Assembly (NCBI GenBank): GCA_947629235.1
Contig: CANRCX010000001.1
Coordinates: forward strand, 46,374-110,373
Reading direction: 5' to 3'
DNA from: an uncultured Bacilli bacterium
Lineage (GTDB): Bacteria > Bacillota_I > Bacilli_A > RF39 > UBA660
Length of the DNA stretch: 64,000 nt
Part shown: positions 1-64,000 of the stretch, in pieces
Position numbering within the stretch: the first letter of the stretch is position 1
Layout of the letters: every line of letters starts with the position of its first letter
Position numbers and translations under genes: made by a program
Notes under the pieces: generated by a model
Databases searched by the model: none
What the model was told of the DNA's origin: nothing
The model's input: the letters and a program-made list of their open reading frames with translations, nothing else

Positions 1-732
1 AATGTTATGACTGTATTAATTCCAAGAAATACAACAATTCCAACAACTAAATCACAAGTATTTAGTACTGCTGCTGATAATCAACCAGCTGTTGATATTC
101 ATATTTTACAAGGTGAAAGACCAATGGCTGCAGATAATAAAACTTTAGGACACTTCCAACTAACTAACATACCACCAGCTCCAAGGGGAGTACCTCAAAT
201 TGAAGTATCATTTGATATTGATGCTAATGGTATTGTTAATGTTAAAGCTAAAGATTTAGGAACTAATAAAGAACAAGCTATTACAATTACTGCATCTACT
301 AACCTTAGTGATGAAGAAATTGATAGAATGATGAAAGAAGCAGAAGCAAATAAAGAAGCAGATAACAAACGTAAAGAAGAAGCTGAAATAAGAAATGATG
401 CTGAACAAATGGTATTTGCAAGTGAAAAAACATTAAAAGACTTTGGTGATAAAGTAAAAGATAAAGAAAAAGAAGAAATTGAAGATTTAGTAAAAGAAAC
501 TAAAGAAGCTCTTGAAGGTGATGATATTGATGATATCAAGAAGAAGAGTGAAGAATTATCACAAAAAGTAATGGAATTATCAAGTAGAATTTACCAAGAA
601 CAAGCAGCAGAGTCTCAAGCAGCTGCTGAAAATGCAAGCAAAGAAGATGAAGACGAAGATGATGAAGAAGAAAAAACTTCTAAAAAATCTAAAAAAAGCA
701 AAGTAAAAGATGCTGATTATGAAGAAAAATAA
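1..732 (+). CDS. dnaK: Molecular chaperone DnaK, C-terminal fragment; the gene starts upstream of the window
   Basis: Translation matches the Hsp70 substrate-binding and lid region (…[11 protein letters not shown]…[14 protein letters not shown]…[12 protein letters not shown]…) with an acidic EEK-rich C-terminal tail. The ORF is open to the window start. Confidence 0.9.
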
Positions 733-744
733 TTAATAAAAATT

Positions 745-775
745 CTAGGGGCTTTTAAAATAAGCCCCTATATAA
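745..775 (+). terminator. Rho-independent terminator after dnaK
   Basis: Inverted repeat TAGGGGCTT-ttaaaat-AAGCCCCTA lies immediately after the dnaK stop codon. Confidence 0.55.
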
Positions 776-802
776 TATAAATATAAATAAAAGGAGATAA
801 TA

Positions 803-2572
803 ATGGATAAATATAACTGGGACTTAACTAGAATGTTTAAAAACGAAAATGAATATAAAAATGCAATTAATGAAGTAAATAAATTACTTGATGAAATTGT
901 TTTATATAAAGGAAAAATATTAGAAAGTAGTAAATCATTATTAGAAGTACTAAAAATTGATAGTAGAATAGATTATTTAATAGAAAGATTATATGTATAT
1001 TCATTTTTAGGTTATTACATAAATATGAGTGATATTAAATTTATTAAATATAAAGAAGAAATACTTTCATTATGTAATAAATCAGATAGTTTAAGAAGTT
1101 TTATGATTCCAGAATTATTATCTTCAGATTTTAGTTTAATAGAAAAATATATAAGTGAAAATGAAAATTTAGAAAAATATAGATTTATGCTTGAAAAAAC
1201 ATTTAGATATAAAGATCATACTTTAAGTGAATGTGAAGAAAAATTATTAAGTGATATGTCAGATGTATTTAGAATTCCTGAATCTACTTATGAAGAACTT
1301 GATAACACTGATATTAAATTTGATAAAGTAATAGATGAAGATGGTAAAAAGGTAGAACTTACTACATCTAACTATAGTACATTTTTAATGTCTAAAAATA
1401 GAAATGTAAGAAAAACTGCTTTTAAAAAAGAATATAAATTTTATAAAGAACATATTAACACTATTTCATCTTTATATATAGGACAAGTTAAATCTAATGC
1501 ATTTATTTCTAAAACAAGAAAGTTTGATGATATTTTATCTTCTGCTTTATTTAGTGATAGAGTAGATAAGAAATTATATAATAATTTAATTAAAGTAACT
1601 GATAAAAATATAAAATATTTACAAGAATTTTATAAAAATAAAGGTAAAGTTTTAGGGTATAAATTACATATGTATGATTTATATGTAAATACATCTATTA
1701 CACTTGATAAAAAAATAGATTATGAATCTGCAATAAAAATAGTAAATGACGCTCTTAAACCTTTAGGAAAAGATTACTTAGATAAATTTAATTATTTACT
1801 TAATAATAATGCAGTAGATGTATATCCTAAAAAAGCTAAAAGAAGTGGAGCTTATGAATGGGGAAGTTATGATGCTCTTCCATATGTATCTTTAAATTAT
1901 GAAAATAATATGGATAGTGTAAGTACACTTGCTCATGAAATGGGACATGCTATGCATAGTTATTTAAGTAATGAACATCAAGATTTTATATATGCAGGAT
2001 ATCCAATATTCTTAGCAGAAATAGCATCAACTGTAAATGAAGTATTACTTTCAAATTATTTAATTAATAACACAAATGATAAAGATGAAAAAATATATTA
2101 TTTAGTAGAATTTTTAGATAAATTTAAAGCTACTGTTTATAGACAAGTTATGTTTGCTGAGTTTGAAAAAATAATTCATGAAAAATATGAAAATAATGAA
2201 GCACTTACTATGGAACTATTATGTGATACATATTTAAAATTAAATAAAAAATATTTTAGTCCTAGTGTAGTAGTTGATGATGATATTAAATATGAATGGG
2301 CAAGAATTCCACATTTTTATACTTCATTTTATGTTTATAAATATGCAACTGGATTTATTAGTGCACTTTTAATTGCAGATAAATTAATAAATGATAATGA
2401 TAATTTTAGAGATAAATATATTGAATTTTTAAGTAGTGGTGGAAGTGATTATCCATTAAATTTATTAAAGAAACTTGGAATAGATATTGAAAATGAAGAA
2501 ACTCTTAATAGAGCATTTGATATATTTAATGAAAAATTAAAATATCTTGAAAGTTTAGAAAGTGGTGAATAA
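803..2572 (+). CDS. pepF: Oligoendopeptidase F (M3B family metallopeptidase)
   Basis: 589 aa. HExxH zinc motif readable as [12 protein letters not shown]. Length and overall pattern fit PepF. RBS AAGGAG lies upstream of the ATG. Confidence 0.85.
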
Positions 2573-3719
2573 TGTGGCAAAAAGAGATTATTATGAAGTT
2601 TTAGGTGTTTCAAAAGATGCAACTGAAGATGAAATAAAAAGTGCTTTTAGAAAAAAAGCAAAAGAATTTCACCCTGATATAAATAAAAGTCCTGATGCAC
2701 CAGAAAAATTTAAAGAAGCACAAGAAGCATATGCTTGTTTAAGTGATAAAGATAATAGAGCTAAATATGATAAATATGGTCATGCAGCATTTGAAAATCC
2801 ATATGGAAATGCTGGTGGTGGAAGTTATCAAGGATATAGTGGTGGAAATCCATTTGGTAATTTTGACTTTGGAGATATATTTGATGATTTGTTCTCTGGT
2901 GGATTTGGATCTTTTGGAAGTGCATTTGGTGGAAGCAATAGAAACTCTAATAGAGCAAGAAAAGGTAATGATACATTATATGGCATGAAAATAGATTTTA
3001 TGGATGCTGTATATGGATGTAAAAAAGAAATAGATTTAGATTACTTTGAAGAATGTGAAGATTGTGATGGTCAAGGTGGCCATGGAGAAAGCACATGTTC
3101 TGAATGTGGTGGTAGTGGATATGTAATTAGACAAACTAATACAATTCTTGGAACTATTCAAACTAGAACTACTTGTTCTGAATGTAATGGAACTGGAAAA
3201 ACATTTAAATCTAAATGTAGTACATGTAAAGGTACTGGAAGAGTAAGAGTTAATAAAACAATTACAATAGATATCCCAGCAGGTATAGATAATGGTGAAC
3301 AATTAAGAGTAAGTGGAAAAGGTGAAGCTGGAATTAATGGTGGACCTAATGGAGACTTATATATTGAAATTAGAATAACACCACATGAACTATATAGAAG
3401 AGATGGAAATGATATTTATATAGATTTACCTGTTACAATAACTGATTTATGTTTAGGTTGCAGAAAAGATATTAAAACAATGGATGGAGTAGTTGAACTT
3501 AAAATAAAAGAAGGAAGTCAACCAGGAGATACACTTAGAATTAAAGGAAAAGGAATAAATAATCCAGATGCTTGGAAAAAAGGAGACTTCTATTGTGTTT
3601 TAAAATTAATTATTCCAACAAATTTAACAAGAAAACAAAAATCATTACTTCAAGATCTTGAAGATACTGATTTAGAAGATAGTATTGAATTTAGAAGATT
3701 TGATAAATTAAATAGATAA
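2562..3719 (+). CDS. dnaJ: Chaperone DnaJ (Hsp40)
   Basis: J-domain with HPD motif (…KEFHPDINK…), a Gly/Phe-rich linker, and four CxxCxGxG zinc-finger repeats ([32 protein letters not shown]). The true start may be the GTG at 2574, giving [12 protein letters not shown]. Confidence 0.9.
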
Positions 3720-3779
3720 TTAGTATAAAATCGCTAAATTATCATAAAATTTAAAGAAAATGCTTTACAAATAAAAAAA

Positions 3780-3905
3780 AGTATTATATAATCAAATACG
3801 TTGAAGTGACCAAAGACAGTAAGTACAAAAATAAATCTTACCGAGGAAACGATGTATAATAAGATTATCACAAGTTTCCTTGTCATGAGGAAACTTTTAA
3901 TTTAT
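3780..3905 (+). promoter_or_regulatory. rplJ (L10) leader / attenuator-like structure
   Basis: The long 5' leader before rplJ contains mutually exclusive helices: AGGAAAC…GTTTCCT, and GTTTCCT-tgtcatg-AGGAAAC followed by TTTTAATTT. This is consistent with the L10(L12)4 autoregulatory leader described in Firmicutes. Confidence 0.4.
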
Positions 3906-3920
3906 ATGAAAGGAGACTAT

Positions 3921-4424
3921 ATGGCAAGTAAAGAAATTCTTAAACAAAAAGAAGCTACTGTTAAAGAAATAACTGATAAACTTGATAGTTCTAAGACATT
4001 CTTATTACTTAATTATCAAGGACTTACAGTTAGTGAAATAAGAGAGCTAAGACAAAGTTTAAGGGAAGTTAACTCTGATATAAAAGTTTATAAAAATACT
4101 CTTATGAATTTAGCACTTAAAAATAAGAATATTGAATTAACTGATTATATGCAAGGTCCTAATGCTTACTTATTTTCAGAAAGCATTATAGAACCAATTA
4201 AAGTAGTTAGCAAATTTGCAAAAGATCATCCTGCACTTGAAGTTAGAGTTGGATATATTGATAATGAAGTAGTTGATACAACAGTTATTAATAAATATGC
4301 AACAATACCAAGTATGGAAGGATTACTTACAATGTTTGCTGGTGGCTTAATGGAACATGTAAGAAACTTAAGTATAGGGTTAAATTTATATGCTGAAAAG
4401 TTAGAAGAAGGAGGAAATAACTAA
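3921..4424 (+). CDS. rplJ: 50S ribosomal protein L10
   Basis: MASKEILKQKEATVKEI… is a typical L10 N-terminus. An AGGAG RBS sits 7 nt upstream. The ORF-track start at 3852 is an in-frame 5' extension with no RBS. Confidence 0.85.
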   Translation: MASKEILKQKEATVKEITDKLDSSKTFLLLNYQGLTVSEIRELRQSLREVNSDIKVYKNTLMNLALKNKNIELTDYMQGPNAYLFSESIIEPIKVVSKFAKDHPALEVRVGYIDNEVVDTTVINKYATIPSMEGLLTMFAGGLMEHVRNLSIGLNLYAEKLEEGGNN

Positions 4425-4798
4425 TGGCTAAAATTGAAAACAAAGATATTATCGAAGCTTTAAAAGAAAAAACTATTCTTGAAGTTAAAGAATTAGTTGA
4501 TATGATGAAAGAAGAATTTGGTGTTGATCCATCTGCAGTTGCTGTTGCTGCTGCTCCTGCACAAGCAGAAGCAGAAGAAAGTGCTACAAGTGGAGTTAAA
4601 ACTGTAGTTCTAAAAGATGCTGGAGCTCAAAAATTACAAGTTATTAAAGTAATTAGAGAAGCTACTGGTCTTGGACTTAAAGAAGCTAAAGATATTGCTG
4701 ATGCTGGTGGAAATGTTAAAGAAGGAATTCCTGCTAGTGAAGCTGACGAATTAAAAGCTAAATTAGAAGAAGCTGGAGCTACTGTAGAACTAGCTTAA
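4424..4798 (+). CDS. rplL: 50S ribosomal protein L7/L12
   Basis: 124 aa with an Ala-rich hinge and a conserved C-terminal domain (…KVIKVIREATGLGLKEAKD…EAGATVEL). TAATG overlap with rplJ. Confidence 0.92.
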   Translation: MAKIENKDIIEALKEKTILEVKELVDMMKEEFGVDPSAVAVAAAPAQAEAEESATSGVKTVVLKDAGAQKLQVIKVIREATGLGLKEAKDIADAGGNVKEGIPASEADELKAKLEEAGATVELA

Positions 4799-4863
4799 TT
4801 TATAAGGCCTTTTATATAAGGTCTTTCTGTGTATTTAAACAACTAAAATAAAAAAGGAGAATT

Positions 4864-5457
4864 ATGAGTCATTATTTTGAAAATGATATGAACTTAAAAA
4901 GTGAAATTAGAGAGTTAAGTTATAAATATAATTCTTCTTTTTTCATGTTTTATAGTGATAATGGTGTATTTAGTAAAAAAGCAATTGATTATGGAAGTAA
5001 ACTACTTTTAGAAACATACTTAGATGTTGATAAAACAAGTAAAAAAGTATTAGATGTTGGTTGTGGATATGGACTAATTGGAATAGTAATCAGTATTATT
5101 AATAATTCATATGTTGATATGATTGATGTTAATAAAAGAGCTATACATCTAACAAACAGAAATATTAAAAGATATAAAGAATTTAAAGGAACCGCATTTA
5201 TTAGTGATGCTTATGAAAATGTGCATGATAAATATGATGTTATTATTACTAATCCACCAATTAGAGTAGGAAAAGTTAAATTATTAGAAATATTAGAAGG
5301 TGCCTTTGAACATTTAAATAAAGATGGATATTTATATTTTGTTATTAGAAAAGATCAAGGCGCATTATCAATTAAAAAGATATTAGAAGAAAAAAATGAA
5401 GTAGAAATTATAAATAGAGATAAAGGATATTTTATTTTAAGAGTAAAAAACTTGTAA
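4864..5457 (+). CDS. Class I SAM-dependent methyltransferase (YbxB/RsmC-like) between rplL and rpoB
   Basis: SAM-binding motif VLDVGCGYGLIG and an NPP(I/F) motif (ITNPPIR) typical of N2-G/N6-A methyltransferases. It occupies the same position as B. subtilis ybxB. Confidence 0.7.
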   Translation: MSHYFENDMNLKSEIRELSYKYNSSFFMFYSDNGVFSKKAIDYGSKLLLETYLDVDKTSKKVLDVGCGYGLIGIVISIINNSYVDMIDVNKRAIHLTNRNIKRYKEFKGTAFISDAYENVHDKYDVIITNPPIRVGKVKLLEILEGAFEHLNKDGYLYFVIRKDQGALSIKKILEEKNEVEIINRDKGYFILRVKNL

Positions 5458-5573
5458 AAATTGATAAAAAAAGATTGACTTACTAGAAAACATTGTGTTA
5501 AAATTTTATATTGCAGTACAGTTTTATTTTTTAAAATTTGCGTTCTTTAAAAATTTAGGATTGGGGTGAAATA

Positions 5574-8500
5574 GTGGCATACAAAACAGTTAAATTTGGT
5601 GACCATAGAGAAAGAAGAAGTTTCTCAACAAAGTATAGTACTTTAGAACTATCTAACTTATTAGAAGTTCAAAAGAGTTCATTTGACTTATTTTTAAAGG
5701 AAGGAATTAAGGAAGTATTTGATGATATTTTCCCAGTAGAGAGTTTTTCAGGTTCATTATCACTAGAATTTGGTGATTATTATTTTGATGAGCCAAAATA
5801 TTCTGTAAAAGAAAGTAGAGAAAGAAAAACTACTTATGCTGCACCTTTAAAAGTTAAGGCAAGATTATTTATTAATGAAACAGGAGAAGTAAAAGAACAA
5901 GAAGTATATTTAGGTGATATGCCTTTAATGACTGATACAGGATCATTTATTATTAATGGTGCTGAAAGAGTTATTAACTCTCAACTTGTTATGGGACCAT
6001 CTTGTTATTACAAAAATGAAGTAGATAAGAATGGTAGAAACATAATATCAAGTGAAGTTAGACCTAATAAAGGAACATGGCTAGAATATGAACTAGATGC
6101 AAGAGGTATTTTATATGTAAGAATTGATAGAACTAGAAAAGTTACAGTTACTACATTACTTCGTGCATTAGGCCTTTCAAGTGATGAAGAAATATTAGAA
6201 TTATTTGGTCAAGATGAATATTTAATTAATACTTTAGAAAAAGATTCTACTAAGAATACTGATGAAGCATTAATTGAAATATATGAAAAATTAAGACCAG
6301 GTGAACCAGCTACATTAGATTCAGCTAAAAACCAATTAATCGTAAGATTCTTTGATAAATTTAGATATGATTTAGGTAAAGTTGGTAGATATAAATTCAA
6401 TAAAAAACTTAATGTTTTAGATAGACTTGTAAATAATAAAATAGCACAAGATATAAAAATAGGAAAAGAAGTTATTGTTAAAAAAGGAACAGTAATTACA
6501 AAAGATATTCTTGAAACTATTAAACCTTATTTTAATGAAGGTTATGGTGTAAAAGAAGTTACTATAAATGAAGAACTTGATACATATAATAAAATTCAAG
6601 AAGTTTTAGTATATGCTAATGACGATTCAGGAAAAGTAATAAAAGTTATAGGTAATGATCAAACTATTGATACTAAGAGACTTACTATTTCAGATGTATA
6701 TGCATCTTTATCATATTATATTTGTTTATTATATGGTATTGGTAAATATGATGAAATAGATCACTTAGGAAATAGACGTGTAAGACAAGTAGGAGAACTT
6801 ATTCAAAATCAATTTAGAATAGGTGTTGCTCGTATGGAAAGACAAATTAGAGATAAGATGTCAACACAAGAAATTGATGCTGTTACTCCTAAATCATTAA
6901 TTAATATAAGACCAGTAACTGCTGCTTTAAAAGAATTCTTTGGTAGTAGCCAATTATCAAAATTCATGGATCAAATAAATCCATTATCAGAATTAAATGA
7001 TAAGAGAAGACTTAGTGCTCTTGGTCCTGGAGGACTTTCAAGAGATAGAGCAGGTATGGAAGTTCGTGATGTAAACCCATCACACTATGGTAGAATTTGT
7101 CCTATCGAAACTCCAGAAGGTCAAAACATTGGACTTATTACATCTCTTGCAAGCTATGCAAGAATAAATGAATATGGATTTATAATGACTCCATATAGAA
7201 AAGTAGTAAATTCTAGAATAACTGATGAAATAGTTTATATGACTGCTGATGAAGAAGAAGATTATTATATTAGTCAAGCTACTGTAGAAGCAGATAAAGA
7301 TGGAAACATTTTAGATGATACAGTACCAGTTAGGTATAATAAAGATAACTTAATTGTTACAAAAGATAAAGTAGATTATATAGATGTTTCTCCTTCACAA
7401 ATAGTTTCTGTTACAACAAGTATGATTCCTTTTATGGAACATGATGATGCTAATAGAACACTAATGGGAGCTAACATGCAACGTCAAGCAGTACCACTAA
7501 TGATTACAGAAGCTCCAATTGTTGGAACTGGTGTAGAAGCAGCAATAGCAAGAGACTCTGGTTGTTCAGTAGTATGTGATATTGATGGTGTTGTTGAATA
7601 TGTTGATGCTAAGAAGATTATAGTAAAAGGTATAGATGAAAAGAGAACTTATGAACTTATAAGTTATCAAAGAAGTAATAATGAAACTTGTTATAATCAA
7701 AAACCAATTGTTAAAACTGGTGAAAAAGTACATAAAGGTGAAATTATTGCTGATGGACCTTCTACTGATAAAGGTGAAATAGCTTTAGGTAAAAATGTAG
7801 TTGTAGCATTTATGACTTATAATGGTTATAACTATGAAGATGCTGTTATTCTAAATGAAAGAATAGTTAAGGATGATGTGTATACTTCTGTACATATTGA
7901 AATGAAAGAAGTAGAATGTAGAGATACTAAATTAGGACCTGAAGAATTTACAAGAGATATTCCTAATATTAGTGAAGATGCACGTAAGAATTTAGATGAA
8001 AATGGTATCGTAAGAATAGGAACTGAAGTTAAAGAAAATGATATTCTTGTTGGTAAAGTTACTCCAAAAGGAATGCAAGAATTATCAAGTGAAGAAAAAT
8101 TATTACATGCAATTTTTGGTGAAAAGACAAGAGAAGTTAGAGATACTTCACTTAGAGTATCACATGGATGTTCAGGTATTGTACATGATGTACAAATATT
8201 TACTAAAGAAAATAGTGATGAACTTCCAGCTGGTGTATCAAAAGTTGTAAGAGTATATATAGTTAAGAAGAGAAAAATCCAAGTTGGAGACAAAATGGCT
8301 GGACGTCATGGTAACAAAGGTGTTTGTTCACTAATTTTACCAGAAGAAGATATGCCATATTTACCAGATGGTACTCCTGTTGATGTAATCTTAAATCCAT
8401 TAGGTGTTCCATCTCGTATGAACTTAGGACAAATCTTAGAGTTACACTTAGGTATGGCTGGTAAAAAATTAGGTGTTCACTATGCTACACCAATATTCAA

Positions 8501-9233
8501 TAGTGCAACTGAAGAAGATATCAAAGAAGAAACAGCTGCTGCTGGACTAGATCCTGATTATAAGACTTGGTTATATGATGGTCGTACAGGTGAAAGATTT
8601 GATAAGAGAGTATCAGTTGGTGTTATGTACATGATAAGACTTGTACATATGGTTGATGATAAAATCCATGCTCGTGCTACTGGACCTTATAGTTTAGTTA
8701 CACAACAACCACTTGGTGGTAAAGCTCAATTTGGTGGTCAAAGATTTGGAGAAATGGAAGTTTGGGCATTATATGCTTATGGTGCTGCTCATATCTTACA
8801 AGAAGTTATTACAATTAAATCAGATGATGTAGTTGGAAGAGTAAGAGTATATGAAGCACTTGTTAAAGGAAAACCAATCCCAGCACCAGGAGTTCCAGAA
8901 AGCTTTAGAGTATTAATTAAAGAATTCCAAGCTTTAGGACTTGATATTCAAATAATTAATAAAGATGGAAGCTTAAAAGATATTAAAGAACTTGAAATGG
9001 AAGAAGATAGAGAAGACGTGCCAGTTTCAATTGAAGAAGTTGGTAAACCTGAAGTAGAAGAAACTGAAGAAGATACAAGTGATTATGAAGATGTTCAAGA
9101 AGAAGACGATGAAGAAGATGAATTTGGTGATGACTTTGATGAAGCAGAGCCAACTGAAGAAGATCTTGAATATGAAGAAGAGTATGGACTTGATGATTAT
9201 AGTTTAGATGACTATGAAAGGGGTGAAGAATAA
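5574..9233 (+). CDS. rpoB: DNA-directed RNA polymerase subunit beta
   Basis: 1219 aa with conserved RpoB blocks, and an acidic C-terminal tail. GTG start follows a GGGGTGA RBS. Confidence 0.97.
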
Positions 9234-12200
9234 TGATGGAAGTTAACGATTTTGATGGAATTCGTATAGGAATCGCGTCTCCTGATAAAATTCGTGAATG
9301 GTCTTATGGAGAAGTTAAAAAACCAGAAACTATCAATTATAGAACACTAAACCCTGAAAGAGATGGACTTTTCTGTGAAAAGATATTCGGTCCAACAAAA
9401 GACTTTGAATGTGCTTGTAAAAAATATAAAAGACTTAGATATAAAAATGTAGTTTGTGATAGATGTGGTGTAGAAGTAACAAGAGCAAAGGTAAGAAGAG
9501 AAAGAATGGGACATATTGAACTTGCTAGTCCTGTAAGCCACATTTGGTATGCAAAAGGTGTACCTCCTAAAATTGGACTAGTTTTAGATATTAGTCCAAG
9601 AGAATTAGAAGAAGTATTATATTTCGTAAGTTATATAGTATTAGATCCAGGAATTGCACCTCTTGCTAAAAAACAAACCCTATCTGATAAAGAATACAGA
9701 GCTTATTATGAAAAATATGGTGATGGATTCAAAGTAGGTATGGGTGCTGAAGCAATTAAACAATTATTAACAGAAGTTGATCTTGATAAAGAAATAGAAG
9801 AACTTAAAAAAGAAGTAGAAAAATCACAAGGTCAAAAGAAATTAAGATTATTAAAGAGATTAGATTGCTTAAATGCATTTAAAGAAAGTGGTAACAGGCC
9901 AGAATGGATGATTCTTGATGTACTTCCTGTTATACCACCAGATTTAAGACCTATGATTCAACTTCCAGGTGGAAGATTTGCAACTAGTGATTTAAATGAT
10001 TTATATAGAAGAATTATTAATAGAAATAATCGTCTTAAAAAATTATTAGAATTAGAAGCACCTACAATTATTGTTCAAAATGAAAAACGTATGCTTCAAG
10101 AAGCAGTAGATGCATTAATTGATAATGGTAGACGTGGAAGAAGTGTATCAGGTGTAGGAAATAGACCTTTAAAATCACTATCTTCAATGTTAAAAGGAAA
10201 ACAAGGTAGATTTAGACAAAACTTATTAGGTAAGAGAGTTGACTATAGTGGTCGTTCTGTTATCGTAGTAGGTCCAAGTTTAAAAATGTATCAATGTGGT
10301 GTTCCAAAAGAAATGGCATTAGAACTATTTAAACCATATGTAATGCAACAATTAGTAGAAAGAGGTATTGCTCACAATATCAAAGCTGCTAAGAAGATTA
10401 TAGATGTTCAAGATGAAAGAGTATGGGATGTAGTTGAAGATGTAATAAGAGAACATCCAGTATTATTAAACCGTGCTCCAACATTACACAGACTTTCAAT
10501 TCAAGCATTTGAACCTGTATTAGTTGGTGGAAAAGCACTTAGATTACACCCATTAGTTTGTGGTGGATTCAATGCAGACTTCGATGGTGACCAAATGGCT
10601 ATTCACATTCCAATTAGTGAAGAAGCTCAAGCAGAAGCAAGACTTCTAATGTTAGGTGCTAATAACATTTTAGACCCTAAAGATGGAAAACCAATCGTTA
10701 CACCTTCACAAGATATGGTTTTAGGTAACTATTATTTAACACTAGAACTTCCAGGTGAAGAAAATGAAGGTAAAGCATATAAAGATGCAAATGAAGCTTT
10801 AATGGCTTATGAAAGAAGAGATATAACACTTCATACAAGAATTTGTATTCCTGCAAAAGAATTCAAACATAAAGTATGGACTGATGAACAAAAAGAAAAA
10901 TATTTAGTAACTACTGCTGGAAAATTAATATTCAATGAAATATTCCCAGATACATATCCTTATATTAATGAAGGAAGTAAAGAGAATATTGAATTTATGA
11001 CACCAGATAAATTCTTTATCGAAAGAGGTAAAAATTTAAGAGAAGAAGTTGCTAAAATGCCTGTAGTTCCTGCTTTAGTTAAAAAAGATTTAGGAAAAAT
11101 AATAGCTCAAATATTTAAGAGATATAAAACTACAGAAACTTCTATATTCTTAGATAAATTAAAAGATTTAGGATTTAAATATAGTACTAAATCAGGTATT
11201 ACATTCTCACTTAGTGATATACCTGTAAATGCTGAAAAGCAAACTATTATTGATGAAACTAATGCAACAATAGATAAAATTAATAAACAATTTAAGCGTG
11301 GTCTTATAACTGATGAAGAAAGACATAATAAAGTAATTAAGTTATGGACTGATGCTACTAATACTGTTCAAGGTAAACTTGGAGATATATTAAAAGAAGA
11401 TGTTGAAAATCCACTTTCAATGATCATAAACTCTGGAGCCAGAGGTTCTGCTAACCAATTAGGACAACTTGCTGGTATGAGAGGTATTATGGCTAAACCA
11501 GATGGTGGACAAGTAGAAATCCCAATTCTAGCTTCATTCCGTGAAGGATTAGACGTTCAAGAATTCTTCTTATCAACACACGGTTCTAGAAAAGGTACAG
11601 CAGATACTGCATTAAAGACAGCAGATGCTGGATATTTAACAAGAAGACTTGTTGATGTTGTACAAGATATTATTGTAAAAGAAGAAGATTGTGGAACTAT
11701 TCAAGGTATTGAAGTAGAAGCATTCACAGATGAAAAGAGTGGTGCTGTAATTGAATCATTTAGAGATAGAATAGTAGGAAGATATTCAAATCAAAAATTA
11801 TTACACCCAGAAACAAAAGAAGTATTAATTGATAAAGGTGCATTAATTACTGAAAGAATAGCTGATAAAATTGTTGATGCTGGTATTACTAAAATGGAAA
11901 TCAGAAGTGTACTTACATGTAGATGTCCAAATGGTATTTGCCAAAAATGTTACGGTATTAACTTAGCTACTGGTAACTTAGTAGAAGTTGGTGAAGCAAC
12001 TGGTATTATGGCTGCTCAATCAATCGGTGAACCAGGTACTCAGTTAACAATGCGTACATTCCACACTGGTGGTGTTGCATCAGCTGCTGATATTACTCAA
12101 GGTCTTCCAAGAGTTGAAGAGTTATTTGAAGCAAGAATACCAAAAGCTAAAGCAACAATTGCTGAAATTGATGGTAAAATTACAAAAATCACAGATGATA

Positions 12201-12910
12201 AAAATAATAGATTTAAAATCTATATTACTAATGATGTTGAAACTCGTGAACATGTAACACAATATAATGCTAAACTTAAAGTTGAAAAAGGTGAACAAGT
12301 AGTTGCAGGACAAGCATTAACTGAAGGAAGTGTTAGTCCAAAAGAATTACTTGCTGTAACTGACCCAACAACTGTACAAGAATATATCTTAAAAGAAATT
12401 CAAAAAGTTTATAAATCTCAAGGTGTTGATGTTAATGATAAACATGTTGAAACAGTTATTAGAAGAATGATTACTAAGATTAAAGTTGTAGATCCAGGAG
12501 ATACAAACTTAATTGAAGGATTAAGTGTTCCATTAAGAGAATTTGCTGAAATTAATAAACCAGTAATCTTAAATGGTGGTGTACCTGCTACAGGAAAACC
12601 TGTAATGCTTGGTATTACAAAAGCATCATTAGAAACAGATTCATTCTTATCAGCTGCATCATTCCAAGAAACAACAAGAATCTTAACAGATGCTGCTACT
12701 CGTGGTAAAGTAGATATGTTAAATGGTTTAAAAGAAAATGTTATTCTTGGTAAATTAATTCCTGCTGGTACTGGAGCAAAACAATATAATAATATTGAAG
12801 TTATGCTAAAAAATGAACTTTTAGATGACGATGCTGCTGAAGTACTAGAAGAAAAATTCTTAACAGATGATAAAAATGAAGAAGTAGTTGAAGGTGCTTT
12901 AGAAAGCTAA
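9233..12910 (+). CDS. rpoC: DNA-directed RNA polymerase subunit beta'
   Basis: 1225 aa with a zinc-binding CxxC…CxxC N-terminus, NADFDGD catalytic motif, and trigger-loop/bridge-helix regions. Start overlaps the rpoB stop. Confidence 0.97.
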
Positions 12911-12927
12911 ATCTTAAAATAATAAAT

Positions 12928-12956
12928 AAAATTCCTTAAATGGAATTTTATTTTTT
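12928..12956 (+). terminator. Rho-independent terminator after rpoC
   Basis: AAAATTCC-ttaaat-GGAATTTT followed by ATTTTTTG. Confidence 0.7.
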
Positions 12957-13009
12957 GTAAAAAATGTGAAAAATATGTTATAATTTATGAAAAGAAGGGA
13001 ATATTTAAA

Positions 13010-13486
13010 ATGAAAGATAAAAATTTTATAATAGGAATAGTTATTTCAGTATTATTAGTAATTATAATTGCATTATTAGTTTTTATATTTTTACCATCTA
13101 AATTTGAAAATTCAAAAGAAGCAGAAAATAATATTAATCAAACAGAAAATAAGGTGAAAGATGATATTAATAATTCAATAGAAAAGAGATCATTTGTACA
13201 ATCTGCACAAAAATTATATCAGATTGCACAAACTGCTTTTATTAATGATGCTATGAATAATAAAGAATTTTATCCTTGCTATGATGGAAGTAATAATCAT
13301 AATTTATTTCTATCTGATAATACACTTAGGTATTATGTAGAATTTGATATGTCTGGAAATATAATTAATTTTCAATTATCTAATAATTCATATAATATCA
13401 ATAAAAGTGGAACAGAAATTAAAATTGAAGAACTAAATGATGCTAATGATGGTAAAATAGATAGTATGAAAGTTTGTATTGATTAA
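13010..13486 (+). CDS. Hypothetical membrane-anchored protein
   Basis: 158 aa. N-terminal hydrophobic helix (IIGIVISVLLVIIIALLVFIFL) then a soluble domain. No recognisable family. Good RBS (AAGAAGGGAA). Confidence 0.5.
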   Translation: MKDKNFIIGIVISVLLVIIIALLVFIFLPSKFENSKEAENNINQTENKVKDDINNSIEKRSFVQSAQKLYQIAQTAFINDAMNNKEFYPCYDGSNNHNLFLSDNTLRYYVEFDMSGNIINFQLSNNSYNINKSGTEIKIEELNDANDGKIDSMKVCID

Positions 13487-13626
13487 AGTATAAAGTATTA
13501 ATTTTTATTAATACTTTTTTAATGAAATAATAATTAAAAATTATAAATGATAAGATAGTTTATTACTATTTTTTCCTTGACTTTTAATATATATATATAT
13601 AATTTAATAAGCGAGGTTGGTATATA

Positions 13627-16600
13627 GTGAATAAAAATTTAGAAAATATCTTTTCTTATATTGCTGATGTATTAAAAGTTAATGATAGAAGTATTTATGA
13701 TTATAAAAACTATGACGTTTTAATAGAATTAAATGATTTTATAGAGAAATATAAAGATTTTTCAAACGATATAGATGTAGATTCTATAAATATATTAAAA
13801 GATTCAAATATTTTGACATTAAAATATAAAAAAGAAGAAAACTATTTAAAAAAATATCCTATTATAAATGAAAAACTTAAAAATTATATTTCATTAGACA
13901 ATCACAATGAAATTGTAATTAGTGAAGAAAGTTATGCTTTATTAAAAGAAAATAATTTATTAGCTGAATATAACAATTATTTATTAGAATATAATAATGT
14001 AAAAAAGAATAATGATTATATAAATAATTATAATAAAATATATAAAGAATTATACAATTTAAATAAAAGAATAAAAGATAATGAAGAGAAAATTGAAATA
14101 ATATTAGCAACAAATTTATTATATTGGAAAAATGATACAGGAGATATAATAAAAAGACATATTTTAGAATGTAATTTAGACTTAGAAGTGGATTCAATTC
14201 GTGATGTTATAACTCTTAGTATAAGTAATGATAAATTTAAAGGTTTTGTAAGTGATTTTTTAAATGAAAAAAATTATTCAGTTAAATCTAAAAGTGAATT
14301 AGATGATTTAATTAATGAGCAAAATTCATTAATTAAATCTGGAGATATTAGTATTGATAAATTAAATGATAAAATTAGTGAATATATTAACTACATTTCT
14401 TACAATCATTCTATTAAAGATACATATTTTAATGAAAAAGAAATAGAAAATAATATAACATATTTATTTAAAGATAAAACAATATTTTTTAGAAAGAAAA
14501 CATTAAGATTATGGATTGATGATGCACTTGCAATAGCAAATTATTGTAAAGAGAATGAAGTTGATAGCAATATTTTAAAAATGCTTGATATAGATTTTTC
14601 AAATGAAGAAGAAGTAAGAGATGCATTATATGATAGAAGCAATGATATAAATGAAGAAGTATTATTTCCTTTAAGTTCTAATGCAGAACAATATGACATA
14701 GTAGAAAAAATAAATAGAAATAATATTGTTTTAGTTCAAGGCCCACCTGGCACTGGTAAATCTCATACAATAGCAAATTTATTATCACACTATATAGCAC
14801 AAGGTAAAAAAGTAATAGTTACTAGTGAAAAGTCTAAGGCATTAGAAGTATTAAGAGATAAAATTCCAATCTCAATTAGAAGCCTTAGTTTATCTTTATT
14901 GTCAACAAAAGGTATAGATAAAGATTTAGAATTCTCTATAAATAATATTTTAAGTAAACAAAGAGATGAAAAAACTTTAAAAAATAATCTTATAAATATA
15001 AAATTATTAGAAAAAGAGTTAGAAAAAATAAAAGAATGTAAAGGACAAAATCAAAAAGATATAATTGAAATTATGTCTAAAGATGCGATTGATTATAAAG
15101 ATAAATTAATTGGACTTATTGATATTAAATCAGATAGTAAATTTAATTTACAAAATATTGCAAAGTATTTAGAAGATAATAAAAAATATAAATTTATTAA
15201 AGAGAACGATATTGAAAATTATGATTATAAAAATATAGATGAAATGCTTGAAAATCTTGATGATATTAGAGATGAAATAAGAAACAATAATTATGCATTA
15301 TCAACTGAAATTCCAATTAATAACTTACTTCAAGATAATCAAATAGAACTAAGTATTAAAGAAGGGATTAGATATGAAGATTATACTATAAAAAATGAAT
15401 CATTAAAGAGTTCTATTATAGAATCAAAGCTTAATAGTGAAATAATAAATGAACTTACAAATAAAATAAATAATTTAAATAATTTATATGAATTTTTTCC
15501 TAAAAAATGGTTAATTGATAAATTAGATTGGAAAGTATTTTTTGATAATATAGAAAAATTAAAAAAAGAAATTATATCAAAAGAAAAATTAATATATGAT
15601 GTTGAATCAAATAGATTTGATTATAATCTTGATTATGATAGTAACAATTTAGAATATTACCATAATATTATTTTTAATATAACTTCTTTATATAATGATA
15701 AAAAAATTCTTCCTTTAATTAATAAAATAAAATTATCTAATTATTTAAATAAACTTAGTAATTTTAAATTAAACGATGATTATTTAACAAAAAATCTTTC
15801 TTTTGAAGTATTTGAAAATATAGAAAATCAATTAGAATATAAACTTTTCATAAACAATATACAAAATAAGTTAAGTAAAGTATTAGAAAAAGATATTATT
15901 AGTATATTAAATATAAATGAATTTGAATTTGGAAAATATGAAAAAAGAATTATTAATATATTAGATGAAATAATTAATTATAATAAATCTATTAAAGATA
16001 TAGATAATAATTTATCAAAAGTTATAAATACTAAATTATTTAATATATCATATATAGATTCTCTTGAAGAATTTATTTTATCTGTAATTGATGATTTGAA
16101 TTATTATATTACTATAAATTCTAATACATCTAATCAACAAGAGTTTTCAAATGAATTAAGAGATTTTTATAAAGATTATAAATTACAAAATTTAAATGAA
16201 TTAATATTATCTATAGAAAATAAGGATTTAGACGAATATAAAATTAATAAAGAAAAATTATTAAGTGAGATTAATATTATTAATAAATATAATAATATAA
16301 GAAAGAAATATTCTTTAATATTTAGTGATAAACCATTATTTATAAAAAGTTATATATATGATTATGATAATGTAGAAAAATCTTTTGTAAAGGATAATAT
16401 TAAAGAAATATTAAAATATCATTATGTAGAAAAAATTTATCTTTCATTAGAAAAGAAACAGAATGTAAAAAAATTATATGATATAAGAAATGGATTAATT
16501 CAAAAAGAAAAACAAGTCATTGAAGAATTGATTAGTGAAAAAGGATGGTACTATCAAAATAAACAAATGACTCCTTTAATTAGTTCATCACTAAGTAAAT

Positions 16601-18456
16601 GGATGTCATTAAAGAAAAAATTAGGAAGTGGTACTGGAAAAACTGCATATAAAATTTTAAATGAAATGCAAAAAGAAATGCAAATAGCAAAGAATGCAAT
16701 TCCAGTATGGATTATGCCACTTGATAAATTAATAGAGCAATATCCATATAGTGAAAATCCACCATTTGATGTATTAATAATGGATGAAAGTTCTCAATCA
16801 TCTATATTTTCTATTAGTGCTTTAACTAGAGCAAAGAAAATAATAATTGTTGGAGATGATAAACAAATAAGTCCAACTAGCAGTTTTACAAGTGTTGATG
16901 ATGTAGAAGATTTAAAAAATAAATATTTAAAAAATAATCAATGGAAAGAACAATTATCTAAAGATACAAGTATATATGATTTTATAGGTATGATTTGTAA
17001 TAATAGTAAAGTTGTATTATCAGAGCATTTTAGATGTTTAAGAGAAATAATTGAATTTTCAAATAGATATTATTATAATGGTCAAATAAATCCATTAAAA
17101 GTAAGAAGCAAAGAAAATACAATTGATAAACCAATTATGACAATATATGTAGATGGAAGGGTTAAAAAATATGGAAATCAACCTTATAATGAAAAAGAAT
17201 TAGAAAAAGTAATAGAACTATTAAGAAATATTTCTAATGATGAAAAATATAATAATAAAACAATTGGTATAATTACTCTTCAAAGAAGTGATAAGTTTGT
17301 TCTAAAATTAATAGAAAAAATATGGAGTACATTCGGAGATAAATTTGCAACTGATAGACATATTAAAGTAGGAGATACCGCTAGTTTTCAAGGTGATGAA
17401 AGAGATGTTATTATACTTTGTATGTTAAATGCTAGTGTAGATGAAAATGGCGATAGTAATATAATTAGAGCACTTACTACACCAGAATATGAACGTATTT
17501 ATAATGTAGCAGCATCAAGAGCTAAAGAACAAATGATTTTAATACATTCATTAACATTAGAAGAATTAAGAGAAAATTGTTGTAGATATAAACTATTAAA
17601 TTATTGTTTAAATTATGATAAAGAAGAAGAAAAACAAATAGAAGAAAAATTTGAATCTAATTTTGAAAGAGAAGTTTATAAAGATTTAACAGCAAAAGGA
17701 TTAAAATTAATTCCACAATTTAAAGTTGGTAATTATAGAATTGATTTTATAATAAAGAATGATAATGATCAAAACATAGCTCTTGAATGTGATGGAGATA
17801 GATACCATAATGTTGATAATCTTAAAGCTGATTTAGAAAGACAATCAGTATTAGAAAGATGTGGTTGGAAATTTATTAGAGTAAGAGCAAGTGAGTATTT
17901 TTATGATAGAGAAAAAAGCATTAACAGAATTTTAGAAGAAGTAAATAATATTTTAGATAGAAATTATTCAACTTCTAATATTAATTATGATGTAAGCGAT
18001 ATAATAAAATTTGATAAAGAAGAAGCATTAAAAGAAGTAAAAGAAGAACTAGAAAAAAATGAAACTAAGGAAATAAAAAAAGAAGAAAAACATCAAGATA
18101 AACCATTAAATATAAAAAGTAATTCTAATTTAGAGAGTGATATATTAAATTATATGTCAGAAGAAAATAAATCAAATATTGATTTAGAAAAGAAAATATT
18201 TAATGAAGATGGTATTACTAAAAATAGTTATAGATTTTTAACTTTATATTGTGAAGGAGTTAGTATAGAAGATATATCAAAATATTATGTATCATCTATT
18301 GGAGAAGTTAAAAGAATATTAAATTTATCATTATTAGTTTATAAAAAAGACACTTTAGAAGAAGCAGCAAAAATCTTTAAAGAAAAATTTAAAGGTAGTC
18401 AAAAATATAATAATATATATGATAATTATAAAAAATATAAGAAAAATAATTTGTAA
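13627..18456 (+). CDS. Large Upf1-like SF1 helicase fused to a C-terminal DUF559/Vsr-like (restriction-endonuclease fold) domain; candidate defence helicase-nuclease
   Basis: 1609 aa. AAA_11 start (SSNAEQYDIVEKI…VLVQGPPGTGKSHTIANL Walker A), then a ~600-aa insert, Walker B VLIMDESSQSS, IVGDDKQISP, AAA_12 motifs (EHFRCLREIIEFSNRYYYNGQI; VGDTASFQGDERDVIILCM). C-terminal …VGNYRIDFIIKNDNDQNIALECDGDRYH…LERCGWKFIRVRASEYF matches the DUF559/REase_MTES_1575 pattern. The N-terminal ~350 aa are unassigned (possibly DUF4011-like). Confidence 0.8.
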   Translation: MNKNLENIFSYIADVLKVNDRSIYDYKNYDVLIELNDFIEKYKDFSNDIDVDSINILKDSNILTLKYKKEENYLKKYPIINEKLKNYISLDNHNEIVISEESYALLKENNLLAEYNNYLLEYNNVKKNNDYINNYNKIYKELYNLNKRIKDNEEKIEIILATNLLYWKNDTGDIIKRHILECNLDLEVDSIRDVITLSISNDKFKGFVSDFLNEKNYSVKSKSELDDLINEQNSLIKSGDISIDKLNDKISEYINYISYNHSIKDTYFNEKEIENNITYLFKDKTIFFRKKTLRLWIDDALAIANYCKENEVDSNILKMLDIDFSNEEEVRDALYDRSNDINEEVLFPLSSNAEQYDIVEKINRNNIVLVQGPPGTGKSHTIANLLSHYIAQGKKVIVTSEKSKALEVLRDKIPISIRSLSLSLLSTKGIDKDLEFSINNILSKQRDEKTLKNNLINIKLLEKELEKIKECKGQNQKDIIEIMSKDAIDYKDKLIGLIDIKSDSKFNLQNIAKYLEDNKKYKFIKENDIENYDYKNIDEMLENLDDIRDEIRNNNYALSTEIPINNLLQDNQIELSIKEGIRYEDYTIKNESLKSSIIESKLNSEIINELTNKINNLNNLYEFFPKKWLIDKLDWKVFFDNIEKLKKEIISKEKLIYDVESNRFDYNLDYDSNNLEYYHNIIFNITSLYNDKKILPLINKIKLSNYLNKLSNFKLNDDYLTKNLSFEVFENIENQLEYKLFINNIQNKLSKVLEKDIISILNINEFEFGKYEKRIINILDEIINYNKSIKDIDNNLSKVINTKLFNISYIDSLEEFILSVIDDLNYYITINSNTSNQQEFSNELRDFYKDYKLQNLNELILSIENKDLDEYKINKEKLLSEINIINKYNNIRKKYSLIFSDKPLFIKSYIYDYDNVEKSFVKDNIKEILKYHYVEKIYLSLEKKQNVKKLYDIRNGLIQKEKQVIEELISEKGWYYQNKQMTPLISSSLSKWMSLKKKLGSGTGKTAYKILNEMQKEMQIAKNAIPVWIMPLDKLIEQYPYSENPPFDVLIMDESSQSSIFSISALTRAKKIIIVGDDKQISPTSSFTSVDDVEDLKNKYLKNNQWKEQLSKDTSIYDFIGMICNNSKVVLSEHFRCLREIIEFSNRYYYNGQINPLKVRSKENTIDKPIMTIYVDGRVKKYGNQPYNEKELEKVIELLRNISNDEKYNNKTIGIITLQRSDKFVLKLIEKIWSTFGDKFATDRHIKVGDTASFQGDERDVIILCMLNASVDENGDSNIIRALTTPEYERIYNVAASRAKEQMILIHSLTLEELRENCCRYKLLNYCLNYDKEEEKQIEEKFESNFEREVYKDLTAKGLKLIPQFKVGNYRIDFIIKNDNDQNIALECDGDRYHNVDNLKADLERQSVLERCGWKFIRVRASEYFYDREKSINRILEEVNNILDRNYSTSNINYDVSDIIKFDKEEALKEVKEELEKNETKEIKKEEKHQDKPLNIKSNSNLESDILNYMSEENKSNIDLEKKIFNEDGITKNSYRFLTLYCEGVSIEDISKYYVSSIGEVKRILNLSLLVYKKDTLEEAAKIFKEKFKGSQKYNNIYDNYKKYKKNNL

Positions 18457-18459
18457 AAG

Positions 18460-18492
18460 AATTATAGCAAAAATGCTATAATTTTTTTTAAT
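18460..18492 (+). terminator. Rho-independent terminator after the helicase-nuclease gene
   Basis: AATTATAGCA-aaaa-TGCTATAATT followed by TTTTTTTT. Confidence 0.7.
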
Positions 18493-18521
18493 ATTTGGTA
18501 TAATTTATTTAGGTGAATATT

Positions 18522-19817
18522 ATGTTTGAAAGTTTAAGTGAAAGATTACAAAAAGTAGTTAGTAATATAAAATCAAAAGGTGTTATTAATGAAGATAACA
18601 TTAGTGATATAGTAAGAGAAATAAGACTTTGTTTATTAGAAGCTGATGTTAATGTAAAAATAGTAAGAGAATTTATTGATAAAGTTAAAGAAAAAGCACT
18701 TGGTGAAGAAGTTAAAAAAAGTATTAAACCAGGTGACTTATTCGTTAAAATATTAAAAGATGAACTTGTAGAATTATTAGGTGGGGATAGTACTCCACTT
18801 GAAGTTAGTAAAAATCCAACAATTACAATGATAGTTGGACTTCAAGGTGGTGGTAAAACTACAACTATTGGTAAAATGGGTAATATGGTTAGAAAAAAAT
18901 ACCATAAGAAACCAATGTTTATAGCATGTGATGTTTATAGACCAGCAGCAATAGATCAATTAAAAAGTATAGGAAAAGAATTAAATATAGAAGTATATGA
19001 TGAAGGAAAGGGAAGTCCTGTAGAAATAGCTAAAAATGGTATAGAATATGCTAAAAGTAAAGGTTATGATTATATACTTATAGATACAGCAGGTCGTCTT
19101 CAAATAGATGAAAAATTAATGGATGAACTTGTTGAAATTGAGCGTACAGTTAGTCCCCATGAAGAATTACTTGTAATAGATGCTATGATGGGACAAGATG
19201 CAATAAATGTAATAACTGGATTTAATGATAAATTAAAATTAACTGGTTGTGTTTTAACTAAAATGGATGGAGATACTAAAGGTGGAGTTGCTCTATCATT
19301 AAGACATCTTACTAACATTCCAATTAAGTTAATAGGAGACTCTGAAAAATTAGATGGAATAGGTGAATTTTATCCTGATAGAATTGCAAATAGAATACTT
19401 GGTATGGGAGATCTACTTTCAATAATTGAAAAAACTGAAAGAGAACTTGATACCGATGAAATGATGGATACAGCTAAAAGAATGCAAAAAGGAAAATTTG
19501 ATCTTGAAGATTTCTTAAAAACAATGAAACAAATAAAGAAATTAGGTCCAATTGAAAATATACTAAAATTAATGCCAGGAGCATCTAAATTAGGACTTAA
19601 TAATGTAAATATTGATCCAAAATTAATGGCAAGAACAGAAGCAATAGTTTTATCAATGACAAAAGAAGAAAGAAGAAATCCTGATATAATTAAAGCTAGT
19701 AGAAAAGTAAGAATTGCTAATGGTTGTGGACAAAAAGTAGAAGATGTTAATAGATTATTAAAACAATTTGATCAAATGAAAGTAATGATGAAACAAATGA
19801 AAAACATGAAGTTTTAA
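18522..19817 (+). CDS. ffh: Signal recognition particle protein Ffh (SRP54)
   Basis: N-domain, then G-domain with GLQGGGKTTT P-loop, DTAGR, TKMDGD, then a Met-rich M-domain (…MKVMMKQMKNMKF). ATG at 18522 follows an AGGTGA RBS. The ORF-track GTG at 18513 is probably a 5' extension. Confidence 0.9.
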   Translation: MFESLSERLQKVVSNIKSKGVINEDNISDIVREIRLCLLEADVNVKIVREFIDKVKEKALGEEVKKSIKPGDLFVKILKDELVELLGGDSTPLEVSKNPTITMIVGLQGGGKTTTIGKMGNMVRKKYHKKPMFIACDVYRPAAIDQLKSIGKELNIEVYDEGKGSPVEIAKNGIEYAKSKGYDYILIDTAGRLQIDEKLMDELVEIERTVSPHEELLVIDAMMGQDAINVITGFNDKLKLTGCVLTKMDGDTKGGVALSLRHLTNIPIKLIGDSEKLDGIGEFYPDRIANRILGMGDLLSIIEKTERELDTDEMMDTAKRMQKGKFDLEDFLKTMKQIKKLGPIENILKLMPGASKLGLNNVNIDPKLMARTEAIVLSMTKEERRNPDIIKASRKVRIANGCGQKVEDVNRLLKQFDQMKVMMKQMKNMKF

Positions 19818-19870
19818 ATTTACAAAAAATGATTTTTAATGTATAATAAATTACAATTTCAGGAGGCTTT

Positions 19871-20371
19871 ATGGATAATATATATTTAGAAAATATACAA
19901 TCAATATTAAATAGTGAAACAACAGATGAAGAAAAACATAATGAATTGCTTGCATTAATAAAAAGCATAAGAAATGATTTACTTTTAGGGGCAGAAGAGA
20001 AAGAAAATTTAATAAATCAAATAGAGAATACTGATATTTTATTAAAATCAGATATAGAACTATTAAAAAAATTAAGAAATCGATCTAAAAAATTCTTAAT
20101 TACTAATTCTTTTATAGGATTAAGTGTAACTGGTCTTAGTGCAGGTTCTATTTACAAATGTATTATAGATCATAAACAAATAATTGATGCTATGAAAAAC
20201 TCATTTTCTTCTGATATTTTAGCTGAATTCACTCTCGGAAGTTTATTATTCGCAGGTTCATTAGTAGCTGGAATTTATGATTATTTAACTTATCAAGAAT
20301 TACAAGAATATATGGAATATGATAAAGAAATAAATTCATATCAAAGAAGATTAAAAGATAATCATAGATAA
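19871..20371 (+). CDS. Hypothetical protein (N-terminal helical region, two C-terminal TM helices)
   Basis: 166 aa with a GGAGG RBS. No recognisable family. Confidence 0.45.
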   Translation: MDNIYLENIQSILNSETTDEEKHNELLALIKSIRNDLLLGAEEKENLINQIENTDILLKSDIELLKKLRNRSKKFLITNSFIGLSVTGLSAGSIYKCIIDHKQIIDAMKNSFSSDILAEFTLGSLLFAGSLVAGIYDYLTYQELQEYMEYDKEINSYQRRLKDNHR

Positions 20372-20461
20372 AAATTATTTATGATTAAATGTATATAATA
20401 TTATTGCTGTAAAGCAATTAAAAAAGCTAGTGATTCCCACTATAAGAGGAAATTAAAAAAG

Positions 20462-20495
20462 AAACTAGAGAGCTTACTCTAGTTTTGTTTTGTTA
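20462..20495 (+). terminator. Rho-independent terminator
   Basis: AAACTAGAG-agctta-CTCTAGTTT followed by TGTTTTGTT. Confidence 0.65.
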
Positions 20496-20605
20496 TTTAT
20501 TATATAAATTATTAGATAAATGTAACAAATATAATCAATAATTATAATTTACCTATTCACAATTTATCTTTTATCATAAACTATCTATGAAAAGGAGTTG
20601 TTTAT

Positions 20606-20917
20606 ATGACAGATAATATGGGTATGTACCAAGGATATAGTGTTGAAGGTAGTGCAGAATTAAAAGTTACTCCAGATAAAATGACTGAAGGCTCTTCTTG
20701 TTGTATGGAAGCACCTATGATGTGCCCACCAGTTTATGAATGTCCACAAGAAAGATGTATTCATAAACAAATTATACATGAAGTACCACATGTACAACCA
20801 ATCAATACTAGAATAATTAATCATCATATATATAGACATACATATACACCTTGTTATACATGTACTGAAGAAAATGAAGTATGCAATGTTAATGTATGTG
20901 GTCCTAAATATATGTAA
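20606..20917 (+). CDS. Cys/His-rich small protein resembling inner spore coat protein CotD family
   Basis: 103 aa. Repeated H-x-x-V/I-x-P-V/I-N/H-like segments (IHKQIIHEVPHVQPINTRIINHHIYRHTY) and many Cys residues. AAAGGAG RBS. Confidence 0.4.
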   Translation: MTDNMGMYQGYSVEGSAELKVTPDKMTEGSSCCMEAPMMCPPVYECPQERCIHKQIIHEVPHVQPINTRIINHHIYRHTYTPCYTCTEENEVCNVNVCGPKYM

Positions 20918-20926
20918 CTTATTTTT

Positions 20927-20957
20927 ATAAAGACATTTTAATTAATGTCTTTTTTTT
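20927..20957 (+). terminator. Rho-independent terminator (copy 1 of a duplicated 30-nt element)
   Basis: AAAGACATT-ttaatt-AATGTCTTT + TTTTTTT. An identical sequence recurs at 22457-22486. Confidence 0.65.
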
Positions 20958-21052
20958 AAATGATATTCTTACACTTATTATGTAAACTTTTAAAAATTAT
21001 ATGTTAAAAATGTTAAAAAAATTCTATAATTTAGAAAAGGGAGGAGTAGTTT

Positions 21053-22456
21053 ATGAACTCTAGTAATTTATTTGGTGAAAATAATGAATCACAATCAAAT
21101 AACTACCAGTCAGTAACATCAGTACAAAATAATAATTTAAACAATCAGAATGTTACTTCATTTAATAATAATCAAATAAATCAAAATAGTAATAGTTCTG
21201 TAGGTTTAGAAAGACCACAAAGTTCAAGTCCCTTATGGCAAAATACGCCTGTTTCAGAAGAAAATTATCAAACACCATTTACAAAAATGTTAAATGAAGA
21301 TCAATATCAAACACCATTTACAGTAGCACAAGATTCTCCATTTACAAAAGATGCTGTTACAACACAAAAAATGACTACATCACCCTCAGCTTTAAATTAT
21401 ATGATAGATAATCAAAATAATGAAAAGTTATTAGAAGAATTTATTGGCAATAAATATGAAAAAATTATTAATAAACCATTTAATATATTTGGATTCCTAT
21501 TTGGAACATTCTATATATTTTATAGAAAAATGTATTTATTTGGTATTATTATTTTTATTCTTGATTTAATAATTTTTAATTTTATAAAAAATATTATAAT
21601 TAGTTTAATCTTAGTATTAGTACTTAGAATTATAATTGGATTTAGTATAAATAAAATATGTGTGCTTCATTCAAAAAAGAAAATAATAAAAATAAAAATT
21701 AAAGGTACACACAGCAATTTTGAAGAATTAAAAAATATTTGTTCTAAAAAAGGTGGAGCAAGTGTTGGCTCAATATTTTTAGGAATTTTTGCTGAACTTG
21801 GTATTGCTTTAGCGATAGTTATAGTAATGTTATTATTTGGAGTTAAAAATTATATAACAAGTTTATTTGATTTTAAAGATTCTAATGAAGAAGATGATAA
21901 TACACAAGTAAAAGAAACATTAGTGGAAGATGTAATGGTTAATGGTTATTCTTGTATAAATACAAAGTGTAATATTACAATAGAAGATGCTAATGGAGAT
22001 ACAATTGATTATACACTAAAAAGTGGAGATGCTGAATTATTTAAAATATTAGATAGTTATAATGATTATATTAATATTAATATATACTATATTATAAGTA
22101 ATAATGAAAGAAGAATTACTAAATATAATATATTCTTAAAATCAAATGATGAAGATATTAGTAATGTTAAAACAGAAGAAGAATTAAGAAAGAAAATAGG
22201 TTTATATACACTAGGTAATCATACTGATACACTTACTTTAACTAAAATAGGTAAACAAGGTTCTGGTATTAGTGGTAATGAAACATATACATATATAACT
22301 TATACATTTACTGATAGTAATGAAATAGAATATAAGATGAAATATATTAATCCAAATAAAAATTTAAAATTAACAGAAGGTAAAAAATATACTGTTACTT
22401 TTGAAGTAGTTGAAGGTACATTTGATTATGAATATAAAATTAAATCAATAAAATAA
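21053..22456 (+). CDS. Hypothetical polytopic membrane protein with Q/N-rich N-terminal region
   Basis: 467 aa. N-terminal ~130 aa are low-complexity N/Q/S with repeated YQTPFT motifs. Central hydrophobic helices. C-terminal ~200-aa soluble domain. GGGAGG RBS. Confidence 0.5.
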   Translation: MNSSNLFGENNESQSNNYQSVTSVQNNNLNNQNVTSFNNNQINQNSNSSVGLERPQSSSPLWQNTPVSEENYQTPFTKMLNEDQYQTPFTVAQDSPFTKDAVTTQKMTTSPSALNYMIDNQNNEKLLEEFIGNKYEKIINKPFNIFGFLFGTFYIFYRKMYLFGIIIFILDLIIFNFIKNIIISLILVLVLRIIIGFSINKICVLHSKKKIIKIKIKGTHSNFEELKNICSKKGGASVGSIFLGIFAELGIALAIVIVMLLFGVKNYITSLFDFKDSNEEDDNTQVKETLVEDVMVNGYSCINTKCNITIEDANGDTIDYTLKSGDAELFKILDSYNDYININIYYIISNNERRITKYNIFLKSNDEDISNVKTEEELRKKIGLYTLGNHTDTLTLTKIGKQGSGISGNETYTYITYTFTDSNEIEYKMKYINPNKNLKLTEGKKYTVTFEVVEGTFDYEYKIKSIK

Positions 22457-22487
22457 TAAAGACATTTTAATTAATGTCTTTTTTTGT
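22457..22487 (+). terminator. Rho-independent terminator (copy 2 of duplicated element)
   Basis: Identical AAAGACATTTTAATTAATGTCTTTTTTT to that at 20927-20957. Confidence 0.65.
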
Positions 22488-22499
22488 TATAATTGATTT

Positions 22500-22913
22500 G
22501 TGATTAATATGATAGAAAAAGCAGGATGTATCTTAATGGATACTAAAAATAAAAATATAGCAATTGTATATAGAAAAGAGTATGATGATTATTCTTTTCC
22601 AAAAGGTCATCTTGAAAAAGGTGAAACTTTACTTGAATGTGCTATTCGTGAAACTGAAGAAGAAACTAAAAGAATACCATTAATATTAGATAATAATGAA
22701 ATATTTGTAGAAAAATACAATGATTCTATGGGAAATTTATGTGAAGCACATTATTTTATAGCAAAAGATAATGGTCATAGTGATAATAAATCATTAGAAG
22801 TACATGAATTAATATGGAAAAATATAAATGAAGTAGATAGTATTTTAAGCCATGATCATACAAAAGAAATATGGAATAATGTAAAAGATATTGTTATTAA
22901 ATATATGGAGTAA
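22500..22913 (+). CDS. NUDIX hydrolase
   Basis: Nudix box readable as GHLEKGETLLECAIRETEEETK (Gx5Ex7REUxEExGU). The start may be one of the internal ATGs (MIEKAG… or MDTKNK…). Confidence 0.7.
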   Translation: MINMIEKAGCILMDTKNKNIAIVYRKEYDDYSFPKGHLEKGETLLECAIRETEEETKRIPLILDNNEIFVEKYNDSMGNLCEAHYFIAKDNGHSDNKSLEVHELIWKNINEVDSILSHDHTKEIWNNVKDIVIKYME

Positions 22914-22916
22914 AAT

Positions 22917-23363
22917 ATGAAGAAAAGAATAATACTATGGATACTTGTTATTTTATGGATGGGTATTATTTTTACTTTTTCTAGTTTTAATAGTAATGAG
23001 TCATCTAAACAAAGTAAAGGAATAATTAATTTCTTTATTGAAAATATAGTAGAAATATTTGATAAAGATTTAACAGAAGTAGAAAAAACTAATATTGTTA
23101 ATACACTTCATACTCCAGTTAGAAAACTTGCTCATTTTAGTATATATTTAGTTCTTGGAGTACTGGTTAGTTTACTCTTAAAAACATATAATCTTTCTAC
23201 TAAAAATATAATTTTAATGTCTATTTTAATATGTTTTTTGTATGCAAGTAGTGATGAAATTCATCAATTATTTATTAGTGGTAGAAGTGGAGAATTTAAA
23301 GATATATTACTTGATACATTTGGAAGTAGTGTTGGAATAGCTATATTTGGAAGAAGAAAATAA
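22917..23363 (+). CDS. VanZ-family membrane protein
   Basis: 148 aa with 4 TM helices. Conserved VanZ-like RKLAHFSIY…SDEIHQLFISGRSGEFKD. Confidence 0.65.
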   Translation: MKKRIILWILVILWMGIIFTFSSFNSNESSKQSKGIINFFIENIVEIFDKDLTEVEKTNIVNTLHTPVRKLAHFSIYLVLGVLVSLLLKTYNLSTKNIILMSILICFLYASSDEIHQLFISGRSGEFKDILLDTFGSSVGIAIFGRRK

Positions 23364-23449
23364 ATTATTAATATTTGAATAGTAAATTTTGCTATTCATT
23401 TTTTGTTTTTTATGATATACTTAATTATGATAAGATAGTAGGTGGATAT

Positions 23450-23695
23450 ATGTTAAATAATAAAGTTTTAGTAAATTTATATTGTTTATCATTAGGTAAA
23501 ACTTTTGAAGTATATTTGCCTATAAATGAAAAAATAGGAAATATAACAAAAATATTAAATACAACATTATTTGATTCAATTGATTCATCTAGAAATTATA
23601 TGTTTTTGAATTCAGAAACTGGAAATATATATAAAAATAATGAATTGATAAGAGAAACAGATATAAAAAATGGAACAAAAATAATATTAATGTAA
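23450..23695 (+). CDS. esaB: Type VII secretion ubiquitin-like protein YukD/EsaB
   Basis: ~81 aa from ATG 23450 (AGGTGG RBS 6 nt upstream). Beta-grasp-like pattern ending …ETDIKNGTKIILM, as in YukD (…ITNGDRLEIM). Sits directly upstream of essC. Confidence 0.6.
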   Translation: MLNNKVLVNLYCLSLGKTFEVYLPINEKIGNITKILNTTLFDSIDSSRNYMFLNSETGNIYKNNELIRETDIKNGTKIILM

Positions 23696-23715
23696 GAATA
23701 AAGGGTTAGTGTGTT

Positions 23716-26700
23716 ATGAATATATATCTATTTGATGAAAATTCTATTATTACATTTTGTTTACCAAGTAAAAAAATTGGTAATTTTTGGCTTACAGATA
23801 ATGAAAATAAAAATATAGTAAATATAAAAAATGAAGATAATGATTGGATTATTAGTGGAAGCGAAAATACTAAGGTTATATTAGGAAATAATGAACAAAA
23901 AGCTATTTTAAAATCTAAAAATTATTATGCAGTTGAAAAAAATGATAAGAAATATCCTATATTTGTATATGATTCAAATGACAATACATTCAATCCATAT
24001 ATTTTTCCTGAAAATAAAACAATTAAAGTTGGTAGGATAGATGAAAATGATGTAATTGTTAATATTCCATATTTCCAAAAATTACATTTTTGTTTATCTT
24101 TAGAAAAAGGATACTATAAAATTGAAAAAATGCCTGAATCAATTATGTACTTAAATGATGAAATAATAAAAAATGATATAACCTATGCTAAAACTGGTGA
24201 TGTAATAAATGTATATGGAATAAAGTTTGTTCTTGCACACAATTTAATATTTATAAATAATCCCATTGATAGAGTATGTGTAAAAGATATTTTAGAAAAA
24301 ACATCATTTTCTGTTGATGATGAAATAACTAGTGAAGAAATAATTAATGAAGATTTATATAGTGATAAAGATTATTTTTTAAGAAGCCCAAGACTTAGAA
24401 AAATAATTGAAACATTTAAGTTAAATATTGATTCTCCACCAACAAAAGAAAATATGCAACAAATTCCATTAATTATGACTTTAGCACCAATGATTACTAT
24501 GGCAGCAAGTTCAATGGTAACTCTTTCAAATGCAATACAAACTGTAACATCTGGTGAAAAAACATGGAAACAAAATGCACCAACTTTAGTAATTTGTATT
24601 TCAATGTTATTAAGTATGCTTGTATGGCCTTTTGTAACTAGAATATATGAGCAAAAACAAAAAGAAAAAAGGGAGAATGAAAGACAAGAAAAATATAAAT
24701 CATATTTATCAAATAAAAAAGATGAATTATCAGTGGAATATAATATGCAAAAAAGAATATTAGAAGAAAATTTACTTTCTACTGATATTTGTTATGATAT
24801 GATATTAAATAAAAGAAGAACACTTTGGGAAAGAAAAATAGAAGAAAGTGACTTTTTAACAGTTAGACTTGGTAAAGGTGAAATACCATTTGATGCTGAT
24901 ATATCATATAGAAGTGAAGACTTTACAATGGATGATGATAATTTAAAAAAGATGCTTGATGAATTAATAAAGTCATATAAAACATTAACAGATGTTCCAA
25001 TAGGATACTCTTTTTCTTCTAATAAATATACAGCTGTGAGTGGACTTAATCCTAAATATGTATATTTTGTAAATAATTTATTATTACAGATGATGGCATT
25101 TCATAGCTATGATAATTTAAAATTTGTAATATTTACAAATAAAAAAAATCAAAAAAGATGGAAACATTTTAAAGACTCTCCATATTGTTTTTCTGATGAT
25201 AAATATTATAGATTTTTTGCTACTAATACAGAAGAAATGCAAGAAGTATCAAATTATTTGAAACAAATATTCAATAATAGACAAACTTTATCAAATAATG
25301 GTAGTGAAAATGAAAGAATAAATAATTTTTCTAAATTTAATACATATTATTTATTTATTATTGATGATATAGATTTAGCTAGAAAAATAGATATTGTTGA
25401 TAGTGTTTTAGATGAAAAAAAGAATTTAGGTTTTAGCATTTTAGTTATAGAAGAAAGACTATCTAAATTACCAAGTCAAATAACTAAATTTATAAATATT
25501 GGTGATAAAACATCTGTTGTTATTAACAGTGAAAATAATGATCAAATTAGATTCAATGATGAACTTAAAAATTATAATATGGATTTAGTAACAAATACAC
25601 TTATGAATTTACCATTATATATTGATAATAATATAAAACAATTGCCTAATTCAATAACATTCTTGGAGTTATTCAGTGTAGGTCAAATTGATCAATTAAA
25701 TATTCTTAATAGATGGAAAGATAATGATCCTACTAAGTCGTTAAAAGCTGAAATAGGCGTTAATGAAAATAATGATATATTTGTGTTAGATTTACATGAA
25801 AAAGCACATGGTCCACATGGACTTATTGCTGGTATGACTGGTAGTGGTAAATCAGAGTTTATAATTACTTATATACTTTCTATGGCAATTAATTATAGTC
25901 CAGAAGAAGTCGCTTTTGTATTAATTGATTATAAGGGTGGTGGTCTTGCTGGTGCTTTTGTTAATAATGAAACAAAAGAAAAATTACCACATGTAGTAGG
26001 AACAATTACAAATTTAGATAAAGCAGAAATAAATAGAGCTCTTTCAAGTATTCAAAGTGAGCTTAGAAGAAGACAAACTAAATTTAATGAAGTAAGGGAT
26101 AAATTTGGTGAAAGTACAATTGATATATACAAATATCAAAAATTATATAGAGATGGTATGATTAAGGAAGCTATTCCACATTTAATTATAGTTTGTGATG
26201 AATTTGCAGAATTAAAAGATCAACAACCAGATTTTATGGATGATTTAATTAGTACTGCTCGTATAGGTCGTTCACTTGGAGTACACTTGATTTTAGCAAC
26301 ACAAAAGCCAAGTGGAGTAGTAGATTCACAAATATGGTCTAACTCTAAGTTTAAAGTTTGTTTAAAAGTTCAAGATAAATCAGATAGTATGGAAATGATA
26401 AAGTGTGATTTGGCAGCCGAACTTAAAAATGTTGGTAGATTTTATTTACAAGTAGGATATAATGAATATTTTGCAATGGGTCAAGCTGCTTGGGCTGGAG
26501 CACAATATTATCCAAATAAGGAGTATAAAAAACCAGTCGATAAAAATATGTATTTTATAAATAATACAGGTGCTATAAAAAAAGCATTAAATAATAATTT
26601 TGCTAAAAAATTAGTAAAGTCAGAAGGAGAAGAACTTACATCTATTGTAAAATATGTAATAGATATAAGTAAAAATATTGATATAGATGTAAAACAATTA

Positions 26701-28305
26701 TGGTTAGATAGAATACCAAATAAAATATTGATTCAAGATTTATTTAACAAATATAATTATGCTAAAGAAAGATTTAATATAAATCCAATAATAGGTGAAT
26801 ATGATGATCCAGAGAATCAATTACAAGGATTACTAACTCTTCCTATAACAAGCGATGGTAATACTGTTTTATATGGAATTGCTGATAGTGGAAAAGATGA
26901 ATTTTTGTCTACTTTGGTTTATTCTATAATAATGACTTATGATACAAGTGAAGTTAATTTATATTTATTAGACTTTGGTGCTGAAACATTGATTAATTAT
27001 AGTGAAGCACCACAAGTTGGTGATGTAATATTAAATGGTAATGATGAAAAATTAGAAAATTTAGCTAAAATGTTAAATAATGAAATGAATAAAAGAAAAA
27101 AATTATTTATTTCATATAATGGAAATTATAGAGATTATATTAAAAATAGTGGGAAGACACTGCCTAATATCATTGTAATAATAAATTCTATTGAAGTACT
27201 TACTGATACTTATCAAGATTATATAGATAAATTAATACCTGTAGTAAGAGAAGGAAGTAAATACGGAATTAACTTTGTAGTAACAACAAGTAGTCAAAAT
27301 AATATTAAGTTTAAAATAGCACAAGCTTGTAAACAAATTTTAACTCTTCAATTAAACAATGAAAGTGACTATAGAGATTTGTTAGGAAAAACAAATGGGC
27401 TTATACCATCTTCATGTTTAGGAAGAGGACTTGTCAAATTAGATAGAGTATTAGAATTTCAAACAGCTTTTATAACTAATGATGAAAGTTCATTTGTTAA
27501 AATAAAAGAATTAATAAGTTTACTTAATGAAAAAGGTATTAATAAAGCAAGAGAAATACCAGTTATGCCAGATATTATTAAATTAGATAGATTTAAAGAT
27601 AAATATTTAGGTATAGATACAATACCAATTGGATTAACTAAAGAAACATTAGTATCAAGTTTATATGATTATTCTAAAAATGTTGTTAATATTATTTCTT
27701 CTAATGAAATGGAAAGTATGAGAGAATTTATATTAAATTATTTAAAACTTATTGAACAAAATAGTAATAAGTTTAATAGAGTAGTAATAGATGCATGTAA
27801 TTATTTTGAAAACTTTAATTATAATATAAATTTAATAAATGATAAATTTGATTCTGCAATTGATTCATTAAAGAAAATTGATGATAGTTTCCAACAAATA
27901 ATTGAGAAAAACAATATGAATTTAAGAAGTGTTAAAAATCAAATGAATAGTTTAATAATTATAATTGGATTTGATAAATTCTTAACTAGATTAGATGATG
28001 CTCATAAAGAAATGTTTAAAAATATTTTGAAAAATCAAAAAGAAATTTTAAAATTATCATTTGTATTAATTGATATACCATCTGCATTTAAAAAATATGA
28101 ATATGAAGAATGGTATAAAGATAGCATTACTGGAAACGATGGATTATGGATTGGAAATAATATTTCACAACAATTTGTTATCAAAACAACAATTCAACCA
28201 AATAGTATTAATAATATTGGAAATGGTTATGCAGTTTCAGTTAAAAATGGTATGCCAATTGTTATAAAATTAATAAATGAAATAAAAGTCAAAAAAAGAG
28301 AATAA
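23716..28305 (+). CDS. essC: Type VII secretion system ATPase EssC/YukB (FtsK/SpoIIIE family)
   Basis: 1529 aa. N-terminal FHA-like region. Two TM helices (~aa 250-300). First ATPase domain with HGPHGLIAGMTGSGKSE Walker A and LIIVCDEFAEL Walker B. Two further degenerate P-loop domains (GIADSGKDEF…). Confidence 0.85.
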   Translation: MNIYLFDENSIITFCLPSKKIGNFWLTDNENKNIVNIKNEDNDWIISGSENTKVILGNNEQKAILKSKNYYAVEKNDKKYPIFVYDSNDNTFNPYIFPENKTIKVGRIDENDVIVNIPYFQKLHFCLSLEKGYYKIEKMPESIMYLNDEIIKNDITYAKTGDVINVYGIKFVLAHNLIFINNPIDRVCVKDILEKTSFSVDDEITSEEIINEDLYSDKDYFLRSPRLRKIIETFKLNIDSPPTKENMQQIPLIMTLAPMITMAASSMVTLSNAIQTVTSGEKTWKQNAPTLVICISMLLSMLVWPFVTRIYEQKQKEKRENERQEKYKSYLSNKKDELSVEYNMQKRILEENLLSTDICYDMILNKRRTLWERKIEESDFLTVRLGKGEIPFDADISYRSEDFTMDDDNLKKMLDELIKSYKTLTDVPIGYSFSSNKYTAVSGLNPKYVYFVNNLLLQMMAFHSYDNLKFVIFTNKKNQKRWKHFKDSPYCFSDDKYYRFFATNTEEMQEVSNYLKQIFNNRQTLSNNGSENERINNFSKFNTYYLFIIDDIDLARKIDIVDSVLDEKKNLGFSILVIEERLSKLPSQITKFINIGDKTSVVINSENNDQIRFNDELKNYNMDLVTNTLMNLPLYIDNNIKQLPNSITFLELFSVGQIDQLNILNRWKDNDPTKSLKAEIGVNENNDIFVLDLHEKAHGPHGLIAGMTGSGKSEFIITYILSMAINYSPEEVAFVLIDYKGGGLAGAFVNNETKEKLPHVVGTITNLDKAEINRALSSIQSELRRRQTKFNEVRDKFGESTIDIYKYQKLYRDGMIKEAIPHLIIVCDEFAELKDQQPDFMDDLISTARIGRSLGVHLILATQKPSGVVDSQIWSNSKFKVCLKVQDKSDSMEMIKCDLAAELKNVGRFYLQVGYNEYFAMGQAAWAGAQYYPNKEYKKPVDKNMYFINNTGAIKKALNNNFAKKLVKSEGEELTSIVKYVIDISKNIDIDVKQLWLDRIPNKILIQDLFNKYNYAKERFNINPIIGEYDDPENQLQGLLTLPITSDGNTVLYGIADSGKDEFLSTLVYSIIMTYDTSEVNLYLLDFGAETLINYSEAPQVGDVILNGNDEKLENLAKMLNNEMNKRKKLFISYNGNYRDYIKNSGKTLPNIIVIINSIEVLTDTYQDYIDKLIPVVREGSKYGINFVVTTSSQNNIKFKIAQACKQILTLQLNNESDYRDLLGKTNGLIPSSCLGRGLVKLDRVLEFQTAFITNDESSFVKIKELISLLNEKGINKAREIPVMPDIIKLDRFKDKYLGIDTIPIGLTKETLVSSLYDYSKNVVNIISSNEMESMREFILNYLKLIEQNSNKFNRVVIDACNYFENFNYNINLINDKFDSAIDSLKKIDDSFQQIIEKNNMNLRSVKNQMNSLIIIIGFDKFLTRLDDAHKEMFKNILKNQKEILKLSFVLIDIPSAFKKYEYEEWYKDSITGNDGLWIGNNISQQFVIKTTIQPNSINNIGNGYAVSVKNGMPIVIKLINEIKVKKRE

Positions 28306-28425
28306 ATTTATTTAAAAAACTACAATTTTTTACAAATAAGTTTTATTCTTTTTGCTGATTAAATTAAAATTACTTTACAATAAAAACCAAATATTGTAAA
28401 CTTATTATAGGAGGTAAAATGATAT

Positions 28426-29043
28426 ATGAATCATAAAGTAAATAATGTACAAAATTTATTTGATGATGCTCGAACTTTGTATATGTCTGTAGTTACAGGT
28501 GGGGCTCCTTATTCTGCTGATACAATAATTACTAATTTATCAACTGGAATTGATATATTAAAAAATTGTTGGTTTGGTAAAGATGCTGGAGTTCAAATTC
28601 AAAATTTAGTAGTTGTTCATAATGCAATGGTTGCAGTAAGAAATTCTTTAGGATTTTTAGCTGAAACTACTACTAAAATTGCATCTAATTATAGAGAAAT
28701 ACAAAATTCTAATGGTGCAGGTCTTGAAACATTAGTTCCAGTTACAAATGAAAATAGAACAATTCTTGGTAGCTATAGTGATATGAGAGATACTATTAAC
28801 ATTTCTCCAGAAGCAAATAATGGAAATCAAAAAGTTGTAGCTGCAAATGGTGAAATTGATAATTTCATTAGTAATGTAAGAAAATATTTTGACCAAATTA
28901 TGAATAATTGGACAGCTGGACCTGGAAGAGAAGAATTTCAAAATGAATTTAATACTTTTGTAAGTAGTGCAAATAAATACAAATCAGTATTAAATGAAGC
29001 ATCACAAAGTATAGCAACTGCTATAAAAAATTATGGAATGTAA
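28426..29043 (+). CDS. WXG-motif helical protein; candidate T7SS substrate or toxin chaperone (WXG100/Lap-like)
   Basis: 205 aa, helical. W-x-G motif in KNCWFGKDAG near residue 50. Located immediately 3' of essC and 5' of the giant toxin. Strong AGGAGG RBS. Confidence 0.4.
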   Translation: MNHKVNNVQNLFDDARTLYMSVVTGGAPYSADTIITNLSTGIDILKNCWFGKDAGVQIQNLVVVHNAMVAVRNSLGFLAETTTKIASNYREIQNSNGAGLETLVPVTNENRTILGSYSDMRDTINISPEANNGNQKVVAANGEIDNFISNVRKYFDQIMNNWTAGPGREEFQNEFNTFVSSANKYKSVLNEASQSIATAIKNYGM

Positions 29044-29048
29044 TAATA

Positions 29049-29072
29049 AGAAGCAATTTTGCTTCTTATTTC
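29049..29072 (+). terminator. Weak terminator-like hairpin
   Basis: AAGAAGCA-attt-TGCTTCTT followed by ATTTCC (short U-tract). Confidence 0.35.
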
Positions 29073-29124
29073 CTAAGTTGAATAGTATATATTCTATTTA
29101 GGAAATAAGAAGGAGAGTGATATT

Positions 29125-29568
29125 ATGGCATCTTCATCATATTGGGCAGGAAGACTAAATGAAGCAAAAGCATTAAAGGCAAAAGCAGAAGAAAGATTAA
29201 AAAAATTAGAAGAACTAAAAGGAAAAATAGATCCAATTCCAGAAGCATTAGAATCAGTAATTGATACTTTTCAAAAAATAGGATTTAGTTTATCTGCAGT
29301 TTGTCCAGCTGGTTATCCAATAGATAATGGAAGTTATAATAAAAATGCAGATGATTTGCAGACTGCAGAAAGTGATTATCTTTCATTAATAAGTGAATGT
29401 GCCAATCAAATAGAGGCTGAGAGACTCGATATTAGAGATTTTGATAATTCGATTACATACTATCAAAATCAATATGATATAGCTGTTGAAGCAGAAAGAC
29501 AGGCATATTTAGCATCATTACAAAATGCGAATAATAGTAAAAAGAATAATACTAGTACAAAAAAATGA
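29125..29568 (+). CDS. Small helical hypothetical protein (possible toxin-associated accessory)
   Basis: 147 aa, predicted coiled-coil/helical. AGGAG RBS. Sits between the WXG protein and the toxin gene. Confidence 0.45.
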   Translation: MASSSYWAGRLNEAKALKAKAEERLKKLEELKGKIDPIPEALESVIDTFQKIGFSLSAVCPAGYPIDNGSYNKNADDLQTAESDYLSLISECANQIEAERLDIRDFDNSITYYQNQYDIAVEAERQAYLASLQNANNSKKNNTSTKK

Positions 29569-29589
29569 AAAAAATAAATAGGAGTTAAT

Positions 29590-32500
29590 ATGAGATGCAT
29601 AAATTGTGGAAAAGAAATAGATGTTAGTTATGGAATGGTAATGTGTCCATATTGTGGAAGAATATTGGATGATAAAATAGATAAAACAGATTATGAAAAT
29701 GCATATAATGAATTTTCAAACGAAAGAGAAGAATTAAAAAAAAACAATAAAGATAATGATAAGCCAATAACAAATGAATTTAATAAAATGGATGATAATA
29801 CCAAACTAAAAAAAGCTATTGTAGGTGGACTAGCAACTACTGCTTTTGCAGCAAGTGCTGGAAGTCTTTATGCTGCAAATAAAAATATTAACAAAAGTAA
29901 TAAAGAAAACAAAAATAAAACTTTTCCAGATGATAATATTAACAATGTTGTTATAAATGATAACGATGAAATAGAAGAAAATGCAGACAATATATTAGAT
30001 GATGATTTATTTGATTCTAACGATGTGACTAATGAAGAAGACAATATAATAGTTGATAATAATGAAAATTTAGATACAAATAATAGTAGCCAAGCAGCTA
30101 AAGATAATGGTATAGATTATAACCCAAATGCAACTCCTTCTAAACCAAAAAAAAGTACTTCAAAAAAAGTAACATCCAAATCAAATAATAACAAAAATTC
30201 AACTACTACTTCAAAAGATGAAAATAGTAATGATAATAATTTAAATAATGAAGATCAAATAATAACAGATGAAAATATATCAGAAAACGAACAAGATTCA
30301 TCATCAGAAGAAACAGAAGATGATATATTTAAAAATCCAAATGAAGATGATGATACATCAAATAACGAACCTGATATAGATTCTGATAAATCAGATGAGA
30401 ATATTACTGATAATGAAGAATCTAATATCGATACATCAGAAGAAGGATTTGAAAATTTATCTCCATATCCAGCAACTACAATATCAAATAATACTAATTA
30501 TACAAATGATTCGTCATATAATAGTTCATCATTTTCGGTAGATTATTTTCATCTAGAAAATGCTATATCTTTAATAAATAATGCAAATGATTCTTTTAGT
30601 AATATAGTATCATTAACTTCTGATATAAATACTGACGGATTAAATTTACAAACATCTGTAGCCTCAGCTAATGCTACTATAGAAAAATGTTTTGGAAATG
30701 CATCTGGAAGTAAAGTTGGAGTTTCTGCTGGTACGGCATCTCAATTAAACAAATTAAGATCAGATTTACAAAAAATGGATCCAGATTATGATTTTAATTA
30801 TGATTATTATAAATATATGAATTTAGGTTATTTATCAGAGCAAGAAGGATGGAATTCTGATGAATTTAAAAAACAAGAAAGTAGTTTAGAATCAAGTTTA
30901 AGAAGTGAAATAGGAGAAAGAAAAAAAGAGTATGAAGGAAATACTAAAAAGATAGAATTTTTAGACCAAGTTATTGAATCAATAGATATTCAAAATGAGG
31001 CATTCGAAAATTATTATAAAAATTTAGTTGATATTGAAACATTTACTGCTGTAAATCAGTACGTATCTGATAGAATGAATGATTCTACTATACCTGCTAA
31101 TTCTACATATGAAAAATATATTGATGAAAAAGTACAAGAATTAAAAGATTTGAATGCAGAAAATGAAAAAAAATATAATGAATTAGAGAAGGCTAAGCAA
31201 AAAAATAAAAATGATATAAATACTAAAAATGGAACAGAAAATACTTCTTCTGAAGAAGAACTTACTGTTTCAAAATACTCTGATGGAACATATGCATATT
31301 TAGATGAACAAAGCTTACAATTATTACAATATTATACTAATTATAAGTATTTAAATGCATGTAATGAGAGTAATTCAATTTCATCAATCCAAAGTCAAAT
31401 ATCATCATTAGAAACTAAATTAAAAATGAATCAAGATAGTTTGAATTCTGGAATTGTTTATGAGAATGGTTATCCAACTGTTATGTCTAATGATGAAAAA
31501 ACTGAATTAGAAAATATAAATAAAAAATTAAGTCAAGAAAAAGATGATTTAAATAATAGAATTAATCAAATAAATGAATCTTTTGAAAGTATTCTTAAAG
31601 ATTATTATGATGCTAATGCTGAATCAATTTATAGAATACCAGAAATAAATAGAAAACCTGAACAAAAAGATTTCTTACTTTCAAGAGATAGTTATGTTGC
31701 AACTTTACAACAAAAAGATTTGAGAAATGAAATTCAAGAATATCAACAATATATAGAAGATATACAAGAAGAAATAGATAGTTTATCAGAAAAAGCAGCA
31801 GGAGCATATGCAACAAATGTATCTTATAATAGTTCAGAATATTCTGGAATAAATTATTATGCAAATTATAAAGCTGCTTTAAAATATGGATATGGTTTAG
31901 AGTATTTAGATGAAAAAGAACAAGCTAGATATAAATTTTTATTAGAAACTGTTTCTTCACTTGAAGAAAAAAGTGCCATTGCTTTAGATGCAAATAATAA
32001 ATTAGAAGAATTAAAACAACAATTAATAATGCAAAGAAGTGATTATAGTAAGTATTCTAATTTTAATAATATAAAAGTAGAAAATGGATTTTTTGGTGGT
32101 TTAGTTTTTAGAGATGCTACCACTAATGAAAAATTAGATTTGTCTAAAGAAGAACAAGCTGTAATTTTAGCAATGAAAGGCAGTAACTCTACAAATGGTA
32201 CAGTAAATGAATATATAAATTATTTAAAAAACGGAAGTGAAAATTTATCTTATGATGCTTTAGGTGTTATAGCATATAATATGAATAAATCAAAAGAATT
32301 TGAGGGATATGATTCTAACTTTGCTTCTAGTTTTGATTATCTTTATGATCAAGGTGCAAGAATACTTGGAAAACAAATGGCAGATGAATTTACTACTAGA
32401 TTAGATAATTGTCCTGATATATTTGATTGGGTTTTAGTTGCAGATGAGGCATTAGAAGATGGATTGACTGGTTTCTTCCGTGGATTTAAAAATATATTTT

Positions 32501-35500
32501 GTGCGGATGGAAGAGCAGATGCTAGAGATTATAAACCAATGTTTATAACAGATTATATTAATAATTCTGATCAATATTGTGGACTTTATAAAACAATTCT
32601 TACAAGTGAATATGAAATTACAAATAGTATAGGAAATATGTTACCATCTATGTTAGTTACTTTAATACCTGTTGTTGGTCCTGCTGTTGGTTTAATTTCT
32701 TTAGGTGTTTCTGCTGCAGGTAATGCTAGAGAACAAGGATTACAACAAGGCATGAGTCAAGCTTCAGCGTGGATGTATGGTGTTCTATCTGGTGCTTCTG
32801 AAGCTTTACTTGAGAAGTTCCTCGGAGGTATTCCTGGTCTTTCAGATATGTCAAATGTTGTTGGAGTTCATGGACTTGCAAGAATATTTAAGGCTGGATG
32901 TAGTGAAGCTAGAGAAGAAATGTTACAAGAATTCTTGGATCCAATATTTAAATTTGTATCAACAGGTGGAGAAATAAGAGAAAATATAAGTGTAGAAAAT
33001 ATTTTAAAAGCTGGAATTTATGCTTTTATAACTGCAGGAATTTTAAATGGTGGAAATGTAGCATTTGAAGGAGTTTCATATAGATTAACAGGAGATTATT
33101 TAGCTCTTGGTACTTTAGCATCTTTAAATACAAATAGTGATTTATCTATAAAAGAAAATATTAAAAATTTCTTAAGAGATTTAAATGAATTCCAAAATAG
33201 GGATATTAAGTCTCTTGAAGAAAGCTTAATGGAAAATGAAGAAGTAAAAGCTGCTTATGAAGCTGCTAAGGCTGGTAAAGGTGATCTTGCATTTAATGAT
33301 TTTGTATCTAGAATTGTAGTTGAACAAGTTGTTAGTGAAAATAATGCATTATCACAAGAGTTATCTGAAGAAATTAAACAAAAAACAAAAGATTTACAAG
33401 ATTTAAGAAATAAAAATATTGATGGTAGATATAATGAAGATATAAGTAAATTAGAAAGTGAAATAAATGATTTAACAGAGCAAAGAAAATCTATTTATGA
33501 TAATGATATGACAATTCAAGATTCAATAGAAAGAGCAAAAGAAAAAGCTGTTCAAAATATCGATGACTTAATAAGAAGAAATAACAAGCATTTAGCAAAA
33601 GATTTATCAGAAGTATCAGCTGAAAATCTAATAGAATATTTAAATAATACAGAAATAACAGCAGAAAAAATAAAAGTGTTATTTGATAATATTAGTGAAG
33701 AAAAAATAAATAAGATATTAGAAGAAAAACCAGAATTAAAAGCATTATTAGAAGAAAATAGTACTGAAAGTACTGATGCAAGTGTAATAAATCATGAGTT
33801 GATAGATAAATTTAAAGCAACTAAAAATTATGCAGAAAAAATAGAATTAATAGAACAAATGAGTTCAGAAGAAATAGTACAATTATTAAAAGAAGACTCA
33901 CAAGCAAAATTAGTACTAGGAAAAATAAAAGATAATGCGAAATTAGCAGATGTAATAAACAAATCAAATTCAGAAGTACTAAATTCAATTTTTGGTCCAC
34001 CATTAAATGAATATTCTGATACAACAACACAATTAAAGGAAACATTAAAAGCAAAATTAAAAGGCCAAGCATTATTTGAAGGAACTATAAATAAATTAAG
34101 AGAATTAGGAATAGAAATAGAAGAAAGTGAAGAACAAATAGAAACTTCAGATGATACAACGGCTGAACCAACTTCTGAAATAGTAGATCATCATGATGCA
34201 ACAACTGAAGAAAGTGAGTCAAAAACTCTACCAAAAAGTGATAATAGTACTGAAAGTACTGATGCAAGCGTAATAAGTCATGAATTGATAGATAAATTTA
34301 AAGCAACTAAAAATTATGCAGAAAAAATAGAATTAATAGAACAAATGAGTTCAGAAGAAATAGTACAATTATTAAAAGAAGACTCACAAGCAAAATTAGT
34401 ACTAGGAAAAATAAAAGATAATGCGAAATTAGCAGATGTAATAAACAAATCAAATTCAGAAGTACTAAATTCAATTTTTGGTACACAATTAAATGAATAT
34501 TCTGATACAACAACACAATTAAAGGAAACATTAAAAGAAAAATTAAAAGGTCAAACATTATTTGAAGGAACTATAAATAAATTAAGAGAATTAGGAATAG
34601 AGATTGAAGAAAGTGAAAAAACAAGTCATGAATTGATAGATAAATTTAAAGCAACTAAAAATTATGCAGAAAAAATAGAATTAATAGAACAAATGAGTTC
34701 AGAAGAAATAGTACAATTATTAAAAGAAGACTCACAAGCAAAATTAGTACTAGGAAAAATAAAAGATAATGCAAAATTAGCAGATGTAATAAACAAATCA
34801 AATTCAGAAGTATTAAATTCAATTTTTGCTACACAATTAAATGAACATTCTGATGCAACAACACAATTAAAGGAAACATTAAAAGCAAAATTAAAAGGTC
34901 AAACATTATTTGAAGGAACTATAAATAAATTAAGAGAATTAGGAATAGAAATAGAAGAAAGTGAAAAACAAGTAGAAATTGCACATGATATAACAACAGA
35001 ACAAACATCTGAAATAGTAGATCATCAAGATACAACAACTGATAAAGCAGCAGAAGAAACAGATCATCAAGATACAACAACTGATAAAGCAGCAGAAGAA
35101 ACAGATCATCAAGATGCAACAATTAAACCAACACCAGAAGAAACAGATCATCAAGATGCAACAATTGAACCAACACCAGATGAAGCAGGTCAACAAGATG
35201 CAACAATTGAACCAACACCAGATGAAGCAGAACAACATGATACAATAATTGAACCAACAATAGAAGATGCAGGTCAACATGATGCATTAACAGATGCAAC
35301 AGCAAAAGTAGATGAGGCACATGATGTAGTAACAGATGCAGCAGAACAAGTAAAAGAAGCAGAGAATTTAGTGGATTCTTCATCTGAAAATAATCAAGCA
35401 TCTGTTCCACCAGTTCCACCAATAGTAGATATTGACTCAAATGCAAATCAATCACCTATAAAGATGGAAATATCTGAATTTTTAGCAAAATATAAAGGCT

Positions 35501-37206
35501 TTAAAAATATATATGAATTTAAACAAAAATTTTCATCATTGTTAAGTCAATGGGAAAGTTCTTTAACGGCTAGAGAAATAAGTTTAATTGAGAATTATAC
35601 AGGTAATAATGAAATGGAATTTGGAAATTATGCAACTGTAAATAGCATATTGAGAGGAATCTTTTTCAATTCACAAGATGGTAAAATTCACATTAAAAGA
35701 ATTGGTGGAGATGAAGATTCATATACTTTTTCAGAATTTGCTTATATGGTAAGGAGTAAATACTCTTCTGCAGCAAATCTTAGTGATGCAGATGCAATAA
35801 AGTTTTTTGTGAGAGGCCAAATACAAGCTATAAATGATTTATCTAATGCAATAAGTAAATTTGAACTTCCAGAAGATATATTATTGGAAAGACGCATTGG
35901 TGGTAGTTCATTAGTTAAACTCTTTAATATTGATATAAATAATGATTCTGTTGAGGATGTTGTAAGAAAAATAAATGATGGTGGTTATTTTAGAGATAAT
36001 GGTTTTATGAGTACTTCAGCCGGTAAATCTCCAGGATATGGAAATGTTGTACTAAAGCTTGGATGTAAAGCTGGTATGTCTGCAGTTGATATCACAGGAA
36101 ATAGTAAATATTCAGTTGGAGAAAATGAAGTCCTTGTAAACATTGGTACAACATTTAGAGCGGTAAATGCAGAAAGAGTAAATGGAAGATTAGTTATTTA
36201 TTTAGAAAGTATTCCAGCTAATAATATTCAAGTTGATAGTATGGATAGCTTAAAAACATTTATTTCTGATAATATAAATGCTTCACCAAATTCAATAGCT
36301 AAAACAATTAATAATTATTTTGAACAACAAATGAAAAATAATGCATCTAATTCATACTTAAAACAAAGCCTTTATTATGATTTATTAGAAATATCTGGTA
36401 TGCCTGGAATTGATCAAACAACTATGTCAGAAATATTATCTTCAGTAATTTCAAATAATAAAGAAATGAGATCAATAATATATGAAATGGCACAAGAAGA
36501 AATAAAGCAAAGTTTTAAAGATACATTAGATATACAAAATGATGCTGATATAAAAACATTAACAGATTTTATATTAGGAGAATCTTTTGTAGAAAATGGT
36601 GTTGGTAATCAAAATTGGGATGGATTTTTTAACTTTATATATGATAAAGTTAAAGAATCAGTTGCTAAATCTGCAAAAAATAAAGAAGCAATATTATGGA
36701 GTAAGCTTCCAACAATAGCATTAAATCAAATGTATTCTACAATTGAAAATACTACACTTGGAGATACTATGTACTTTTTAGATTTAGTTTATTCAAATTG
36801 GAATAGTCAATTTAGCACTTTACCACCATTAGAAGAATTCTGGGGTAAAATGTCTAAATTATATGCAGAAGCATGTTCTAATTTAAAAGATGAAAATGGA
36901 AATCCAATAACAAAATTAAAATATATTTATCCAGGTCAAGATGCTATAGGTGAGTTATTTAAAAAAGAAGAATTACCTACATTGTTAGAAAAAGGAGTAA
37001 TAAAAACATTGGAAGTTGTTAAAGCTAATGTAGATGAAACAAATCCAGATTTACCTAAACTAACAAATGAAAAAACAATAGAAATAGATTTAACAGAATT
37101 AAGCAATTTCTATAGAAAGAATCTTAATAAAGGTGTTTCAAAAGATATTTTAATTGAAAAAGTTTATTCAAAATTCATTGAATTATTACATAAGGGAGGT
37201 TTATAA
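29590..37206 (+). CDS. Giant modular protein with C-terminal ADP-ribosyltransferase (iota/VIP2/C2-type, R-S-ExE) toxin domain
   Basis: 2538 aa. N-terminal CxxC…CxxC zinc ribbon (CINCGK…CPYCGR) then a TM helix (KLKKAIVGGLATTAFAASAGSLYAA). A D/N/S-rich linker, then a long helical region. A hydrophobic Gly-rich segment (aa ~1000-1150). Three ~116-aa tandem repeats, then TDHQD acidic repeats and a PPVPP motif. In the C-terminus the ART motifs read LLERRIGG (Arg, nt 35888-35893), FMSTSAG (STS, nt 36004-36024) and GENEVLV (ExE, nt 36118-36138). Confidence 0.8.
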   Translation: MRCINCGKEIDVSYGMVMCPYCGRILDDKIDKTDYENAYNEFSNEREELKKNNKDNDKPITNEFNKMDDNTKLKKAIVGGLATTAFAASAGSLYAANKNINKSNKENKNKTFPDDNINNVVINDNDEIEENADNILDDDLFDSNDVTNEEDNIIVDNNENLDTNNSSQAAKDNGIDYNPNATPSKPKKSTSKKVTSKSNNNKNSTTTSKDENSNDNNLNNEDQIITDENISENEQDSSSEETEDDIFKNPNEDDDTSNNEPDIDSDKSDENITDNEESNIDTSEEGFENLSPYPATTISNNTNYTNDSSYNSSSFSVDYFHLENAISLINNANDSFSNIVSLTSDINTDGLNLQTSVASANATIEKCFGNASGSKVGVSAGTASQLNKLRSDLQKMDPDYDFNYDYYKYMNLGYLSEQEGWNSDEFKKQESSLESSLRSEIGERKKEYEGNTKKIEFLDQVIESIDIQNEAFENYYKNLVDIETFTAVNQYVSDRMNDSTIPANSTYEKYIDEKVQELKDLNAENEKKYNELEKAKQKNKNDINTKNGTENTSSEEELTVSKYSDGTYAYLDEQSLQLLQYYTNYKYLNACNESNSISSIQSQISSLETKLKMNQDSLNSGIVYENGYPTVMSNDEKTELENINKKLSQEKDDLNNRINQINESFESILKDYYDANAESIYRIPEINRKPEQKDFLLSRDSYVATLQQKDLRNEIQEYQQYIEDIQEEIDSLSEKAAGAYATNVSYNSSEYSGINYYANYKAALKYGYGLEYLDEKEQARYKFLLETVSSLEEKSAIALDANNKLEELKQQLIMQRSDYSKYSNFNNIKVENGFFGGLVFRDATTNEKLDLSKEEQAVILAMKGSNSTNGTVNEYINYLKNGSENLSYDALGVIAYNMNKSKEFEGYDSNFASSFDYLYDQGARILGKQMADEFTTRLDNCPDIFDWVLVADEALEDGLTGFFRGFKNIFCADGRADARDYKPMFITDYINNSDQYCGLYKTILTSEYEITNSIGNMLPSMLVTLIPVVGPAVGLISLGVSAAGNAREQGLQQGMSQASAWMYGVLSGASEALLEKFLGGIPGLSDMSNVVGVHGLARIFKAGCSEAREEMLQEFLDPIFKFVSTGGEIRENISVENILKAGIYAFITAGILNGGNVAFEGVSYRLTGDYLALGTLASLNTNSDLSIKENIKNFLRDLNEFQNRDIKSLEESLMENEEVKAAYEAAKAGKGDLAFNDFVSRIVVEQVVSENNALSQELSEEIKQKTKDLQDLRNKNIDGRYNEDISKLESEINDLTEQRKSIYDNDMTIQDSIERAKEKAVQNIDDLIRRNNKHLAKDLSEVSAENLIEYLNNTEITAEKIKVLFDNISEEKINKILEEKPELKALLEENSTESTDASVINHELIDKFKATKNYAEKIELIEQMSSEEIVQLLKEDSQAKLVLGKIKDNAKLADVINKSNSEVLNSIFGPPLNEYSDTTTQLKETLKAKLKGQALFEGTINKLRELGIEIEESEEQIETSDDTTAEPTSEIVDHHDATTEESESKTLPKSDNSTESTDASVISHELIDKFKATKNYAEKIELIEQMSSEEIVQLLKEDSQAKLVLGKIKDNAKLADVINKSNSEVLNSIFGTQLNEYSDTTTQLKETLKEKLKGQTLFEGTINKLRELGIEIEESEKTSHELIDKFKATKNYAEKIELIEQMSSEEIVQLLKEDSQAKLVLGKIKDNAKLADVINKSNSEVLNSIFATQLNEHSDATTQLKETLKAKLKGQTLFEGTINKLRELGIEIEESEKQVEIAHDITTEQTSEIVDHQDTTTDKAAEETDHQDTTTDKAAEETDHQDATIKPTPEETDHQDATIEPTPDEAGQQDATIEPTPDEAEQHDTIIEPTIEDAGQHDALTDATAKVDEAHDVVTDAAEQVKEAENLVDSSSENNQASVPPVPPIVDIDSNANQSPIKMEISEFLAKYKGFKNIYEFKQKFSSLLSQWESSLTAREISLIENYTGNNEMEFGNYATVNSILRGIFFNSQDGKIHIKRIGGDEDSYTFSEFAYMVRSKYSSAANLSDADAIKFFVRGQIQAINDLSNAISKFELPEDILLERRIGGSSLVKLFNIDINNDSVEDVVRKINDGGYFRDNGFMSTSAGKSPGYGNVVLKLGCKAGMSAVDITGNSKYSVGENEVLVNIGTTFRAVNAERVNGRLVIYLESIPANNIQVDSMDSLKTFISDNINASPNSIAKTINNYFEQQMKNNASNSYLKQSLYYDLLEISGMPGIDQTTMSEILSSVISNNKEMRSIIYEMAQEEIKQSFKDTLDIQNDADIKTLTDFILGESFVENGVGNQNWDGFFNFIYDKVKESVAKSAKNKEAILWSKLPTIALNQMYSTIENTTLGDTMYFLDLVYSNWNSQFSTLPPLEEFWGKMSKLYAEACSNLKDENGNPITKLKYIYPGQDAIGELFKKEELPTLLEKGVIKTLEVVKANVDETNPDLPKLTNEKTIEIDLTELSNFYRKNLNKGVSKDILIEKVYSKFIELLHKGGL
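33760..34966 (+). repeat. Three near-identical in-frame tandem repeats (~348-nt core; ~116 aa) inside the toxin gene
   Basis: Units begin ~33760, ~34246 and ~34621 and each ends in GAAGAAAGTGAA. Their protein sequence (SHELIDKFKATKNYAEKIELIEQMSSEEIVQLLKEDSQAKLVLGKIKDNAKLADVINKSNSEVLNSIF…KGQTLFEGTINKLRELGIEIEESE) is nearly identical at nt level. Confidence 0.9.
35020..35290 (+). repeat. Short degenerate acidic tandem repeats (DHQDTTTDKAAEET / DHQDATIEPTPDEA)
   Basis: A 42-nt unit gatcatcaagatacaacaactgataaagcagcagaagaaaca is repeated exactly twice, followed by 3-4 diverged copies. Confidence 0.8.
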
Positions 37207-37207
37207 T

Positions 37208-37711
37208 ATGAATGCATTAACACAAATTAACACAGATTTATATGATAAGAGATTAGATATAAAATTCAATCCAGATTTATTAAATGAACTTGATTATGAT
37301 AGTAGGCATAAAGTGGAAAAAACTTTATTATCTTATTGTAAGCAAGGAATTGAAACATCATTTAAATATCTACAATATTTTAATACAATTAGTGAAGAAG
37401 ATATGATAACAGAAGAAGATATTTCAAAACTTTCATTACCATATCAGGTGGAAATTTATAGATTCTTATTTTTAAAAAGTAAAAATTTGGATATATTAAA
37501 TAAATTAATTAATTTATCTATGAATTCTTATAACGCTTTTTACCAGTTGTTAATGATATATAATTCTGATATAATAACTGATGAAGAAAAGGAAAAAATA
37601 AAATTAGCAATAGATAAGTCATTTGAAAATAATAAAACAGATATAAATTATAAATTTTTGATTGATAATTATATAGATGGTTATGATAATGATGATATAA
37701 AATTGTTATAA
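37208..37711 (+). CDS. Small helical protein immediately 3' of ART toxin; candidate immunity protein
   Basis: ~167 aa from ATG 37208 (GGGAGG RBS 9 nt upstream). The ORF-track start at 37154 overlaps the toxin 3' end and lacks an RBS. No recognisable family. Position is typical of a cognate immunity gene. Confidence 0.5.
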   Translation: MNALTQINTDLYDKRLDIKFNPDLLNELDYDSRHKVEKTLLSYCKQGIETSFKYLQYFNTISEEDMITEEDISKLSLPYQVEIYRFLFLKSKNLDILNKLINLSMNSYNAFYQLLMIYNSDIITDEEKEKIKLAIDKSFENNKTDINYKFLIDNYIDGYDNDDIKLL

Positions 37712-37730
37712 TATTAGGAGGATTTTAAAT

Positions 37731-37946
37731 ATGGAAAATAAGTATAGTAAATTTAAAAGTGATGAAGAAAATGAATTTACTACTGGTAATAAACGTGGTA
37801 GTTTAACACAAGAACAAATAAGAGAAGAATTGGAACAAAAATTACAGTCACAATTAAAAATGATTGATGACTGGGTTGCATCATCTTCAAGTCAAGAAGC
37901 AGATGAAGAACAAGAGCAAGAAAGAGAAGAAGGACTGCATAGATAA
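37731..37946 (+). CDS. Small acidic hypothetical protein
   Basis: 71 aa. Strong AGGAGG RBS. C-terminus is highly acidic (EADEEQEQEREE). The stop abuts the start of the ADP-ribosylglycohydrolase gene. Confidence 0.35.
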   Translation: MENKYSKFKSDEENEFTTGNKRGSLTQEQIREELEQKLQSQLKMIDDWVASSSSQEADEEQEQEREEGLHR

Positions 37947-37947
37947 T

Positions 37948-38910
37948 ATGAATAATATTATAAAAAATGGTTTATATGGTTTTGCTATTGGTGATGCAAT
38001 GGGTGTACCAATTGAATTCACACCTAGAGTTAGCGATGAATCAAAAAAATTAAAAGAAATGGTAGGATATGGATCACATCATGTTCCAGAGGGAACTTGG
38101 TCAGATGATACTTCAATGACAATTGCTACTATGGATTCTATACAAGAATGTAAAGGAATTGATTATTATGATATAATGGATAAATTTACAAATTGGTATA
38201 ATAATGCATTGTATACTGCAACTGATAGAGTCTTTGATATTGGAAATACTACACGTTTGGCAATAGATAAATATAGTAGATTATCAATGAATCCACTTCA
38301 ATGTGGTGGAAAAAATGAAAGAGACAATGGTAATGGTTCACTAATGAGAATGCTTCCTATTGCAATATATTTATTTTATAATAATTTAAGTGAACAAGAA
38401 GAAATGGAAATAGTAAAAAACATTTCTTCTCTAACTCATGCCCATGATATTAGTATATTAGGATGTAAAATATATGTAGATTTTATTAAAGAAATTCTTT
38501 CTGGAAAATCAAAAGAAGATGCATATAATAGTTTATCCAAAAATAATTATAATGTTTATTTTGATAATAATACAATTGAAAAATATGATTCTATATTAAA
38601 TGGTAATTTGAAAAATAAATCAATAGATGAAATAAGATCATCTGGTTATGTAGTTAATACACTAGAAGCATGTTTGTGGTGTACGTTAAATACAAAAAAT
38701 TATGAAGAGAGTATAATAGAAGCAATTAATTTAGGAAAAGATACTGATACAGTAGGTGCAATTACAGGATCTTTAACTGGATTAATATATGGATATGATA
38801 ATATACCACAAAGATGGCTATCAAAATTAAGAAAAAAAGAATATTTAGATGAACTAATTGATAAGTTTAATAATTATTTAAATAATGAAAATGTTAAAGT
38901 TAGAGGATAA
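37948..38910 (+). CDS. ADP-ribosylglycohydrolase (DraG/ARH family)
   Basis: ~320 aa from ATG 37948. N-terminal GLYGFAIGDAMGVPIEF matches the ARH family metal-binding region. C-terminal …KDTDTVGAITGSLTGLIYG is the conserved second Asp cluster. The ORF-track start at 37864 is an in-frame 5' extension. Confidence 0.8.
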   Translation: MNNIIKNGLYGFAIGDAMGVPIEFTPRVSDESKKLKEMVGYGSHHVPEGTWSDDTSMTIATMDSIQECKGIDYYDIMDKFTNWYNNALYTATDRVFDIGNTTRLAIDKYSRLSMNPLQCGGKNERDNGNGSLMRMLPIAIYLFYNNLSEQEEMEIVKNISSLTHAHDISILGCKIYVDFIKEILSGKSKEDAYNSLSKNNYNVYFDNNTIEKYDSILNGNLKNKSIDEIRSSGYVVNTLEACLWCTLNTKNYEESIIEAINLGKDTDTVGAITGSLTGLIYGYDNIPQRWLSKLRKKEYLDELIDKFNNYLNNENVKVRG

Positions 38911-38912
38911 TT

Positions 38913-39422
38913 ATGATAAATATTGTTTTATATGAACCAGAAATACCAGCTAATACTGGAAATATTATGAGAACTTGTGTTGCGACTAATTCAAGACTAC
39001 ATTTAATTAAACCACTAGGTTTTAGTTTAGAAGATAAATATATTAAAAGATGTGGTGTTAATTATATTGATAAATGTGTTTATACTGTTTATGAAAATAT
39101 AGATGAATTCTTTGAAAAGAATAAAGGTGAATACTATTTTTTAACAAGGTATGGACATAAACCACATACTAGTTTTGATTATAGTGATAAAGATAAAAAT
39201 TATTATTTCTTTTTTGGAAAAGAAAGTACAGGTATTCCACCTAAAATATTAAAACCATATATAGATAGATGTATGAGAATGCCTATGACTGATAATGTAA
39301 GAGCACTTAATGTTTCAAATACTGTTGCTATTATGGTATATGAAGCATTAAGGCAACAAGATTATCCTGGTTTATTATTTGATGAACCACATAAAAGTAA
39401 AAATTTTATAGAAGAGAGTTAA
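38913..39422 (+). CDS. trmL: tRNA (cytidine/uridine-2'-O)-methyltransferase TrmL (SpoU/TrmH family)
   Basis: 169 aa. MINIVLYEPEIPANTGNIMRTCVATN…LHLIKPLGF is the TrmL/YibK signature. Confidence 0.75.
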   Translation: MINIVLYEPEIPANTGNIMRTCVATNSRLHLIKPLGFSLEDKYIKRCGVNYIDKCVYTVYENIDEFFEKNKGEYYFLTRYGHKPHTSFDYSDKDKNYYFFFGKESTGIPPKILKPYIDRCMRMPMTDNVRALNVSNTVAIMVYEALRQQDYPGLLFDEPHKSKNFIEES

Positions 39423-39510
39423 ATACTAGTATATGACTAGTATTTTTTTTAATTTTGTGTTAAAATGTTTAATAGCATTTGAACTTTTTATTTTGAAGGA
39501 GATGAATATT

Positions 39511-41163
39511 ATGAGCAAAATTAATATAATGAGTTTAGGTGGATTAAATGAAAATGGTAAAAATTTATATACAGTTAGTATAGATGGTAAAATACTAATA
39601 TTTGATTGTGGAATGAAATATGCTCCAGATAAAATGTATGGAGTTGATTATGTTATTCCTAATATTTCATATTTAATTGAACATCAAAAAGATATAGTAG
39701 GTTTATTTGTGACACATCCACATCATGAAAATATGGGAGCTATTACAGATATTTTAACATCACTTCCAAATTTACATGTATATGCATCAAACTATACAAG
39801 TAAAATAATTGAATATAAGTGTGAAGAAGATAATGTTAAAATTAAAAATTTACATGTTATAAATGCACATAAAAAACTTGATTTTAAAACATTTAGTGTG
39901 TTTCCATTTAGTGTAACTCATAGTAGTCCTGAAACATTAGGATACTCTATAAATACTGATGATGGAGCTATTATATACATGGCTGATTTTGTAATTGATC
40001 CAACTATGAATGGTTTTTATGATATGGATTTAGGAAAACTTGCATATATTGGTAAACAAGGTGTTTTATGTTTAATGGCAGAAAGTGTATTTGCAGAAAA
40101 GAAAGGACATACAAGTCCTAATCATAAATTAGAAAGTTTCTTTAAAAAAGTAGTAGAAAGAAATAAAAATAGAATTATGTTTACAGTTCTTCCATTACAT
40201 ATTTATACTATTCAAGAAATATTTAATTCTCTAAAGGGTAAAAATAGAAAAGTAGTAATTATGGGAAAAGAACTTCATACAATAGTATCTTTATGTATTA
40301 AAAACGGATACTTAAATGTAGATGAAGATATGCTTGGTAATTTAACTGATTTAAAAATAGAAAATACAGTTATATTAATTAGTAATGATAGAGAAGCACC
40401 ATATTCAAATATTAATAGAATATTAAGTGGACATGATAAATTTATTACTCTTCAAAAAGGAGATACTATATGTTTTGCAGAACCTAGTTATGATGCTTAT
40501 GAGAAAGTACTTGTAAAGCTTATGAATGAGTTATCTATAAAAGGAGTTAATATAGAATCAATTCCAAAAGAAAATAGTGTTAGACATCATGCATCTAGTG
40601 AAGACTTAATGTTATTAATTAAACTTTTTAATCCAAAATACTATATGCCTATTAAAGGAGAATATAGATATCAAGTAGAAAATGGAAATCTTGCATATAA
40701 AGTAGGAGTACCAAAAGAAAATATTATATTAAAAGAAAATGGTGATATTGTTACATTTGAAAATGGTAAATTAATAGAAAATTATGATAGAGTGTTTGTA
40801 GATGATATATTAATTGATGGTAAGAGTAGTGAAGATGTAGGAGATGTAGTACTTAAAGATAGAGAACTTTTAAGTAGTAATGGTCTTGTATTAATATCAG
40901 CTACATTATCTAAAAAAGAAAAAAAATTACTTGTAGGACCAGAAATAGTTACAAGAGGATTTATATATGCTAAAGACAATATGGATATAATTGCTGAAAT
41001 AAGAAATATAAGTAATGAAGTAATAAAAGAAAATACTCATAATAAATATGCAGATTATGTAAAAATAAGAAATGATATTCGTGAAAAAGTAGGAACATAT
41101 TTATATAAAGCTACTGAATGTAAACCAGTAATACTTACAGTTATTCAAGAAATAGAGGTGTAA
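39511..41163 (+). CDS. rnj: Ribonuclease J
   Basis: Metallo-beta-lactamase HxHxDH motif (VTHPHHENMGA), a beta-CASP domain and an RNase J C-terminal domain. ATG 39511 follows a GGAG RBS. The ORF-track start at 39433 is upstream. Confidence 0.85.
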   Translation: MSKINIMSLGGLNENGKNLYTVSIDGKILIFDCGMKYAPDKMYGVDYVIPNISYLIEHQKDIVGLFVTHPHHENMGAITDILTSLPNLHVYASNYTSKIIEYKCEEDNVKIKNLHVINAHKKLDFKTFSVFPFSVTHSSPETLGYSINTDDGAIIYMADFVIDPTMNGFYDMDLGKLAYIGKQGVLCLMAESVFAEKKGHTSPNHKLESFFKKVVERNKNRIMFTVLPLHIYTIQEIFNSLKGKNRKVVIMGKELHTIVSLCIKNGYLNVDEDMLGNLTDLKIENTVILISNDREAPYSNINRILSGHDKFITLQKGDTICFAEPSYDAYEKVLVKLMNELSIKGVNIESIPKENSVRHHASSEDLMLLIKLFNPKYYMPIKGEYRYQVENGNLAYKVGVPKENIILKENGDIVTFENGKLIENYDRVFVDDILIDGKSSEDVGDVVLKDRELLSSNGLVLISATLSKKEKKLLVGPEIVTRGFIYAKDNMDIIAEIRNISNEVIKENTHNKYADYVKIRNDIREKVGTYLYKATECKPVILTVIQEIEV

Positions 41164-41165
41164 AA

Positions 41166-42290
41166 ATGATATATTTAGATTATAGTGCAACAACTCCAGT
41201 TGATGAAAGAGTACTTGATTCTTATTGCAAAACTACAAGAGAGTTTATAGGAAATGCAAATTCAATACATACTCTTGGTAGTAAGTCAAAAGAATTATTA
41301 ATGCAAGCAACTAATCAAATAGCAAGTATATTAAATTGTCATCCAAAAGAATTAATATTTACAAGTGGAGCTAGTGAAAGCAATACTACTGCTATTAAAG
41401 GGGTAGCATTTAAATATTCAAAATTTGGAAAACATATAATCACTTCTAAATTAGAACATAAAAGTGTACTTGAAGTTATGGGATACTTAAGTAATATTGG
41501 ATTTGAAGTTGATTTTGTAAATATTCTTCCAAATGGACAAATAGATTTAAAAAATTTAGAAGAATTAATTAGAAAAGATACAATACTTATAAGTATATGT
41601 GCTGTTAATAGTGAAACAGGATATAAACAACCACTTAAAACTATTAGACAAGTTATTAACAAGAAAAATCCAAATGTAATATTTCATAGTGATTTAACAC
41701 AAGCACTTGGTAAAACTAGATTTTATTTAAATGATTTAGATTTAGCATCATTCTCAGCTCATAAAATATATGCACCAAAAGGTATTGGAATTTTATATAA
41801 GAAAAGAGATTTACAAATTGATACATTAATATATGGAACAACAGAAAATTGTCCATTTAGAGGTGGAACACCACCACTTCCACTAGTAGTAGCATTTGCA
41901 AAAGCAATGAGACTTATTAGTGATAAATTAGAAACTAATATTAAAAAATGTGAAAAATTAAAAGCTGAATTATTAAAAGGACTTTCAAAATATCCTATAC
42001 AAATTAATTCAAATGAATTATGTGTTCCACAAATTGTTAACTTTAGTTTACTTAAAATTAAATCAGAAACATTTGTACATGCTCTTGAAAAATATGAAGT
42101 TTACGTATCAACTACAACAGCATGTTCTAGTTTAGAAGAAAGTACAGTATTAAAAGCAATATCAAATGGTAATAAAGATGTATCTACAACATCTATTAGA
42201 GTTAGTTTATCTCACTTAACTACTATGAGTGAAATACAAGACTTTTTAGAAATATTTGATAAAGTATGGAATGAGTTATTATTAAAATGA
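41166..42290 (+). CDS. Cysteine desulfurase (NifS/IscS/NifZ-like, class V aminotransferase)
   Basis: 374 aa. PLP-lysine region SFSAHKIYAPKGIGILY. Paired with thiI, as with B. subtilis nifZ-thiI. Confidence 0.85.
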   Translation: MIYLDYSATTPVDERVLDSYCKTTREFIGNANSIHTLGSKSKELLMQATNQIASILNCHPKELIFTSGASESNTTAIKGVAFKYSKFGKHIITSKLEHKSVLEVMGYLSNIGFEVDFVNILPNGQIDLKNLEELIRKDTILISICAVNSETGYKQPLKTIRQVINKKNPNVIFHSDLTQALGKTRFYLNDLDLASFSAHKIYAPKGIGILYKKRDLQIDTLIYGTTENCPFRGGTPPLPLVVAFAKAMRLISDKLETNIKKCEKLKAELLKGLSKYPIQINSNELCVPQIVNFSLLKIKSETFVHALEKYEVYVSTTTACSSLEESTVLKAISNGNKDVSTTSIRVSLSHLTTMSEIQDFLEIFDKVWNELLLK

Positions 42291-43462
42291 AACAAGTTAT
42301 ATTAATAAAATATGGTGAGTTAACAACTAAAAAAGATAATAGAAATTTCTTTATTAGAACACTTAAGAAAAATATTTTAAATAAACTTTCTAATTTTAAA
42401 TTTGATATAGTAGACGATTATTATAGAATGTTTATAATACCTAGTAATGATGATATTGATTTAATTGTAGATAATCTTAAAAATATATTTGGTATTCATG
42501 CAATTGTAATTGCTTTAATGAGTGAAGATAAAAGTGAAAATAATATTAAAGAAATCTCACTTAATATGATGAGAGAGTTAAACTATAATACTTTTAAAGT
42601 TGAAACTAAAAGAAGTGATAAATCATATCCTATAAAATCTATGGATATGAATAATATAGTAGGTTCACATATTCTTAAAAATACAAATTATAAAGTAGAT
42701 GTACATAACCCCGAAGTTTTATTAAATGTAGAAATAAGAAGAGAAGCAGTATACATTTATAATAGTAGTATTCCAGGTCTTGGTGGTTATCCTGTTGGTA
42801 CACTTGGAAGGGCTTTATTAATGTTAAGTGGTGGGATTGATTCACCAGTTGCTGGATACTTAACTATTAAAAGAGGAGTAGAACTTTATTATTTATATTT
42901 TGAAAGTAGACCACATACTAGTATTGAAGCAAGAAATAAAGTAATAAGTCTTGCAAGAAAACTAGAAAAATATAATTCAAATGGTAAATTATTAGTAGTT
43001 AATTTTACTAAAATACAAGAAGCAATATATAAGAATTTAGATCCTTCATATTTAATAACAATAATGAGAAGAAAAATGTATACAATAGCTGAAAAATTAG
43101 CTAAAAGATATAATTGTCTTGCTATTGTTAATGGAGAAAGTATAGGACAAGTTGCAAGTCAAACATTAAGTAGTATTTTATCAGTAAATGATGTTACTAA
43201 TTATCCAATATTAAGACCACTTTGTTCTTTTGATAAATTAGATATAATAGAAATATCTAAAAAAATAGATACATATGAAATATCAATACTTCCATATGAA
43301 GATTGCTGTACTGTATTTGTACCAAAACATCCAGTTATTAATCCAGAATTAAAGCATATTTATGAAGAAGAGAGTAAATTTGATTTTGAACCATTAATAG
43401 AAGAAGCAGTAAAAAATGTAGAAATAGTTGATTTAAAAGAAAAAATAAGTGATTTATTATAA
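42287..43462 (+). CDS. thiI: tRNA 4-thiouridine synthase ThiI
   Basis: THUMP-like N-terminus. PP-loop SGGIDSPVA. Overlaps the desulfurase stop codon. Confidence 0.85.
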   Translation: MKQVILIKYGELTTKKDNRNFFIRTLKKNILNKLSNFKFDIVDDYYRMFIIPSNDDIDLIVDNLKNIFGIHAIVIALMSEDKSENNIKEISLNMMRELNYNTFKVETKRSDKSYPIKSMDMNNIVGSHILKNTNYKVDVHNPEVLLNVEIRREAVYIYNSSIPGLGGYPVGTLGRALLMLSGGIDSPVAGYLTIKRGVELYYLYFESRPHTSIEARNKVISLARKLEKYNSNGKLLVVNFTKIQEAIYKNLDPSYLITIMRRKMYTIAEKLAKRYNCLAIVNGESIGQVASQTLSSILSVNDVTNYPILRPLCSFDKLDIIEISKKIDTYEISILPYEDCCTVFVPKHPVINPELKHIYEEESKFDFEPLIEEAVKNVEIVDLKEKISDLL

Positions 43463-43510
43463 AAATTGTGATATTCTTTTTATATAAGACATAGTAAAAG
43501 AGGAATGTGT

Positions 43511-44149
43511 ATGAGTAATGATTTAAATAAAACAGCAGATGATATAATGAAAGGATTTAAAGCACTTGGTGGTGGAGTACATGAAGCAGGTAAAAGAAGA
43601 GTAGATGAATTAGTAGCTAAACAAGGATATGTTGGATATAGAAATGAAAAAGCTGCTGAGTTATTCAAAAAAGAACATGAAAATTGGAGTACTGAATATA
43701 TTGATGGTGAATATAGATTTTATCCACCTAAACAAGAATTAAATAATGAAAATATTGATTATTTAAATGATTATAAAAATAATAAAAGTAATCCTATGAA
43801 TTCAACTTCTATAAATATAGAATTTTTAAATAATCAAGAATGTAAATATAGTTTAATTGTAATAGATAGAAGTACTGGTGAAAGAAAAGTATTAGATGAA
43901 AAAACAGTACGACTTGATAATAAATTTTTATATGAAACACTACCTAGTTTATATAACCAATTATGTTCAGGATTACCAGTAATAGATTATGAAAAAGATA
44001 CTATAATTAATTTTACTAGTGTTGATGGTAATCATAGTATGATGTTTGGTAATCTAAATGAAGAAAATAAAGAATTTATTAAAAATATGAAATCATTTGT
44101 AGATGAGAAAATGGGATATAATATTTATAGTGATGGTAAGGGTAGATAA
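43511..44149 (+). CDS. Hypothetical protein
   Basis: ~212 aa from ATG 43511 (AAAGAGGAA RBS). No family recognised. Confidence 0.45.
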   Translation: MSNDLNKTADDIMKGFKALGGGVHEAGKRRVDELVAKQGYVGYRNEKAAELFKKEHENWSTEYIDGEYRFYPPKQELNNENIDYLNDYKNNKSNPMNSTSINIEFLNNQECKYSLIVIDRSTGERKVLDEKTVRLDNKFLYETLPSLYNQLCSGLPVIDYEKDTIINFTSVDGNHSMMFGNLNEENKEFIKNMKSFVDEKMGYNIYSDGKGR

Positions 44150-44163
44150 ATAATAAAAAATAG

Positions 44164-44192
44164 TTGAATTTACTAAATAAATATTGTATAAT
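44164..44192 (+). promoter_or_regulatory. Sigma-A type promoter for T-box/leuS transcript
   Basis: TTGAAT (-35), 17-nt spacer, TATAAT (-10). Confidence 0.5.
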
Positions 44193-44198
44193 TTAGAC

Positions 44199-44400
44199 AT
44201 ATTTCATTGACAAAGAGAGTAGTAAATTAAATTTTTAATTCAAGAGAGTTAGTGGTAGGTGTAAACTAATATTAAAATTGATTGAACTTGCTTTTTTAGA
44301 AATAACGTTTTCCGCGATAAGGAATTAAAGATGCATAAAACTTTATGAAATAAGGTGGTACCGTGGGCTTGCTCATCCTTAATTATAAAGTTTTTATTTT
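44199..44400 (+). promoter_or_regulatory. T-box riboswitch leader (Leu-specific) with intrinsic terminator
   Basis: Stem I elements AGAGAGTAG…; candidate specifier region GAACUUGC (CUU Leu codon). Conserved T-box core AAGGTGGTACCGTGGG. Terminator helix ACTTTATGAAATAAGG…CCTTAATTATAAAGT enclosing the T-box core, followed by TTTTTATTTT (44341-44400). leuS lies downstream. Confidence 0.7.
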
Positions 44401-44411
44401 GGAGGAAGCAG

Positions 44412-44777
44412 ATGAATAAATTATTTTCATTCTTATATGATTTTGTCCTGTTATTCTTATTATTTTATATTGTATATCGTGTATTTATTAATAAGAAAAA
44501 GAAAAGTTATAGTAAACTTAAAAAGAATGATGAAGTTAAAATATTTATAGCTAGATATAATTTAGATGTAAGAAAATTAGATTATAAAAAAATACTAAAT
44601 ACAATAGCTTTAATTAATTCATTTATTATTTCATTTACTAGTACACTTATATTAAATATAGATAATTTTATAATATCAATAATGGTATGTTTTGTAGTTT
44701 TAATGATATTAATTTATTCACTTTATGAAATAGCTGGAAGATATTTTAAGAAAATGGAGGAAAAAGAAAATGTATGA
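44412..44777 (+). CDS. Small hypothetical membrane protein between T-box and leuS
   Basis: 121 aa from ATG 44412 (GGAGG RBS). Two or three hydrophobic helices. Stop overlaps the leuS start (ATGTATGA). The ORF-track start at 44355 would run through the T-box terminator and is rejected. Confidence 0.4.
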   Translation: MNKLFSFLYDFVLLFLLFYIVYRVFINKKKKSYSKLKKNDEVKIFIARYNLDVRKLDYKKILNTIALINSFIISFTSTLILNIDNFIISIMVCFVVLMILIYSLYEIAGRYFKKMEEKENV

Positions 44778-47172
44778 TTTTAAAGAAATAGAAGAAAAAT
44801 GGCAAAAAAGATGGGAAGATGCAAAATGTTTTGAAGCCAAAAATGCTAGTGATAAAGAAAAATATTATTTACTTGTAGAATTTCCTTATCCAAGTGGAAG
44901 TGGTCTTCATGTAGGACATGTTAGAAGTTATACAGCACTTGATGCTATGGCTAGAATTAAAAGAATGAGAGGATATAATGTATTATTTCCAATGGGATTT
45001 GATGCATTTGGTGCTCCAGCTGAACAATATGCTATTAAAAATCATGTATATCCTGCAAATATGGTAAAAGATTGTATTAAAACATTTAGAAGTCAAATGA
45101 AAAAATTAGGTTTTTCTTTTGATTGGTCTCGTGAATTTGCTACAACTGATCCAGAATATTATAAATGGACACAATGGCAATTCTTACAATTCTATAAAGC
45201 AGGACTTGCTTATAAAGCAGAAAAAGAAATAAATTGGTGTCCTAATTGTTTAACTGGTCTTTCAAATGAAGATGCTGAAGGTGGAATTTGTGAAAGATGT
45301 GGAAGTAAAACAGAAAAGAAATTAAAGAGTCAATGGATGCTTAAAATGAGTTCTTATGCTGATAAATTATTAGCTGGTCTTGATAAGACAGACTTTATGG
45401 ATAAAATAAAAATAGCTCAAATTAATTGGATAGGTAGAAGTGAAGGAGCAGAAGTTGATTTTAAAATTGATGGTGAAGAAGATACATTAAAAGTTTTTAC
45501 AACTAGACCTGATACACTTTATGGTGTAACATTTATGGTTATGTCACCAGAACATAAATATTTAGAAAAATATGAAAGTAAAATTAAAAATTTAGATGAA
45601 GTAAAAAAATATCAAGAATATGCTAAATCTAAAACTGAAATTGAAAGAACAGATTTAACTCGTGAAAAAACTGGTGTTAAATTAGAAGGATTTGAAGTAA
45701 TTAATCCAGTAAATGATGAAAAAATAGAAGTTTGGATTAGTGATTATGTACTTGCTAATTATGGAACAGGTGCTATTATGGCAGTTCCAGCTCATGATGA
45801 AAGAGACTTTGAATTTGCAACTAAATTTAATATTCCAATTATTCCTGTAATTGAAGGAGGAGATACAACTAAAGAAGCTTATACTGGAGATGGTAAAATG
45901 ATTAATTCAGGTAAGTTTAATGGAATTACAAATAAAAAAGAAGCAATTTCTAAAATGATTGAATACCTAGAAGAAAAAGGCGTAGGAGAAAAGAAAATAA
46001 ATTATAGATTACAAGATTGGATATTTAGTAGACAAAGATTCTGGGGTGAACCAATTCCAATGATTTATTGTGAAAAATGTGGTTGGGTTCCAGTTCCAGA
46101 AGAAGAATTACCTTTAATTCTTCCAGATGTTCCATCATATGAACCAACTGAAACAGGTGAAAGTCCACTTGCAAATGTTACTGATTGGGTAAATTGTAAA
46201 TGTCCAAAATGTGGATCTGATGCTAAAAGAGAAACTGATACAATGCCAAACTGGGCTGGATCTAGCTGGTATTGGTTAAGATTTATGGATCCACATAATG
46301 ATAAATGTTTTGCAAGTATGGATGCTCTAAAATATTGGGGAATGGTAGACTACTATAATGGTGGTATGGAACATGCTACTAGACACTTACTATATGCAAG
46401 ATTCTGGCATGAATTCTTATATGATCAAGGATTAGTACCAACAGAAGAACCATTTAAAAAACGTGTATCACATGGTATGATACTTGGTGAAAATGGAGAA
46501 AAAATGAGTAAATCTCGTGGAAATGTAGTAAATCCAGATGATATGATGAATGCTTATGGAGCAGATGCATTAAGAACATATGAAATGTTTATTGGAGATT
46601 ATGCAAAAGATGCATCTTGGAGTGAAAATGGACTTAAAGGATGTAAGAGATTCTTAGATAAAATATATAGATTAAAAGATAAAGTAAATGATAAAGAAGA
46701 GTATACAAAAGATTTAGAAATTTTAATTAATAAAACAATTAAGAAAGTAGAAGAAGATATTAATACAATGAATTATAATACAGCAGTATCTGCTTTAATG
46801 ATTTTATCTAATGAATATGATAAACTTGATAGTATTACAAGAAAAGATTATAGAACAATATTACATTTATTAAATCCAATTGCACCACATATTACAGAAG
46901 AATTAAATGAAATGTTAAATCTTGGTCCTGCATTTTATGAAAGTACTTTCCCAGAATATGATGAAAATAAAATTACATTTGATAAAGTAAATATTGCTTG
47001 TAGTGTAAATGGTAAATTAAGAGCAACTATTGAAGTTGATATGGATACTCCAAAAGAAGAATTATTAAGACTTGCAAAAGAACAAGAAAATGTAATTAAA
47101 CATATTGAAGGAAAAGAAATAGTAAAAGAAATAGTAGTACCAAATAAAATAGTTAATATTGTTGTAAAATAA
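44770..47172 (+). CDS. leuS: Leucine--tRNA ligase
   Basis: 800 aa. HIGH motif (PYPSGSGLHVGHVRSY), KMSKS motif (EKMSKSRGN), and a CP1 editing domain. Confidence 0.95.
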   Translation: MYDFKEIEEKWQKRWEDAKCFEAKNASDKEKYYLLVEFPYPSGSGLHVGHVRSYTALDAMARIKRMRGYNVLFPMGFDAFGAPAEQYAIKNHVYPANMVKDCIKTFRSQMKKLGFSFDWSREFATTDPEYYKWTQWQFLQFYKAGLAYKAEKEINWCPNCLTGLSNEDAEGGICERCGSKTEKKLKSQWMLKMSSYADKLLAGLDKTDFMDKIKIAQINWIGRSEGAEVDFKIDGEEDTLKVFTTRPDTLYGVTFMVMSPEHKYLEKYESKIKNLDEVKKYQEYAKSKTEIERTDLTREKTGVKLEGFEVINPVNDEKIEVWISDYVLANYGTGAIMAVPAHDERDFEFATKFNIPIIPVIEGGDTTKEAYTGDGKMINSGKFNGITNKKEAISKMIEYLEEKGVGEKKINYRLQDWIFSRQRFWGEPIPMIYCEKCGWVPVPEEELPLILPDVPSYEPTETGESPLANVTDWVNCKCPKCGSDAKRETDTMPNWAGSSWYWLRFMDPHNDKCFASMDALKYWGMVDYYNGGMEHATRHLLYARFWHEFLYDQGLVPTEEPFKKRVSHGMILGENGEKMSKSRGNVVNPDDMMNAYGADALRTYEMFIGDYAKDASWSENGLKGCKRFLDKIYRLKDKVNDKEEYTKDLEILINKTIKKVEEDINTMNYNTAVSALMILSNEYDKLDSITRKDYRTILHLLNPIAPHITEELNEMLNLGPAFYESTFPEYDENKITFDKVNIACSVNGKLRATIEVDMDTPKEELLRLAKEQENVIKHIEGKEIVKEIVVPNKIVNIVVK

Positions 47173-47271
47173 ATTAATAAAACTTTATTCAAAAATATTG
47201 AATAGAGTTTTTTAATGAAGTTTGTTTGATTTTTATGTGATTAATTAGTATAATTAAATTGAGGTGTAAAT

Positions 47272-47892
47272 ATGATAGGATTTTATGATTATACTGTATT
47301 ACTTACATACCTAGGATTCTCATCAGGAATACTTGGAATAATATTAGCAAATACTGGACACATTTTATTATCTATACTTTGTTTAATGTTTTCAGGATTA
47401 TGTGATATGTTTGATGGAAGAGTAGCAAGAACTAAAAAGAAAAGAACTCAAGAAGAAAAACATTATGGTATACAACTTGATAGTTTATCTGATTTAGTTT
47501 GTTTTGGAGTTTTACCATCTGTAATTGGTTTTAATATTGGAATGACTTATCCTTTATGGTATTTAGTATTAATATTTTTTCCACTATCAGCACTTATTAG
47601 ACTTGCATATTTTAATGTACTAGAAATTATGAGAAATAGTAGTACACCAGTAAAAGAATTTATTGGACTTCCAACTACATCATCAGCATTAGTATTTCCA
47701 TTTATTTATATATTTAAGAAATTTTTAGGTAAATATTTTGTATTAGTTTATGGACTTGGTTTATTATTAGTTGGAATCTTAATGATAAGTAAAATAAAAA
47801 TTAAAAAACCACAAAATAAAACAATGATATTATTAATTTTAATAGGAGTAATAGAGATAATATTAATTATCACTGTCAAAAAATTCTTATGA
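47272..47892 (+). CDS. pssA: CDP-diacylglycerol--serine O-phosphatidyltransferase (CDP-alcohol phosphatidyltransferase family)
   Basis: Motif DMFDGRVAR…G…LDSLSDLVCFG (D-G-x2-A-R…G-x3-D-x3-D). Polytopic membrane protein. Immediately followed by psd. Confidence 0.7.
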   Translation: MIGFYDYTVLLTYLGFSSGILGIILANTGHILLSILCLMFSGLCDMFDGRVARTKKKRTQEEKHYGIQLDSLSDLVCFGVLPSVIGFNIGMTYPLWYLVLIFFPLSALIRLAYFNVLEIMRNSSTPVKEFIGLPTTSSALVFPFIYIFKKFLGKYFVLVYGLGLLLVGILMISKIKIKKPQNKTMILLILIGVIEIILIITVKKFL

Positions 47893-48785
47893 AATATATA
47901 GCAAGAGAAAGAAATAGTGAACAAAATATAATTACAGAGTCTTCAAAAACTCTTAATTTTTTATATAATACTTTAATTGGAAGAATAATTTTAAGAATAT
48001 TAATAACTGCTCCTATATCAAATTTAGTAGCAATTTATATGAATAGTAGTTTATCTAAACATAGAATTAAAAAATTTGTTGATAAAAATGATATAAATAC
48101 ATTTGAATATGAAGATAAAAATTATAGTTCTTATAATGATTTTTTTACAAGAAAAGTCATTAGTGTAAAAAGACCAATTAATGCAAGAAGTGGAATACTT
48201 ATATCTCCTTGTGATAGTAAATTATCAGCATATAAAATTAGTGAAGATTTAACTCTTAATATAAAAGATTCTTATTATAGTATAAATAGTTTAATAAATG
48301 ATAATATAATAGATGAATATAAAGAAGGTTATGCTCTTGTATTTAGACTAACAACAGATAATTATCATAGATATTGTTATATTGATAGTGGTACTAAAGG
48401 AAAGAATTATAAAATAAAAGGAGTTTATCATACAGTTCAACCAATATCATTAAATCATTATAATTTTTTTAAAACTAATACTCGTGAATATACAATATTA
48501 AATACAAATAATTTTGGTAAAGTAATTGAAGTAGAAGTAGGAGCTTTATGTATTGGAAGAATTAAAAATAATCATGAAGAATATAAATTTAAAAAAGGTG
48601 AAGAAAAAGGTTATTTTGAATTTGGTGGATCTACAATAGTTTTATTATTTAAAAAAGGTGTATTAAATTTAGATGATGATATATTAAGAAATTCAAATGA
48701 AAATATTGAAACAATTGTTAAATATGGAGAAAGAATAGGTAAAGCTAAATTCTTTGCTAGAATAATTAATAAATTAAAATTCTAG
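47889..48785 (+). CDS. psd: Phosphatidylserine decarboxylase proenzyme
   Basis: 298 aa. Conserved G-S-T self-cleavage site in FEFGGSTIVLL near the C-terminus. Confidence 0.8.
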   Translation: MKYIARERNSEQNIITESSKTLNFLYNTLIGRIILRILITAPISNLVAIYMNSSLSKHRIKKFVDKNDINTFEYEDKNYSSYNDFFTRKVISVKRPINARSGILISPCDSKLSAYKISEDLTLNIKDSYYSINSLINDNIIDEYKEGYALVFRLTTDNYHRYCYIDSGTKGKNYKIKGVYHTVQPISLNHYNFFKTNTREYTILNTNNFGKVIEVEVGALCIGRIKNNHEEYKFKKGEEKGYFEFGGSTIVLLFKKGVLNLDDDILRNSNENIETIVKYGERIGKAKFFARIINKLKF

Positions 48786-48875
48786 TGTAAATTAATAAAA
48801 AATTAAATATGTTTACTTGATATATACTTAAAAATTAAATAAAATTATATTTAGTATAGAAAGGAGTAAATAATA

Positions 48876-49340
48876 ATGAATAAAAAAATATTAGTTGTTG
48901 TATTATCAGTTTTTATGTTATTTAGTCTTACTGGATGCTTTATTAAAAAGACACCACTTACAACTGATGATTTTATAAAAAATGCAAATTCATATAATTT
49001 TACAACTAGTGATATAACTAATCAATTTACTGATGAAGAAAATGTTTCTAAAGTAACTATTGCTTTACATGATAAAGGATATAAAATTGAATTTTATGAA
49101 TTATCTAATAAAGATATTGCTAAAAATATGTATAATACTGATAAATTAAGTTTTGATTCATTAAAAGAAGGTAAATATACTGAAACATCATTAAATATAG
49201 GTAATTATGATACTTATTCATTATCAACAGAAAGTGAATATATGTATATAAGTAGAGTAGATAAAACTTATTTATATTTAAGAGTAGATATTTCTCATAA
49301 AGATGAAGTAAAAGAATTCATTGACAAAATAGGTTATTAA
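48876..49340 (+). CDS. Putative lipoprotein
   Basis: Signal peptide with lipobox LTGC (…FMLFSLTGCFIKK). 154 aa. AAAGGAG RBS. Confidence 0.5.
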   Translation: MNKKILVVVLSVFMLFSLTGCFIKKTPLTTDDFIKNANSYNFTTSDITNQFTDEENVSKVTIALHDKGYKIEFYELSNKDIAKNMYNTDKLSFDSLKEGKYTETSLNIGNYDTYSLSTESEYMYISRVDKTYLYLRVDISHKDEVKEFIDKIGY

Positions 49341-49368
49341 AAAAGAATAATTAAATTTATTAAACTAA

Positions 49369-50106
49369 TTATTCTTTTTTTGTATCAAAATTTTCTAAAT
49401 ATTTTTTATATGCTTTAATAGATAATTCATCTAAACTTTTATATTTTAATTTTTTATCTTTACAAAGTTTATCTAATAAATAATCTGTAAAATATGGATT
49501 TCTAATAAGTAGTGGACCAATTATATGAGTCGCAAATACATTTTTATATATAAATCCTTCATGAGTATTTGTAAGATCATTTGAATATTTTTCATTAACT
49601 TCAAATAGATAATCTTTAATATTAAAGTTTAAATCACATCTATTTTCAAAACCAATTATTTTATTTTTAATAATTTTAGATTTACCATTAACTTCACCAA
49701 CAATTCTATCAGAAGATGCATTTTTAAATGTACTTTCATTTATTAGTTCTGTATAGTAATCAAATATATTTAAAGCATTTGTTTTTTTATTATTATATAA
49801 AATATATTCCCCAAATAAATCCATTGAATTACCTGTAAGTAATAAATATTTATCACTTTCAATATATTTTTTAATTTCATTTTTTCTTTTAAGTATATCA
49901 TTTAGTGCTAAAAACAAATTATCTTCACTACCACTACCAATATAAATAATATCATATTTTTCAAAATCAATTTTATCATTTAAACTTTTTAAATCAACAT
50001 TAACTTTTATTTTATTAAGTTCTAAATTATGTTTGATTGCTCTTGTATTAGCATTTTCTCCATAAAGGTTTAATAAGTCATAATATAAATGTAAAACATT
50101 AATCAT
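49369..50106 (-). CDS. gatD: Lipid II isoglutaminyl synthase glutaminase subunit GatD (CobB/CobQ-like type 1 glutamine amidotransferase)
   Basis: 245 aa. Overlaps and follows murT on the minus strand. GATase-like pattern (IYIGSGSEDN…). Confidence 0.7.
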   Translation of the reverse strand: MINVLHLYYDLLNLYGENANTRAIKHNLELNKIKVNVDLKSLNDKIDFEKYDIIYIGSGSEDNLFLALNDILKRKNEIKKYIESDKYLLLTGNSMDLFGEYILYNNKKTNALNIFDYYTELINESTFKNASSDRIVGEVNGKSKIIKNKIIGFENRCDLNFNIKDYLFEVNEKYSNDLTNTHEGFIYKNVFATHIIGPLLIRNPYFTDYLLDKLCKDKKLKYKSLDELSIKAYKKYLENFDTKKE

Positions 50107-51442
50107 TATTTTCCTCCTTTATAATTTTTTTAAGTTCAATTTCTTTATCAAAACATACCATAGAATATATTTTACCACTAGTTTTTTCTTTTAATATTTT
50201 TGATAAATTTGATAAATCTTCAACTAAAATTATTTTATTTTTATCAATAGATGCATATTCAAATCTAACTCTCATATCATAACAGAACTTTCCAATTAAT
50301 ATAATATTTTTTATAGATGAATCATTTAATTCTTCAAAATCAATATCCCAAATCCATGATATATCATTTTCTTTATATCTTCTAGATGAAGAATCAAAAC
50401 CTAATATAACAGTTTTATCTCCACTTTGATGAAGTATATAGTCAAGTGATTGTTTATAACTTAAATTATTTTCATTTTTACTTACTAACATTTGCCATTT
50501 TCTATTATCGAAGTCATATATATTAAGTCTTTTAGTTTTAATTTCATCACTATTTAATACTGAAAGTATATTTTCATCACTAAGATTAAGTGTTTTACTA
50601 AGAGCATAACAACCTGTTACAAAATATGCTGTATATAAGAAATTAGATGGAAGATGTATTTTATTTTCATTAATTTCTATTGTTTGATTATCAATATCAA
50701 TATTTTTAGCTTCATAGTCAGGATTTCCTCTATTAAAATGATATTTAGGACAATGATATGAACCAATATGCCCATAATGATAAAAATCATATTCTAATTT
50801 AGAATTACAAATAGGGCAGTATGCAGCATCTAAATTATTTAAATTATTTTTTCTAGAGTAATTATTTTCACTAAGTCCATAAGTAGTAACACCACCTTTA
50901 TGATTAACTCTAAGTCTATTAACAAATGGATCATCTACATTTAGTATAAGATGAGTACCATTTGGAATAGCATTTTTAATAGCATTATATATTTTTTCTG
51001 GATGAGAATTTCTTGGAGGTTGATCTCTTGTAATATTAGTTATCATTAAATGAGTTGGTGTTATATATTTAAAAATATATTTCATGAATTGTTCATCTAA
51101 TTCCATTAATAATACATCTTTTTTAATCTTACCAAATAAAGTAGAATTATTAAGTACTAATGAAGTTATAGCATTAATAGTATTACTTCCTTCTTTATTA
51201 TATATAGTTGTGTAGTTATTTTTAGTTAATATATTATACATAAGTTCAGTAGAAGAACTTTTACCACTAGATCCAGTAATACCAATTACATATTTAGGAA
51301 GTTTAATTTTCTTTAAAATATTTTTATCAAGTTTTAGAGCATAATATCCACCAATAACACTTCCTTCATGTCCAATAAGTTTACTTATTTTATTTGCTGC
51401 TTTACAAGTAAGAATAACTATAAATTTCCACATATAATTCAC
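50099..51442 (-). CDS. murT: Lipid II isoglutaminyl synthase MurT (Mur-ligase domain + DUF1727)
   Basis: 447 aa. Mur ligase P-loop GITGSSGKSSST. Cys-rich zinc ribbon (CPICNSK…CPKYH) typical of MurT. DUF1727-like C-terminus. Confidence 0.8.
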   Translation of the reverse strand: MNYMWKFIVILTCKAANKISKLIGHEGSVIGGYYALKLDKNILKKIKLPKYVIGITGSSGKSSSTELMYNILTKNNYTTIYNKEGSNTINAITSLVLNNSTLFGKIKKDVLLMELDEQFMKYIFKYITPTHLMITNITRDQPPRNSHPEKIYNAIKNAIPNGTHLILNVDDPFVNRLRVNHKGGVTTYGLSENNYSRKNNLNNLDAAYCPICNSKLEYDFYHYGHIGSYHCPKYHFNRGNPDYEAKNIDIDNQTIEINENKIHLPSNFLYTAYFVTGCYALSKTLNLSDENILSVLNSDEIKTKRLNIYDFDNRKWQMLVSKNENNLSYKQSLDYILHQSGDKTVILGFDSSSRRYKENDISWIWDIDFEELNDSSIKNIILIGKFCYDMRVRFEYASIDKNKIILVEDLSNLSKILKEKTSGKIYSMVCFDKEIELKKIIKEENND

Positions 51443-51612
51443 CTAAATATATTATATAACATTTTTAGTATTTTATAAAGTTTAGTATTTCTGTAAAAAA
51501 GAAACTATATTAGCTATTGTAATAGTTTTATAAATTATTGCAATAGAAAATCACTTAACATAAAGTGATTTTCTACTTAATATTAATTATTTTAATAATT
51601 TTATAATTGTTT

Positions 51613-51665
51613 AAATTAAAAAGCACCTAACTCAACTTTTGAATTAGGTGTTACAAGAACTAGGT
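51613..51665 (-). terminator. Hairpin with U-tract on minus strand in murT 5' region (possible leader attenuator or sRNA terminator)
   Basis: CACCTAAcTCAA-cttt-TTGAaTTAGGTG is a 12-bp stem with one mismatch. On the minus strand it is followed by CTTTTTAATTT. Confidence 0.3.
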
Positions 51666-51913
51666 AACATCCAACGAAGAAATTGGTATGTTTCCTTTTT
51701 TTTATTTTATTCAAGTCATCCTTGACAAATATATAATATCATAAAAAATAATATTTTTCAAGCAAATGTATAGTAATACTTTATAATATACTTGTTGTTA
51801 ATAAAATTACAAATATCCTTTTTTCATATTAAATCATTTGCTTTCAATTGTAAAATTATATTTTTTTGTGATAATATAAGTATGTATTAAAATACTTTTA
51901 AAGGGTGAATAGT

Positions 51914-53506
51914 ATGATAGTTAGTAATTTAAAAGTTACAATTAATGGAAATAATATTCTAAATGATATAAATTTTTCTTTAAATAATAAAGATAAAGTA
52001 GGATTAGTTGGAGTAAATGGAAGCGGTAAATCCACTTTATTAAAAGCATTAAAAAATTTAATAGATAAAGAATCTGGAAGTATTAAAACAGATAATGAAA
52101 GTATAGGATACTTAGAACAAGAAATACCAAATTATTATAATGATTATACTATAATAGATTATATAAAGAAAAATATTGGAATTGATGTTTTGGAAGAAAA
52201 ACTTTATAAATTAGAAAATAATTTAACAGAAGATGTAATGGAAGAATATAGTGATGTTTTAGATAAATATATAGCATTAGATGGTTATAATTTTGAAGAT
52301 AATTTAAAAATTATATTATCAGGTTTAAAATTTAATGAAAATATTTATGATAAAATATCTATTCTTTCAGGTGGAGAAAAAATAAAAGTATTACTTTCTT
52401 CTTTATTACTTCAAAACACAGATATATTACTTTTAGATGAACCAACTAATAATTTAGATATAGAAGCAATAACTTGGTTAGAAAATTATTTAAAATCTTT
52501 AAATAAAAAAATGATAATAGTGTCTCATGATGAGTTCTTTTTAAATAATATAGTTTCTAAAATTTTTGAGTTATCTGATGGTAAAATATTAGAATATAAT
52601 TTAAGCTATAATGATTATTTATTAAAAAAAGAAGAAGAATATAATCAGATGCTAAATTCATATAATTCTCTTAAAGATCAAAAAGAAAAATTAAAGAAAG
52701 AATTAATAAGAGCAAAGCAATGGGCAAATAAAGGAAATAAAAAAGCATTTAATGATAATGATAAACTTGCTAATAACTATGCAAAAGAAAAAACAAATAA
52801 TAAAAATATTTCTAAAATAAGTAGTGCTCTTGAAAATTTAGAAATACCAGATTTTAAGGAAAAAGAAAAAATTAATATAAATTTAGATTTTGATAGTTCT
52901 AAAGGAAATAGAGATATAATATTAGAAAACTTAGTTTGTGGATATGATACATTTAAAACTCCAGTAATAAATTTAATTATTCCATTTGGTAATAAAGTAA
53001 TGATTGAAGGTAAGAATGGAAGTGGAAAATCTACATTAGTAAAAACTATTTTATGTGAGATTGAACCTTTATCAGGTAAATTAATAATAGGTAATGATGT
53101 TAGAATAGGTTATATTTCTCAAGATACATTAAGTGAAAATACTAATTCTACAATCCTTGAATATTTAACAAAAGATAAAGAAGATATTAATTTGTCAAAA
53201 ATATTTATTTTACTTGATAAATTTAATATAAGTTATGAAGATAAAGATAAATTATATAGGAGTCTATCACCTGGACAAAGAACTAGAGTAAATTTAGTAA
53301 AAATGGCTTTAGATAAAACCAATGTATTAGTATTAGATGAAGTAACTAATCGTTTAGATAAAGATGCTCTTGAATTAATTTATGAATTAGTACAAGAATA
53401 TAAAGGTACTATTATTAGTATTTCTCATAATAGAAAATATAATGAAATATTTTCTCCTAATATTATATTAAATATTGAAACTGGTAAAGTGGAATATAAA
53501 AAATAA
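51914..53506 (+). CDS. ABC-F family ATPase (two ABC domains, no TMD)
   Basis: Two Walker A motifs (GVNGSGKST, GKNGSGKST), two LSGGE/LSPGQ signatures, and a ~80-aa charged interdomain linker. ATG 51914 follows an AAGGGTGA RBS. Confidence 0.8.
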   Translation: MIVSNLKVTINGNNILNDINFSLNNKDKVGLVGVNGSGKSTLLKALKNLIDKESGSIKTDNESIGYLEQEIPNYYNDYTIIDYIKKNIGIDVLEEKLYKLENNLTEDVMEEYSDVLDKYIALDGYNFEDNLKIILSGLKFNENIYDKISILSGGEKIKVLLSSLLLQNTDILLLDEPTNNLDIEAITWLENYLKSLNKKMIIVSHDEFFLNNIVSKIFELSDGKILEYNLSYNDYLLKKEEEYNQMLNSYNSLKDQKEKLKKELIRAKQWANKGNKKAFNDNDKLANNYAKEKTNNKNISKISSALENLEIPDFKEKEKININLDFDSSKGNRDIILENLVCGYDTFKTPVINLIIPFGNKVMIEGKNGSGKSTLVKTILCEIEPLSGKLIIGNDVRIGYISQDTLSENTNSTILEYLTKDKEDINLSKIFILLDKFNISYEDKDKLYRSLSPGQRTRVNLVKMALDKTNVLVLDEVTNRLDKDALELIYELVQEYKGTIISISHNRKYNEIFSPNIILNIETGKVEYKK

Positions 53507-53508
53507 TA

Positions 53509-53537
53509 TAGACACCACCCCCTAGGGGTGGTATAAT
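53509..53537 (+). promoter_or_regulatory. Promoter with embedded CsoR-type operator for csoR-copZ-copA
   Basis: -35 TAGACA (53509-14), 17-nt spacer, -10 TATAAT (53532-37). The spacer is the GC-rich palindrome ACCACCCC-cta-GGGGTGGT (53514-53532), typical of CsoR operators, in an otherwise AT-rich region. Confidence 0.6.
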
Positions 53538-53560
53538 TTTATTGAGGTGTTAAGTTTTAA

Positions 53561-53854
53561 ATGGAAGATTGTTGTAATTATAAATTAAAAAGTAGAAGTG
53601 AAGATGAGAAAAAATATTTTAAGACAAGACTTAAAACAATAGAGGGGCAAGTAAGAGGAATATCTAATATGATAGATGAAGATAGATATTGTAATGATAT
53701 ATTAATTCAATTACTTGCGATTAATAAATCTATAAAATGTATTAGCAATGATCTACTTAAGAGTCATATGAATAGTTGTGTTGTTGATAAAATTAAAAAT
53801 AATGATTTATCCGTTATTGATGAAGTAATGGAATTGATTAAAAAATTAGATTAG
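53561..53854 (+). CDS. csoR: Copper-sensing transcriptional repressor CsoR
   Basis: 97 aa. Conserved C-H-C ligand pattern (…RYCNDIL…H…C…). Confidence 0.8.
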   Translation: MEDCCNYKLKSRSEDEKKYFKTRLKTIEGQVRGISNMIDEDRYCNDILIQLLAINKSIKCISNDLLKSHMNSCVVDKIKNNDLSVIDEVMELIKKLD

Positions 53855-53865
53855 GAGATGAAATT

Positions 53866-54075
53866 ATGAAAAAAGTTATTTTAAAAGTAGAAGGAATGAA
53901 ATGTGAAGGATGTAAAAATAGACTTCAAAATTATTTAAATAGTAAAGAAGGAGTAAATGCTCAAGTTGATTTAGAAAATAAAGAAGCAGTAATTGAATAT
54001 GATGATAAATTAGAAATAAAAGATTTAGAAGATTATATTGATGATATGGGATTTAAAAGTTTAGGAAAGAAGTAA
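53866..54075 (+). CDS. copZ: Copper chaperone CopZ (HMA domain)
   Basis: 69 aa with GMKCEGC metal-binding motif. Confidence 0.85.
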   Translation: MKKVILKVEGMKCEGCKNRLQNYLNSKEGVNAQVDLENKEAVIEYDDKLEIKDLEDYIDDMGFKSLGKK

Positions 54076-54076
54076 T

Positions 54077-56275
54077 ATGAAAAAAATAGTTCTTAAAATT
54101 GAAGGTATGAGTTGTAGTGCATGCTCAAATGGACTTGAAAAATATTTAAATAAACAAGATGGAATAATTAGTGCAAATGTTAATTTAGTATCAGCAAGTG
54201 CTTTAATTGAATATGATGATAAATTAAAACTAGAAGACTTAAATAGATTTGTAAGTGAAGCAGGTTTTACTAGTTTAGGTGAATATAAAGTAGAAAAAGA
54301 AGAAAAAAATAATAAAAATAAAATATTATTAATTGTATTTGCATTTTTAATAATATTACTTATGTATGTATCTATGTCACATATGATTGGTCTTGTAGAA
54401 ATACCATTTTTAAGTATGCATAAACATCCTATGAATTATTCAATTTGTTTATTTATTTTAACAATACCATTTCTAATATATGGAATAGATATATTTAGAA
54501 GTGGATATAAAAATTTAATACATAAAACACCTAATATGGATACTTTAGTTACTCTTGGAGTTGCTTGTAGTTTTATATACAGTTTTTATAATTTAATAAT
54601 GGTATTATTAGGTCATTTAGAAAACGTTGGAAACTTATATTTTGAAAGTTCTGCTACTATTATTTTCTTTATTAAACTTGGAAGATTCATAGATAAAAAA
54701 TCTAAAGAGAAAACTAATAGTGCAGTAGAAGGTTTAGTTCAAATAACACCAGAAAGTGCCATTGTTAAAACAAAAGATGGTGAAAAAGAAGTAACAATAG
54801 ATGAAGTTAAAAAAGGAGATATATTAATTTGTAAACCAGGTTCACGTTTTGCAGTAGATGGAACTATTACTAAAGGAGAAAGCCATATTGATGAATCATT
54901 TATAACTGGTGAATCTACTTTAAGTAAAAAGGGTATTAATGATAAAGTAATAGCTGGATCTATAAATATAGATGGATATGTTGAATATAAAGCAGAGAAA
55001 ATAGGTAAAAATTCTACAGTAAGTGAAATGGTAAAATTAGTAGTAGAATCTCAAAATACTAAAGCTAAAATATCACTTTTAGCTGATAAAATATGTGGAT
55101 ATTTTGTTCCATCAATAATTTTAATTGCATTACTTACATTTTTTGGATATTTAGTTTTATCTTATCCATTTAATGAATCATTAACAAGATTTGTATCAGT
55201 TTTAGTAGTTGCATGTCCTTGTGCATTAGGTCTTGCAACACCACTTGCTTGTGTTGTAAGTACAGGTGTGTGTGCTAAAAAAGGAATACTTATTAAATCA
55301 AATGATGTACTTGAAAATGCTTGTAAAATAGATACAGTTGTATTTGATAAAACAGGAACATTAACTTATGGAAAACTTAGAATCTCAAAAATAAAAAATT
55401 ATAGTAAATATAAAGACAAAGAAATAATACAAATAGTAAGTAGTATTGAAAGTAAATCATCTCATCCAATAGCTTTCACTTTTACAAGTTATGCTAAAGA
55501 TAATAATATTGATTTACTTGAAGTTACTGACTTTAAAAATTTAAGTGGAATAGGAATTTATGCTAAAATAAAAAATAAAGAATATTATATTGGAAATAAT
55601 AAATTATTTAAAAAATTTAATAGTGACAATAATTATTCACATGTAGAAGATGAACTTTCTAAAGATGAAAATAGTATAGTTTATGTAATTGAAAATAATA
55701 AAGTAATTGCAATAATTGGTGTAAAAGATGTAGTAAGAGATAACTCAAGAAAAGTAGTTTCAGAACTACAAAAGCTTAAAATTGATGTAATAATGCTTAG
55801 TGGTGATAATGAAAAAACTGCTAATATTATTGCTAAAAGTATTGGTATTAAAAATGTTATATCAAATGTTTTACCAAAAGAAAAAACTGATGTTATAAAA
55901 GACTTAATATCTAAAAATAAAAAAGTTATGATGGTAGGAGATGGAATTAATGATGCTCCTGCACTTGAAAGTGCTACTATTGGAGTTAGTATAAGTAGTG
56001 CTACTGATATAGCAGCTTCATCTTCTTCAGTAATTTTAATAAATGATAATTTAGAAAGAATTGTTGATTTAATAAACATTAGTAAAAAAACATTTAGAAT
56101 AATTAAAGAAAATTTATTCTGGGCATTTATATATAATATTCTTATGATACCAATTGCTATTGGATTACTTAAACCATTTAATCTTACATTAAATCCAATG
56201 TTAGCATCTATCTCTATGACTATTAGTAGTCTTTGTGTAGTATTTAATTCTTTAAGAATAAGAAATATTAAATAA
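54077..56275 (+). CDS. copA: Copper-translocating P1B-type ATPase CopA
   Basis: N-terminal HMA (GMSCSACS). TM CPC motif (VACPCALGLATP). DKTGTLT phosphorylation site. MVGDGINDAP hinge. Confidence 0.9.
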   Translation: MKKIVLKIEGMSCSACSNGLEKYLNKQDGIISANVNLVSASALIEYDDKLKLEDLNRFVSEAGFTSLGEYKVEKEEKNNKNKILLIVFAFLIILLMYVSMSHMIGLVEIPFLSMHKHPMNYSICLFILTIPFLIYGIDIFRSGYKNLIHKTPNMDTLVTLGVACSFIYSFYNLIMVLLGHLENVGNLYFESSATIIFFIKLGRFIDKKSKEKTNSAVEGLVQITPESAIVKTKDGEKEVTIDEVKKGDILICKPGSRFAVDGTITKGESHIDESFITGESTLSKKGINDKVIAGSINIDGYVEYKAEKIGKNSTVSEMVKLVVESQNTKAKISLLADKICGYFVPSIILIALLTFFGYLVLSYPFNESLTRFVSVLVVACPCALGLATPLACVVSTGVCAKKGILIKSNDVLENACKIDTVVFDKTGTLTYGKLRISKIKNYSKYKDKEIIQIVSSIESKSSHPIAFTFTSYAKDNNIDLLEVTDFKNLSGIGIYAKIKNKEYYIGNNKLFKKFNSDNNYSHVEDELSKDENSIVYVIENNKVIAIIGVKDVVRDNSRKVVSELQKLKIDVIMLSGDNEKTANIIAKSIGIKNVISNVLPKEKTDVIKDLISKNKKVMMVGDGINDAPALESATIGVSISSATDIAASSSSVILINDNLERIVDLINISKKTFRIIKENLFWAFIYNILMIPIAIGLLKPFNLTLNPMLASISMTISSLCVVFNSLRIRNIK

Positions 56276-56330
56276 AGTATTGTATTAAATAAATTTTCGT
56301 AATAATATATTTATAGTAGGTGAAGTTAAA

Positions 56331-56978
56331 TTGAGAAGAAGTAGTAAAAAACCAAAGGTAGGATTTTACAATATGTTTTGGTTATTCATATTTGGTAGTG
56401 TATTTGGATGGATTTATGAAGTATTATTTAGTTTACTTGTTCATGGTGTATTCATTAATCATTCAGCACTAGTAATCGGACCATTTAATGTTTGTTATGG
56501 AATTTGTGCTTGTGCATTAACATTCTTATTATATAAATATAAAGATAAAGGAAACATTGCATTATTTTTTATAAGTTTCTTTATAGGATCAGCTCTTGAA
56601 TATATTATGAGTTGGGGAATGGAATTAGTACTTGGTTTTTCTGCATGGGATTATAGTGATATGTTTTTAAATTTAAATGGAAGAGTATGTTTAGTTATGT
56701 CTATATTATGGGGATTTTTAGGTATAGTTTGGATTAAATGTATATATCCATATATAGAAAAAATTATTAATAAAATGAATAAAGATTTAGGAAATAAATT
56801 AATGATTATTTTAATAGTATTCTTAATATTTGATTTAATATTAACAATAACTGCAGTACTTAGAGCTAAAGAATGTGAAAAAGGAATAGAACCAAGTAAT
56901 TTTTATGAAGAATTTTTAGATAATACATTTGATAAAGATTATTTATATAATATGTTTAATAATAGTTGGAGTGAATAA
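56331..56978 (+). CDS. Hypothetical polytopic membrane protein
   Basis: ~200 aa with 5-6 predicted TM helices. Start may be the internal ATG at 56373 (MFWLFIFG…). Ends at the start of the glycosyltransferase gene. Confidence 0.45.
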   Translation: MRRSSKKPKVGFYNMFWLFIFGSVFGWIYEVLFSLLVHGVFINHSALVIGPFNVCYGICACALTFLLYKYKDKGNIALFFISFFIGSALEYIMSWGMELVLGFSAWDYSDMFLNLNGRVCLVMSILWGFLGIVWIKCIYPYIEKIINKMNKDLGNKLMIILIVFLIFDLILTITAVLRAKECEKGIEPSNFYEEFLDNTFDKDYLYNMFNNSWSE

Positions 56979-58057
56979 TGAAAGTATTAGTTTTATCTTG
57001 TAGTACAGGTGGTGGTCATAACTCCTGTGGTAAATATATTAAAGAAGAATTTGAATTAAATAATATTGAATGTGATTTTATAGATTATTTAAGTATTCTT
57101 GGAAATAAATTGTCTAAAAGAATAGAAAAATTATATTTAAAATCAACTAGTGGAAAAGGAAAAATATTTAAAAATGTTTATAAATTAGGAGAAGTATATA
57201 ATAAAACTGGAATAACTAGTCCTGTATATGAATTAAATAAACTTGCTAAAAATAAAATGTTAGAATACATAACTGAAAATAAATATGATTTAGTTATTTG
57301 TTCACATTTATTTCCATCTATGGCAATTACAGCATTAAAAAAAGACGGAAGAGATATAAAACTTATAAATGTAGCAACTGATTATAGAGATATACCTTTT
57401 TGGAATGAAACAACTCCTGATTATTTTGTAATACCACATGAATCATTAAAAAATGAATTTATAGAAAAAGGTACTGATGAAAAAGTATTATTACCACTGG
57501 GTATTCCGGTATCAACAAAATTTCAACAAAAGAAAAGTAATTTATCACTTAAAAAAGATAAACCAAATATATTAGTGACATCAGGTAGTATGGGATTTGG
57601 TAATTTAAAAGAAATAATTAAAAGTCTTTTAGATAATATAGATGCTTATGTAATTGTAATTTGTGGTAGTAATAAAAAATTAGTAAAAGAATTATCAAAT
57701 ATAAAAAATTCAAAATTAACTGTTCTTGGATTTATTGATAATATGAGTGATTATATTAGAGCATGTGATGTTATATTATCAAAACCTGGTGGACTTACAA
57801 GTACAGAAGTAGCTGTTTTAAATAAACCACTTGTACATATGATGCCTATACCTGGAGTAGAAAATCATAATGCAAGTTTCTTTCTTGAAAATAATTTAAG
57901 TTTAGTATCAAATACAATAGATGAAGTAATTACAAATACTAAGAAATTATTAGAAGATGAATCTTTAAGAAATAAAATGATTAAAAGTCAGAAAAAAATA
58001 ATTAATAATAATTCTGCTAGTGATTTAGTAAAATTTGTAAAAGAAAATATAAAATAA
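56978..58057 (+). CDS. Diacylglycerol glycosyltransferase (MGDG-synthase/UgtP-like, GT28)
   Basis: N-terminal LVLSCSTGGGHNSCGKYI matches the MGDG-synthase family G-loop. GT-B C-terminal domain (…SKPGGLTSTE…). Confidence 0.65.
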   Translation: MKVLVLSCSTGGGHNSCGKYIKEEFELNNIECDFIDYLSILGNKLSKRIEKLYLKSTSGKGKIFKNVYKLGEVYNKTGITSPVYELNKLAKNKMLEYITENKYDLVICSHLFPSMAITALKKDGRDIKLINVATDYRDIPFWNETTPDYFVIPHESLKNEFIEKGTDEKVLLPLGIPVSTKFQQKKSNLSLKKDKPNILVTSGSMGFGNLKEIIKSLLDNIDAYVIVICGSNKKLVKELSNIKNSKLTVLGFIDNMSDYIRACDVILSKPGGLTSTEVAVLNKPLVHMMPIPGVENHNASFFLENNLSLVSNTIDEVITNTKKLLEDESLRNKMIKSQKKIINNNSASDLVKFVKENIK

Positions 58058-58204
58058 TAGTTTCATAATAAGTGAAACTATTTTTAATTAAAATTTGTAT
58101 TCTATGTAAAAATATGTTATAATATGCTCGTTTTTTAAAAAATATTTAAAAAAAAGAAGTGTTTTTTAATTTTATATCGTATATATCTATTAGGAGGGCA
58201 AAAA

Positions 58205-59947
58205 ATGGCATTTGTTTCTAAAGAAATAATTGATGAAATTAAATCTCAGAATGATATTGTTGATGTTATTCGTAGTTATATTGATTTAGACGACAAATTA
58301 AAAGGTAAATGTCCTTTTCATCAAGATAATCATCCTTCATTTAGTGTACATAAAGAAAAACAAATTTATAAATGTTTCTCTTGTGGAGAAAGTGGTAATG
58401 TAATAACATTTGTTCAAAAGAAGAATGAAATATCATTTATGGAAGCTGTCAAATTACTTGCTGATAGAGTTGGAATTAAATTAGATATAAGCACTCCTAA
58501 AAAAGTAAATAGTCATTTAGAAAAATATTATGAAATAAATGATACAGTTAATAAATATTTTAAAAATAATTTACTTTCTTCAAAAGGAAAATTCGCGATT
58601 AAATATTTAAGTGATAGAAGTATTGATAAAGATATAATAAATGAATTTTCTATAGGTCTTGCTACTAATGATAATCTTACACAAATATTAGAAAAGAAAT
58701 ATAATGTAAAAGATTTATTAGATATAGATATATCAAGAGGAAGTGATGAAAAACAATTTGATACATTTCAAAATAGAATTATTTTTCCAATAATTGATGA
58801 AAATAATAATGTAGTAGCTTTTAGTGGAAGAAAATATTTAAGTGATGATTTGAAAGATAATACAATATCTAAATATACTAATTCTAAAGAAACAATTATA
58901 TTTAAAAAAAGTAATATTTTATATAATTTAAATAATTCACTTTCAAATATTAAAAAGTCTAAAGAAATAATTATTACTGAAGGATTTATGGATACTATTA
59001 GAATGAGTACTATCGGATATAAAAATGTAGTAGCTTTAATGGGTACTGCATTTACTAAAGAACATTTAGATAAAATTCTTAAATTAAAATGTAGAGTAGT
59101 ATTAAATTTAGATCAAGATAATCCAGGAAAAGAAGCAACAATAAATATAGGAAATGAACTTATAAAACATAATCTTGAAGTAGATGTAATAGTATTTGAT
59201 GATTATAAAGATAGTGATGAATTTATTATTGCAAAAGGAAAAGATGCATTTGATATAGCATATAATAATAGAATATCATTTATAGATTTTAAACTTAATT
59301 ATTTAAAATCTAATAAAAATATGAAAGATTCTAATGAAATAAGTAAATATATAAATGAAGCAATTGAATCTATAAATGAATTAGATGATGATATATTAAA
59401 AGAACTTAAAACTAAAGAGTTATCTTCTGAGTTTGGAATAGATGAATCAATTATTAAAAGTAAACTTAAAAGTAATAGTAATAGTAAAAATGAAGTAAAA
59501 GAAAATAAAGAAATAAAAAACAAAAGATATAATAAATATGATATTAGTGAAATTAGAATATTATATTTAATGTTAAATTATGATGATGTAATATTATATT
59601 TTGAAAATACTTTAGGTTATTTAATACATGATAATATGTCAAAACTAGCATATAAAATAATTGAATTTAGAAATGATTATGGATATTTTGATTATAGTGA
59701 TTTTATTGATTATATAAGTGATAATAATTCATTAAATGAAACATTAAAAGAAATAATGAAATATCCAAATAATGAAAAATATAGTATGAATGAATTAGAT
59801 GAATATATAAATACAATAAAAAAATATACAGTAGAGAAAAGAATAGAATCACTAAAAAAAGAAATGAAAGAAACATTAGATGTTAATAAACAAATAGAAA
59901 TAGCAAAAAAGATTGAAGATATAAAGAAGGAAGTGTTAAAATGGTAA
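58205..59947 (+). CDS. dnaG: DNA primase
   Basis: Zinc-binding domain [13 protein letters not shown]…CFSCGESG. Toprim domain (EGFMD…D.D..G). C-terminal helicase-interaction domain. Confidence 0.9.
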
Positions 59948-61035
59948 ACAATATTAAAACATTTGAAGAAAGAGTAGATGAATTAGTTAAAGAAGGAAAA
60001 GAACAAGGGTTTTTAACTTATGAACAAATTGCTAAGAAAACAATAGATTTAGAACTTGATGCTAATTCACTTGATATGCTTTATAATACTTTAACTGAAA
60101 ATAACATTGAAGTAAGAGCAGAAGATGAAGATGATGGTGGAAGTGAAATAGATTTAAAAAATGAAATTATTATTGATGATGTACCAGATGAAAGTAAAGA
60201 TATGTCAGTTAATGATAATGTAAGAATGTATTTAAAAGAAATAGGTAAAATATCACTTCTTACTCTTGAAGAAGAACAAGAATTATCTAAAAGAGTAGCT
60301 GAAGGTGATGAACAAGCTAAAAATACATTAGCTGAATCTAACTTACGTTTAGTTGTTAGTATTGCTAAGAGATATGTAGGAAGAGGTCTATTATTTTTAG
60401 ATTTAATACAAGAAGGAAATATTGGACTTATGAAAGCAGTTGAAAAGTTTGACTACGATAAAGGATATAAATTTTCAACATATGCAACTTGGTGGATAAG
60501 ACAAGCAATTACTCGTGCTCTTGCAGATCAAGCAAGAACAATTAGAGTTCCTGTTCATATGGTAGAAACAATAAATAAAATGGCTAGAATTGAAAGACAA
60601 ATGACACTTGAATTAAATAGAGAACCAACTGATCAAGAACTATCTAAAAAAATGAATTTGTCTGTTGATAAAATTGCAGAAATTAGAAAAATAAGTCAAG
60701 ATCCTGTATCACTTGAAACACCAATAGGTGAAGAAGATGATTCACACCTAGGAGACTTCCTTGCAGATGAGCGAACTATGTCACCAGAAGAATTTGCAAC
60801 TTATGAAATACTTAAAGATGAATTAAGAGAAGTATTAGATACATTAACTGTAAGAGAAAAAGAAGTATTAGAACTTAGATTTGGTTTATTTGATGGATCT
60901 AGTCATACATTAGAAGAAGTTGGTAAACAATTTAAAGTTACAAGAGAAAGAATTAGACAAATAGAAGCAAAAGCTCTTAGAAAATTAAGACACCCATCAA
61001 GAGCTAAAAAATTAAAAGATTTCTTAATTGAATAG
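59941..61035 (+). CDS. sigA: RNA polymerase sigma factor SigA (sigma-70)
   Basis: Region 2 (…[19 protein letters not shown]…[12 protein letters not shown]). Region 4 (…[29 protein letters not shown]). Sits in the dnaG-sigA operon. Confidence 0.95.
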
Positions 61036-61648
61036 AATAGAAGCAATTTATTCATTTATAGATTTAAATGATAAAGTTGTTGATGTAGGGTGTGATCAAG
61101 CTAAATTAAGTTTGATGTTATCAAAAAGAAATCAACATTCAATTGCCTGTGATATAAGTATAAATGTAATAAATAAAGCAAAAGAGAATATTAATTCTCC
61201 ATTAATAGATTTAAGAGTTTCTAATGGACTTGAAAATATAAAATATAAAGAAGCAGATACACTCGTATTATCTGGTATGGGAACATATACAATAATAGAT
61301 ATACTAAAAAATACTAATCTAAGATTTAAAAAAATAATAACTATATCTAATAATTATCATGATACTTTAAGAGAAAAATTAAATGAATTAAATTATAAAG
61401 TAGAAGAAGAATTAATAATAAAAGAAAATAACAAATATTATAATTTAATATTGTTTACAGAAGGAAATAGAGAGTATAGTGAAGAAGAATTATTACTTGG
61501 TTTAAATCATAAAGATAAAAGTTTATATAATGAATACTTAAAATATTTATTAAAAAAATATAATGATATTAAAAAACTTTCTAAAAATAAAAATTCTAAA
61601 ATAGATAAAATGATATATTTATTAAATTCTAAAATAGTTTCAAATTGA
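61028..61648 (+). CDS. trmK: tRNA (adenine22-N1)-methyltransferase TrmK-like
   Basis: 206 aa. SAM motif [13 protein letters not shown]. Conserved position after sigA (cf. B. subtilis yqfN). Confidence 0.55.
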
Positions 61649-61725
61649 AACTGTTTTTTTGATATTTACTTTTTGTAATAAATTTAGTACAATTATAATG
61701 TTAGAATAATAAGGAGTTTTTTTAT

Positions 61726-63561
61726 ATGGGTACTATTCATATTATATTATTGGTTGTTTGTGTTATTATGTTACTTTTAGTATCAATATTTATAAAAAAC
61801 AGATTAAATAAAATTGAAAATGTAGCATATATGTTTTTACTAGTGTTTGCAATTATAGGTTTTGTAATGCAAACTATTACATTTTTACTTATGATTGGAA
61901 ATGTTGAAAATTATATTGAAACTTATAGTATTTTTTCAAAATTACTATATGGGTGTTATGGTGCCTGGATGTTTATGTTTACTATATATTATTTAATAGT
62001 ATCAATTAAAGAAGAAAAAAGAGAAAAAATAGGTGCTTTAATACTTAAGTTTTCATCTATTCTATTATTTGCATTATTTTTAATTTATATAATACTACCT
62101 ATGAATATATTATATAAAGATGGAATGTATATTCCAGTAGGATCACCTATTATATTTATATATATTTCAATAGCTGTTTTTACAATAATTAGTTTAGTTT
62201 TAATAGTTGTAAATAAAAGAAAATTCAAAGATAAAAAATATTGGCCACTTCTTTTTATAATAATGTTTTTTATAATAACTTTAATTGTAAATGATAATTA
62301 TTTTGATTTAACAATTGTTAATCAAAGTGCTATTCTTCTTACATTTATTATGTTCTTTACAATAGAAAATCCAGATGTTAAATTAATAGAAAACTTAAAT
62401 TCAGCTAAAATAGAAGCTGATAGAGCTAATAATGCTAAGAGTGATTTCTTATCAAATATGTCACATGAAATTAGAACACCATTAAATGCTATAGTAAGTT
62501 TTAGTAATGTTATGAAAGATATGGATAATATGCCTGAAGAAGCAAAAGAAGATTTAGAAAATGTCTTAATATCTAGTAATGCTTTATTAGAACTTGTAAA
62601 TGGAATTTTAGATATTAGTAAAATAGAAGCAAATAAATTAGAAATTGTAGAAGGACCATATAAATTTATTGATTTATTTAATCAATTAGTTACTTTATCT
62701 AAAGCAAGATTAAATGGAAAAAATTTAGATTTTAATTATTCTTATGATGATAAAATACCAGAGTATTTATTTGGTGATATGATAAGAGTTAAACAAGTAA
62801 TATTAAATTTACTTACAAATGCAATTAAATATACTCATAATGGATATATAGATTTTAAAATAGATTCATTCTTAAAAAAAGATACAATTAGATTAATAAT
62901 TGTAGTAGAAGATTCTGGTATTGGTATTAAAGCAGAAAATTATAGTAAATTATTTACTAAATTTGAAAGAATTGAAGAAGATGGAAATACACAAATAGAA
63001 GGTACTGGATTAGGACTTGCAATAACAAAAAATTTAGTAGAATTAATGGGTGGTAAAATTGTTGTTAGAAGTACTTATGGAAAAGGAAGTACATTTATAA
63101 TAGCATTAGAACAAAAATTTGTAGATCCAAAAACAATACAACAATTAGAATTAGAAAACAATTCTAAGATTGAAGTAAGTTTAGATACTATTAAGGGTAA
63201 GAGAGTATTAATAGTAGATGATAATAAAATGAATCTTAAAGTTGCTGAAAAACTATTAAAACCTTATGAATTAGCATTAACAATGATAACTTCTGGTAGT
63301 GAATGTATAGAAAAAATTAAAAATAAAGAAGTTTATGATTTAATATTAATGGATGATTTGATGCCTAATATGAGTGGTGGAGAAACATTAAGTAAATTAA
63401 GAGAAATATCTGGATTTAATATTCCAGTTGTAATGTTAACTGCTAATGTTATTGGTAGTAAAAAAGAGATATATTTGAGTCAAGGATTTAGTGATTATTT
63501 AAGCAAACCAATAGAAAGAAATGAATTAGATAGAGTTTTAAAAAAATTTTTAAATAAATAA
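61726..63561 (+). CDS. Hybrid sensor histidine kinase (polytopic sensor + HisKA + HATPase_c + REC)
   Basis: About 6 N-terminal TM helices. H-box MSHEIRTPLNAI. N/G boxes (NLLTNAIKYT, DSGIGI, GTGLGLAI). C-terminal receiver (LIVDDNKMNLKV…DLILMDDLMPNMSG…KP). Confidence 0.8.
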   Translation: MGTIHIILLVVCVIMLLLVSIFIKNRLNKIENVAYMFLLVFAIIGFVMQTITFLLMIGNVENYIETYSIFSKLLYGCYGAWMFMFTIYYLIVSIKEEKREKIGALILKFSSILLFALFLIYIILPMNILYKDGMYIPVGSPIIFIYISIAVFTIISLVLIVVNKRKFKDKKYWPLLFIIMFFIITLIVNDNYFDLTIVNQSAILLTFIMFFTIENPDVKLIENLNSAKIEADRANNAKSDFLSNMSHEIRTPLNAIVSFSNVMKDMDNMPEEAKEDLENVLISSNALLELVNGILDISKIEANKLEIVEGPYKFIDLFNQLVTLSKARLNGKNLDFNYSYDDKIPEYLFGDMIRVKQVILNLLTNAIKYTHNGYIDFKIDSFLKKDTIRLIIVVEDSGIGIKAENYSKLFTKFERIEEDGNTQIEGTGLGLAITKNLVELMGGKIVVRSTYGKGSTFIIALEQKFVDPKTIQQLELENNSKIEVSLDTIKGKRVLIVDDNKMNLKVAEKLLKPYELALTMITSGSECIEKIKNKEVYDLILMDDLMPNMSGGETLSKLREISGFNIPVVMLTANVIGSKKEIYLSQGFSDYLSKPIERNELDRVLKKFLNK

Positions 63562-63607
63562 TTAAAAAATGTGATATAATGAAATTAAGGATAGGAGGAC
63601 GTTTAAT

Positions 63608-64000
63608 ATGAAAGATGTTAATATTCTTACTAGTAATGGTGTTAACATAAAGGGAAGTTTGGAATTATTTGGGGATATGCAGATGTATGATGAGACACTA
63701 AATGATTTCTTAGAGATGGTAAATGAAAAATTATCTAATTTAGAAAGATTTAAAGCTGTAAATGATATGCAAAATTATGCTGTTGAAGTTCATGCTTTAA
63801 AAAGTGATGCTAGATATTTAGGATTTACTACTCTTGGAGATTTAGCTTATGATGGAGAACTTAAAAGTAAAGCAGGAGATATAAATGGAGTTGATGCAGT
63901 ACATCCTAAAATATTAAATGAAGCAAATAAAATGATTAACATTGCTAAAGTATATTTAGGATTAATTCCACCATTAGATACAAATAATGTAGATCAAAGT
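63608..64000 (+). CDS. Hpt-domain phosphotransfer protein (partial, continues past window end)
   Basis: HALKSDARYLGF matches the Hpt H-x-x-K-G/S motif. GGAGG RBS. Follows the hybrid kinase. Confidence 0.5.
   Translation, partial: MKDVNILTSNGVNIKGSLELFGDMQMYDETLNDFLEMVNEKLSNLERFKAVNDMQNYAVEVHALKSDARYLGFTTLGDLAYDGELKSKAGDINGVDAVHPKILNEANKMINIAKVYLGLIPPLDTNNVDQS

Follow-up and report, generated by a model that had tools for sequence, protein, structure and literature searches.

The closest described relatives of the gene reported here are Hhe, ProA and PDC-S37. Hhe (NF042953; Hhe in PADLOC) is a DUF4011 anti-phage protein that carries DUF4011 and DUF3320. It begins with an N-terminal domain; Walker A then comes before a very large insert, and Walker B with RecA2 after it, followed by an MTES_1575 nuclease and a tail. 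Nhi, type II Mokosh and Hachiman likewise couple a helicase and a nuclease for defense. The nuclease of the Mokosh protein MkoC is a PLD, and Hachiman is a two-protein SF2 system. Hachiman has been described in a paper as the HamAB complex. The 145 PDC systems are phage defense candidates, untested in their source paper, that were found through their location inside BREX, DISARM, type I RM or Hma systems. Hhe is unmentioned in the 2021 PADLOC paper. A literature search for "PDC-S37" found nothing, and one for an anti-phage ProA found only proline biosynthesis or the F' proA marker.

The window, a stretch of 64,000 nucleotides from an uncultured Bacilli bacterium, carries a helicase-nuclease gene on its forward strand. 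The gene is real and intact, as the initial annotation held, with 1609 aa encoded at 13627..18456 (+), a GTG start and GAGG 10 nt upstream. A 4.8-kb ORF in DNA of 19.5% G+C cannot be chance. Genetic code 4 is unneeded, since every long ORF is intact under code 11. The features of the gene are as follows.

13577..13603, + strand: promoter-like element predicted from sequence, TTGACT (13577-13582), a 15-nt spacer and TATAAT (13598-13603)
13613..13629, + strand: ribosome-binding site GAGG (13613-13616) and GTG start codon (13627-13629), an arrangement identical in the ortholog at related locus L081
13627..14661, + strand: N-terminal domain, aa 1-345, family-specific, alpha/beta; proposed sensor or regulatory module
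14662..14919, + strand: first part of RecA1 of the SF1B motor, aa 346-431, with Walker A and motif Ia
14920..16698, + strand: all-helical insertion of ~590 aa, aa 432-1024, between motifs Ia and II
16699..17616, + strand: rest of RecA1 and RecA2, aa 1025-1330, with Walker B, motif III, QGDERD and VAASRAK
17662..17946, + strand: Vsr-like PD-(D/E)xK nuclease domain, aa 1346-1440, MTES_1575/DUF559
17947..18456, + strand: variable C-terminal tail, aa 1441-1609, and stop codon; a charged linker, then an HTH-like module at aa ~1534-1565
18455..18492, + strand: A+T-rich hairpin followed by a U-run, by folding a likely intrinsic terminator of the gene

The promoter scanner missed the element at 13577..13603 because it requires a spacer of 16-18 nt. 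Upstream of the L081 ortholog lies the same promoter-like element with a 16-nt spacer, together with GAGG and the GTG start. The hairpin 3' of the gene folds at -13.1 kcal/mol (z -5.1), a stability that none of 200 shuffles reached. Folding also identified hairpins with U-runs after rpoC (-13.6 kcal/mol, z -6.1) and after an upstream 158-aa ORF (-8.0 kcal/mol, z -2.5). A consensus terminator scan around the gene listed none because the hairpins are A+T-rich. The gene has its own promoter-like element and likely terminator.

Read from its sequence, the protein joins an intact Vsr-like PD-(D/E)xK nuclease to an intact Upf1-like SF1B motor that a helical insert of ~590 aa interrupts. Such a fusion had been proposed, and AAA_11, AAA_12 and MTES_1575 all score above their Pfam cut-offs. 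AAA_11 (48 bits, cut-off 27) and AAA_30 match aa 351-546, and AAA_12 matches aa 1125-1306 (E 2.7e-17; 63.4 bits, cut-off 27). SF1B motifs I, Ia, II, III, V and VI are all found and invariant. Walker A (GPPGTGKSHT, aa 372-381; GPPGTGKS, aa 372-379, at nt 14740-14763) and motif Ia (VTSEKSKALEVL, aa 398-409) precede the insertion. Walker B (DESSQSS, aa 1053-1059; DESSQ, aa 1053-1057), motif III (VGDDKQ, aa 1075-1080), QGDERDVII (aa 1255-1263) and VAASRAK (aa 1294-1300) follow it. The initial annotation had recognized Walker A, Walker B, QGDERDVII and the nuclease signature; its Walker A to Walker B spacing of ~600 aa is corrected to 675 aa. In the predicted model, the two-RecA fold superposes on solved Upf1-like helicases, and the nearest solved folds are SETX/Sen1, UPF1 and DNA2. 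The insertion contains helices only in the AF2 core model (pLDDT 84.9) and terminates in an invariant GxGxGK loop (LGSGTGK, aa 999-1005), in which G1000, G1002, G1004 and K1005 are invariant in the homolog alignment.

The nuclease domain matches MTES_1575 over aa 1346-1438 (E 8.7e-29; 99.9 bits, cut-off 38.2) and DUF559 (E 5.3e-7). YRIDF (aa 1370-1374), ECDGDRYH (aa 1387-1394) and CGWKFIRVR (aa 1412-1420) are present, and the conserved residues are D1373, E1387, D1389, D1391, H1394, Q1406 and R1411. A sequence search of this domain alone against the PDB gave nothing meaningful, and its fold match was obtained solely from the predicted model. The domains and motifs are intact and invariant across 29-68 homologs. 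The N-terminal ~350 aa had been left unassigned, and aa 1-345 indeed have no Pfam match. This domain is confidently modeled, with a long helix (aa 112-150) and beta-sheets (aa 156-207 and 278-290), and is without a solved counterpart. It is confined to the motor-nuclease architecture, always ahead of the motor-nuclease, in 291 clusters at 50% identity. The C-terminal tail is variable and looks HTH-like. It matches DUF6115 at 28 bits, barely over the cut-off of 27. Homolog tails have weak Sigma70_r4/GerE-like matches, a WYL domain (24.8 bits) or Sigma70_r1_1 (42.5 bits), and the tail is missing in about half of homologs.

The top family matches of the protein are NCBIfam ProA (6.3e-69) and PADLOC PDC-S37 (1.6e-66), followed by Hhe, MkoC and MkoA. 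The best-scoring named family, NF058533 "anti-phage protein ProA", aligns aa 308-1492 with profile positions 607-1754 of 1903, covering Walker A, the helical insert, RecA2, the nuclease and ~50 aa past it. The score is 232.8 bits against an equivalog cut-off of 1500, and ~600 N-terminal and ~150 C-terminal profile positions stay unaligned. All 29 homologs match this profile (best E-value 1.2e-80). Five other proteins with the N-terminal domain, of 1814-1905 aa, score just 180-239 bits and likewise leave the ProA N-terminal region (positions 1 to ~600) unmatched. PDC-S37 aligns aa 344-1502 with positions 287-1390 of 1550, which covers 71% of the profile and 72% of the protein. The two agree in core and are similar in total length, with 286 N-terminal and 160 C-terminal profile positions unaligned. 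The best PDC-S37 E-value among the 29 homologs is 4e-80; thus, none of them is a close member. Both profiles align through the helical insertion.

Similarity to Hhe is lower. A Klebsiella plasmid Hhe is 37% identical over aa 336-413 and 24% identical over aa 1047-1442 (BLASTP), and the Hhe score of 121.9 bits, against an equivalog cut-off of 2000, comes from the C-terminal third only. A suggested HMM scan returned AAA_11, AAA_12 and DUF559; the DUF4011 and DUF3320 domains of Hhe were both missing (Pfam; no DUF4011 at E <= 0.1). Homology of the N-terminal domain to Hhe was rejected, as its profile aligned to the Klebsiella protein with an hhalign probability of 0.1%. MkoC (4.9e-38) and MkoA (8e-27) match the common SF1B RecA2 region (aa ~1045-1343). 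The MkoC HMM aligns to aa 1047-1343 only, and the protein is without a PLD domain (Pfam). The PADLOC Nhi and HamB models gave no match at E <= 0.1; the initial annotation had drawn the comparison with Nhi, type II Mokosh and Hachiman. The eukaryotic Upf1-like SF1B helicases UPF1, SETX/Sen1, IGHMBP2, ZNFX1 and DNA2 have neither the N-terminal domain, nor the 590-aa helical insert, nor the Vsr-like nuclease. The DNA2 nuclease is a different, N-terminal domain, and the biological roles of these helicases are unrelated.

The architecture had been considered different from known systems and undefined in function. It is not new. Hhe has the same domain order and nuclease family, and ProA and PDC-S37 match the helicase, insert and nuclease. 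All three combine an N-terminal domain with an MTES_1575 nuclease and an SF1B motor that a large helical insert divides. The helicase-nuclease belongs to a known class of single-gene anti-phage proteins, of which it forms an uncharacterized branch, and is no new class of system.

The genomic contexts of homologs support a role in defense. Homologs that are 38-49% identical adjoin type I RM systems, GmrSD and Schlafen-like genes: a type I RM with a PLD-helicase/DUF3427 pair (L084), GmrSD with a type I RM (L086) and a Schlafen/AlbA_2 gene (L088). Another adjoins a BPTD_3080 restriction enzyme (L097), and two more distant homologs on Acinetobacter plasmids lie directly after BREX brxL (L096, L098). 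Type I RM genes occur within 10 kb of a homolog in 6 of 80 loci from many phyla. The adjacency to a defense system that defines PDC systems is seen at L084, L086, L096 and L098, in contrast to the window locus, where the neighbors are rpoC, the 158-aa ORF and ffh. We conclude that the gene is probably a stand-alone accessory defense against phages or other mobile DNA, encoding a single-polypeptide, ATP-driven helicase-nuclease of the Hhe/ProA/PDC-S37 superfamily. That the gene acts chiefly on plasmids, or serves rivalry among mobile elements, as an exclusion or addiction module rather than in phage defense, is rather unlikely. Relatives on 567 plasmids, 230 of them conjugative, would fit such a role, as would the relatives in predicted viral or prophage contigs and a subfamily without a specific tie to phage. 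However, the window gene is chromosomal and without mobile-element genes nearby, and both of its nearest named relatives, Hhe and ProA, carry anti-phage annotations. In a phage genome collection, relatives gave weak partial matches and nothing better.

The gene lies in a variable interval between rpoC and ffh. The initial annotation had placed it alone between these genes; the neighbors are indeed rpoB and rpoC, then ffh, but a membrane-anchored 158-aa ORF (13010-13486) lies between rpoC and the gene. This ORF was rejected as a partner gene because it is missing from L081 and a terminator-like hairpin separates it from the helicase-nuclease gene. A presence/absence check of the interval had been proposed, and was made in seven related loci with RpoC 94-99% identical to that of the window. 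Only L081 carries the gene. In the other six (RpoC 94-95% identical), rpoC is directly followed by ffh in three (L093, L094, L099), a small ORF fills the interval in L092 and a T7SS locus in L090 and L100, and no remnants of the gene were found. Only 2 protein clusters exceed 51% identity to the helicase-nuclease, in comparison with more than 100 RpoC clusters at least 92% identical. The gene is therefore accessory and carried by some strains only.

This distribution bears on a housekeeping role in DNA repair, recombination or RNA surveillance, in which a Dna2-, Sen1- or Upf1-like enzyme would act on R-loops or stalled transcription. The site after rpoBC, the housekeeping neighbors and the nearest solved folds agree with such a role, as does co-divergence with the flanks under purifying selection. 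In addition, P. aeruginosa has a DUF4011 relative among its core genes, so members of the superfamily need not all be defensive. We nevertheless regard this role as improbable, given the empty sites, the linkage of homologs to RM, BREX and GmrSD, their patchy spread over many phyla (including one archaeal MAG) and plasmids, and a dN/dS 3-10 times that of the neighbors.

The gene had also been described as an inserted defense gene. Its accessory nature is borne out by the empty sites, but marks of recent insertion are missing. No integrase, tRNA, flanking repeat or adjacent defense gene was found at the window locus, and a repeat search around it gave only A+T-rich chance repeats. Composition was rejected as evidence of recent transfer, as GC3 is 7% versus 8-10% in the neighbors and close homologs all come from genomes of 24-28% G+C. 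Overall G+C is 19.5% in the gene versus 24.6% in the window. Window and L081 are 81.6% identical in the helicase-nuclease, 98.9% in RpoC and 95.4% in Ffh. The dS of the gene (0.34) equals that of ffh (0.31), indicating a long-term resident rather than a recent arrival, and the L081 ortholog diverged in place. The whole-gene dN/dS of 0.28 reflects moderate purifying selection, with values of 0.13-0.16 in the catalytic domains, 0.34 in the helical insertion and 0.64 in the C-terminal tail. An inactive or decaying remnant without present function is very improbable: the near-neutral tail and very low G+C would suit it, but the ORF is intact in two lineages, the catalytic domains are constrained, all helicase and nuclease motifs are invariant, and conservation extends to the promoter-like element, RBS and start codon.

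If the gene serves defense, the N-terminal domain, perhaps with the helical insert, could hold the enzyme inactive until an invader cue arrives. The cue might be a protein of the phage or DNA in an abnormal form, for instance ssDNA or an intermediate of replication or recombination. Powered by ATP, the motor would then load and travel 5'->3' on a single strand, and the nuclease would nick or cut the tracked DNA, halting the invader's replication. The HTH at the C-terminus may anchor the protein on DNA or act as a repressor of the gene's own promoter, and the WYL domain of some homologs would add ligand control. We tentatively suggest, as a possibility only, that the N-terminal domain is an undescribed sensor module. 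The proteins would then be a widespread and mechanistically distinct family, in which a Upf1-like motor and Vsr-like nuclease are gated by this sensor, and in some members by a C-terminal HTH or WYL domain, with a trigger unlike that of Hhe/ProA.

The gene adds an uncharacterized, fairly widespread branch to the Hhe/ProA-type single-gene helicase-nuclease defense proteins, with relatives in many phyla and on plasmids. The N-terminal domain and the swappable tails (none, HTH, HTH plus WYL, sigma region 1.1-like) offer handles on how the enzyme is triggered. In small-genome uncultured Bacilli such a gene can stand alone between core operons, where methods based on defense islands would miss it. 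The host is an uncultured low-GC bacterium of gut type.

Defence is the best supported reading of the helicase-nuclease gene that follows rpoC, and we hold it to be probable. The initial annotation had described a helicase and a nuclease joined in one 1609-aa frame, and the open reading frame, every motif it quoted and the Pfam domains are all present. The gene and its nearest neighbor are as follows.

13010-13486, forward strand: 158-aa ORF 3' of rpoC and 5' of the helicase gene, with a membrane anchor at its N-terminus
13627-18456, forward strand: helicase-nuclease ORF, 1609 aa, with a GTG start 10 nt after GAGG

The protein carries these motifs and Pfam matches.

aa 351-546: AAA_11/AAA_30
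aa 372-381: Walker A, GPPGTGKSHT
aa 1053-1059: Walker B, DESSQSS
aa 1125-1306: AAA_12
aa 1255-1263: QGDERDVII
aa 1346-1438: MTES_1575 (8.7e-29; 99.9 bits against a cut-off of 38.2)
within aa 1370-1420: YRIDF, ECDGDRYH and CGWKFIRVR

The two Walker motifs are 675 aa apart rather than the roughly 600 first estimated. The Pfam match to DUF559 is weaker than that to MTES_1575, and aa 1-345 have no Pfam match. DUF4011 and DUF3320, which had been proposed for an HMM check, are both absent from the Pfam scan of the protein. Across 29 aligned full-length homologs (27-83% identity), all helicase motifs are invariant, as are the nuclease residues D1373, D1389, D1391, Q1406 and R1411. A structural model of aa 340-1445 (pLDDT 84.9) contains two RecA domains and an all-helical insertion of ~590 aa (aa ~432-1024) between motifs Ia and II. 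In Upf1-like helicases, this slot is occupied by domains 1B and 1C. The helical insert is closed by an invariant GxGxGK loop, LGSGTGK (aa 999-1005, window 16621-16641), which is P-loop-like yet lies outside the canonical helicase motifs and precedes the second half of RecA1.

In a family profile comparison, the best matches are defence models. The NCBIfam model "anti-phage protein ProA" matches at 6.3e-69 (aa 308-1492 against profile positions 607-1754 of 1903), and the PADLOC phage defence candidate PDC-S37 at 1.6e-66 (aa 344-1502 against positions 287-1390 of 1550). The Hhe, MkoC and MkoA models rank lower and match the C-terminal part only. All 29 homologs (29/29) give the same pattern. The PDC set comprises 145 untested candidates, which were defined by their position inside BREX, DISARM, type I RM or Hma systems (bioRxiv 10.1101/2024.01.29.577857). 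The architecture had been thought undescribed, but Hhe, a DUF4011 anti-phage protein, and ProA share its layout. The domain order of the window protein recurs in a bona fide Hhe encoded on a Klebsiella plasmid. Alignment between the two is confined to Walker A, at 37% identity, and to RecA2 with the nuclease, at 24%, and the Hhe N-terminus is unrelated to the N-domain described here. The window protein scores 233 bits against the curated ProA cut-off of 1500, and 122 bits against the Hhe cut-off of 2000. Thus, it has the Hhe/ProA layout while scoring far below the membership cut-off of either family. By sequence, it appears to form a distinct branch, marked by an N-terminal domain of its own.

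A profile of this N-domain, searched against 1.84 billion representative proteins, retrieved 291 proteins (E <= 1e-3), and the match is N-terminal every time. Full-length examples have 1400-1900 aa, and the five that were scanned (5/5) share the helicase-nuclease core, while the short matches look like contig fragments. As a result, the N-domain seems to be confined to this architecture. The C-terminal tail (aa 1441-1609) differs among homologs, and about half of them are without one. Some homolog tails have an HTH-like module with weak Sigma70_r4/GerE matches, some also a WYL domain, which scores 24.8 bits with a cut-off of 21.8, and in one homolog the tail contains Sigma70 region 1.1 (42.5 bits). 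The window protein's own tail is barely above the DUF6115 cut-off (28 bits against 27). Such modular tails would fit a pattern typical of swappable regulatory or sensor modules. Among the homologs P0006, P0007, P0009, P0021 and P0040, the tail is absent, HTH-like, HTH with WYL, or Sigma70 region 1.1 with HTH.

The gene is preceded by rplJ, rplL, a methyltransferase gene, rpoB and rpoC, and followed by ffh. Its placement between two housekeeping operons stands as first described, except that the 158-aa ORF intervenes after rpoC. This ORF has its own promoter-like site and a predicted hairpin terminator. It has no Pfam match, is missing from L081 (the only related locus with an ortholog of the helicase gene), and is weakly similar (25% identity) to N_methyl (prepilin-type) proteins 5' of rplJ in the related loci L093 and L094. 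Folding predicts A+T-rich hairpins followed by U-runs 3' of rpoC, of the 158-aa ORF and of the helicase gene, in line with the proposed terminators on both sides of the gene; a G+C-based terminator scan overlooked them. No tRNA, integrase or flanking repeat was found around the gene, and its GC3 is similar to that of its neighbors.

RpoC has a great many homologs at 92-100% identity; for the helicase, only two clusters exceed 51% identity. Eight related loci were compared, two of which (L090 and L091) share the same RpoC protein.

Content after rpoC in the eight related loci
L081 (RpoC 98.9%): ortholog (81.6% identical), asnB, alr, an unknown gene, ffh
L093, L094, L099 (RpoC 93.9%): ffh after a spacer of ~50-60 bp
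L092 (RpoC 94.6%): 98-aa ORF, then ffh
L090, L091, L100 (RpoC 94-95%): type VII secretion locus

The loci lacking the gene contain no helicase remnant detectable by tblastn. This comparison identifies the post-rpoC interval as a variable spot, with the gene carried by a minority of relatives and absent without remnant from most loci. Presence at the same position in all relatives, together with strong purifying selection and no phage phenotype, had been named as the sign of a housekeeping role; among these loci, the ortholog occurs only in L081.

The gene did not arrive recently: comparison of the window with L081 gives it a dS of 0.335, matching the 0.314 of ffh. Its overall dN/dS of 0.28 exceeds the values for rpoC (0.03) and ffh (0.09). 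Within the protein, the ratio is lowest in the motor and nuclease (0.13-0.16) and rises through the N-domain (0.24) and the insert (0.34) to the tail (0.64). The window and L081 both retain a TTGACT...TATAAT promoter-like element together with the RBS and the GTG start. The spacer 3' of the ortholog in L081 (12069-12430) has a second promoter-like element, TTGACT...TATATAATTT, which precedes asnB and is similar to the helicase gene's own. It may be a strong promoter typical of the lineage or a trace of rearrangement.

Several homologs lie beside defence genes. At L084 (49% identity), a type I RM system is directly downstream and a PLD-helicase/DUF3427 pair upstream, and at L086 (46%), GmrSD and type I RM are upstream. 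Relatives of 1576 aa directly follow BREX brxL on Acinetobacter plasmids, and another follows a BPTD_3080 restriction enzyme on a Sphingobium plasmid. At L088 (38%; 1255-10921), a cassette with gaps of 7-35 bp comprises Schlafen/AlbA_2-HATPase_c_4, the helicase, DUF4236/FtsK_gamma, an AAA ATPase and a 237-aa ORF. This sister subfamily is also found at L089, parts of the cassette recur in L002 and L052, and the cassette may represent the system in multi-gene form. At L082 (47%), the other neighbors are housekeeping genes, and the stop of an upstream ADP-ribosylglycohydrolase gene overlaps the helicase start (L082 9162-10001; L083 2921-3760), which suggests a two-gene operon in this lineage. A crude tblastn screen of 80 loci from species-representative genomes (1.5 Mb in total) found type I RM in 6, BREX in 1 and Schlafen-like genes in 4. 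The 6 loci with type I RM are well above a rough, uncomputed expectation based on how common these systems usually are. Relatives occur in many bacterial phyla and one archaeal MAG, on 567 plasmids and in a few predicted viral contigs; phage genomes gave just three weak partial matches.

For the mechanism of the window protein, we infer that the SF1B motor would track 5'->3' along a single strand, and that the Vsr-like PD-(D/E)xK domain, which would nick or cut DNA, is the likely effector. Trigger reading and enzyme restraint are likely to take place in the N-domain and the large helical insert, and DNA binding or autoregulation of the gene may fall to the HTH-like tail. The outcome may be abortive infection or direct clearance of the invader.

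Elsewhere in the window, the Rfam scan returned two leaders and nothing beyond them, and gene content marks a secretion locus.

3792-3909, forward strand: ribosomal L10 leader upstream of rplJ (48.3 bits)
23375-38910, forward strand: type VII secretion-like locus
44198-44383, forward strand: T-box leader upstream of an 800-aa ORF at 44770-47172 (94.8 bits)

Since such a secretion locus is directly 3' of rpoC in L090 and L100, the region has been rearranged between strains. The window's copy comprises a 106-aa ORF, an EssC-like FtsK/SpoIIIE ATPase (1529 aa), a 205-aa protein with a WXG100-like end, a 147-aa ORF, a 2538-aa protein without a Pfam match and an ADP-ribosylglycohydrolase (37864-38910). 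The 2538-aa protein and the ADP-ribosylglycohydrolase could be a toxin and the immunity protein against it.

Follow-up and report, generated by a model that had tools for sequence, protein, structure and literature searches.

[quoted passage not shown] In S. aureus and B. subtilis, secretion requires components that are missing here. The locus is found in a low-GC uncultured gut bacterium, and by the window we mean the whole 64-kb stretch of its DNA that was analysed. A first-pass annotation had described a minimal T7SSb-type module at this place, and this observation was confirmed, with all of the genes recovered on the + strand at the coordinates given below. The core of the module (23450–29043) consists of genes for an 81-aa ubiquitin-fold protein (Ubl), a 1529-aa EssC and a 205-aa WXG100 protein (WXG205), followed on the 3′ side by a cargo part coding for a small helical protein, a 2538-aa polymorphic toxin and a Tri1-like ADP-ribosylhydrolase. 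A promoter and terminator scan of the region from 22.4 to 39.5 kb gave counts no better than those for shuffled sequence in this AT-rich DNA, and the operon structure is therefore deduced from the short gaps between same-strand genes alone. Exact-sequence look-ups with the EssC, PepF and histidine kinase of the window returned no record, and Ubl turned up on short contigs only.

The EssC/YukB-type secretion ATPase of the FtsK/SpoIIIE family is encoded at 23716–28305. It scored 988 bits against the equivalog model TIGR03928 (cutoff 778), and its best match in the PDB was B. subtilis YukB (chain 9qks_G, 419 bits). The protein is made up of an FHA region (residues ~1–215), two transmembrane helices (~250–311), a DUF domain and the ATPase domains D1 to D3. 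A Walker A motif, GMTGSGKS, is located at residue 706 and a Walker B motif at residue 824, while D2 contains the degenerate motif GIADSGKD at residue 1054. The FHA match was weak (19.2 bits versus a cutoff of 20.7), and in a comparison of nine EssC orthologues conservation was highest in D1 (0.83) and lowest in FHA2 (0.33). Judged from the sequence, the D1 catalytic site is intact, both transmembrane helices are in place and the ATPase is a complete one of the T7SSb type. In T7SSb systems the FHA region of EssC binds the EssB pseudokinase, and the retention of this region in a locus such as the present one is a point against a minimal reading; no part of the protein is less conserved, however, and the B. 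subtilis counterpart of the region grips YukD as well.

EsaB and EssC had both been called clearly present in the first-pass annotation. For EssC this holds, whereas EsaB can be recognized by its fold but not by a direct database match. The 81-aa Ubl (23450–23695) starts with an ATG at 23450, with the Shine–Dalgarno sequence AGGTGGA 4 nt upstream, and has no YukD match in Pfam or NCBIfam, so that by sequence it is not clearly recognizable. Its AlphaFold2 model is a β-grasp fold (pLDDT 89.4), for which the best PDB matches in a Foldseek search were ubiquitin, NEDD8 and the ubiquitin-like domain of EccD5. A profile of the Ubl family retrieved 570 cluster representatives, and 15 of 129 sampled matched Pfam YukD (best E value 1.1e-6); the link between Ubl and PF08817 is in this way a transitive one, made through the family profile. 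Taking model, profile and gene position together, we conclude that the protein has a YukD-family ubiquitin fold and is a divergent member of the YukD/EsaB (TsxB) family, and that a ubiquitin-like component of this type is present at the locus.

The third core gene (28426–29043) codes for WXG205, in which the presence of a WXG motif had been reported earlier and is borne out. When the full-length protein was scanned, PF06013 (WXG100) matched only the C-terminal half (29.6 bits versus a cutoff of 27.3). In the N-terminal half, W49-x-G51 is invariant and falls on the predicted turn, but similarity to WXG100 sequences is weak. Structure prediction gave a confident model in which a crossover linker of ~35 residues connects two helix–turn–helix hairpins of a single chain, with a W-x-G motif in the turns. 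When the two halves of the WXG205 family were aligned with hhalign, the WXG turns fell in register, but the E value of 0.16 is not significant, so that the sequences do not establish an internal duplication; searches against PDB sequences returned chance matches only. EsxA is secreted as a homodimer of ~100-aa subunits, whereas here the WXG100 domain is part of a 205-aa chain with two hairpins, and the window contains no gene for a ~100-aa WXG100 protein. It had been suggested that this protein might substitute for the remaining core components. As regards EssB and EsaA, this part of the earlier proposal was not upheld, since WXG205 is soluble and all-helical and, going by the model, is most readily understood as an EsxA-type dimer fused into one chain, and so as the WXG100 component itself and the equivalent of EsxA/TsxA.

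Downstream of the core, the genes which had been described as substrate-like are indeed of this kind. The first (29125–29568) encodes a soluble 147-aa coiled-coil protein with no transmembrane segment and no family match in Pfam and NCBIfam scans. Small divergent helical proteins belonging to four families (f4, f14, f17 and f36) take up the corresponding place behind the WXG gene at related loci and have a G-x-x-[FY]-D-x-G patch in common, and one of them, the counterpart at locus L001, gave a weak BLAST match to the 147-aa protein. The protein is a candidate for a Lap-like partner that targets the toxin. The toxin itself (29590–37206) consists, in this order, of a Zn-ribbon, an N-terminal hydrophobic stretch seen by eye only, a helical region, a hydrophobic module, tandem near-identical repeats, an ADP-ribosyltransferase (ART) domain and an additional C-terminal domain, so that the ART domain (residues ~2078–2196, nt 35821–36177) is not at the C terminus. 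PF03496 scored 58.7 bits on the toxin subsequence scanned alone, and the toxin is 29 % identical to the PF03496-bearing ART toxin of locus L012. A hydropathy scan detected one strong transmembrane segment (residues 1017–1044) and none in the N-terminal region. The hydrophobic module (residues ~850–1185) is kept in the giant proteins of four related loci (L001, L002, L003 and L013). There is no match to LXG (PF04740) in the toxin or in its segment 301–567, the N terminus being a Zn-ribbon instead.

Directly after the toxin follows a 185-aa ORF (37154–37711, probable start ATG at 37208), which has no family match and no homologue in related loci and which, by position, might be an immunity or accessory gene. 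The next gene (37864–38910, likely start ATG at 37948) encodes an ADP-ribosylglycohydrolase (PF03747, 250 bits), which scored 213.8 bits against the ADP-ribosylarginine hydrolase Tri1 model NF041672, below its cutoff of 490, and which may confer immunity to the ART toxin. At L012, too, the ART toxin is followed by a homologue of this hydrolase, with 61 % identity. This arrangement corresponds to a predicted pairing of an ART toxin domain with an adjacent ADP-ribosylhydrolase of the Tre1–Tri1 type.

None of the window ORFs scanned gave a Pfam or NCBIfam match to EssB/YukC, EsaA/YueB or EssA/YueC or to a kinase or phosphatase component, which agrees with the earlier statement that there is no obvious EssB and no EsaA, and the remaining large ORFs are, judged by eye, housekeeping genes. 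The module contains no conserved small transmembrane protein that would resemble EssA, and precomputed Pfam annotations of the neighbours of related loci contain no YukC, EsaA or EssA. In T7SSc–j, the accessory genes beside tsxC code for a Ser/Thr kinase (TsxD), a PPM phosphatase (TsxF), an FHA protein (TsxJ), a β-propeller (TsgL), an EspG-like protein (TsxG) and an Ig-rich protein (TsxI) (PMC11217815); none of these six families occurs in the Pfam annotations of the window neighbours or of the related loci. The genes upstream of the core are those listed before, namely, according to Pfam, a 467-aa DUF2628 membrane protein, a NUDIX protein and a VanZ protein. The DUF2628 protein had been put forward as a substitute component and was rejected, as no related locus has a homologue, and NUDIX and VanZ were rejected as T7 components as they accompany the module in one sub-clade only. 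The toxin is the one large protein in the vicinity that is associated with the membrane, and it is not conserved from locus to locus; as an analogue of EsaA it was rejected, there being no giant protein at L004, L012, L037 and L038.

The idea of a stripped-down apparatus as such, which had been one of two possibilities considered at the outset, has gained strong comparative support, although not in the form in which the 467-aa or 205-aa protein replaces the missing parts. Seven related loci were obtained from a genome scan and 71 from a metagenome scan, and clustering of loci placed WXG205 in 82, EssC in 38 and Ubl in 30. At all of the 23 loci with a full-length EssC, Ubl is encoded directly upstream and WXG205 either immediately downstream or at a distance of a few genes. 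What flanks the triad varies among these 23 loci, at one of which (L038) rpoZ and the RNase J gene directly abut it, and no gene family other than the triad is universal. At five of five loci from deeper relatives, the cluster has no membrane protein other than EssC, and behind EssC and Ubl come arrays of ~100-aa soluble proteins, with housekeeping genes on the flanks; the array proteins are WXG-like in the three loci examined (3/3). The triad genes keep a co-linear order and are conserved, and their dN/dS values of 0.17–0.5 indicate purifying selection.

On balance, we favour the explanation that the locus encodes a T7SS cut to the three components that are common, or nearly so, to all described subtypes, together with a cargo module. 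TsxA, TsxB and TsxC are universal or nearly universal in T7SSa–j, and no subtype consists of these three alone (PMC11217815). The best reading is a new, A-B-C-only variant, closest to T7SSb, in uncultured gut Bacilli. In B. subtilis, the FHA and DUF domains of YukB grip YukD and YukB is the central channel (PMC12637312). In the mechanism that we propose, six EssC protomers would form both the motor and, through their 12 transmembrane helices, the membrane channel. Ubl would be clasped between the FHA and DUF domains of EssC as YukD is in YukB, and may give stability to an EssC assembly that has no YukC/EssB crown. The role of the EsxA homodimer would fall to the fused WXG100 pseudo-dimer, as an obligate co-secreted substrate or as an activator; the adjacent 147-aa helical partner might help in the export of the giant ADP-ribosyltransferase toxin, and the downstream ADP-ribosylhydrolase would protect the producer. 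We suggest that EssA, EssB and EsaA are absent because the lineage has no need of them. More tentatively, the same might apply to an entire clade of low-GC, uncultured Bacilli from the gut whose genomes are probably small, and in which EssC would be the sole membrane component and the triad would suffice to export toxins of several thousand residues.

The main alternative, which we regard as less likely, is a split T7SSb, in which essA, essB and esaA or functional analogues of these genes form a separate operon outside the window and the module is just the EssC-proximal part. The window covers 64 kb of a genome of ~1.5 Mb (a size judged from a relative), and EssC scores as a T7SSb equivalog and keeps its FHA domains. 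In addition, WXG205 copies and toxin modules were found away from any EssC on related contigs (L011, L022, L023, L067, L069 and L072), so these lineages can carry T7 genes at scattered places. However, the genes in question lie within 10 kb of EssC in 0 of the 23 loci with the full-length protein, which represent at least four chromosomal contexts, and the five deeper relatives do not have them either; the accessory genes of each of the ten subtypes described so far are grouped with the gene for the ATPase (PMC11217815). It is very improbable that the module is a decaying remnant, left over from a T7SSb after genome reduction and secreting nothing. The genome of the lineage is small and very AT-rich, a related complete chromosome measuring 1.53 Mb, as one would expect on this view, but the three ORFs are intact over dozens of species with EssC identities of 53–81 %, the Walker motifs of the strongly conserved D1 are preserved, dN/dS is below 0.5 for the triad, and intact giant toxins and immunity genes are still attached. 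WXG205 might also be taken for a four-helix-bundle protein resembling ferritin/Dps or Mn-catalase and having nothing to do with secretion, but this is hardly credible, as the protein has no conserved metal ligands.

There is still debate over which of the T7SS proteins build the channel and which ones serve as scaffolds or as adaptations to the cell wall. If the locus does encode a three-component T7SS, this would support the idea that EssC alone is pore and motor, and EssA, EssB and EsaA would be lineage-specific additions outside the translocation mechanism of what would be a natural minimal system. No hexameric T7SSb structure is available yet (PMC12637312), and a system made up solely of EssC, Ubl and a WXG100 protein would, being compact, lend itself to reconstitution and cryo-EM, with the single-chain double-WXG100 protein as a ready tool for studying how an EsxA dimer engages EssC. 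It would also tie abundant gut bacteria to very large, predicted ADP-ribosylating antibacterial toxins. The survey by Garrett, Higginson & Palmer (2024), from which the subtype catalogue (a–j) stems, was built on RefSeq (PMC11217815), which is unlikely to hold uncultured lineages such as that of the host; the catalogue would then be extended into gut lineages that it has probably not sampled.

Among known systems, the locus is most similar to the T7SSb of S. aureus (Ess) and B. subtilis (Yuk/Yue), with which it has in common the type of EssC (three ATPase domains preceded by FHA, two transmembrane helices and DUF), a ubiquitin-fold protein of the YukD/EsaB kind that is a separate polypeptide, a candidate core substrate of the WXG100 type and polymorphic toxins with small helical partners and immunity genes, as well as DUF4176 genes in sister loci. 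It differs from these systems in that EssB/YukC, EsaA/YueB and EssA/YueC are absent from the window ORFs scanned and from the neighbourhoods of orthologous EssC genes, that the WXG100 component has two hairpins fused in one 205-aa chain and is not a homodimer of ~100-aa subunits, and that Ubl is too divergent for Pfam YukD. T7SSg and T7SSf are likewise simple Bacillota systems around TsxA, TsxB and TsxC (PMC11217815). The two WXG100 paralogues of T7SSg, A1 and A2, are comparable to the two hairpins fused here, but its ATPase has no FHA domains and it possesses the DUF5050 β-propeller TsgL; the ATPase of T7SSf has FHA as in our locus, but this subtype has in addition a PPM phosphatase, TsfJ and the AAA+ protein TsfV (PMC11217815). 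Our locus has none of the accessory genes of these two subtypes. EspB, an ESX-1 substrate of the actinobacterial T7SSa, is also a single-chain bundle, of PE/PPE-like type; unlike WXG205, it has a long C-terminal extension, oligomerizes into rings and does not have a core EsxA-type role. On the cargo side, the order of an ART toxin domain and a downstream ADP-ribosylglycohydrolase with similarity to the Tri1 model is that of Tre1–Tri1 of the Serratia T6SS, whereas the pair described here is linked to a T7SS, its hydrolase stays below the Tri1 equivalog cutoff and its toxin is a multidomain protein of 2538 aa with an internal ART domain.

The module described here is real, conserved and well delimited, and it represents a variant of the T7SS that is closest to T7SSb. 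It consists of three plus-strand genes, which code for an 81-aa ubiquitin-fold protein (Ubl, 23450–23695), a 1529-aa ATPase (EssC, 23716–28305) and a 205-aa WXG100 protein (WXG205, 28426–29043). Two scans, one of genomes and one of metagenomes, yielded 78 related loci. When all neighbouring ORFs were clustered, 82 loci had a member of the WXG205 family, 38 had EssC and 30 had Ubl, and no other ORF family came near these counts across the related loci. Each of the 23 loci that encode a full-length EssC has Ubl immediately upstream of it and WXG205 immediately downstream, bar one sub-group in which WXG205 lies upstream by four genes, behind a further toxin cassette. The flanks of the triad vary, upstream (NUDIX-VanZ, rpoZ, gap or rpoC) as well as downstream (giant toxins, DUF4176 with mid-size toxins, or nothing); in one locus (L038) the order is rpoZ-Ubl-EssC-WXG-RNase J. 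The dN/dS values of the three genes are 0.17–0.5. An identical WXG205 protein (P0066) is present in two genomic contexts (L011 and L012), one of them without EssC nearby, and other copies (L022, L023, L067, L069, L072, L079) are found by pcrA or with an 842-aa toxin, with no EssC within 10 kb. In L011 a 586-aa FtsK/DUF87-like protein, possibly a C-terminal fragment of EssC, is encoded downstream.

EssC scores 988 bits with the NCBIfam EssC equivalog model, above its cutoff of 778, and has Bacillus subtilis YukB as its best match among solved structures, which bears out the three-ATPase EssC reported in the first-pass annotation. The protein has two transmembrane helices at residues 250–311, canonical Walker A and B motifs in D1, a degenerate Walker A motif in D2 and a weak N-terminal FHA signal. 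The Ubl gene starts at ATG 23450, preceded by a strong Shine-Dalgarno sequence. An EsaB homologue had been called clearly present; its presence is upheld but not its direct recognition, as Pfam and NCBIfam scans of Ubl gave no match. An AlphaFold2 model based on an alignment of 34 homologues is a confident beta-grasp fold (pLDDT 89.4); its top matches in the PDB are ubiquitin, NEDD8, a bacterial Ubl and, from the ESX-5 complex, the ubiquitin-like domain of EccD5. The family profile, searched against 1.84 billion proteins, gave 570 cluster representatives, and 15 of 129 sampled match Pfam YukD (best E 1.1e-6). Based on the fold, the structural matches and these profile relatives, Ubl is a divergent member of the YukD/EsaB family.

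The WXG motif noted earlier in the 205-aa protein is confirmed by its C-terminal half, which passes Pfam WXG100; the N-terminal half alone has no Pfam match. More than 277 homologues were found, and among the matches listed nearly all are 201–210 aa and most exactly 205 aa long, with invariant residues including W49-x-G51 and W162/G165. The structure prediction called for in the first-pass annotation is very confident (AlphaFold2, pLDDT 94.5, pTM 0.89) and shows two helix-turn-helix hairpins (residues 8–95 and 130–203) with a conserved W..G at each turn; some 35 ordered residues link the two. An hhalign comparison of the two halves gave an E value of 0.16, which leaves the sequence support for a WXG100-derived N-terminal half weak; HMMs of both halves have the same top match, a 106-aa WXG100 protein of a distant relative. 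As no E/H metal-ligand pairs are conserved in the family, WXG205 is unlikely to function like a ferritin. We read the two-hairpin model as that of an EsxA/TsxA equivalent, which would be a single-chain pseudo-dimer, and on this reading the idea that WXG205 substitutes for missing membrane components is rejected.

Among the window ORFs scanned there was no match to EssB/YukC, EsaA/YueB or EssA, nor to the accessory families (kinase, phosphatase, FHA) that other T7SS subtypes have; the other large ORFs were assigned as housekeeping by eye. This agrees with the earlier claim that neither EssB nor EsaA is encoded near EssC, and the observation as a whole, with its flagged genes, neighbours and absences, is confirmed. 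The 467-aa protein (21053–22456), which had been proposed to stand in for missing parts, has no homologue in any related locus and is dropped from that role. Using a broader Ubl profile, we reached more distant relatives (L086–L090), with EssC identities of 38–43% in the three compared. All five contexts have the order housekeeping genes, EssC, Ubl, an array of soluble ~100-aa proteins, housekeeping genes, so that EssC precedes Ubl, whereas Ubl precedes EssC in the clade of the window; the called EssC and Ubl genes overlap by 11 bases. The arrays comprise 5–7 separate proteins in place of the fused 205-aa protein, several of which carry W-x-G in the three distant loci examined. No YukC, EsaA or EssA match was found in the five contexts, and EssC is the sole membrane protein of the cluster.

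From sequence, we consider it reasonably probable that the module is a self-sufficient minimal T7SS. A split locus, with essA, essB and esaA in an operon of their own elsewhere in the genome or with non-homologous helpers encoded there, would be a somewhat unlikely arrangement. In its favour, WXG205 and toxin lie far from any EssC in some related contigs and one WXG205 is identical in two contexts; T7 genes can thus be dispersed, which makes such an operon or helpers conceivable. Decay and other readings share the small probability that is left. The interest of the module as a minimal system hinges on the accessory components being absent elsewhere in the genome.

The substrate-like genes noted earlier downstream of the triad are borne out by a soluble, helical 147-aa protein (29125–29568) and a 2538-aa giant toxin (29590–37206). 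In related loci the slot of the former is filled by divergent proteins of 110–200 aa, which have a G-x-x-[FY]-D-x-G patch in common. The giant toxin contains an ADP-ribosyltransferase (ART) domain (PF03496, 58.7 bits with the segment scanned alone) with homology to the L012 ART toxin, and the hydrolase gene 3' of it (37864–38910, likely start ATG 37948) encodes an ADP-ribosylglycohydrolase (PF03747, 250 bits; 213.8 bits, under the cutoff, with the Tri1 model). The pair is also present in L012. By homology, the two appear to form a Tre1-Tri1-type toxin-immunity module, with the same pairing of ART toxin and ADP-ribosylglycohydrolase but attached here to a T7SS. The toxin begins (29590–29900) with a Zn-ribbon (weak Pfam match) and no LXG domain, followed by a short hydrophobic stretch seen by eye and not called transmembrane in a hydropathy scan. 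Residues ~850–1185 (within 32130–33150) have one strong transmembrane segment (1017–1044) and glycine-rich amphipathic segments; this region matches no Pfam family, is conserved in the L001, L002, L003 and L013 giant proteins (33–36% identity), and may serve in membrane insertion or translocation. Near-identical long repeats follow at 34275–35308 (348-bp unit, 2.0 copies, 97% match, a third copy being visible at the protein level), and then 42-bp repeats (~6.7 copies) encoding acidic 'ETDHQDATIEPTPE' units just 5' of the ART domain; the repeat region may be a spacer or stalk expanding by recombination. The ART domain is not C-terminal, since ~330 aa lie beyond it (36199–37203). These have no Pfam match, residues 2234–2515 share 30% identity with a section of the L003 giant protein, and they may form a second toxin or targeting domain. 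Between a 185-aa ORF (37154–37711) and the hydrolase, a putative 71-aa acidic ORF (37731–37946) without a family match overlaps the hydrolase gene if the latter is read from its TTG start.

The window has a G+C content of ~24%, nearly all genes on the plus strand, and housekeeping genes at its upstream (dnaK, dnaJ, rplJ/L, rpoB/C, ffh) and downstream (trmL, RNase J, iscS, thiI, leuS, murT/gatD, dnaG, sigA) ends. Upstream of Ubl, Pfam identifies the 467-aa protein as a DUF2628 membrane protein, with a Q/N-rich N terminus, a NUDIX protein and VanZ. A 1609-aa protein (13627–18456) has an SF1 helicase (AAA_11, AAA_12, AAA_30) and, at its C terminus, a restriction-endonuclease-like domain (MTES_1575/DUF559); it spans the GC minimum (18% at 14–16 kb), was not found in related loci and may be a defence or mobile insertion. 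A 103-aa cysteine-rich protein (20606–20917) without a family match is 73–94% identical in the two genome loci having the gene, where it adjoins ffh; by ORF clustering, 6 loci in all have a member of this family. The nearest genomes that the species-representative collection contains are gut MAGs of uncultured 'Bacilli bacterium' and 'Clostridium sp. CAG:524', in which EssC is 53–81% identical to that of the window. The sole complete chromosome among the relatives (CP091739.1, 1.53 Mb; locus L007 at 571921–596559) is heavily frameshifted, with EssC, WXG, toxin and housekeeping genes fragmented into many short ORFs, most likely through long-read assembly indel errors rather than true pseudogenes; whole-genome searches on it must tolerate frameshifts.

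In the literature searched we found no description of a T7SS with only the A, B and C components, of a fused core WXG100 protein or of a T7SS in these lineages. A RefSeq survey by Garrett, Higginson & Palmer has defined T7SSc–j alongside T7SSa and T7SSb; all subtypes have TsxA (WXG100), TsxC (ATPase) and TsxB (Ubl; missing in T7SSd only), and each has further subtype-specific components encoded beside tsxC (PMC11217815). Even T7SSg, the simplest, includes a beta-propeller protein, and its ATPase lacks FHA domains (PMC11217815), whereas the module described here consists of A, B and C only, with a fused A and a T7SSb-like ATPase that bears FHA. Oka et al. have reported that the FHA and DUF domains of YukB hold YukD between them, and in their model a YukC crown surrounds YukB, which forms the central channel (PMC12637312). 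An EssC-plus-Ubl core without the crown is thus mechanistically conceivable, and the grip of FHA on YukD in B. subtilis YukB would explain the retention of the FHA region in a module that lacks EssB.

Follow-up and report, generated by a model that had tools for sequence, protein, structure and literature searches.

A giant protein encoded beside the gene of a type VII secretion ATPase in an uncultured Bacilli bacterium is a likely antibacterial toxin with two different NAD+-consuming domains in tandem

INTRODUCTION

[quoted passage not shown] A sequence-only reading of the locus had taken the protein for a toxin with a C-terminal ADP-ribosyltransferase (ART) domain of the iota/VIP2 type. ART toxins with ADP-ribosylhydrolase (ARH) immunity and NADase toxins with the fold of CD38 and the ADP-ribosyl cyclases (ARC) are recent discoveries of research into interbacterial warfare, and the ARC toxins were characterised only in 2025.

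Several described systems can be compared with this locus. The ART–ARH pair Lmo0066–Lmo0067 of Listeria monocytogenes (8za7) is encoded, like the toxin described here, just downstream of T7SS core genes (PMC5417603), and for Bxa it has been reported that a single ART is countered by two immunity proteins, Bsi and BAH, a binder and an eraser (PMC11699363). Tac1–Tci1 of Streptococcus parasanguinis comprises a T7SSb LXG toxin with an ARC domain (PMC12356396), and 9ro8 is a PAAR-ARC toxin of Pantoea ananatis (PMC12605009). No accessible paper on 8za7 or on an ART–ARC fusion was found. In this study we analysed the window, that is the whole stretch of 64,000 nt around the gene, and suggest that the giant protein is most likely a double-warhead weapon against rivals, with two NAD-consuming domains, and not an actin toxin of the iota/VIP2 type.

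RESULTS

A single open reading frame for a modular protein

The protein and its regions are encoded as follows:

29590..37206, + strand: modular toxin gene, single open reading frame (ORF), 2538 aa
29590..29667, + strand: zinc ribbon, CxxC-x12-CxxC, aa 1-26 (pattern and weak Pfam match)
29815..29877, + strand: Ala/Gly-rich, weakly hydrophobic segment, aa 76-96
29881..32337, + strand: N/D/S/E-rich low-complexity linker, aa 98-310, then the region aa 311-916 (composition)
32338..33234, + strand: conserved Gly-rich hydrophobic central region, aa 917-1215, common to other giant toxins
33745..35424, + strand: three copies of a ~116-aa repeat, then acidic repeats (repeat analysis)
35425..36234, + strand: R-S-E ART domain, aa 1946-2215 (PF03496, PDB matches, AF2 model)
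36235..37206, + strand: C-terminal CD38/ADP-ribosyl-cyclase-like (ARC-like) domain, aa 2216-2538, with candidate catalytic residues W2370, E2386, W2418 and E2461

The ORF starts with ATG and has an AGGAG ribosome-binding site 8 nt 5' of it, in keeping with the single 2538-aa ORF at 29590-37206 that had been read from the sequence. The only exact or near-exact copies of the toxin, 99-100% identical on three contigs (L001-L003), come from ENA metagenome contigs that are short and of low coverage; L001, assembled from short reads, has the repeats collapsed. Species-representative genomes scanned with the single toxin protein gave no match, nor did word-indexed homologue searches with the C-terminal 598 aa and with the central region, and the same kind of search with alignment A1 gave only four matches, all of them metagenome proteins. 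A genome scan seeded with A3, a seven-sequence subset of A1, placed the relatives in metagenome-assembled genomes (MAGs) of 'uncultured Bacilli' from the gut.

The CxxC-x12-CxxC pattern at aa 3-22 takes up four of the 12 cysteines of the toxin, with a chance expectation of 2e-5, and Zn_ribbon_3 of Pfam gives a weak match under the cut-off (E=0.003), so that the N-terminal zinc ribbon seen earlier stands. It is absent from all relatives examined, and we know of no T7SS substrate with an N-terminal zinc ribbon and an Ala/Gly-rich segment; alternatively, these two elements could direct Sec/SRP insertion. The transmembrane anchor of the sequence-only reading does not hold up as well: aa 76-96 are only marginally hydrophobic (Kyte-Doolittle 19-residue mean 1.28), which leaves a membrane helix here possible but unproven, and the sole strongly hydrophobic segment of the toxin is internal (aa 1022-1040, mean 2.16). 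The linker and aa 311-916, the latter being the 'coiled-coil' of that reading, have no similarity to any relative and no family match and are therefore lineage-specific; similarity of aa 300-930 to the N-termini of relatives was not detectable.

The central region is 24-32% identical to regions of P0022, P0028, P0014, P0006, P0009, P0012, P0016 and P0021 and is also matched in the toxin of locus L008. PT-TG of Pfam was not found in it, and we propose that it may be a membrane-interaction or translocation module. The copies of the ~116-aa repeat are recognisable by HELIDKFKATKNYAEK (aa 1402, 1564 and 1680), and 14-aa acidic T/D/E/Q repeats span aa 1796-1945. At the DNA level there are two copies of a 348-bp unit (97%) besides the third 116-aa copy, and a 42-bp unit present 6.7 times, which agrees with the tandem repeats noted before. 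Both sets of repeats are likely to be a spacer.

An internal R-S-E ADP-ribosyltransferase domain

The ART domain was missed by a full-length Pfam/NCBIfam scan of the toxin, and Pfam revealed it only after the toxin had been sliced: the isolated aa 1941-2240 match PF03496 (ADPrib_exo_Tox) with E=4.5e-16 and 59.2 bits, the cut-off being 23.4. The R, STS and ExE motifs that had been proposed are present and in order, with a domain match far beyond chance, as LLERRIGG (aa 2098), FMSTSAG (aa 2139) and GENEVLV (aa 2177), and they hold the key residues R2101, S2141-T-S2143 and E2178-x-E2180. Alignment A2, which comprises 21 homologues, shows no variation at R2101, S2141 and E2180 and at least 90% conservation at E2178. 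However, these motifs do not lie within the C-terminal ~170 aa, as had been stated, but 358-440 residues from the end, and a conserved domain of 323 aa comes after them.

An AF2 model of the slice aa 1941-2240 has a pLDDT of 92.6 and a pTM of 0.88. With this model Foldseek gave 108 hits in the PDB at E<=1e-3, with Certhrax, 8za7_B and C3 at the top; the best of them (Certhrax, Listeria Lmo0066 and the C3 exoenzymes) reach about 1e-11, and all 50 matches listed of the 108 are R-S-E ARTs, so that the structural comparison proposed with the sequence-only reading returned an ART fold. Lmo0066 (8za7_B) is matched by sequence with E=2.5e-8 and by Foldseek with 2.6e-11 and a TM score of 0.79, and Tre1 is matched in the PDB sequence search with E=0.014 (6dre_B; 0.014-0.018 when 6drh_B is included). 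PF01129, the family of eukaryotic arginine ecto-ARTs, gives a weak match (E=0.0015, 18.3 bits, cut-off 22.3), and the domain also matches phage ART families in PHROGs. These results support the view that the domain is a genuine member of the R-S-E enzyme family PF03496, to which C3, iota, C2 and VIP2 also belong, fused to a very long carrier as had been claimed. The kinship to iota, C2, VIP2 and SpvB is correct as far as the family goes; the nearest relatives by sequence, however, are the interbacterial toxins Lmo0066 and Tre1. Relatives have the same ART at the protein end, and their N-termini are LXG-like or PAAR-like as read from the sequence, with no profile match; of P0005, P0033 and P0035, the first and the last were scanned with Pfam and gave no LXG match.

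A second, CD38-like domain at the C-terminus

The ART had been described as the terminal domain, but the true C-terminus is a second, ARC-like domain that was overlooked. This domain has the two-lobe fold of ARC proteins, and a PDB-sequence profile search with it returned almost only CD38 and cyclases, in an alignment that covers the LWS, TxExTxxG, FW..S..YA and ELP motifs. In CD38, Tac1 and the Pantoea toxin two glutamates and two tryptophans take part in catalysis (PMC12356396, PMC12605009). With W125, E146, W189 and E226 of CD38 as reference, candidate counterparts of both glutamates and both tryptophans can be assigned: in profile alignments W2370, E2386 and W2418 align to LLWS, TLEDT and FWKTVS of CD38, and E2461 aligns to the 'VELP' motif of the Pantoea toxin. 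In the ARC-like family W2418 and E2461 (W203 and E246 of the domain) do not vary, W155 is conserved to at least 90%, and E2386 varies between E and S, the position of CD38 E146 being Ser in several members. We take this to be the position that controls the release of cyclic ADP-ribose (cADPR) in Tac1 and CD38.

No Pfam or NCBIfam model, Rib_hydrolase included, matched the domain even at E<=10 or E<=1. Judged by its sequence, it is a separate family that is absent from current domain models. The family, of ~320 aa, comprises roughly 48 clusters, almost all metagenomic, and in many of its proteins the domain occupies the terminal, 'toxin', position.

Downstream genes and their conservation in related loci

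Three genes follow the toxin gene:

37208..37711, + strand: 167-aa protein, candidate immunity protein to the ARC-like domain (gene position, conservation)
37731..37946, + strand: 71-aa acidic protein, conserved on the same-organism contigs L002 and L003 only
37948..38910, + strand: ARH, 320 aa from the ATG at 37948 (PF03747, PDB matches)

The 167-aa gene starts 2 nt past the toxin stop and has the ribosome-binding site AAGGGAGG. Its product matches no known family in Pfam and other family libraries, and an Imm74-family immunity gene was not found downstream of the toxin with Pfam. A homologue lies directly 3' of an ARC-like toxin in all five of five independent loci (E from 1e-10 to 9e-25), and the protein, which belongs to a new family, is a candidate for the cognate immunity protein of the ARC-like domain. 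The 71-aa protein has no homologue in L004-L008.

The ARH gene lies on the strand of the toxin, 742 bp past its stop. Its product matches PF03747 with E=5e-74; the top NCBIfam match is the Tri1 ADP-ribosylarginine hydrolase (214 bits, under the equivalog cut-off of 490), and in the PDB Lmo0067 (8za7_A) is matched with 6e-70 and Tri1 (6dre_A) with 9e-49. ARHs that are 51-54% identical occur in L004, L006, L007 and L008, and of the five loci that bear an ART, four also have an ARH; L005, with both ART and ARC-like domains, has no ARH within 8 kb. We regard the ARH as a candidate enzymatic immunity protein against the ART domain.

How the antidotes pair with the domains is suggested by one locus in which the components are dissected, L004, together with fusions. 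L004 encodes an ARC-only toxin (L4_807) followed by a 166-aa homologue of the 167-aa protein and, separately, an ART-only toxin fragment with an ARH three genes on; neither L4_807 nor a second ARC-only toxin, P0002, has room for an ART. L008 encodes two proteins in each of which a member of the 167-aa family is fused to an ARH, and in its essC-adjacent toxin the ART and the ARC-like domain stand in reverse order.

The type VII secretion neighbourhood

Upstream of the toxin gene the following genes were found:

23450..23695, + strand: 81-aa protein directly 5' of essC, candidate EsaB/YukD-type (TsxB) by size and position
23716..28305, + strand: EssC, T7SSb-type FtsK/SpoIIIE ATPase, 1529 aa (TIGR03928 T7_EssCb_Firm, PF01580)
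28426..29043, + strand: 205-aa protein, two WXG100-like hairpins (N-terminal half with W-F-G, C-terminal half with the WXG100 match)
29125..29568, + strand: 147-aa protein, W-A-G at aa 7-9, good ribosome-binding site

EssC matches TIGR03928 with 988 bits (cut-off 778) and PF01580 with E=2e-44, and essC ends at 28305, 1285 bp before the toxin start at 29590, which is the 1.3 kb reported earlier. The 81-aa protein, with no Pfam or PDB-sequence match to YukD, shows 37% identity (E=9e-20) with the 87-aa protein whose gene comes directly after essC in L008. The two small proteins between essC and the toxin, one with a WXG motif, were also described correctly: the 205-aa protein matches PF06013 with E=8.4e-7 (aa 136-203) and TIGR03930 with E=1.4e-9 in two stretches, and the 147-aa protein, which has the W-A-G and no family match, may be a targeting or co-secretion partner. 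A hairpin followed by a T-run can be read directly past the stop of the 205-aa gene, around 29049-29075. A promoter and terminator scan was uninformative at 25% GC (161 promoter-like sites, 168 expected).

LXG had been said to be lacking, and PF04740 is indeed unmatched in the whole toxin and in its slices. The proposed layout of a T7SSb effector cassette was right as regards the first-substrate position after essC and the WXG100-type neighbours, but Lap1/Lap2 (DUF3130/DUF3958) were not matched. EssA, EssB, EsaA, YukD and Lap1/Lap2 had no profile matches among the window ORFs scanned, and a complete T7SS at this locus is unproven. The toxin gene directly follows essC both here and in L008, whose ARC-like domain is only 30% identical to the one described here; the L008 toxin carries a LysM domain, and, read by eye, its N-terminal sequence is unlike a signal peptide.

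DISCUSSION

Taken as a whole, the locus is in our opinion best explained by a polymorphic toxin against bacteria in which two unlike toxin domains, both NAD+-consuming, stand in tandem, and we consider this explanation probable. The observations behind it are the identities and folds assigned to the domains, the conservation of key residues, and a gene order that is itself conserved from locus to locus. The downstream ARH and 167-aa protein, both overlooked earlier, argue for an antibacterial toxin with cognate immunity; neither shows a signal peptide on reading the sequences, which suggests that they act in the cytoplasm and fits a toxin active inside bacterial cells. The secretion route, target organism, enzymatic activities, arginine specificity and antidote–domain pairing that we infer would fit together in the following way. 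Judged by its position, the toxin would most likely be exported via the adjacent T7SS, with the two small WXG100-like/helical proteins acting as co-secretion partners, and its conserved Gly-rich hydrophobic centre may help it to cross the target membrane. The ART domain, of the Lmo0066/Tre1 kind, would probably ADP-ribosylate an arginine of some protein in the cytoplasm of a rival bacterium, and the ARC-like domain, a divergent CD38/ADP-ribosyl-cyclase fold, would probably destroy NAD(P)+ in the manner of Tac1 and the Pantoea ARC toxin. The ARH would strip off the ADP-ribose put on by the ART and the 167-aa protein would bind and block the ARC-like domain, and these two antidotes, encoded directly 3' of the toxin, would shield the producer and its kin.

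Both partners of the Lmo0066–Lmo0067 pair have homologues here; in contrast to Lmo0066, the ART lies inside a protein of 2538 aa with a second toxin domain after it, and the ARH gene is set apart from the toxin by two extra genes. Tre1–Tri1 of Serratia proteamaculans, which we take to be a T6SS ART that modifies FtsZ and its bifunctional ARH-type immunity protein, resembles this system in the R-S-E ART with ExE, in Tri1 being the top NCBIfam match of the ARH, and in the fusions of L008, which recall the bifunctionality of Tri1. It differs in its delivery, by a T6SS PAAR protein rather than a T7SS-adjacent giant protein, and the ARH score of 214 bits compares with an equivalog cut-off of 490 for Tri1. 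The ARC-like domain, at ~320 aa, has a large extra helical N-lobe compared with the ~130-150 aa of the domains in Tac1 and the Pantoea toxin, follows an ART in the same protein, is unmatched by Pfam and NCBIfam models and has a new 167-aa family and not Imm74 as partner, and LXG and Lap genes are absent. MARTX and other multi-effector toxins, for example with the RDTND NADase domain (8ka2), have RTX repeats, CPD autoprocessing and a T1SS, all absent here, where the context is a Gram-positive T7SS with immunity genes.

It is very unlikely that the toxin is directed against eukaryotic actin, as the iota/C2/VIP2/SpvB assignment of the sequence-only reading would imply. The binary actin toxins (iota Ia, C2I, VIP2, CDTa) and C3 do share the Pfam family PF03496 and the catalytic motifs, ExE included, with structural matches of 1e-10 to 1e-8, those to CPILE-a, CDTa and C2-I being at about 1e-9 to 1e-8. 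However, Lmo0066 and Tre1 are the top relatives by sequence, and there is one ART fold, preceded by acidic repeats and followed by the ARC-like domain, instead of the duplicated fold of binary-toxin A components. No gene for a binding/translocation (B) component was found among the ORFs scanned (5.5-43.5 kb of the window), the toxin has no signal peptide by eye, a cognate ARH and immunity genes are present, and the same ART family occurs on PAAR-like and LXG-like N-termini, that is on bacterial delivery modules (read by eye, no profile match). A phage or conjugative-element 'polyvalent' or tape-measure-like protein, with the ART injected together with DNA, would account for the great length, the Gly-rich hydrophobic centre, the repeats and the matches to phage ART families; we give it almost no credence, as a search of 2.9 million viral contigs turned up no relative, and the neighbouring genes include rpoB, rpoC, ffh, RNase J, iscS and thiI but no integrase or structural gene. 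This idea was dropped when the carrier proved to be unmatched in PHROGs, and neither neighbouring ORFs nor PHROGs nor viral contigs gave a phage or plasmid context.

CD38 is a type II membrane ecto-enzyme, and the giant protein could be its counterpart, or that of the mammalian ecto-ARTs: the zinc ribbon would be cytoplasmic, aa 76-96 would be an N-in signal anchor inserted by SRP/Sec, and ~2440 aa would lie outside and act on extracellular NAD+ or on the surfaces of neighbouring bacterial or host cells, the T7SS proximity being coincidental. The CxxC-x12-CxxC pattern with a K-flanked Ala/Gly-rich segment ~50 residues later, the lack of LXG or another T7SS targeting domain, the weak PF01129 match and the gut origin of the relatives would suit such an enzyme. 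We nevertheless think it improbable, since the hydrophobicity of aa 76-96 is only 1.28, the relatives share the toxin and immunity modules and none has the zinc-ribbon N-terminus, the ARH and 167-aa protein point to cytoplasmic action, and the adjacency to essC recurs in L008. Whether both downstream proteins guard against the ART only, as binder and eraser, the CD38-like domain being an accessory with, for example, an NAD+-binding, regulatory or receptor-binding role, seems to us highly doubtful. Bxa with its two immunity proteins is a precedent, the Imm-ARH fusions of L008 are also compatible with a bifunctional protein that, like Tri1, counters an ART, and the Ser at the CD38 E146 position in several members points the same way. 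On the other hand, the ARC-only L4_807 precedes a 166-aa homologue and the ART-only toxin of L004 does not, W2418 and E2461 are invariant, and many proteins end in the ARC-like domain, where a 'toxin' domain would stand. A more far-reaching idea, which we put forward with considerable doubt, is that of a new T7SS-associated effector class without LXG, a membrane-tethered Gram-positive analogue of CdiA that would bring two independent NAD+-dependent warheads to bear on contact. Here the zinc ribbon and weak transmembrane helix would be the tether in the producer's membrane, ~1900 residues of linker, repeats and conserved hydrophobic translocation module would extend the toxin, and, if this were true, no single immunity or resistance gene could protect the target.

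Under the preferred reading of a tandem antibacterial toxin, this locus and its relatives carry ART and ARC-like domains together in a single chain, whichever of the two comes first, and have the antidotes either as neighbours or fused to each other, and this argues for selection for dual NAD+-linked killing. Current domain libraries miss the divergent CD38-like family (~320 aa) and a new candidate immunity family, and for uncultured gut Bacilli of low GC content the list of likely T7SS-associated effectors now extends to giant non-LXG proteins. Members of the CD38-like family differ naturally in having E or S at the position of E2386, and this difference could provide a handle on whether some bacterial members make cyclic ADP-ribose.

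The toxin gene and its ART domain

The toxin is encoded by an open reading frame of 2538 codons with an ATG start, 8 nt 5′ of which lies an AGGAG ribosome-binding site.

29590..37206 (+): toxin gene, 2538-aa protein
aa 1946-2215 of the toxin: ADP-ribosyltransferase (ART) domain
aa 2216-2538 of the toxin: CD38/ADP-ribosyl-cyclase-like (ARC-like) domain

In the sequence-only reading, three ART motifs were assigned to the C-terminal ~170 aa of this protein; the motifs are all present (LLERRIGG at aa 2098, FMSTSAG at aa 2139 and GENEVLV at aa 2177), but they lie 358-440 residues from the protein end. Scanned alone, aa 1941-2240 matched the Pfam family PF03496 (ADPrib_exo_Tox) with E=4.5e-16 and 59.2 bits against a cut-off of 23.4; the domain was not detected in the Pfam scan of the full-length toxin, presumably because the composition of the protein is biased. 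Among PDB sequences, the region matched the Listeria toxin Lmo0066 (8za7_B, E=2.5e-8) and Tre1 (6dre_B, E=0.014), and the STS and ExE motifs are paired in both alignments. An alignment of 21 ART sequences shows no variation at R2101, S2141 or E2180 and a conservation of at least 90 % at E2178; the R/STS/ExE motifs are no chance pattern. The AF2 model of the domain is confident (pLDDT 92.6), and Foldseek retrieved with it 108 PDB chains at E<=1e-3, the best 50 of the 108 being all R-S-E ARTs. The leading matches were Certhrax (1.9e-11), 8za7_B (2.6e-11, TM 0.79 on target), which belongs to an entry entitled 'ART-ARH type toxin effector-immunity pair of Listeria monocytogenes', and C3 exoenzymes, while iota-like toxins, CDTa and C2-I rank lower (1e-9 to 1e-8). 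The earlier assignment to an iota/VIP2-type ART was therefore right as to the Pfam family but not as to kinship, the closest relatives being interbacterial ARTs and not the binary actin toxins; overall, that interpretation is supported in part, holding for the ART family (PF03496) and the essC neighbourhood and failing for the terminal position and the iota/VIP2 relationship. The ExE motif and a nearby DraG/Tri1-type hydrolase, read in the light of R-S-E ARTs and ARH1/DraG enzymes, suggest that the ART is arginine-specific.

Searched exhaustively with phmmer, 1.84 billion cluster representatives yielded 86 matches, which fall into two separate domain families. In the ART relatives the domain is mostly found at the extreme C-terminus, attached to differing N-termini, which by eye are LXG-like in P0005 and P0035 and PAAR/DUF4280-like in P0033; the LXG-like-looking relatives have no Pfam match to an LXG profile. 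Such an arrangement is typical of a polymorphic-toxin warhead.

A divergent CD38-like domain at the C-terminus

The second conserved family is that of aa 2216-2538. At E<=1e-10 it comprises about 48 cluster representatives, in which the domain forms the C-terminus of 700-3600-aa proteins or a stand-alone protein of 270-320 aa. No Pfam or NCBIfam model detects this region, and an index of 5.8 billion proteins adds only four unnamed metagenome proteins to the family. An alignment of 25 members shows the motifs ILWSK, TIENTTLG, SNWN, FWGKMSKLYAEAC and GELFKKEELP, and its profile gave 41 weak matches among all PDB sequences (E 0.06-1.8), 39 of which belong to the ADP-ribosyl cyclase family (38 CD38/Aplysia cyclase entries and the Pantoea ARC toxin 9ro8). 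In these alignments LWS is paired with LLWS of CD38 (W125), TxENT with TLEDT (E146) and FW..S..YA with FWKTVSRRFA (W189), and 'ELP' is paired with 'VELP' of the Pantoea toxin. The AF2 model of the domain is confident (pLDDT 93.6, pTM 0.90), and 9ro8 was the sole Foldseek match obtained with it (E=0.066, probability 0.97); among the ranked matches of the domain, the MARTX NADase RDTND stands fourth and 9ro8 sixth. We conclude that aa 2216-2538 adopt a divergent version of the CD38/ARC fold in which the helical lobe is enlarged.

Candidate catalytic residues, chosen from the alignments, are W2370, E2386, W2418 and E2461. These would match the two Trp and two Glu that are essential in the Streptococcus parasanguinis ARC toxin Tac1 and in the Pantoea ARC toxin, both of which kill via NAD(P)+ depletion (PMC12356396; PMC12605009). 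At the position of aa 2386 (E171 of the domain) several members, e.g. P0006, P0009, P0012 and P0014, have a Ser ('TISNTS'). CD38 E146 and Tac1 E516 control hydrolysis of the cADPR intermediate, and by analogy with Nac1 and Tac1-E516A the Ser-bearing members might release cyclic ADP-ribose (PMC12356396). The domain is internal in P0020 (3607 aa, with ~2000 unannotated aa after it) and in P0021 (2498 aa, with ~420 aa after it), and some family members such as these may carry three or more effector domains.

Putative antidote genes and related loci

The toxin gene is directly followed by its putative antidote genes, which belong to a group of three closely spaced genes.

37208..37711 (+): 167-aa protein, ATG 2 nt past the toxin stop, ribosome-binding site AAGGGAGG
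37731..37946 (+): 71-aa acidic protein
37948..38910 (+): ADP-ribosylhydrolase (ARH), PF03747 E=5e-74, best NCBIfam match Tri1

Among PDB sequences the ARH matched Lmo0067 (8za7_A, 6e-70) and Tri1 (9e-49); as the ART matches Lmo0066, the solved Listeria pair has homologues of both its partners in the window. For comparison, five independent related loci were recovered: L004-L007 come from MAGs in GTDB (labelled 'bacterium', 'uncultured Bacilli' and, in one case, as a Muribaculaceae bin), L008 from a metagenome contig of 304 kb. Each of the five has a 167-aa protein homologue directly 3′ of the ARC-like gene (E 1e-10 to 9e-25).

Toxin domains and following genes in the window and the related loci
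Window: ART then ARC-like; then 167-aa protein, 71-aa protein, ARH
L006, L007: ART then ARC-like; then 167-aa homologue, ARH
L005: ART then ARC-like; then 167-aa homologue, no ARH found within the flank
L004 gene 1: ARC-like alone in 807 aa, which leave no space for an ART; then 166-aa homologue
L004 gene 2: fragment with ART alone; no 167-aa homologue, ARH three genes on
L008: ARC-like then ART (reversed order); then two 167-aa-like/ARH fusion proteins

L004 dissects the system: the 167-aa family travels with the ARC-like domain and the ARH with the ART. The most telling locus is L008, whose EssC matches that of the window with E=2e-184. Directly after essC it encodes a toxin of ~2430 aa with an N-terminal LysM, a Gly-rich central region as in the window toxin, the ARC-like domain and a terminal PF03496 ART (E=1.9e-20). 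Two consecutive proteins of 531 and 526 aa (L008:10155-13331) have a 167-aa-family domain fused N-terminally to an ADP-ribosylhydrolase (PF03747, E~1e-70), and these act as a 'Rosetta stone' joining both antidote modules. An ART is present in at least 10 of the 16 ARC-like proteins examined, and therefore the ART and ARC-like domains with their two antidotes are a recurrent, selected unit.

L004:21-9405 is a polymorphic-toxin array of three toxin genes with related N-termini or common segments and different C-termini (ART, unknown and ARC-like). Small candidate immunity genes and an ARH gene lie between them, and the whole looks like cassette shuffling.

Carrier regions and delivery of the toxin

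Several features previously read from the carrier were borne out. Its repeats are real, and the zinc ribbon (CxxC-x12-CxxC) takes up four of the 12 cysteines, with a chance expectation of 2e-5; the proposed TM anchor at aa 76-96 is marginal (Kyte-Doolittle mean 1.28). This N-terminal arrangement, in which the zinc ribbon is followed by a weakly hydrophobic segment and a low-complexity stretch of 200 aa, is absent from every relative compared. The giant relatives share the hydrophobic centre of the protein (aa 917-1215), and we propose that it would aid membrane translocation. As had also been described, essC (TIGR03928, 988 bits) ends 1285 bp upstream of the toxin gene and is separated from it by two small genes, for a 205-aa double WXG100-like protein and a 147-aa protein.

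Judging from its position, the toxin is probably exported via the T7SS. In the window and in L008 it occupies the first-substrate position after essC; in the window WXG100-type small proteins separate the two genes, and at both loci essC is flanked by a conserved 81-87-aa protein (37 % identity, E=9e-20), which may be an EsaB/YukD-type component, an identity for which no profile match was obtained. In addition, the L008 toxin has a LysM, and its N-terminus, by eye only, is unlike a signal peptide. Also in favour of T7SS export, variants of the system are documented whose common components are no more than the ATPase, one WXG100 protein and one ubiquitin-like protein (PMC11217815). On the other hand, there is no LXG domain in the toxin, there are no Lap proteins at the locus, and EssA, EssB and EsaA were not found within the window. 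Also against T7SS export is the zinc-ribbon N-terminus, which is peculiar to this toxin, and with its weak hydrophobic segment this N-terminus might equally well serve as an SRP/Sec signal anchor.

The 205-aa WXG100 protein (28426-29043) is matched by TIGR03930 in two stretches, with W-F-G in the first half, and from its sequence looks like a covalently fused hairpin pair and not the usual ~100-aa monomer. A GC-poor hairpin with a T-run lies 3′ of its stop (~29049-29075).

A 99 % identical copy of the toxin gene is present in a short-read metagenome assembly (L001, an ERZ27249360 contig with 2.9x coverage, aligned to window 29582-37892). In this copy the repeats of 116 and 14 aa have collapsed, and the gene is broken up by six indels into calls of 930 and 1317 aa, probably an assembly artefact; it illustrates how giant repeat-bearing toxins become fragmented in public protein sets.

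Proposed mode of action and novelty

Following the gene order, the producer would make the toxin together with its antidotes. The 167-aa protein would block the NADase cleft, as is suggested by synteny, the fusions and analogy with the immunity proteins Tci1 and ARCimm, and the ARH, by homology to Tri1 and Lmo0067, would remove ADP-ribosylation from self proteins. Once exported, probably through the T7SS, the toxin is predicted from fold and catalytic residues to act twice in a rival cell: the ART would modify an essential protein at an arginine, and NAD(P)+ would be depleted by the ARC-like domain. Two independent activities would demand two resistance functions in the target, which may explain why the two domains stay paired.

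ART-ARH pairs are already known (Tre1-Tri1, Lmo0066-Lmo0067 and Bxa-BAH), and ARC toxins were demonstrated in 2025. The latter had been predicted in 2012 (PMC3482391). What is new here is the tandem arrangement of ART and ARC, whose antidotes are paired or fused, the divergent CD38-like family with its enlarged helical lobe, absent from domain models, and the giant non-LXG carrier with a zinc-ribbon N-terminus adjoining essC; the 167-aa family is a candidate new immunity family. No mention of an ART-ARC fusion was found in the accessible literature.

Surrounding chromosome

The window has a G+C content of ~25 %, and rpoB, rpoC, ffh, RNase J, iscS and thiI surround the toxin locus, so that the window comes from the chromosome of a low-GC Bacillota organism; searches of PHROGs and viral contigs did not point to a phage or mobile element as the source. 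Between a 467-aa membrane protein and the small gene adjoining essC lie genes (22500-23363) for a NUDIX hydrolase (PF00293, E=1e-12) and for a membrane protein of the VanZ family, and, speculatively, the NUDIX enzyme could clear ADP-ribose released through ARH or ARC-like activity. Very AT-rich DNA (18-22 % GC) between rpoC and ffh holds an inserted gene (13627-18456) for a 1609-aa protein with SF1 helicase-type domains (AAA_11, AAA_12 and AAA_30) and a C-terminal MTES_1575/DUF559 endonuclease-like domain, and this region may be a defence or mobile island. A 103-aa Cys/His/Pro-rich ORF (20606-20917) has a very weak match to the spore coat protein CotD (E=0.4), which, if real, hints at spore formation by the organism. 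Rfam identified a ribosomal L10 leader (3792-3909) and a T-box leader (44198-44383) upstream of an 800-aa ORF at 44770, both of which fit a Bacillota chromosome.

Follow-up and report, generated by a model that had tools for sequence, protein, structure and literature searches.

A Cys4 ribbon and an uncharged helix in front of the candidate targeting region of a giant T7SSb-locus toxin from uncultured gut Bacilli

The closest described relatives of the protein considered here are the LXG toxins of the T7SSb, such as TelA-C, YxiD, and EsxX, which are accompanied by Lap and WXG100-like partners. Their genes have essC as a neighbour, with WXG100-related and small helical partner genes on the 5' side and an immunity gene on the 3' side, and the proteins combine a long helical front with a variable C-terminal toxin (PMC9600955, PMC11217815). 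As far as the available portions of the reports describe, the T7SS substrates known so far begin with their helical targeting domain, except for two families that carry it C-terminally (PMC10730906, PMC13560087). According to the same portions, the "reverse" substrates TslA and TslM carry a C-terminal targeting domain and an N-terminal toxin (PMC10730906, PMC13560087).

Other known systems resemble parts of the architecture described below. Generic zinc-ribbon and transmembrane (TM) anchors of Bacillota (zinc_ribbon_2/Zn_ribbon_3) are built from M-x-C-x-x-C ... C-P-x-C-G, a short spacer, a Lys cluster, and an uncharged helix. RsgI-type anti-sigma factors start with a cytoplasmic domain, which is followed by a single helix and a long stretch up to the C-terminus. 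In the Tre1-Tri1 pair of the T6SS, an ADP-ribosyltransferase (ART) toxin is matched with an ARH-family protein, and T6SS prePAAR effectors are large toxins in which N-terminal transmembrane domains precede the domain that couples them to secretion. No zinc-ribbon-plus-TM trafficking module is described in a survey of polymorphic toxins (PMC3482391), and no substrate with a membrane-retained cytoplasmic N-terminus was found in the T7SS literature consulted.

The toxin analysed here belongs to an uncultured gut bacterium of the class Bacilli and is encoded near a T7SSb ATPase gene. The window, i.e., the whole stretch of DNA that was analysed, has a length of 64,000 nucleotides. The toxin shares with the LXG toxins the essC neighbour, the partner genes on the 5' side, the long helical front, the variable C-terminal toxin, and the immunity gene on the 3' side. 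It differs from them in its length of 2538 aa, in the lack of a Pfam LXG match, in a helical region that begins only at aa 313, behind an N-terminal head, and in a conserved hydrophobic domain at its centre that Pfam does not contain. It also differs from TslA and TslM, since its candidate targeting region is internal, its toxin is C-terminal, and a ribbon and a helix occupy the N-terminus.

The T7SSb locus and its toxin

All features of the locus lie on the forward strand, in the order small ORF, EssC, tandem WXG100-like protein, small helical partner, toxin, and Tri1-like ADP-ribosylhydrolase. The small conserved ORF (23375..23695; 81–106 aa in the compared loci) is placed directly 5' of essC in 7/7 genome loci and had no match in Pfam and NCBIfam scans; from this position, which is that of EsaB/YukD, a putative EsaB/YukD-like role can be assigned. 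EssC, a T7SSb FtsK/SpoIIIE-type ATPase of 1529 aa (23716..28305), scores 988.1 bits with TIGR03928 (T7_EssCb_Firm; equivalog cutoff 778.4) and matches PF01580 with an E-value of 2.2e-44. The tandem WXG100-like protein of 205 aa (28426..29043) matches the WXG100 family PF06013 at aa 136–203 with 29.6 bits (GA 27.3), and its W49-x-G51 and W162..G165 motifs are invariant across six orthologues. This protein served as the query with which 55 metagenome loci were retrieved. The 147-aa helical partner (29125..29568) found no family in the family scans; a small helical ORF occupies this Lap/YwqH-like position across the loci, and the counterpart in locus L005 has a weak YwqH-like match (19.7 bits, below GA). 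PDB sequence searches with the 205-aa and 147-aa proteins returned nothing significant.

The first-pass annotation had regarded the toxin as unlike T7SS substrates. This view is contradicted by the gene order, in which the toxin gene follows those for EssC, the WXG100-containing protein, and the helical partner. The order is kept in 7/7 genome loci and in most of those among the 55 metagenome loci that reach far enough. In locus L006, the substrate gene adjoins a gene for DUF4176, which is given in the available part of one report as a known accessory family of LXG toxins (PMC12482557). No genes for EssA, EssB, or EsaA were found close to essC in these gut Bacilli. There was no terminator-like site between the T7SS genes and the toxin gene in a scan that is uninformative in DNA of 25% GC, as was the promoter and terminator scan in general. 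The toxin gene occupies the place of the substrate gene in a genuine T7SSb locus, and EssC-dependent export is the putative route of its product.

The toxin ORF (29590..37206) encodes the cognate giant polymorphic toxin of this T7SSb-type locus. A Shine-Dalgarno sequence, AGGAG, can be read at 29580–29584, 5 nt before the ATG at 29590. Internal tandem repeats are found at 34275..35308 (348 bp in two copies with 97% identity; 42 bp in ~6.5 copies). The ART domain reported in the first-pass annotation is confirmed: aa ~2078–2196 (35821..36177) match PF03496 (ADPrib_exo_Tox) with 57 bits against a GA of 23.4, and the STS (FMSTSAG) and ExE (GENEVLV) motifs of the C3-like R-S-E type are readable in the translation. 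PHROGs contained nothing for the C-terminal part of the toxin. Behind a 185-aa ORF, an ADP-ribosylglycohydrolase (37864..38910; PF03747, ADP_ribosyl_GH, E 5.1e-74) is likely the immunity protein. Its best NCBIfam match is the Tri1 ADP-ribosylarginine hydrolase, with 213.8 bits against a cutoff of 490. The arrangement resembles Tre1-Tri1, but the secretion system is another one, the hydrolase stays below the Tri1 cutoff, and the additional ORF intervenes.

From sequence comparison, the helical region of aa 313–900 (30526..32289) is the candidate T7SS targeting region. It begins with SFSVDYFHLENAISL, which corresponds in the alignment to the very N-terminus of most members of a family of ~700 relatives, and it is all-helical in a low-confidence AF2 model (aa 305–620, single sequence, pLDDT 43.9). 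Pfam LXG (PF04740) gave no match at E ≤ 1 on aa 301–620, and WXG100 had no match in the window toxin. The absence of a recognised LXG domain thus holds as far as Pfam is concerned, but the region that follows the linker is the N-terminus of most relatives. Weak resemblances occur in the family: the L003 counterpart matches WXG100 with 20.4 bits, and 25 family N-termini include one weak LXG match (E 9e-4) and one weak WXG100 match. A local jackhmmer run with aa 305–520 returned the query alone, a PDB sequence search with aa 301–900 found nothing significant, and PHROGs had nothing for the helical part.

The conserved central hydrophobic domain (aa ~900–1200; 32290..33189) carries the motif YEIS-SIGNM-PS ... 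SAAGNA-E-GLQ-GMS ... LGGIPGLS ... SEG-EE-LQ ... KSGIYG-ITAG, and a family search yielded 703 cluster representatives (50% identity) at E ≤ 1e-3. In each of the best 150 of the 703 matches, the best stretch falls on this domain and ends at aa ~1105–1200. The domain had no Pfam, PHROG, or PDB match, and the best result of the PDB searches with its profile, the 205-aa and 147-aa proteins, and aa 301–900 was Tse5, at an E-value of 0.076. A word-indexed search gave one match with the domain alone and seven with a profile, and an AF2 model from an eight-sequence alignment had a pLDDT of 35.7, too low for use. The toxin had been described as having a single TM helix; this does not hold, as the domain contains further hydrophobic segments at aa 1017–1046 (KD 2.16) and aa 1133–1159 (KD 1.27).

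The N-terminal head and its distribution

The ribbon occupies aa 3–23 (29596..29658), where the Cys pattern is CxxCG-x11-CPxCG; residues 3–22 read C-INC-GKEIDVSYGMVM-C-PYC (CxxC-x12-CxxC). It holds four of the twelve Cys of the whole toxin. When 12 Cys were placed randomly in 2538 positions, CxxC-x(4-25)-CxxC arose in 6 of 300,000 trials (~2e-5). M1, C3, C6, G7, C19, P20, C22, and G23 do not vary between the window toxin and its orthologues in L003, L007, and L008, three genome loci whose EssC proteins show 81% down to 53% identity to the EssC of the window. The ribbon is also present in the L010 toxin, so the four-Cys motif noticed in the first-pass annotation is confirmed as a feature conserved in five diverged loci. 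With aa 1–110 scanned alone, Zn_ribbon_3 reached 22.9 bits (GA 27) and DUF7575 26.8 bits (GA 28.5). Scores close to GA are usual in Pfam for motifs as short as zinc ribbons. In PHROGs, the ribbon found weak matches only, to phrogs of unknown function. Zinc binding by the Cys4 motif is putative and is suggested by the Cys pattern.

The helix, AIVGGLATTAFAASAGSLYAA, consists of 21 uncharged residues rich in Gly, Ala, Ser, and Thr (aa 76–96; 29815..29877) and is flanked by KLKK and NKNINK. It had been annotated as a hydrophobic helix of 23 residues about 70 residues after the ribbon. A Lys-flanked helix does exist, but it is shorter, begins 53 residues past the last ribbon Cys (~75 residues from the toxin start), and is weakly hydrophobic, with a KD19 of 1.28, a Hessa sum of +4.2, and a Wimley-White octanol sum of +2.4. 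The uncharged helix is conserved in L003, L007, L008, and L010. Orthologue helices start at aa 29–52, compared with aa 76 in the window toxin; their KD19 values range from 1.28 to 2.01, and each has Hessa and Wimley-White sums above zero. As a TM segment, the helix is marginal on all scales used. Such a run is nevertheless exceptional in its surroundings: outside the helix, 56% of aa 1–312 are D/E/K/R/N/Q/H, and the chance expectation of 21 residues free of them in aa 1–312 is ~1e-5.

The composition of the helix is atypical compared with the genome's own TM helices, which have KD values of 1.7–2.96 and mostly ≥50% I/L/F/V/M. Here, I/L/F/V/M account for 26%, A+G for 47%, and small residues for 71%. 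The i/i+4 faces G4-T8-A12-G16-A20 and G5-T9-A13-S17-A21 consist of small residues only, the L007 helix contains GxxxGxxxG, and the local GC content is 46%, compared with 26.7% over the toxin gene. Taken together, the A+G content, the local GC, the small faces, and the L007 pattern indicate that the helix is probably under selection for small residues. It may be a weak TM or a packing helix. Membrane insertion and an N-in orientation are conceivable; the confident N-in topology of the first-pass annotation was not borne out, given the marginal helix and the Lys counts of five in the C-flank and four in the N-flank. The K+R counts of the N-flank and C-flank are 4/5 in the window toxin, 5/4 in L003, 2/2 in L007, and 3/1 in L008.

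The helix is followed by a low-complexity, disordered acidic linker of ~215 residues (aa 97–312; 29878..30525), with a net charge of -40 over aa 100–312. Equivalent linkers are found in L003, L007 (with GDESTG repeats), L008, and L010. The window also contains genes for MurT and GatD, so the organism makes peptidoglycan, and a long linker is plausible as a wall-spanning tether.

Among 34 distinct substrate N-termini, the ribbon and the uncharged helix occur together, at the same position, in five (the window toxin, L003, L007, L008, and L010). In four further N-termini, a ribbon without the uncharged helix stands directly before the helical region; relatives with the ribbon and without the helix are found at L032, L043/44, L051, P0016, and P0043. 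Since the ribbon is kept without the helix in these relatives, it has a role that is independent of an anchor. P0026 has the helix without the ribbon, and alternative variable heads, of an "NDSF" type and a repeat type, are located at the same position in other relatives. Window residues from aa 313 onward align with residue ~1 of typical relatives, and the central domain starts at aa 907 in the window toxin, compared with aa 200–600 in 133/161 family members; the head can thus be seen as an add-on. Judged from these alignments, aa 1–312 appear to form an optional, lineage-specific head before the helical region, both modular and conserved. Head-bearing and headless loci have homologous 147-aa partners, and in the loci compared no dedicated chaperone gene changes along with the type of head. 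A stand-alone ribbon-plus-TM gene in headless loci was sought as a Rosetta-stone test, and none was present within the flanks of L004-L006. A word-indexed homologue search with aa 1–560 gave no matches, being swamped by low-complexity words.

Possible roles of the head

In the reading favoured here, to which a probability of roughly 40% is assigned, a cytoplasmic ribbon and a small-residue helix packed in the membrane are joined by the acidic linker to a toxin exported by the T7SS. The ribbon would fold and remain at the cytoplasmic face of the membrane. The small-xxx-small helix would be held in the membrane by packing with its own copies or with the transmembrane helices of EssC, not as an autonomous lipid anchor, and the linker would act as a flexible tether. 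EssC, together with the WXG100-like and 147-aa partners, would export the helical region, the central domain, and the ART toxin, and the exported toxin would stay attached or be held at the producer envelope until release, while the Tri1-like hydrolase would shield the producer. The sequences show that the elements of this reading exist and are conserved among T7SS genes, that the head is a module, and that the composition of the helix is atypical. The reading goes further in assuming that the ribbon binds zinc, that the helix inserts into the membrane in an N-in orientation, and that the toxin is tethered and takes the T7SS route. An unrelated membrane protein of the L039 locus (9706) speaks for a tether: it has the same layout of ribbon, ~50 aa, Lys cluster, and helix, which bears out the likeness to zinc-ribbon membrane anchors that had been noticed at first. 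However, its helix has a KD of 2.88, whereas the toxin helices are Ala/Gly-rich with a KD of 1.28–2.01 and are followed by a T7SS-type toxin body. The marginal, atypical helix and the flank charges, which give no N-in preference, count against a tether, as do the relatives that keep the ribbon without the helix and the lack of a comparable T7SS substrate in the literature consulted. The further analogy to RsgI was not supported; neither an RsgI_N nor any other anti-sigma match was found in aa 1–110 (E ≤ 1), and no sigma-factor family was present in the neighbouring ORFs scanned. The prePAAR effectors belong to an unrelated secretion system and no Eag-type chaperone was identified here, so that they serve as an analogy only.

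Alternatively, the head might be exported with the toxin and not anchor it in the producer membrane, and the T7SS machinery or a partner protein would use the ribbon for docking or regulation. The Gly/Ala-zipper helix would then be shielded in the producer and used later, e.g., for insertion into the target membrane, oligomerisation, or chaperone binding. This explanation, which is only slightly less probable than the first, draws on the helix, whose hydrophobicity is too low for it to anchor on its own and which is unlike the genome's TM helices, and on the four distinct relatives in which the ribbon directly precedes the helical region without the helix. The "NDSF" and repeat heads at the same position suggest that N-terminal cargo is tolerated, and the reverse-oriented substrates show, in the available portions of their reports, that positions other than the N-terminus are open to a targeting domain (PMC10730906, PMC13560087). 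A parallel would exist in the glycine-zipper elements of other T7SS toxins; membrane-active modules of this kind are documented for EsxX in the accessible part of its report (PMC12744356); TelE is a pore-forming T7SS toxin, and a glycine zipper goes unmentioned in the part of its report that is available (10.64898/2026.03.12.711312). The hosts live in the anaerobic gut, so an extracellular Cys4 site would be possible. Joint export is at odds with the layout of ribbon, Lys cluster, helix, and long linker, which fits generic N-in anchors such as L039 9706. It also leaves the 215-aa acidic linker with no obvious role, and the lack of a chaperone gene that co-varies with the head type, together with a partner that is homologous with or without the head, does not favour it.

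Insertion by SRP/Sec as a type II signal anchor, with the 2400-aa remainder outside and no involvement of the T7SS, is improbable. The anchor-like layout, the strongly acidic region downstream of the helix, and the silent Pfam LXG model would suit it. The toxin gene, however, is part of an operon-like T7SSb array with the WXG100-like and helical partner genes directly on its 5' side, and relatives with the same body but no N-terminal hydrophobic segment would need another route. By its hydrophobicity, an Ala/Gly-rich helix is a poor SRP/Sec signal; a chain that crossed unfolded through Sec would skip the cytoplasmic partner proteins, and the hydrophobic segments in aa 1017–1159 would be stop-transfer sequences. 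A true start further downstream is very improbable, and so is a cleaved signal peptide with the helix as its h-region. An A-S-A tripeptide (aa 88–90) within the helix speaks for such an artefact. A strong Shine-Dalgarno sequence 5 nt from the ATG and ribbon residues invariant in four loci contradict it, and no Met occurs between M67 and M396, yet the conserved helical region begins at aa 313. The ribbon and the helix are thus translated, as first proposed, and five loci conserve the two together. A cleaved signal peptide is unlikely, in line with the initial view: judged by reading the sequence, the "n-region" would be 28–75 aa long with a folded ribbon, and there is neither an AxA c-region nor a lipobox.

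Meaning for T7SSb substrates of gut Bacilli

A conserved head before the targeting region would show that an internal targeting region is possible in a T7SS substrate. It also raises the question of whether the T7SSb could leave part of a substrate in the membrane or cytoplasm and so produce a tethered toxin. If the head is only co-exported cargo, the finding adds one more variable module to the polymorphic toxins. In either case, the analysis exposes unannotated features of uncultured gut and rumen Bacilli, namely the central-domain family of ~700 representatives and the tandem-WXG100 protein. A third architectural class of T7SS substrates can be proposed tentatively, in which an internal targeting region stands behind a cytoplasmic ribbon and a membrane-embedded helix, and EssC would export the chain as a loop or hairpin so that the N-terminus never exits. 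If such a class exists, lateral release of the helix would give gut Bacilli an ADP-ribosylating toxin that is tethered to the cell surface and depends on contact.

The N-terminal head of the toxin

The toxin gene (29590..37206, + strand, 2538 aa) lies in a window with a GC content of 24.6%, and its ATG is preceded by AGGAG at a distance of 5 nt. Residues 3–22 form a CxxC-x12-CxxC pattern that holds 4 of the 12 cysteines of the protein; when 12 cysteines were placed randomly over 2538 positions, such a pattern arose in 6 of 300,000 trials. Against aa 1–110 alone, Zn_ribbon_3 scored 22.9 and DUF7575 scored 26.8, just under their Pfam thresholds of 27 and 28.5. The segment at aa 76–96 (AIVGGLATTAFAASAGSLYAA) is uncharged and flanked by KLKK on one side and NKNINK on the other, in a region that otherwise consists of 56% D/E/K/R/N/Q/H. 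It is followed by an N/D/S/E-rich linker of 213 residues with a net charge of −40. The cysteine trials, the near-threshold Pfam scores, and the composition of the helix relative to its surroundings show that ribbon, helix, and linker are real and non-random, in agreement with the first-pass annotation of a ribbon and helix near the N-terminus. The ribbon is predicted to bind zinc. The ART domain was also recovered (PF03496, 57 bits).

The description of the uncharged segment as a single TM helix is not supported: the segment exists, but it is weak (KD19 = 1.28), and stronger hydrophobic segments lie at aa 1017–1046 (KD 2.16) and aa 1133–1159. Summed over the segment, Hessa central-position values (+4.2) and Wimley–White octanol values (+2.4) both come out positive. 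TM helices of other proteins in this genome (EssC, VanZ, PssA-like, P-type ATPase) score 1.7–2.96, with A+G at or below 0.32 and I/L/F/V/M mostly at or above 0.5; the corresponding values of the toxin helix are 0.47 and 0.26. Gly/Ala/Ser/Thr occupy both of its i/i+4 faces throughout, and its DNA has 46% GC vs. 26.7% across the gene. Because A+G is high, I/L/F/V/M is low, and GC is raised in this way, the helix is judged, from its composition, to be selected for small residues and not for bulk hydrophobicity.

An exhaustive HMMER search with aa 1–1200 (E ≤ 1e-3) returned 703 representatives, and the best 150 of these all place their best stretch on the region ending at aa ~1105–1200. Searches of Pfam, PHROG, and PDB gave no match for this conserved central hydrophobic domain (window 32290–33189; YEIS-SIGNM-PS ... 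SAAGNA-E-GLQ ... LGGIPGLS ... SEG-EE-LQ ... KSGIYG-ITAG), by which the family of 703 cluster representatives is defined and which is also present in proteins that bear a zincin-like HELTH motif (P0154). Since the domain starts at residue 200–600 in 133 of 161 intact family members vs. 907 in the toxin, and since ordinary members line up from their residue ~1 with the toxin from aa 313 onward, aa 1–312 are an added head. The helical region behind the head has no Pfam LXG match, and WXG100 or LXG matches among relatives are sporadic and weak; by position and context, it is a candidate T7SS targeting region and not an LXG domain. Further downstream, at 34275–35308, the gene carries a 348-bp unit twice at 97% identity, with a more diverged third copy upstream at the protein level, and ~6.5 copies of a 42-bp unit coding for TDHQDATIEPTPEEA-like repeats. 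Past the ART domain, the last ~300 aa of the toxin (aa 2234–2515) have their match inside the giant protein of L005.

The T7SSb locus and its surroundings

The view that the toxin is unlike T7SS substrates is not supported by its locus, in which the gene order is EssC, a WXG100 protein, a 147-aa helical protein, and the toxin. EssC (1529 aa, 5' of the toxin) matches TIGR03928, the NCBIfam equivalog of T7SSb EssC proteins, at 988 bits against a cutoff of 778. The WXG100 protein (28426–29043, 205 aa, WXG100 domain above GA) is kept beside essC in more than 60 loci. Its two W-x-G-type motifs (W49-x-G51; W162..G165) are invariant; it looks as if two WXG100 hairpins had been fused in tandem, and it may stand in for the usual EsxA homodimer. 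On the 3' side of the toxin lies an ADP-ribosylglycohydrolase, which among NCBIfam families matches the Tri1 immunity hydrolase best; two ORFs of 185 and 71 aa without family matches lie between them (37154–37946). No terminator-like site was found between the genes of the locus.

No EssA, EssB/YukC, or EsaA/YueB family was matched by any ORF scanned from 13010 to 43462, including those near essC (19800–29600). Around essC (19800–29600 and L003–L009), the conserved core appears limited to EssC itself, the tandem WXG protein, the partner, and a small ORF that holds the YukD/EsaB position and has no family match. The locus may represent a T7SSb variant of minimal gene content, or the other T7SS genes may lie elsewhere in the genome. 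A conserved Cys/His-rich ORF of 103–105 aa (MTDNMGMYQGYSVEG ... CPPVYECPQERCIHKQ ...) is present at 20606–20917 and in L003 (1357–1674), with no significant family match.

The flanks contain housekeeping genes (dnaK, dnaJ, rplJL, rpoBC, ffh, RNase J, iscS, thiI, leuS). Between rpoC and ffh lies a likely defence gene (13627–18456) for an SF1 helicase of 1609 aa that carries an MTES_1575/DUF559 nuclease domain at its C-terminus; its best NCBIfam match, the anti-phage protein ProA, reaches 233 bits, far under cutoff. A MurT/GatD-like pair of lipid II amidation enzymes (49369–51442, − strand) implies that the organism makes peptidoglycan.

Head types among related loci

The EssC query recovered seven loci with identical gene order, which belong to Clostridium sp. 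CAG:524 and to "Bacilli bacterium" MAGs of uncultured gut and rumen organisms. EssC identity to the window is 81% in L003, 57% in L008, and 53% in L007, while the window and L003 giant proteins share 33% over aa 1–1547. Low body identity despite a conserved EssC is typical of polymorphic toxins. In each of these three loci the giant gene opens with this ribbon and with a Gly/Ala-rich helix that is uncharged; M1, C3, C6, G7, C19, P20, C22, and G23 are invariant across these and the window; the L007 helix contains GxxxGxxxG. Behind it, the L007 linker (8553–9334) consists of many perfect GDESTG repeats. The small partners of L007 (8090–8494, MPCSC ... CNTCW) and L008 (15362–15784, MTCIH ... CASC) have Cys motifs at both ends, which hint at a metal site not shared by the window's partner.

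A query with the WXG100-like protein gave 55 metagenome loci. Among 34 distinct substrate-position N-termini, ribbon plus uncharged helix occurred in five, including L010 (helix KD 2.01), whose linker likewise runs up to SVNISFYQLENALSIL, which corresponds to window aa 313. Four had the ribbon without the uncharged helix, three of them with a 41–45-aa insert between the knuckles, and an "NDSF" head was scored in seven, one of which (L020) resembles a false call. The rest of the 34 were of other types or directly helical. The NDSF-type head (~220–270 aa; LL-NDSF ... GIVK ... KAK-EGYDF) has no Pfam match and occupies the same position as the ribbon–helix head. It is carried by L004 7037 and L005 16099, whose giant genes thus have a head of another type, and by L026, L031, L040, L041, L049, P0028, and P0037. 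L059, P0014, P0017, and P0019 have a third kind of head, of the repeat type. The L006 giant gene opens straight into a helical region; a DUF4176 gene lies close by.

Proposed topology and possible export of the head

T7SS targeting domains have been described as N-terminal or as reversed and C-terminal, among many T7SS variants (PMC11217815, PMC10730906, PMC13560087). The available text of these papers, and of a polymorphic-toxin survey (PMC3482391), does not describe a ribbon-plus-helix head.

A start downstream of the helix, or a cleaved signal peptide, is very improbable: the Shine–Dalgarno sequence is present, the head is conserved, and there is no Met between M67 and M396. A generic anchor of ribbon, Lys cluster, and strong TM helix does occur in these bacteria, as in an unrelated 267-aa protein (L039 9706–10509), where a CxxC-x12-CxxC ribbon at the N-terminus is joined by a KKEKKK cluster and a strongly hydrophobic TM helix of KD 2.88. 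Nevertheless, it is improbable that the toxin uses a Sec-type anchor without involvement of the T7SS, as the T7SSb context fits such an anchor poorly. The head might also be exported together with the toxin, with the helix acting elsewhere. The weak hydrophobicity of the helix, the relatives with the ribbon only, and the glycine-zipper precedent of EsxX (in the available text of PMC12744356) speak for this, the main rival, which is considered only a little less probable than the preferred reading. The reading tentatively preferred, at a probability of about 0.4, is that the ribbon would stay in the cytoplasm, packing would keep the small-residue helix in the membrane, and the acidic linker would tether a toxin exported by the T7SS.
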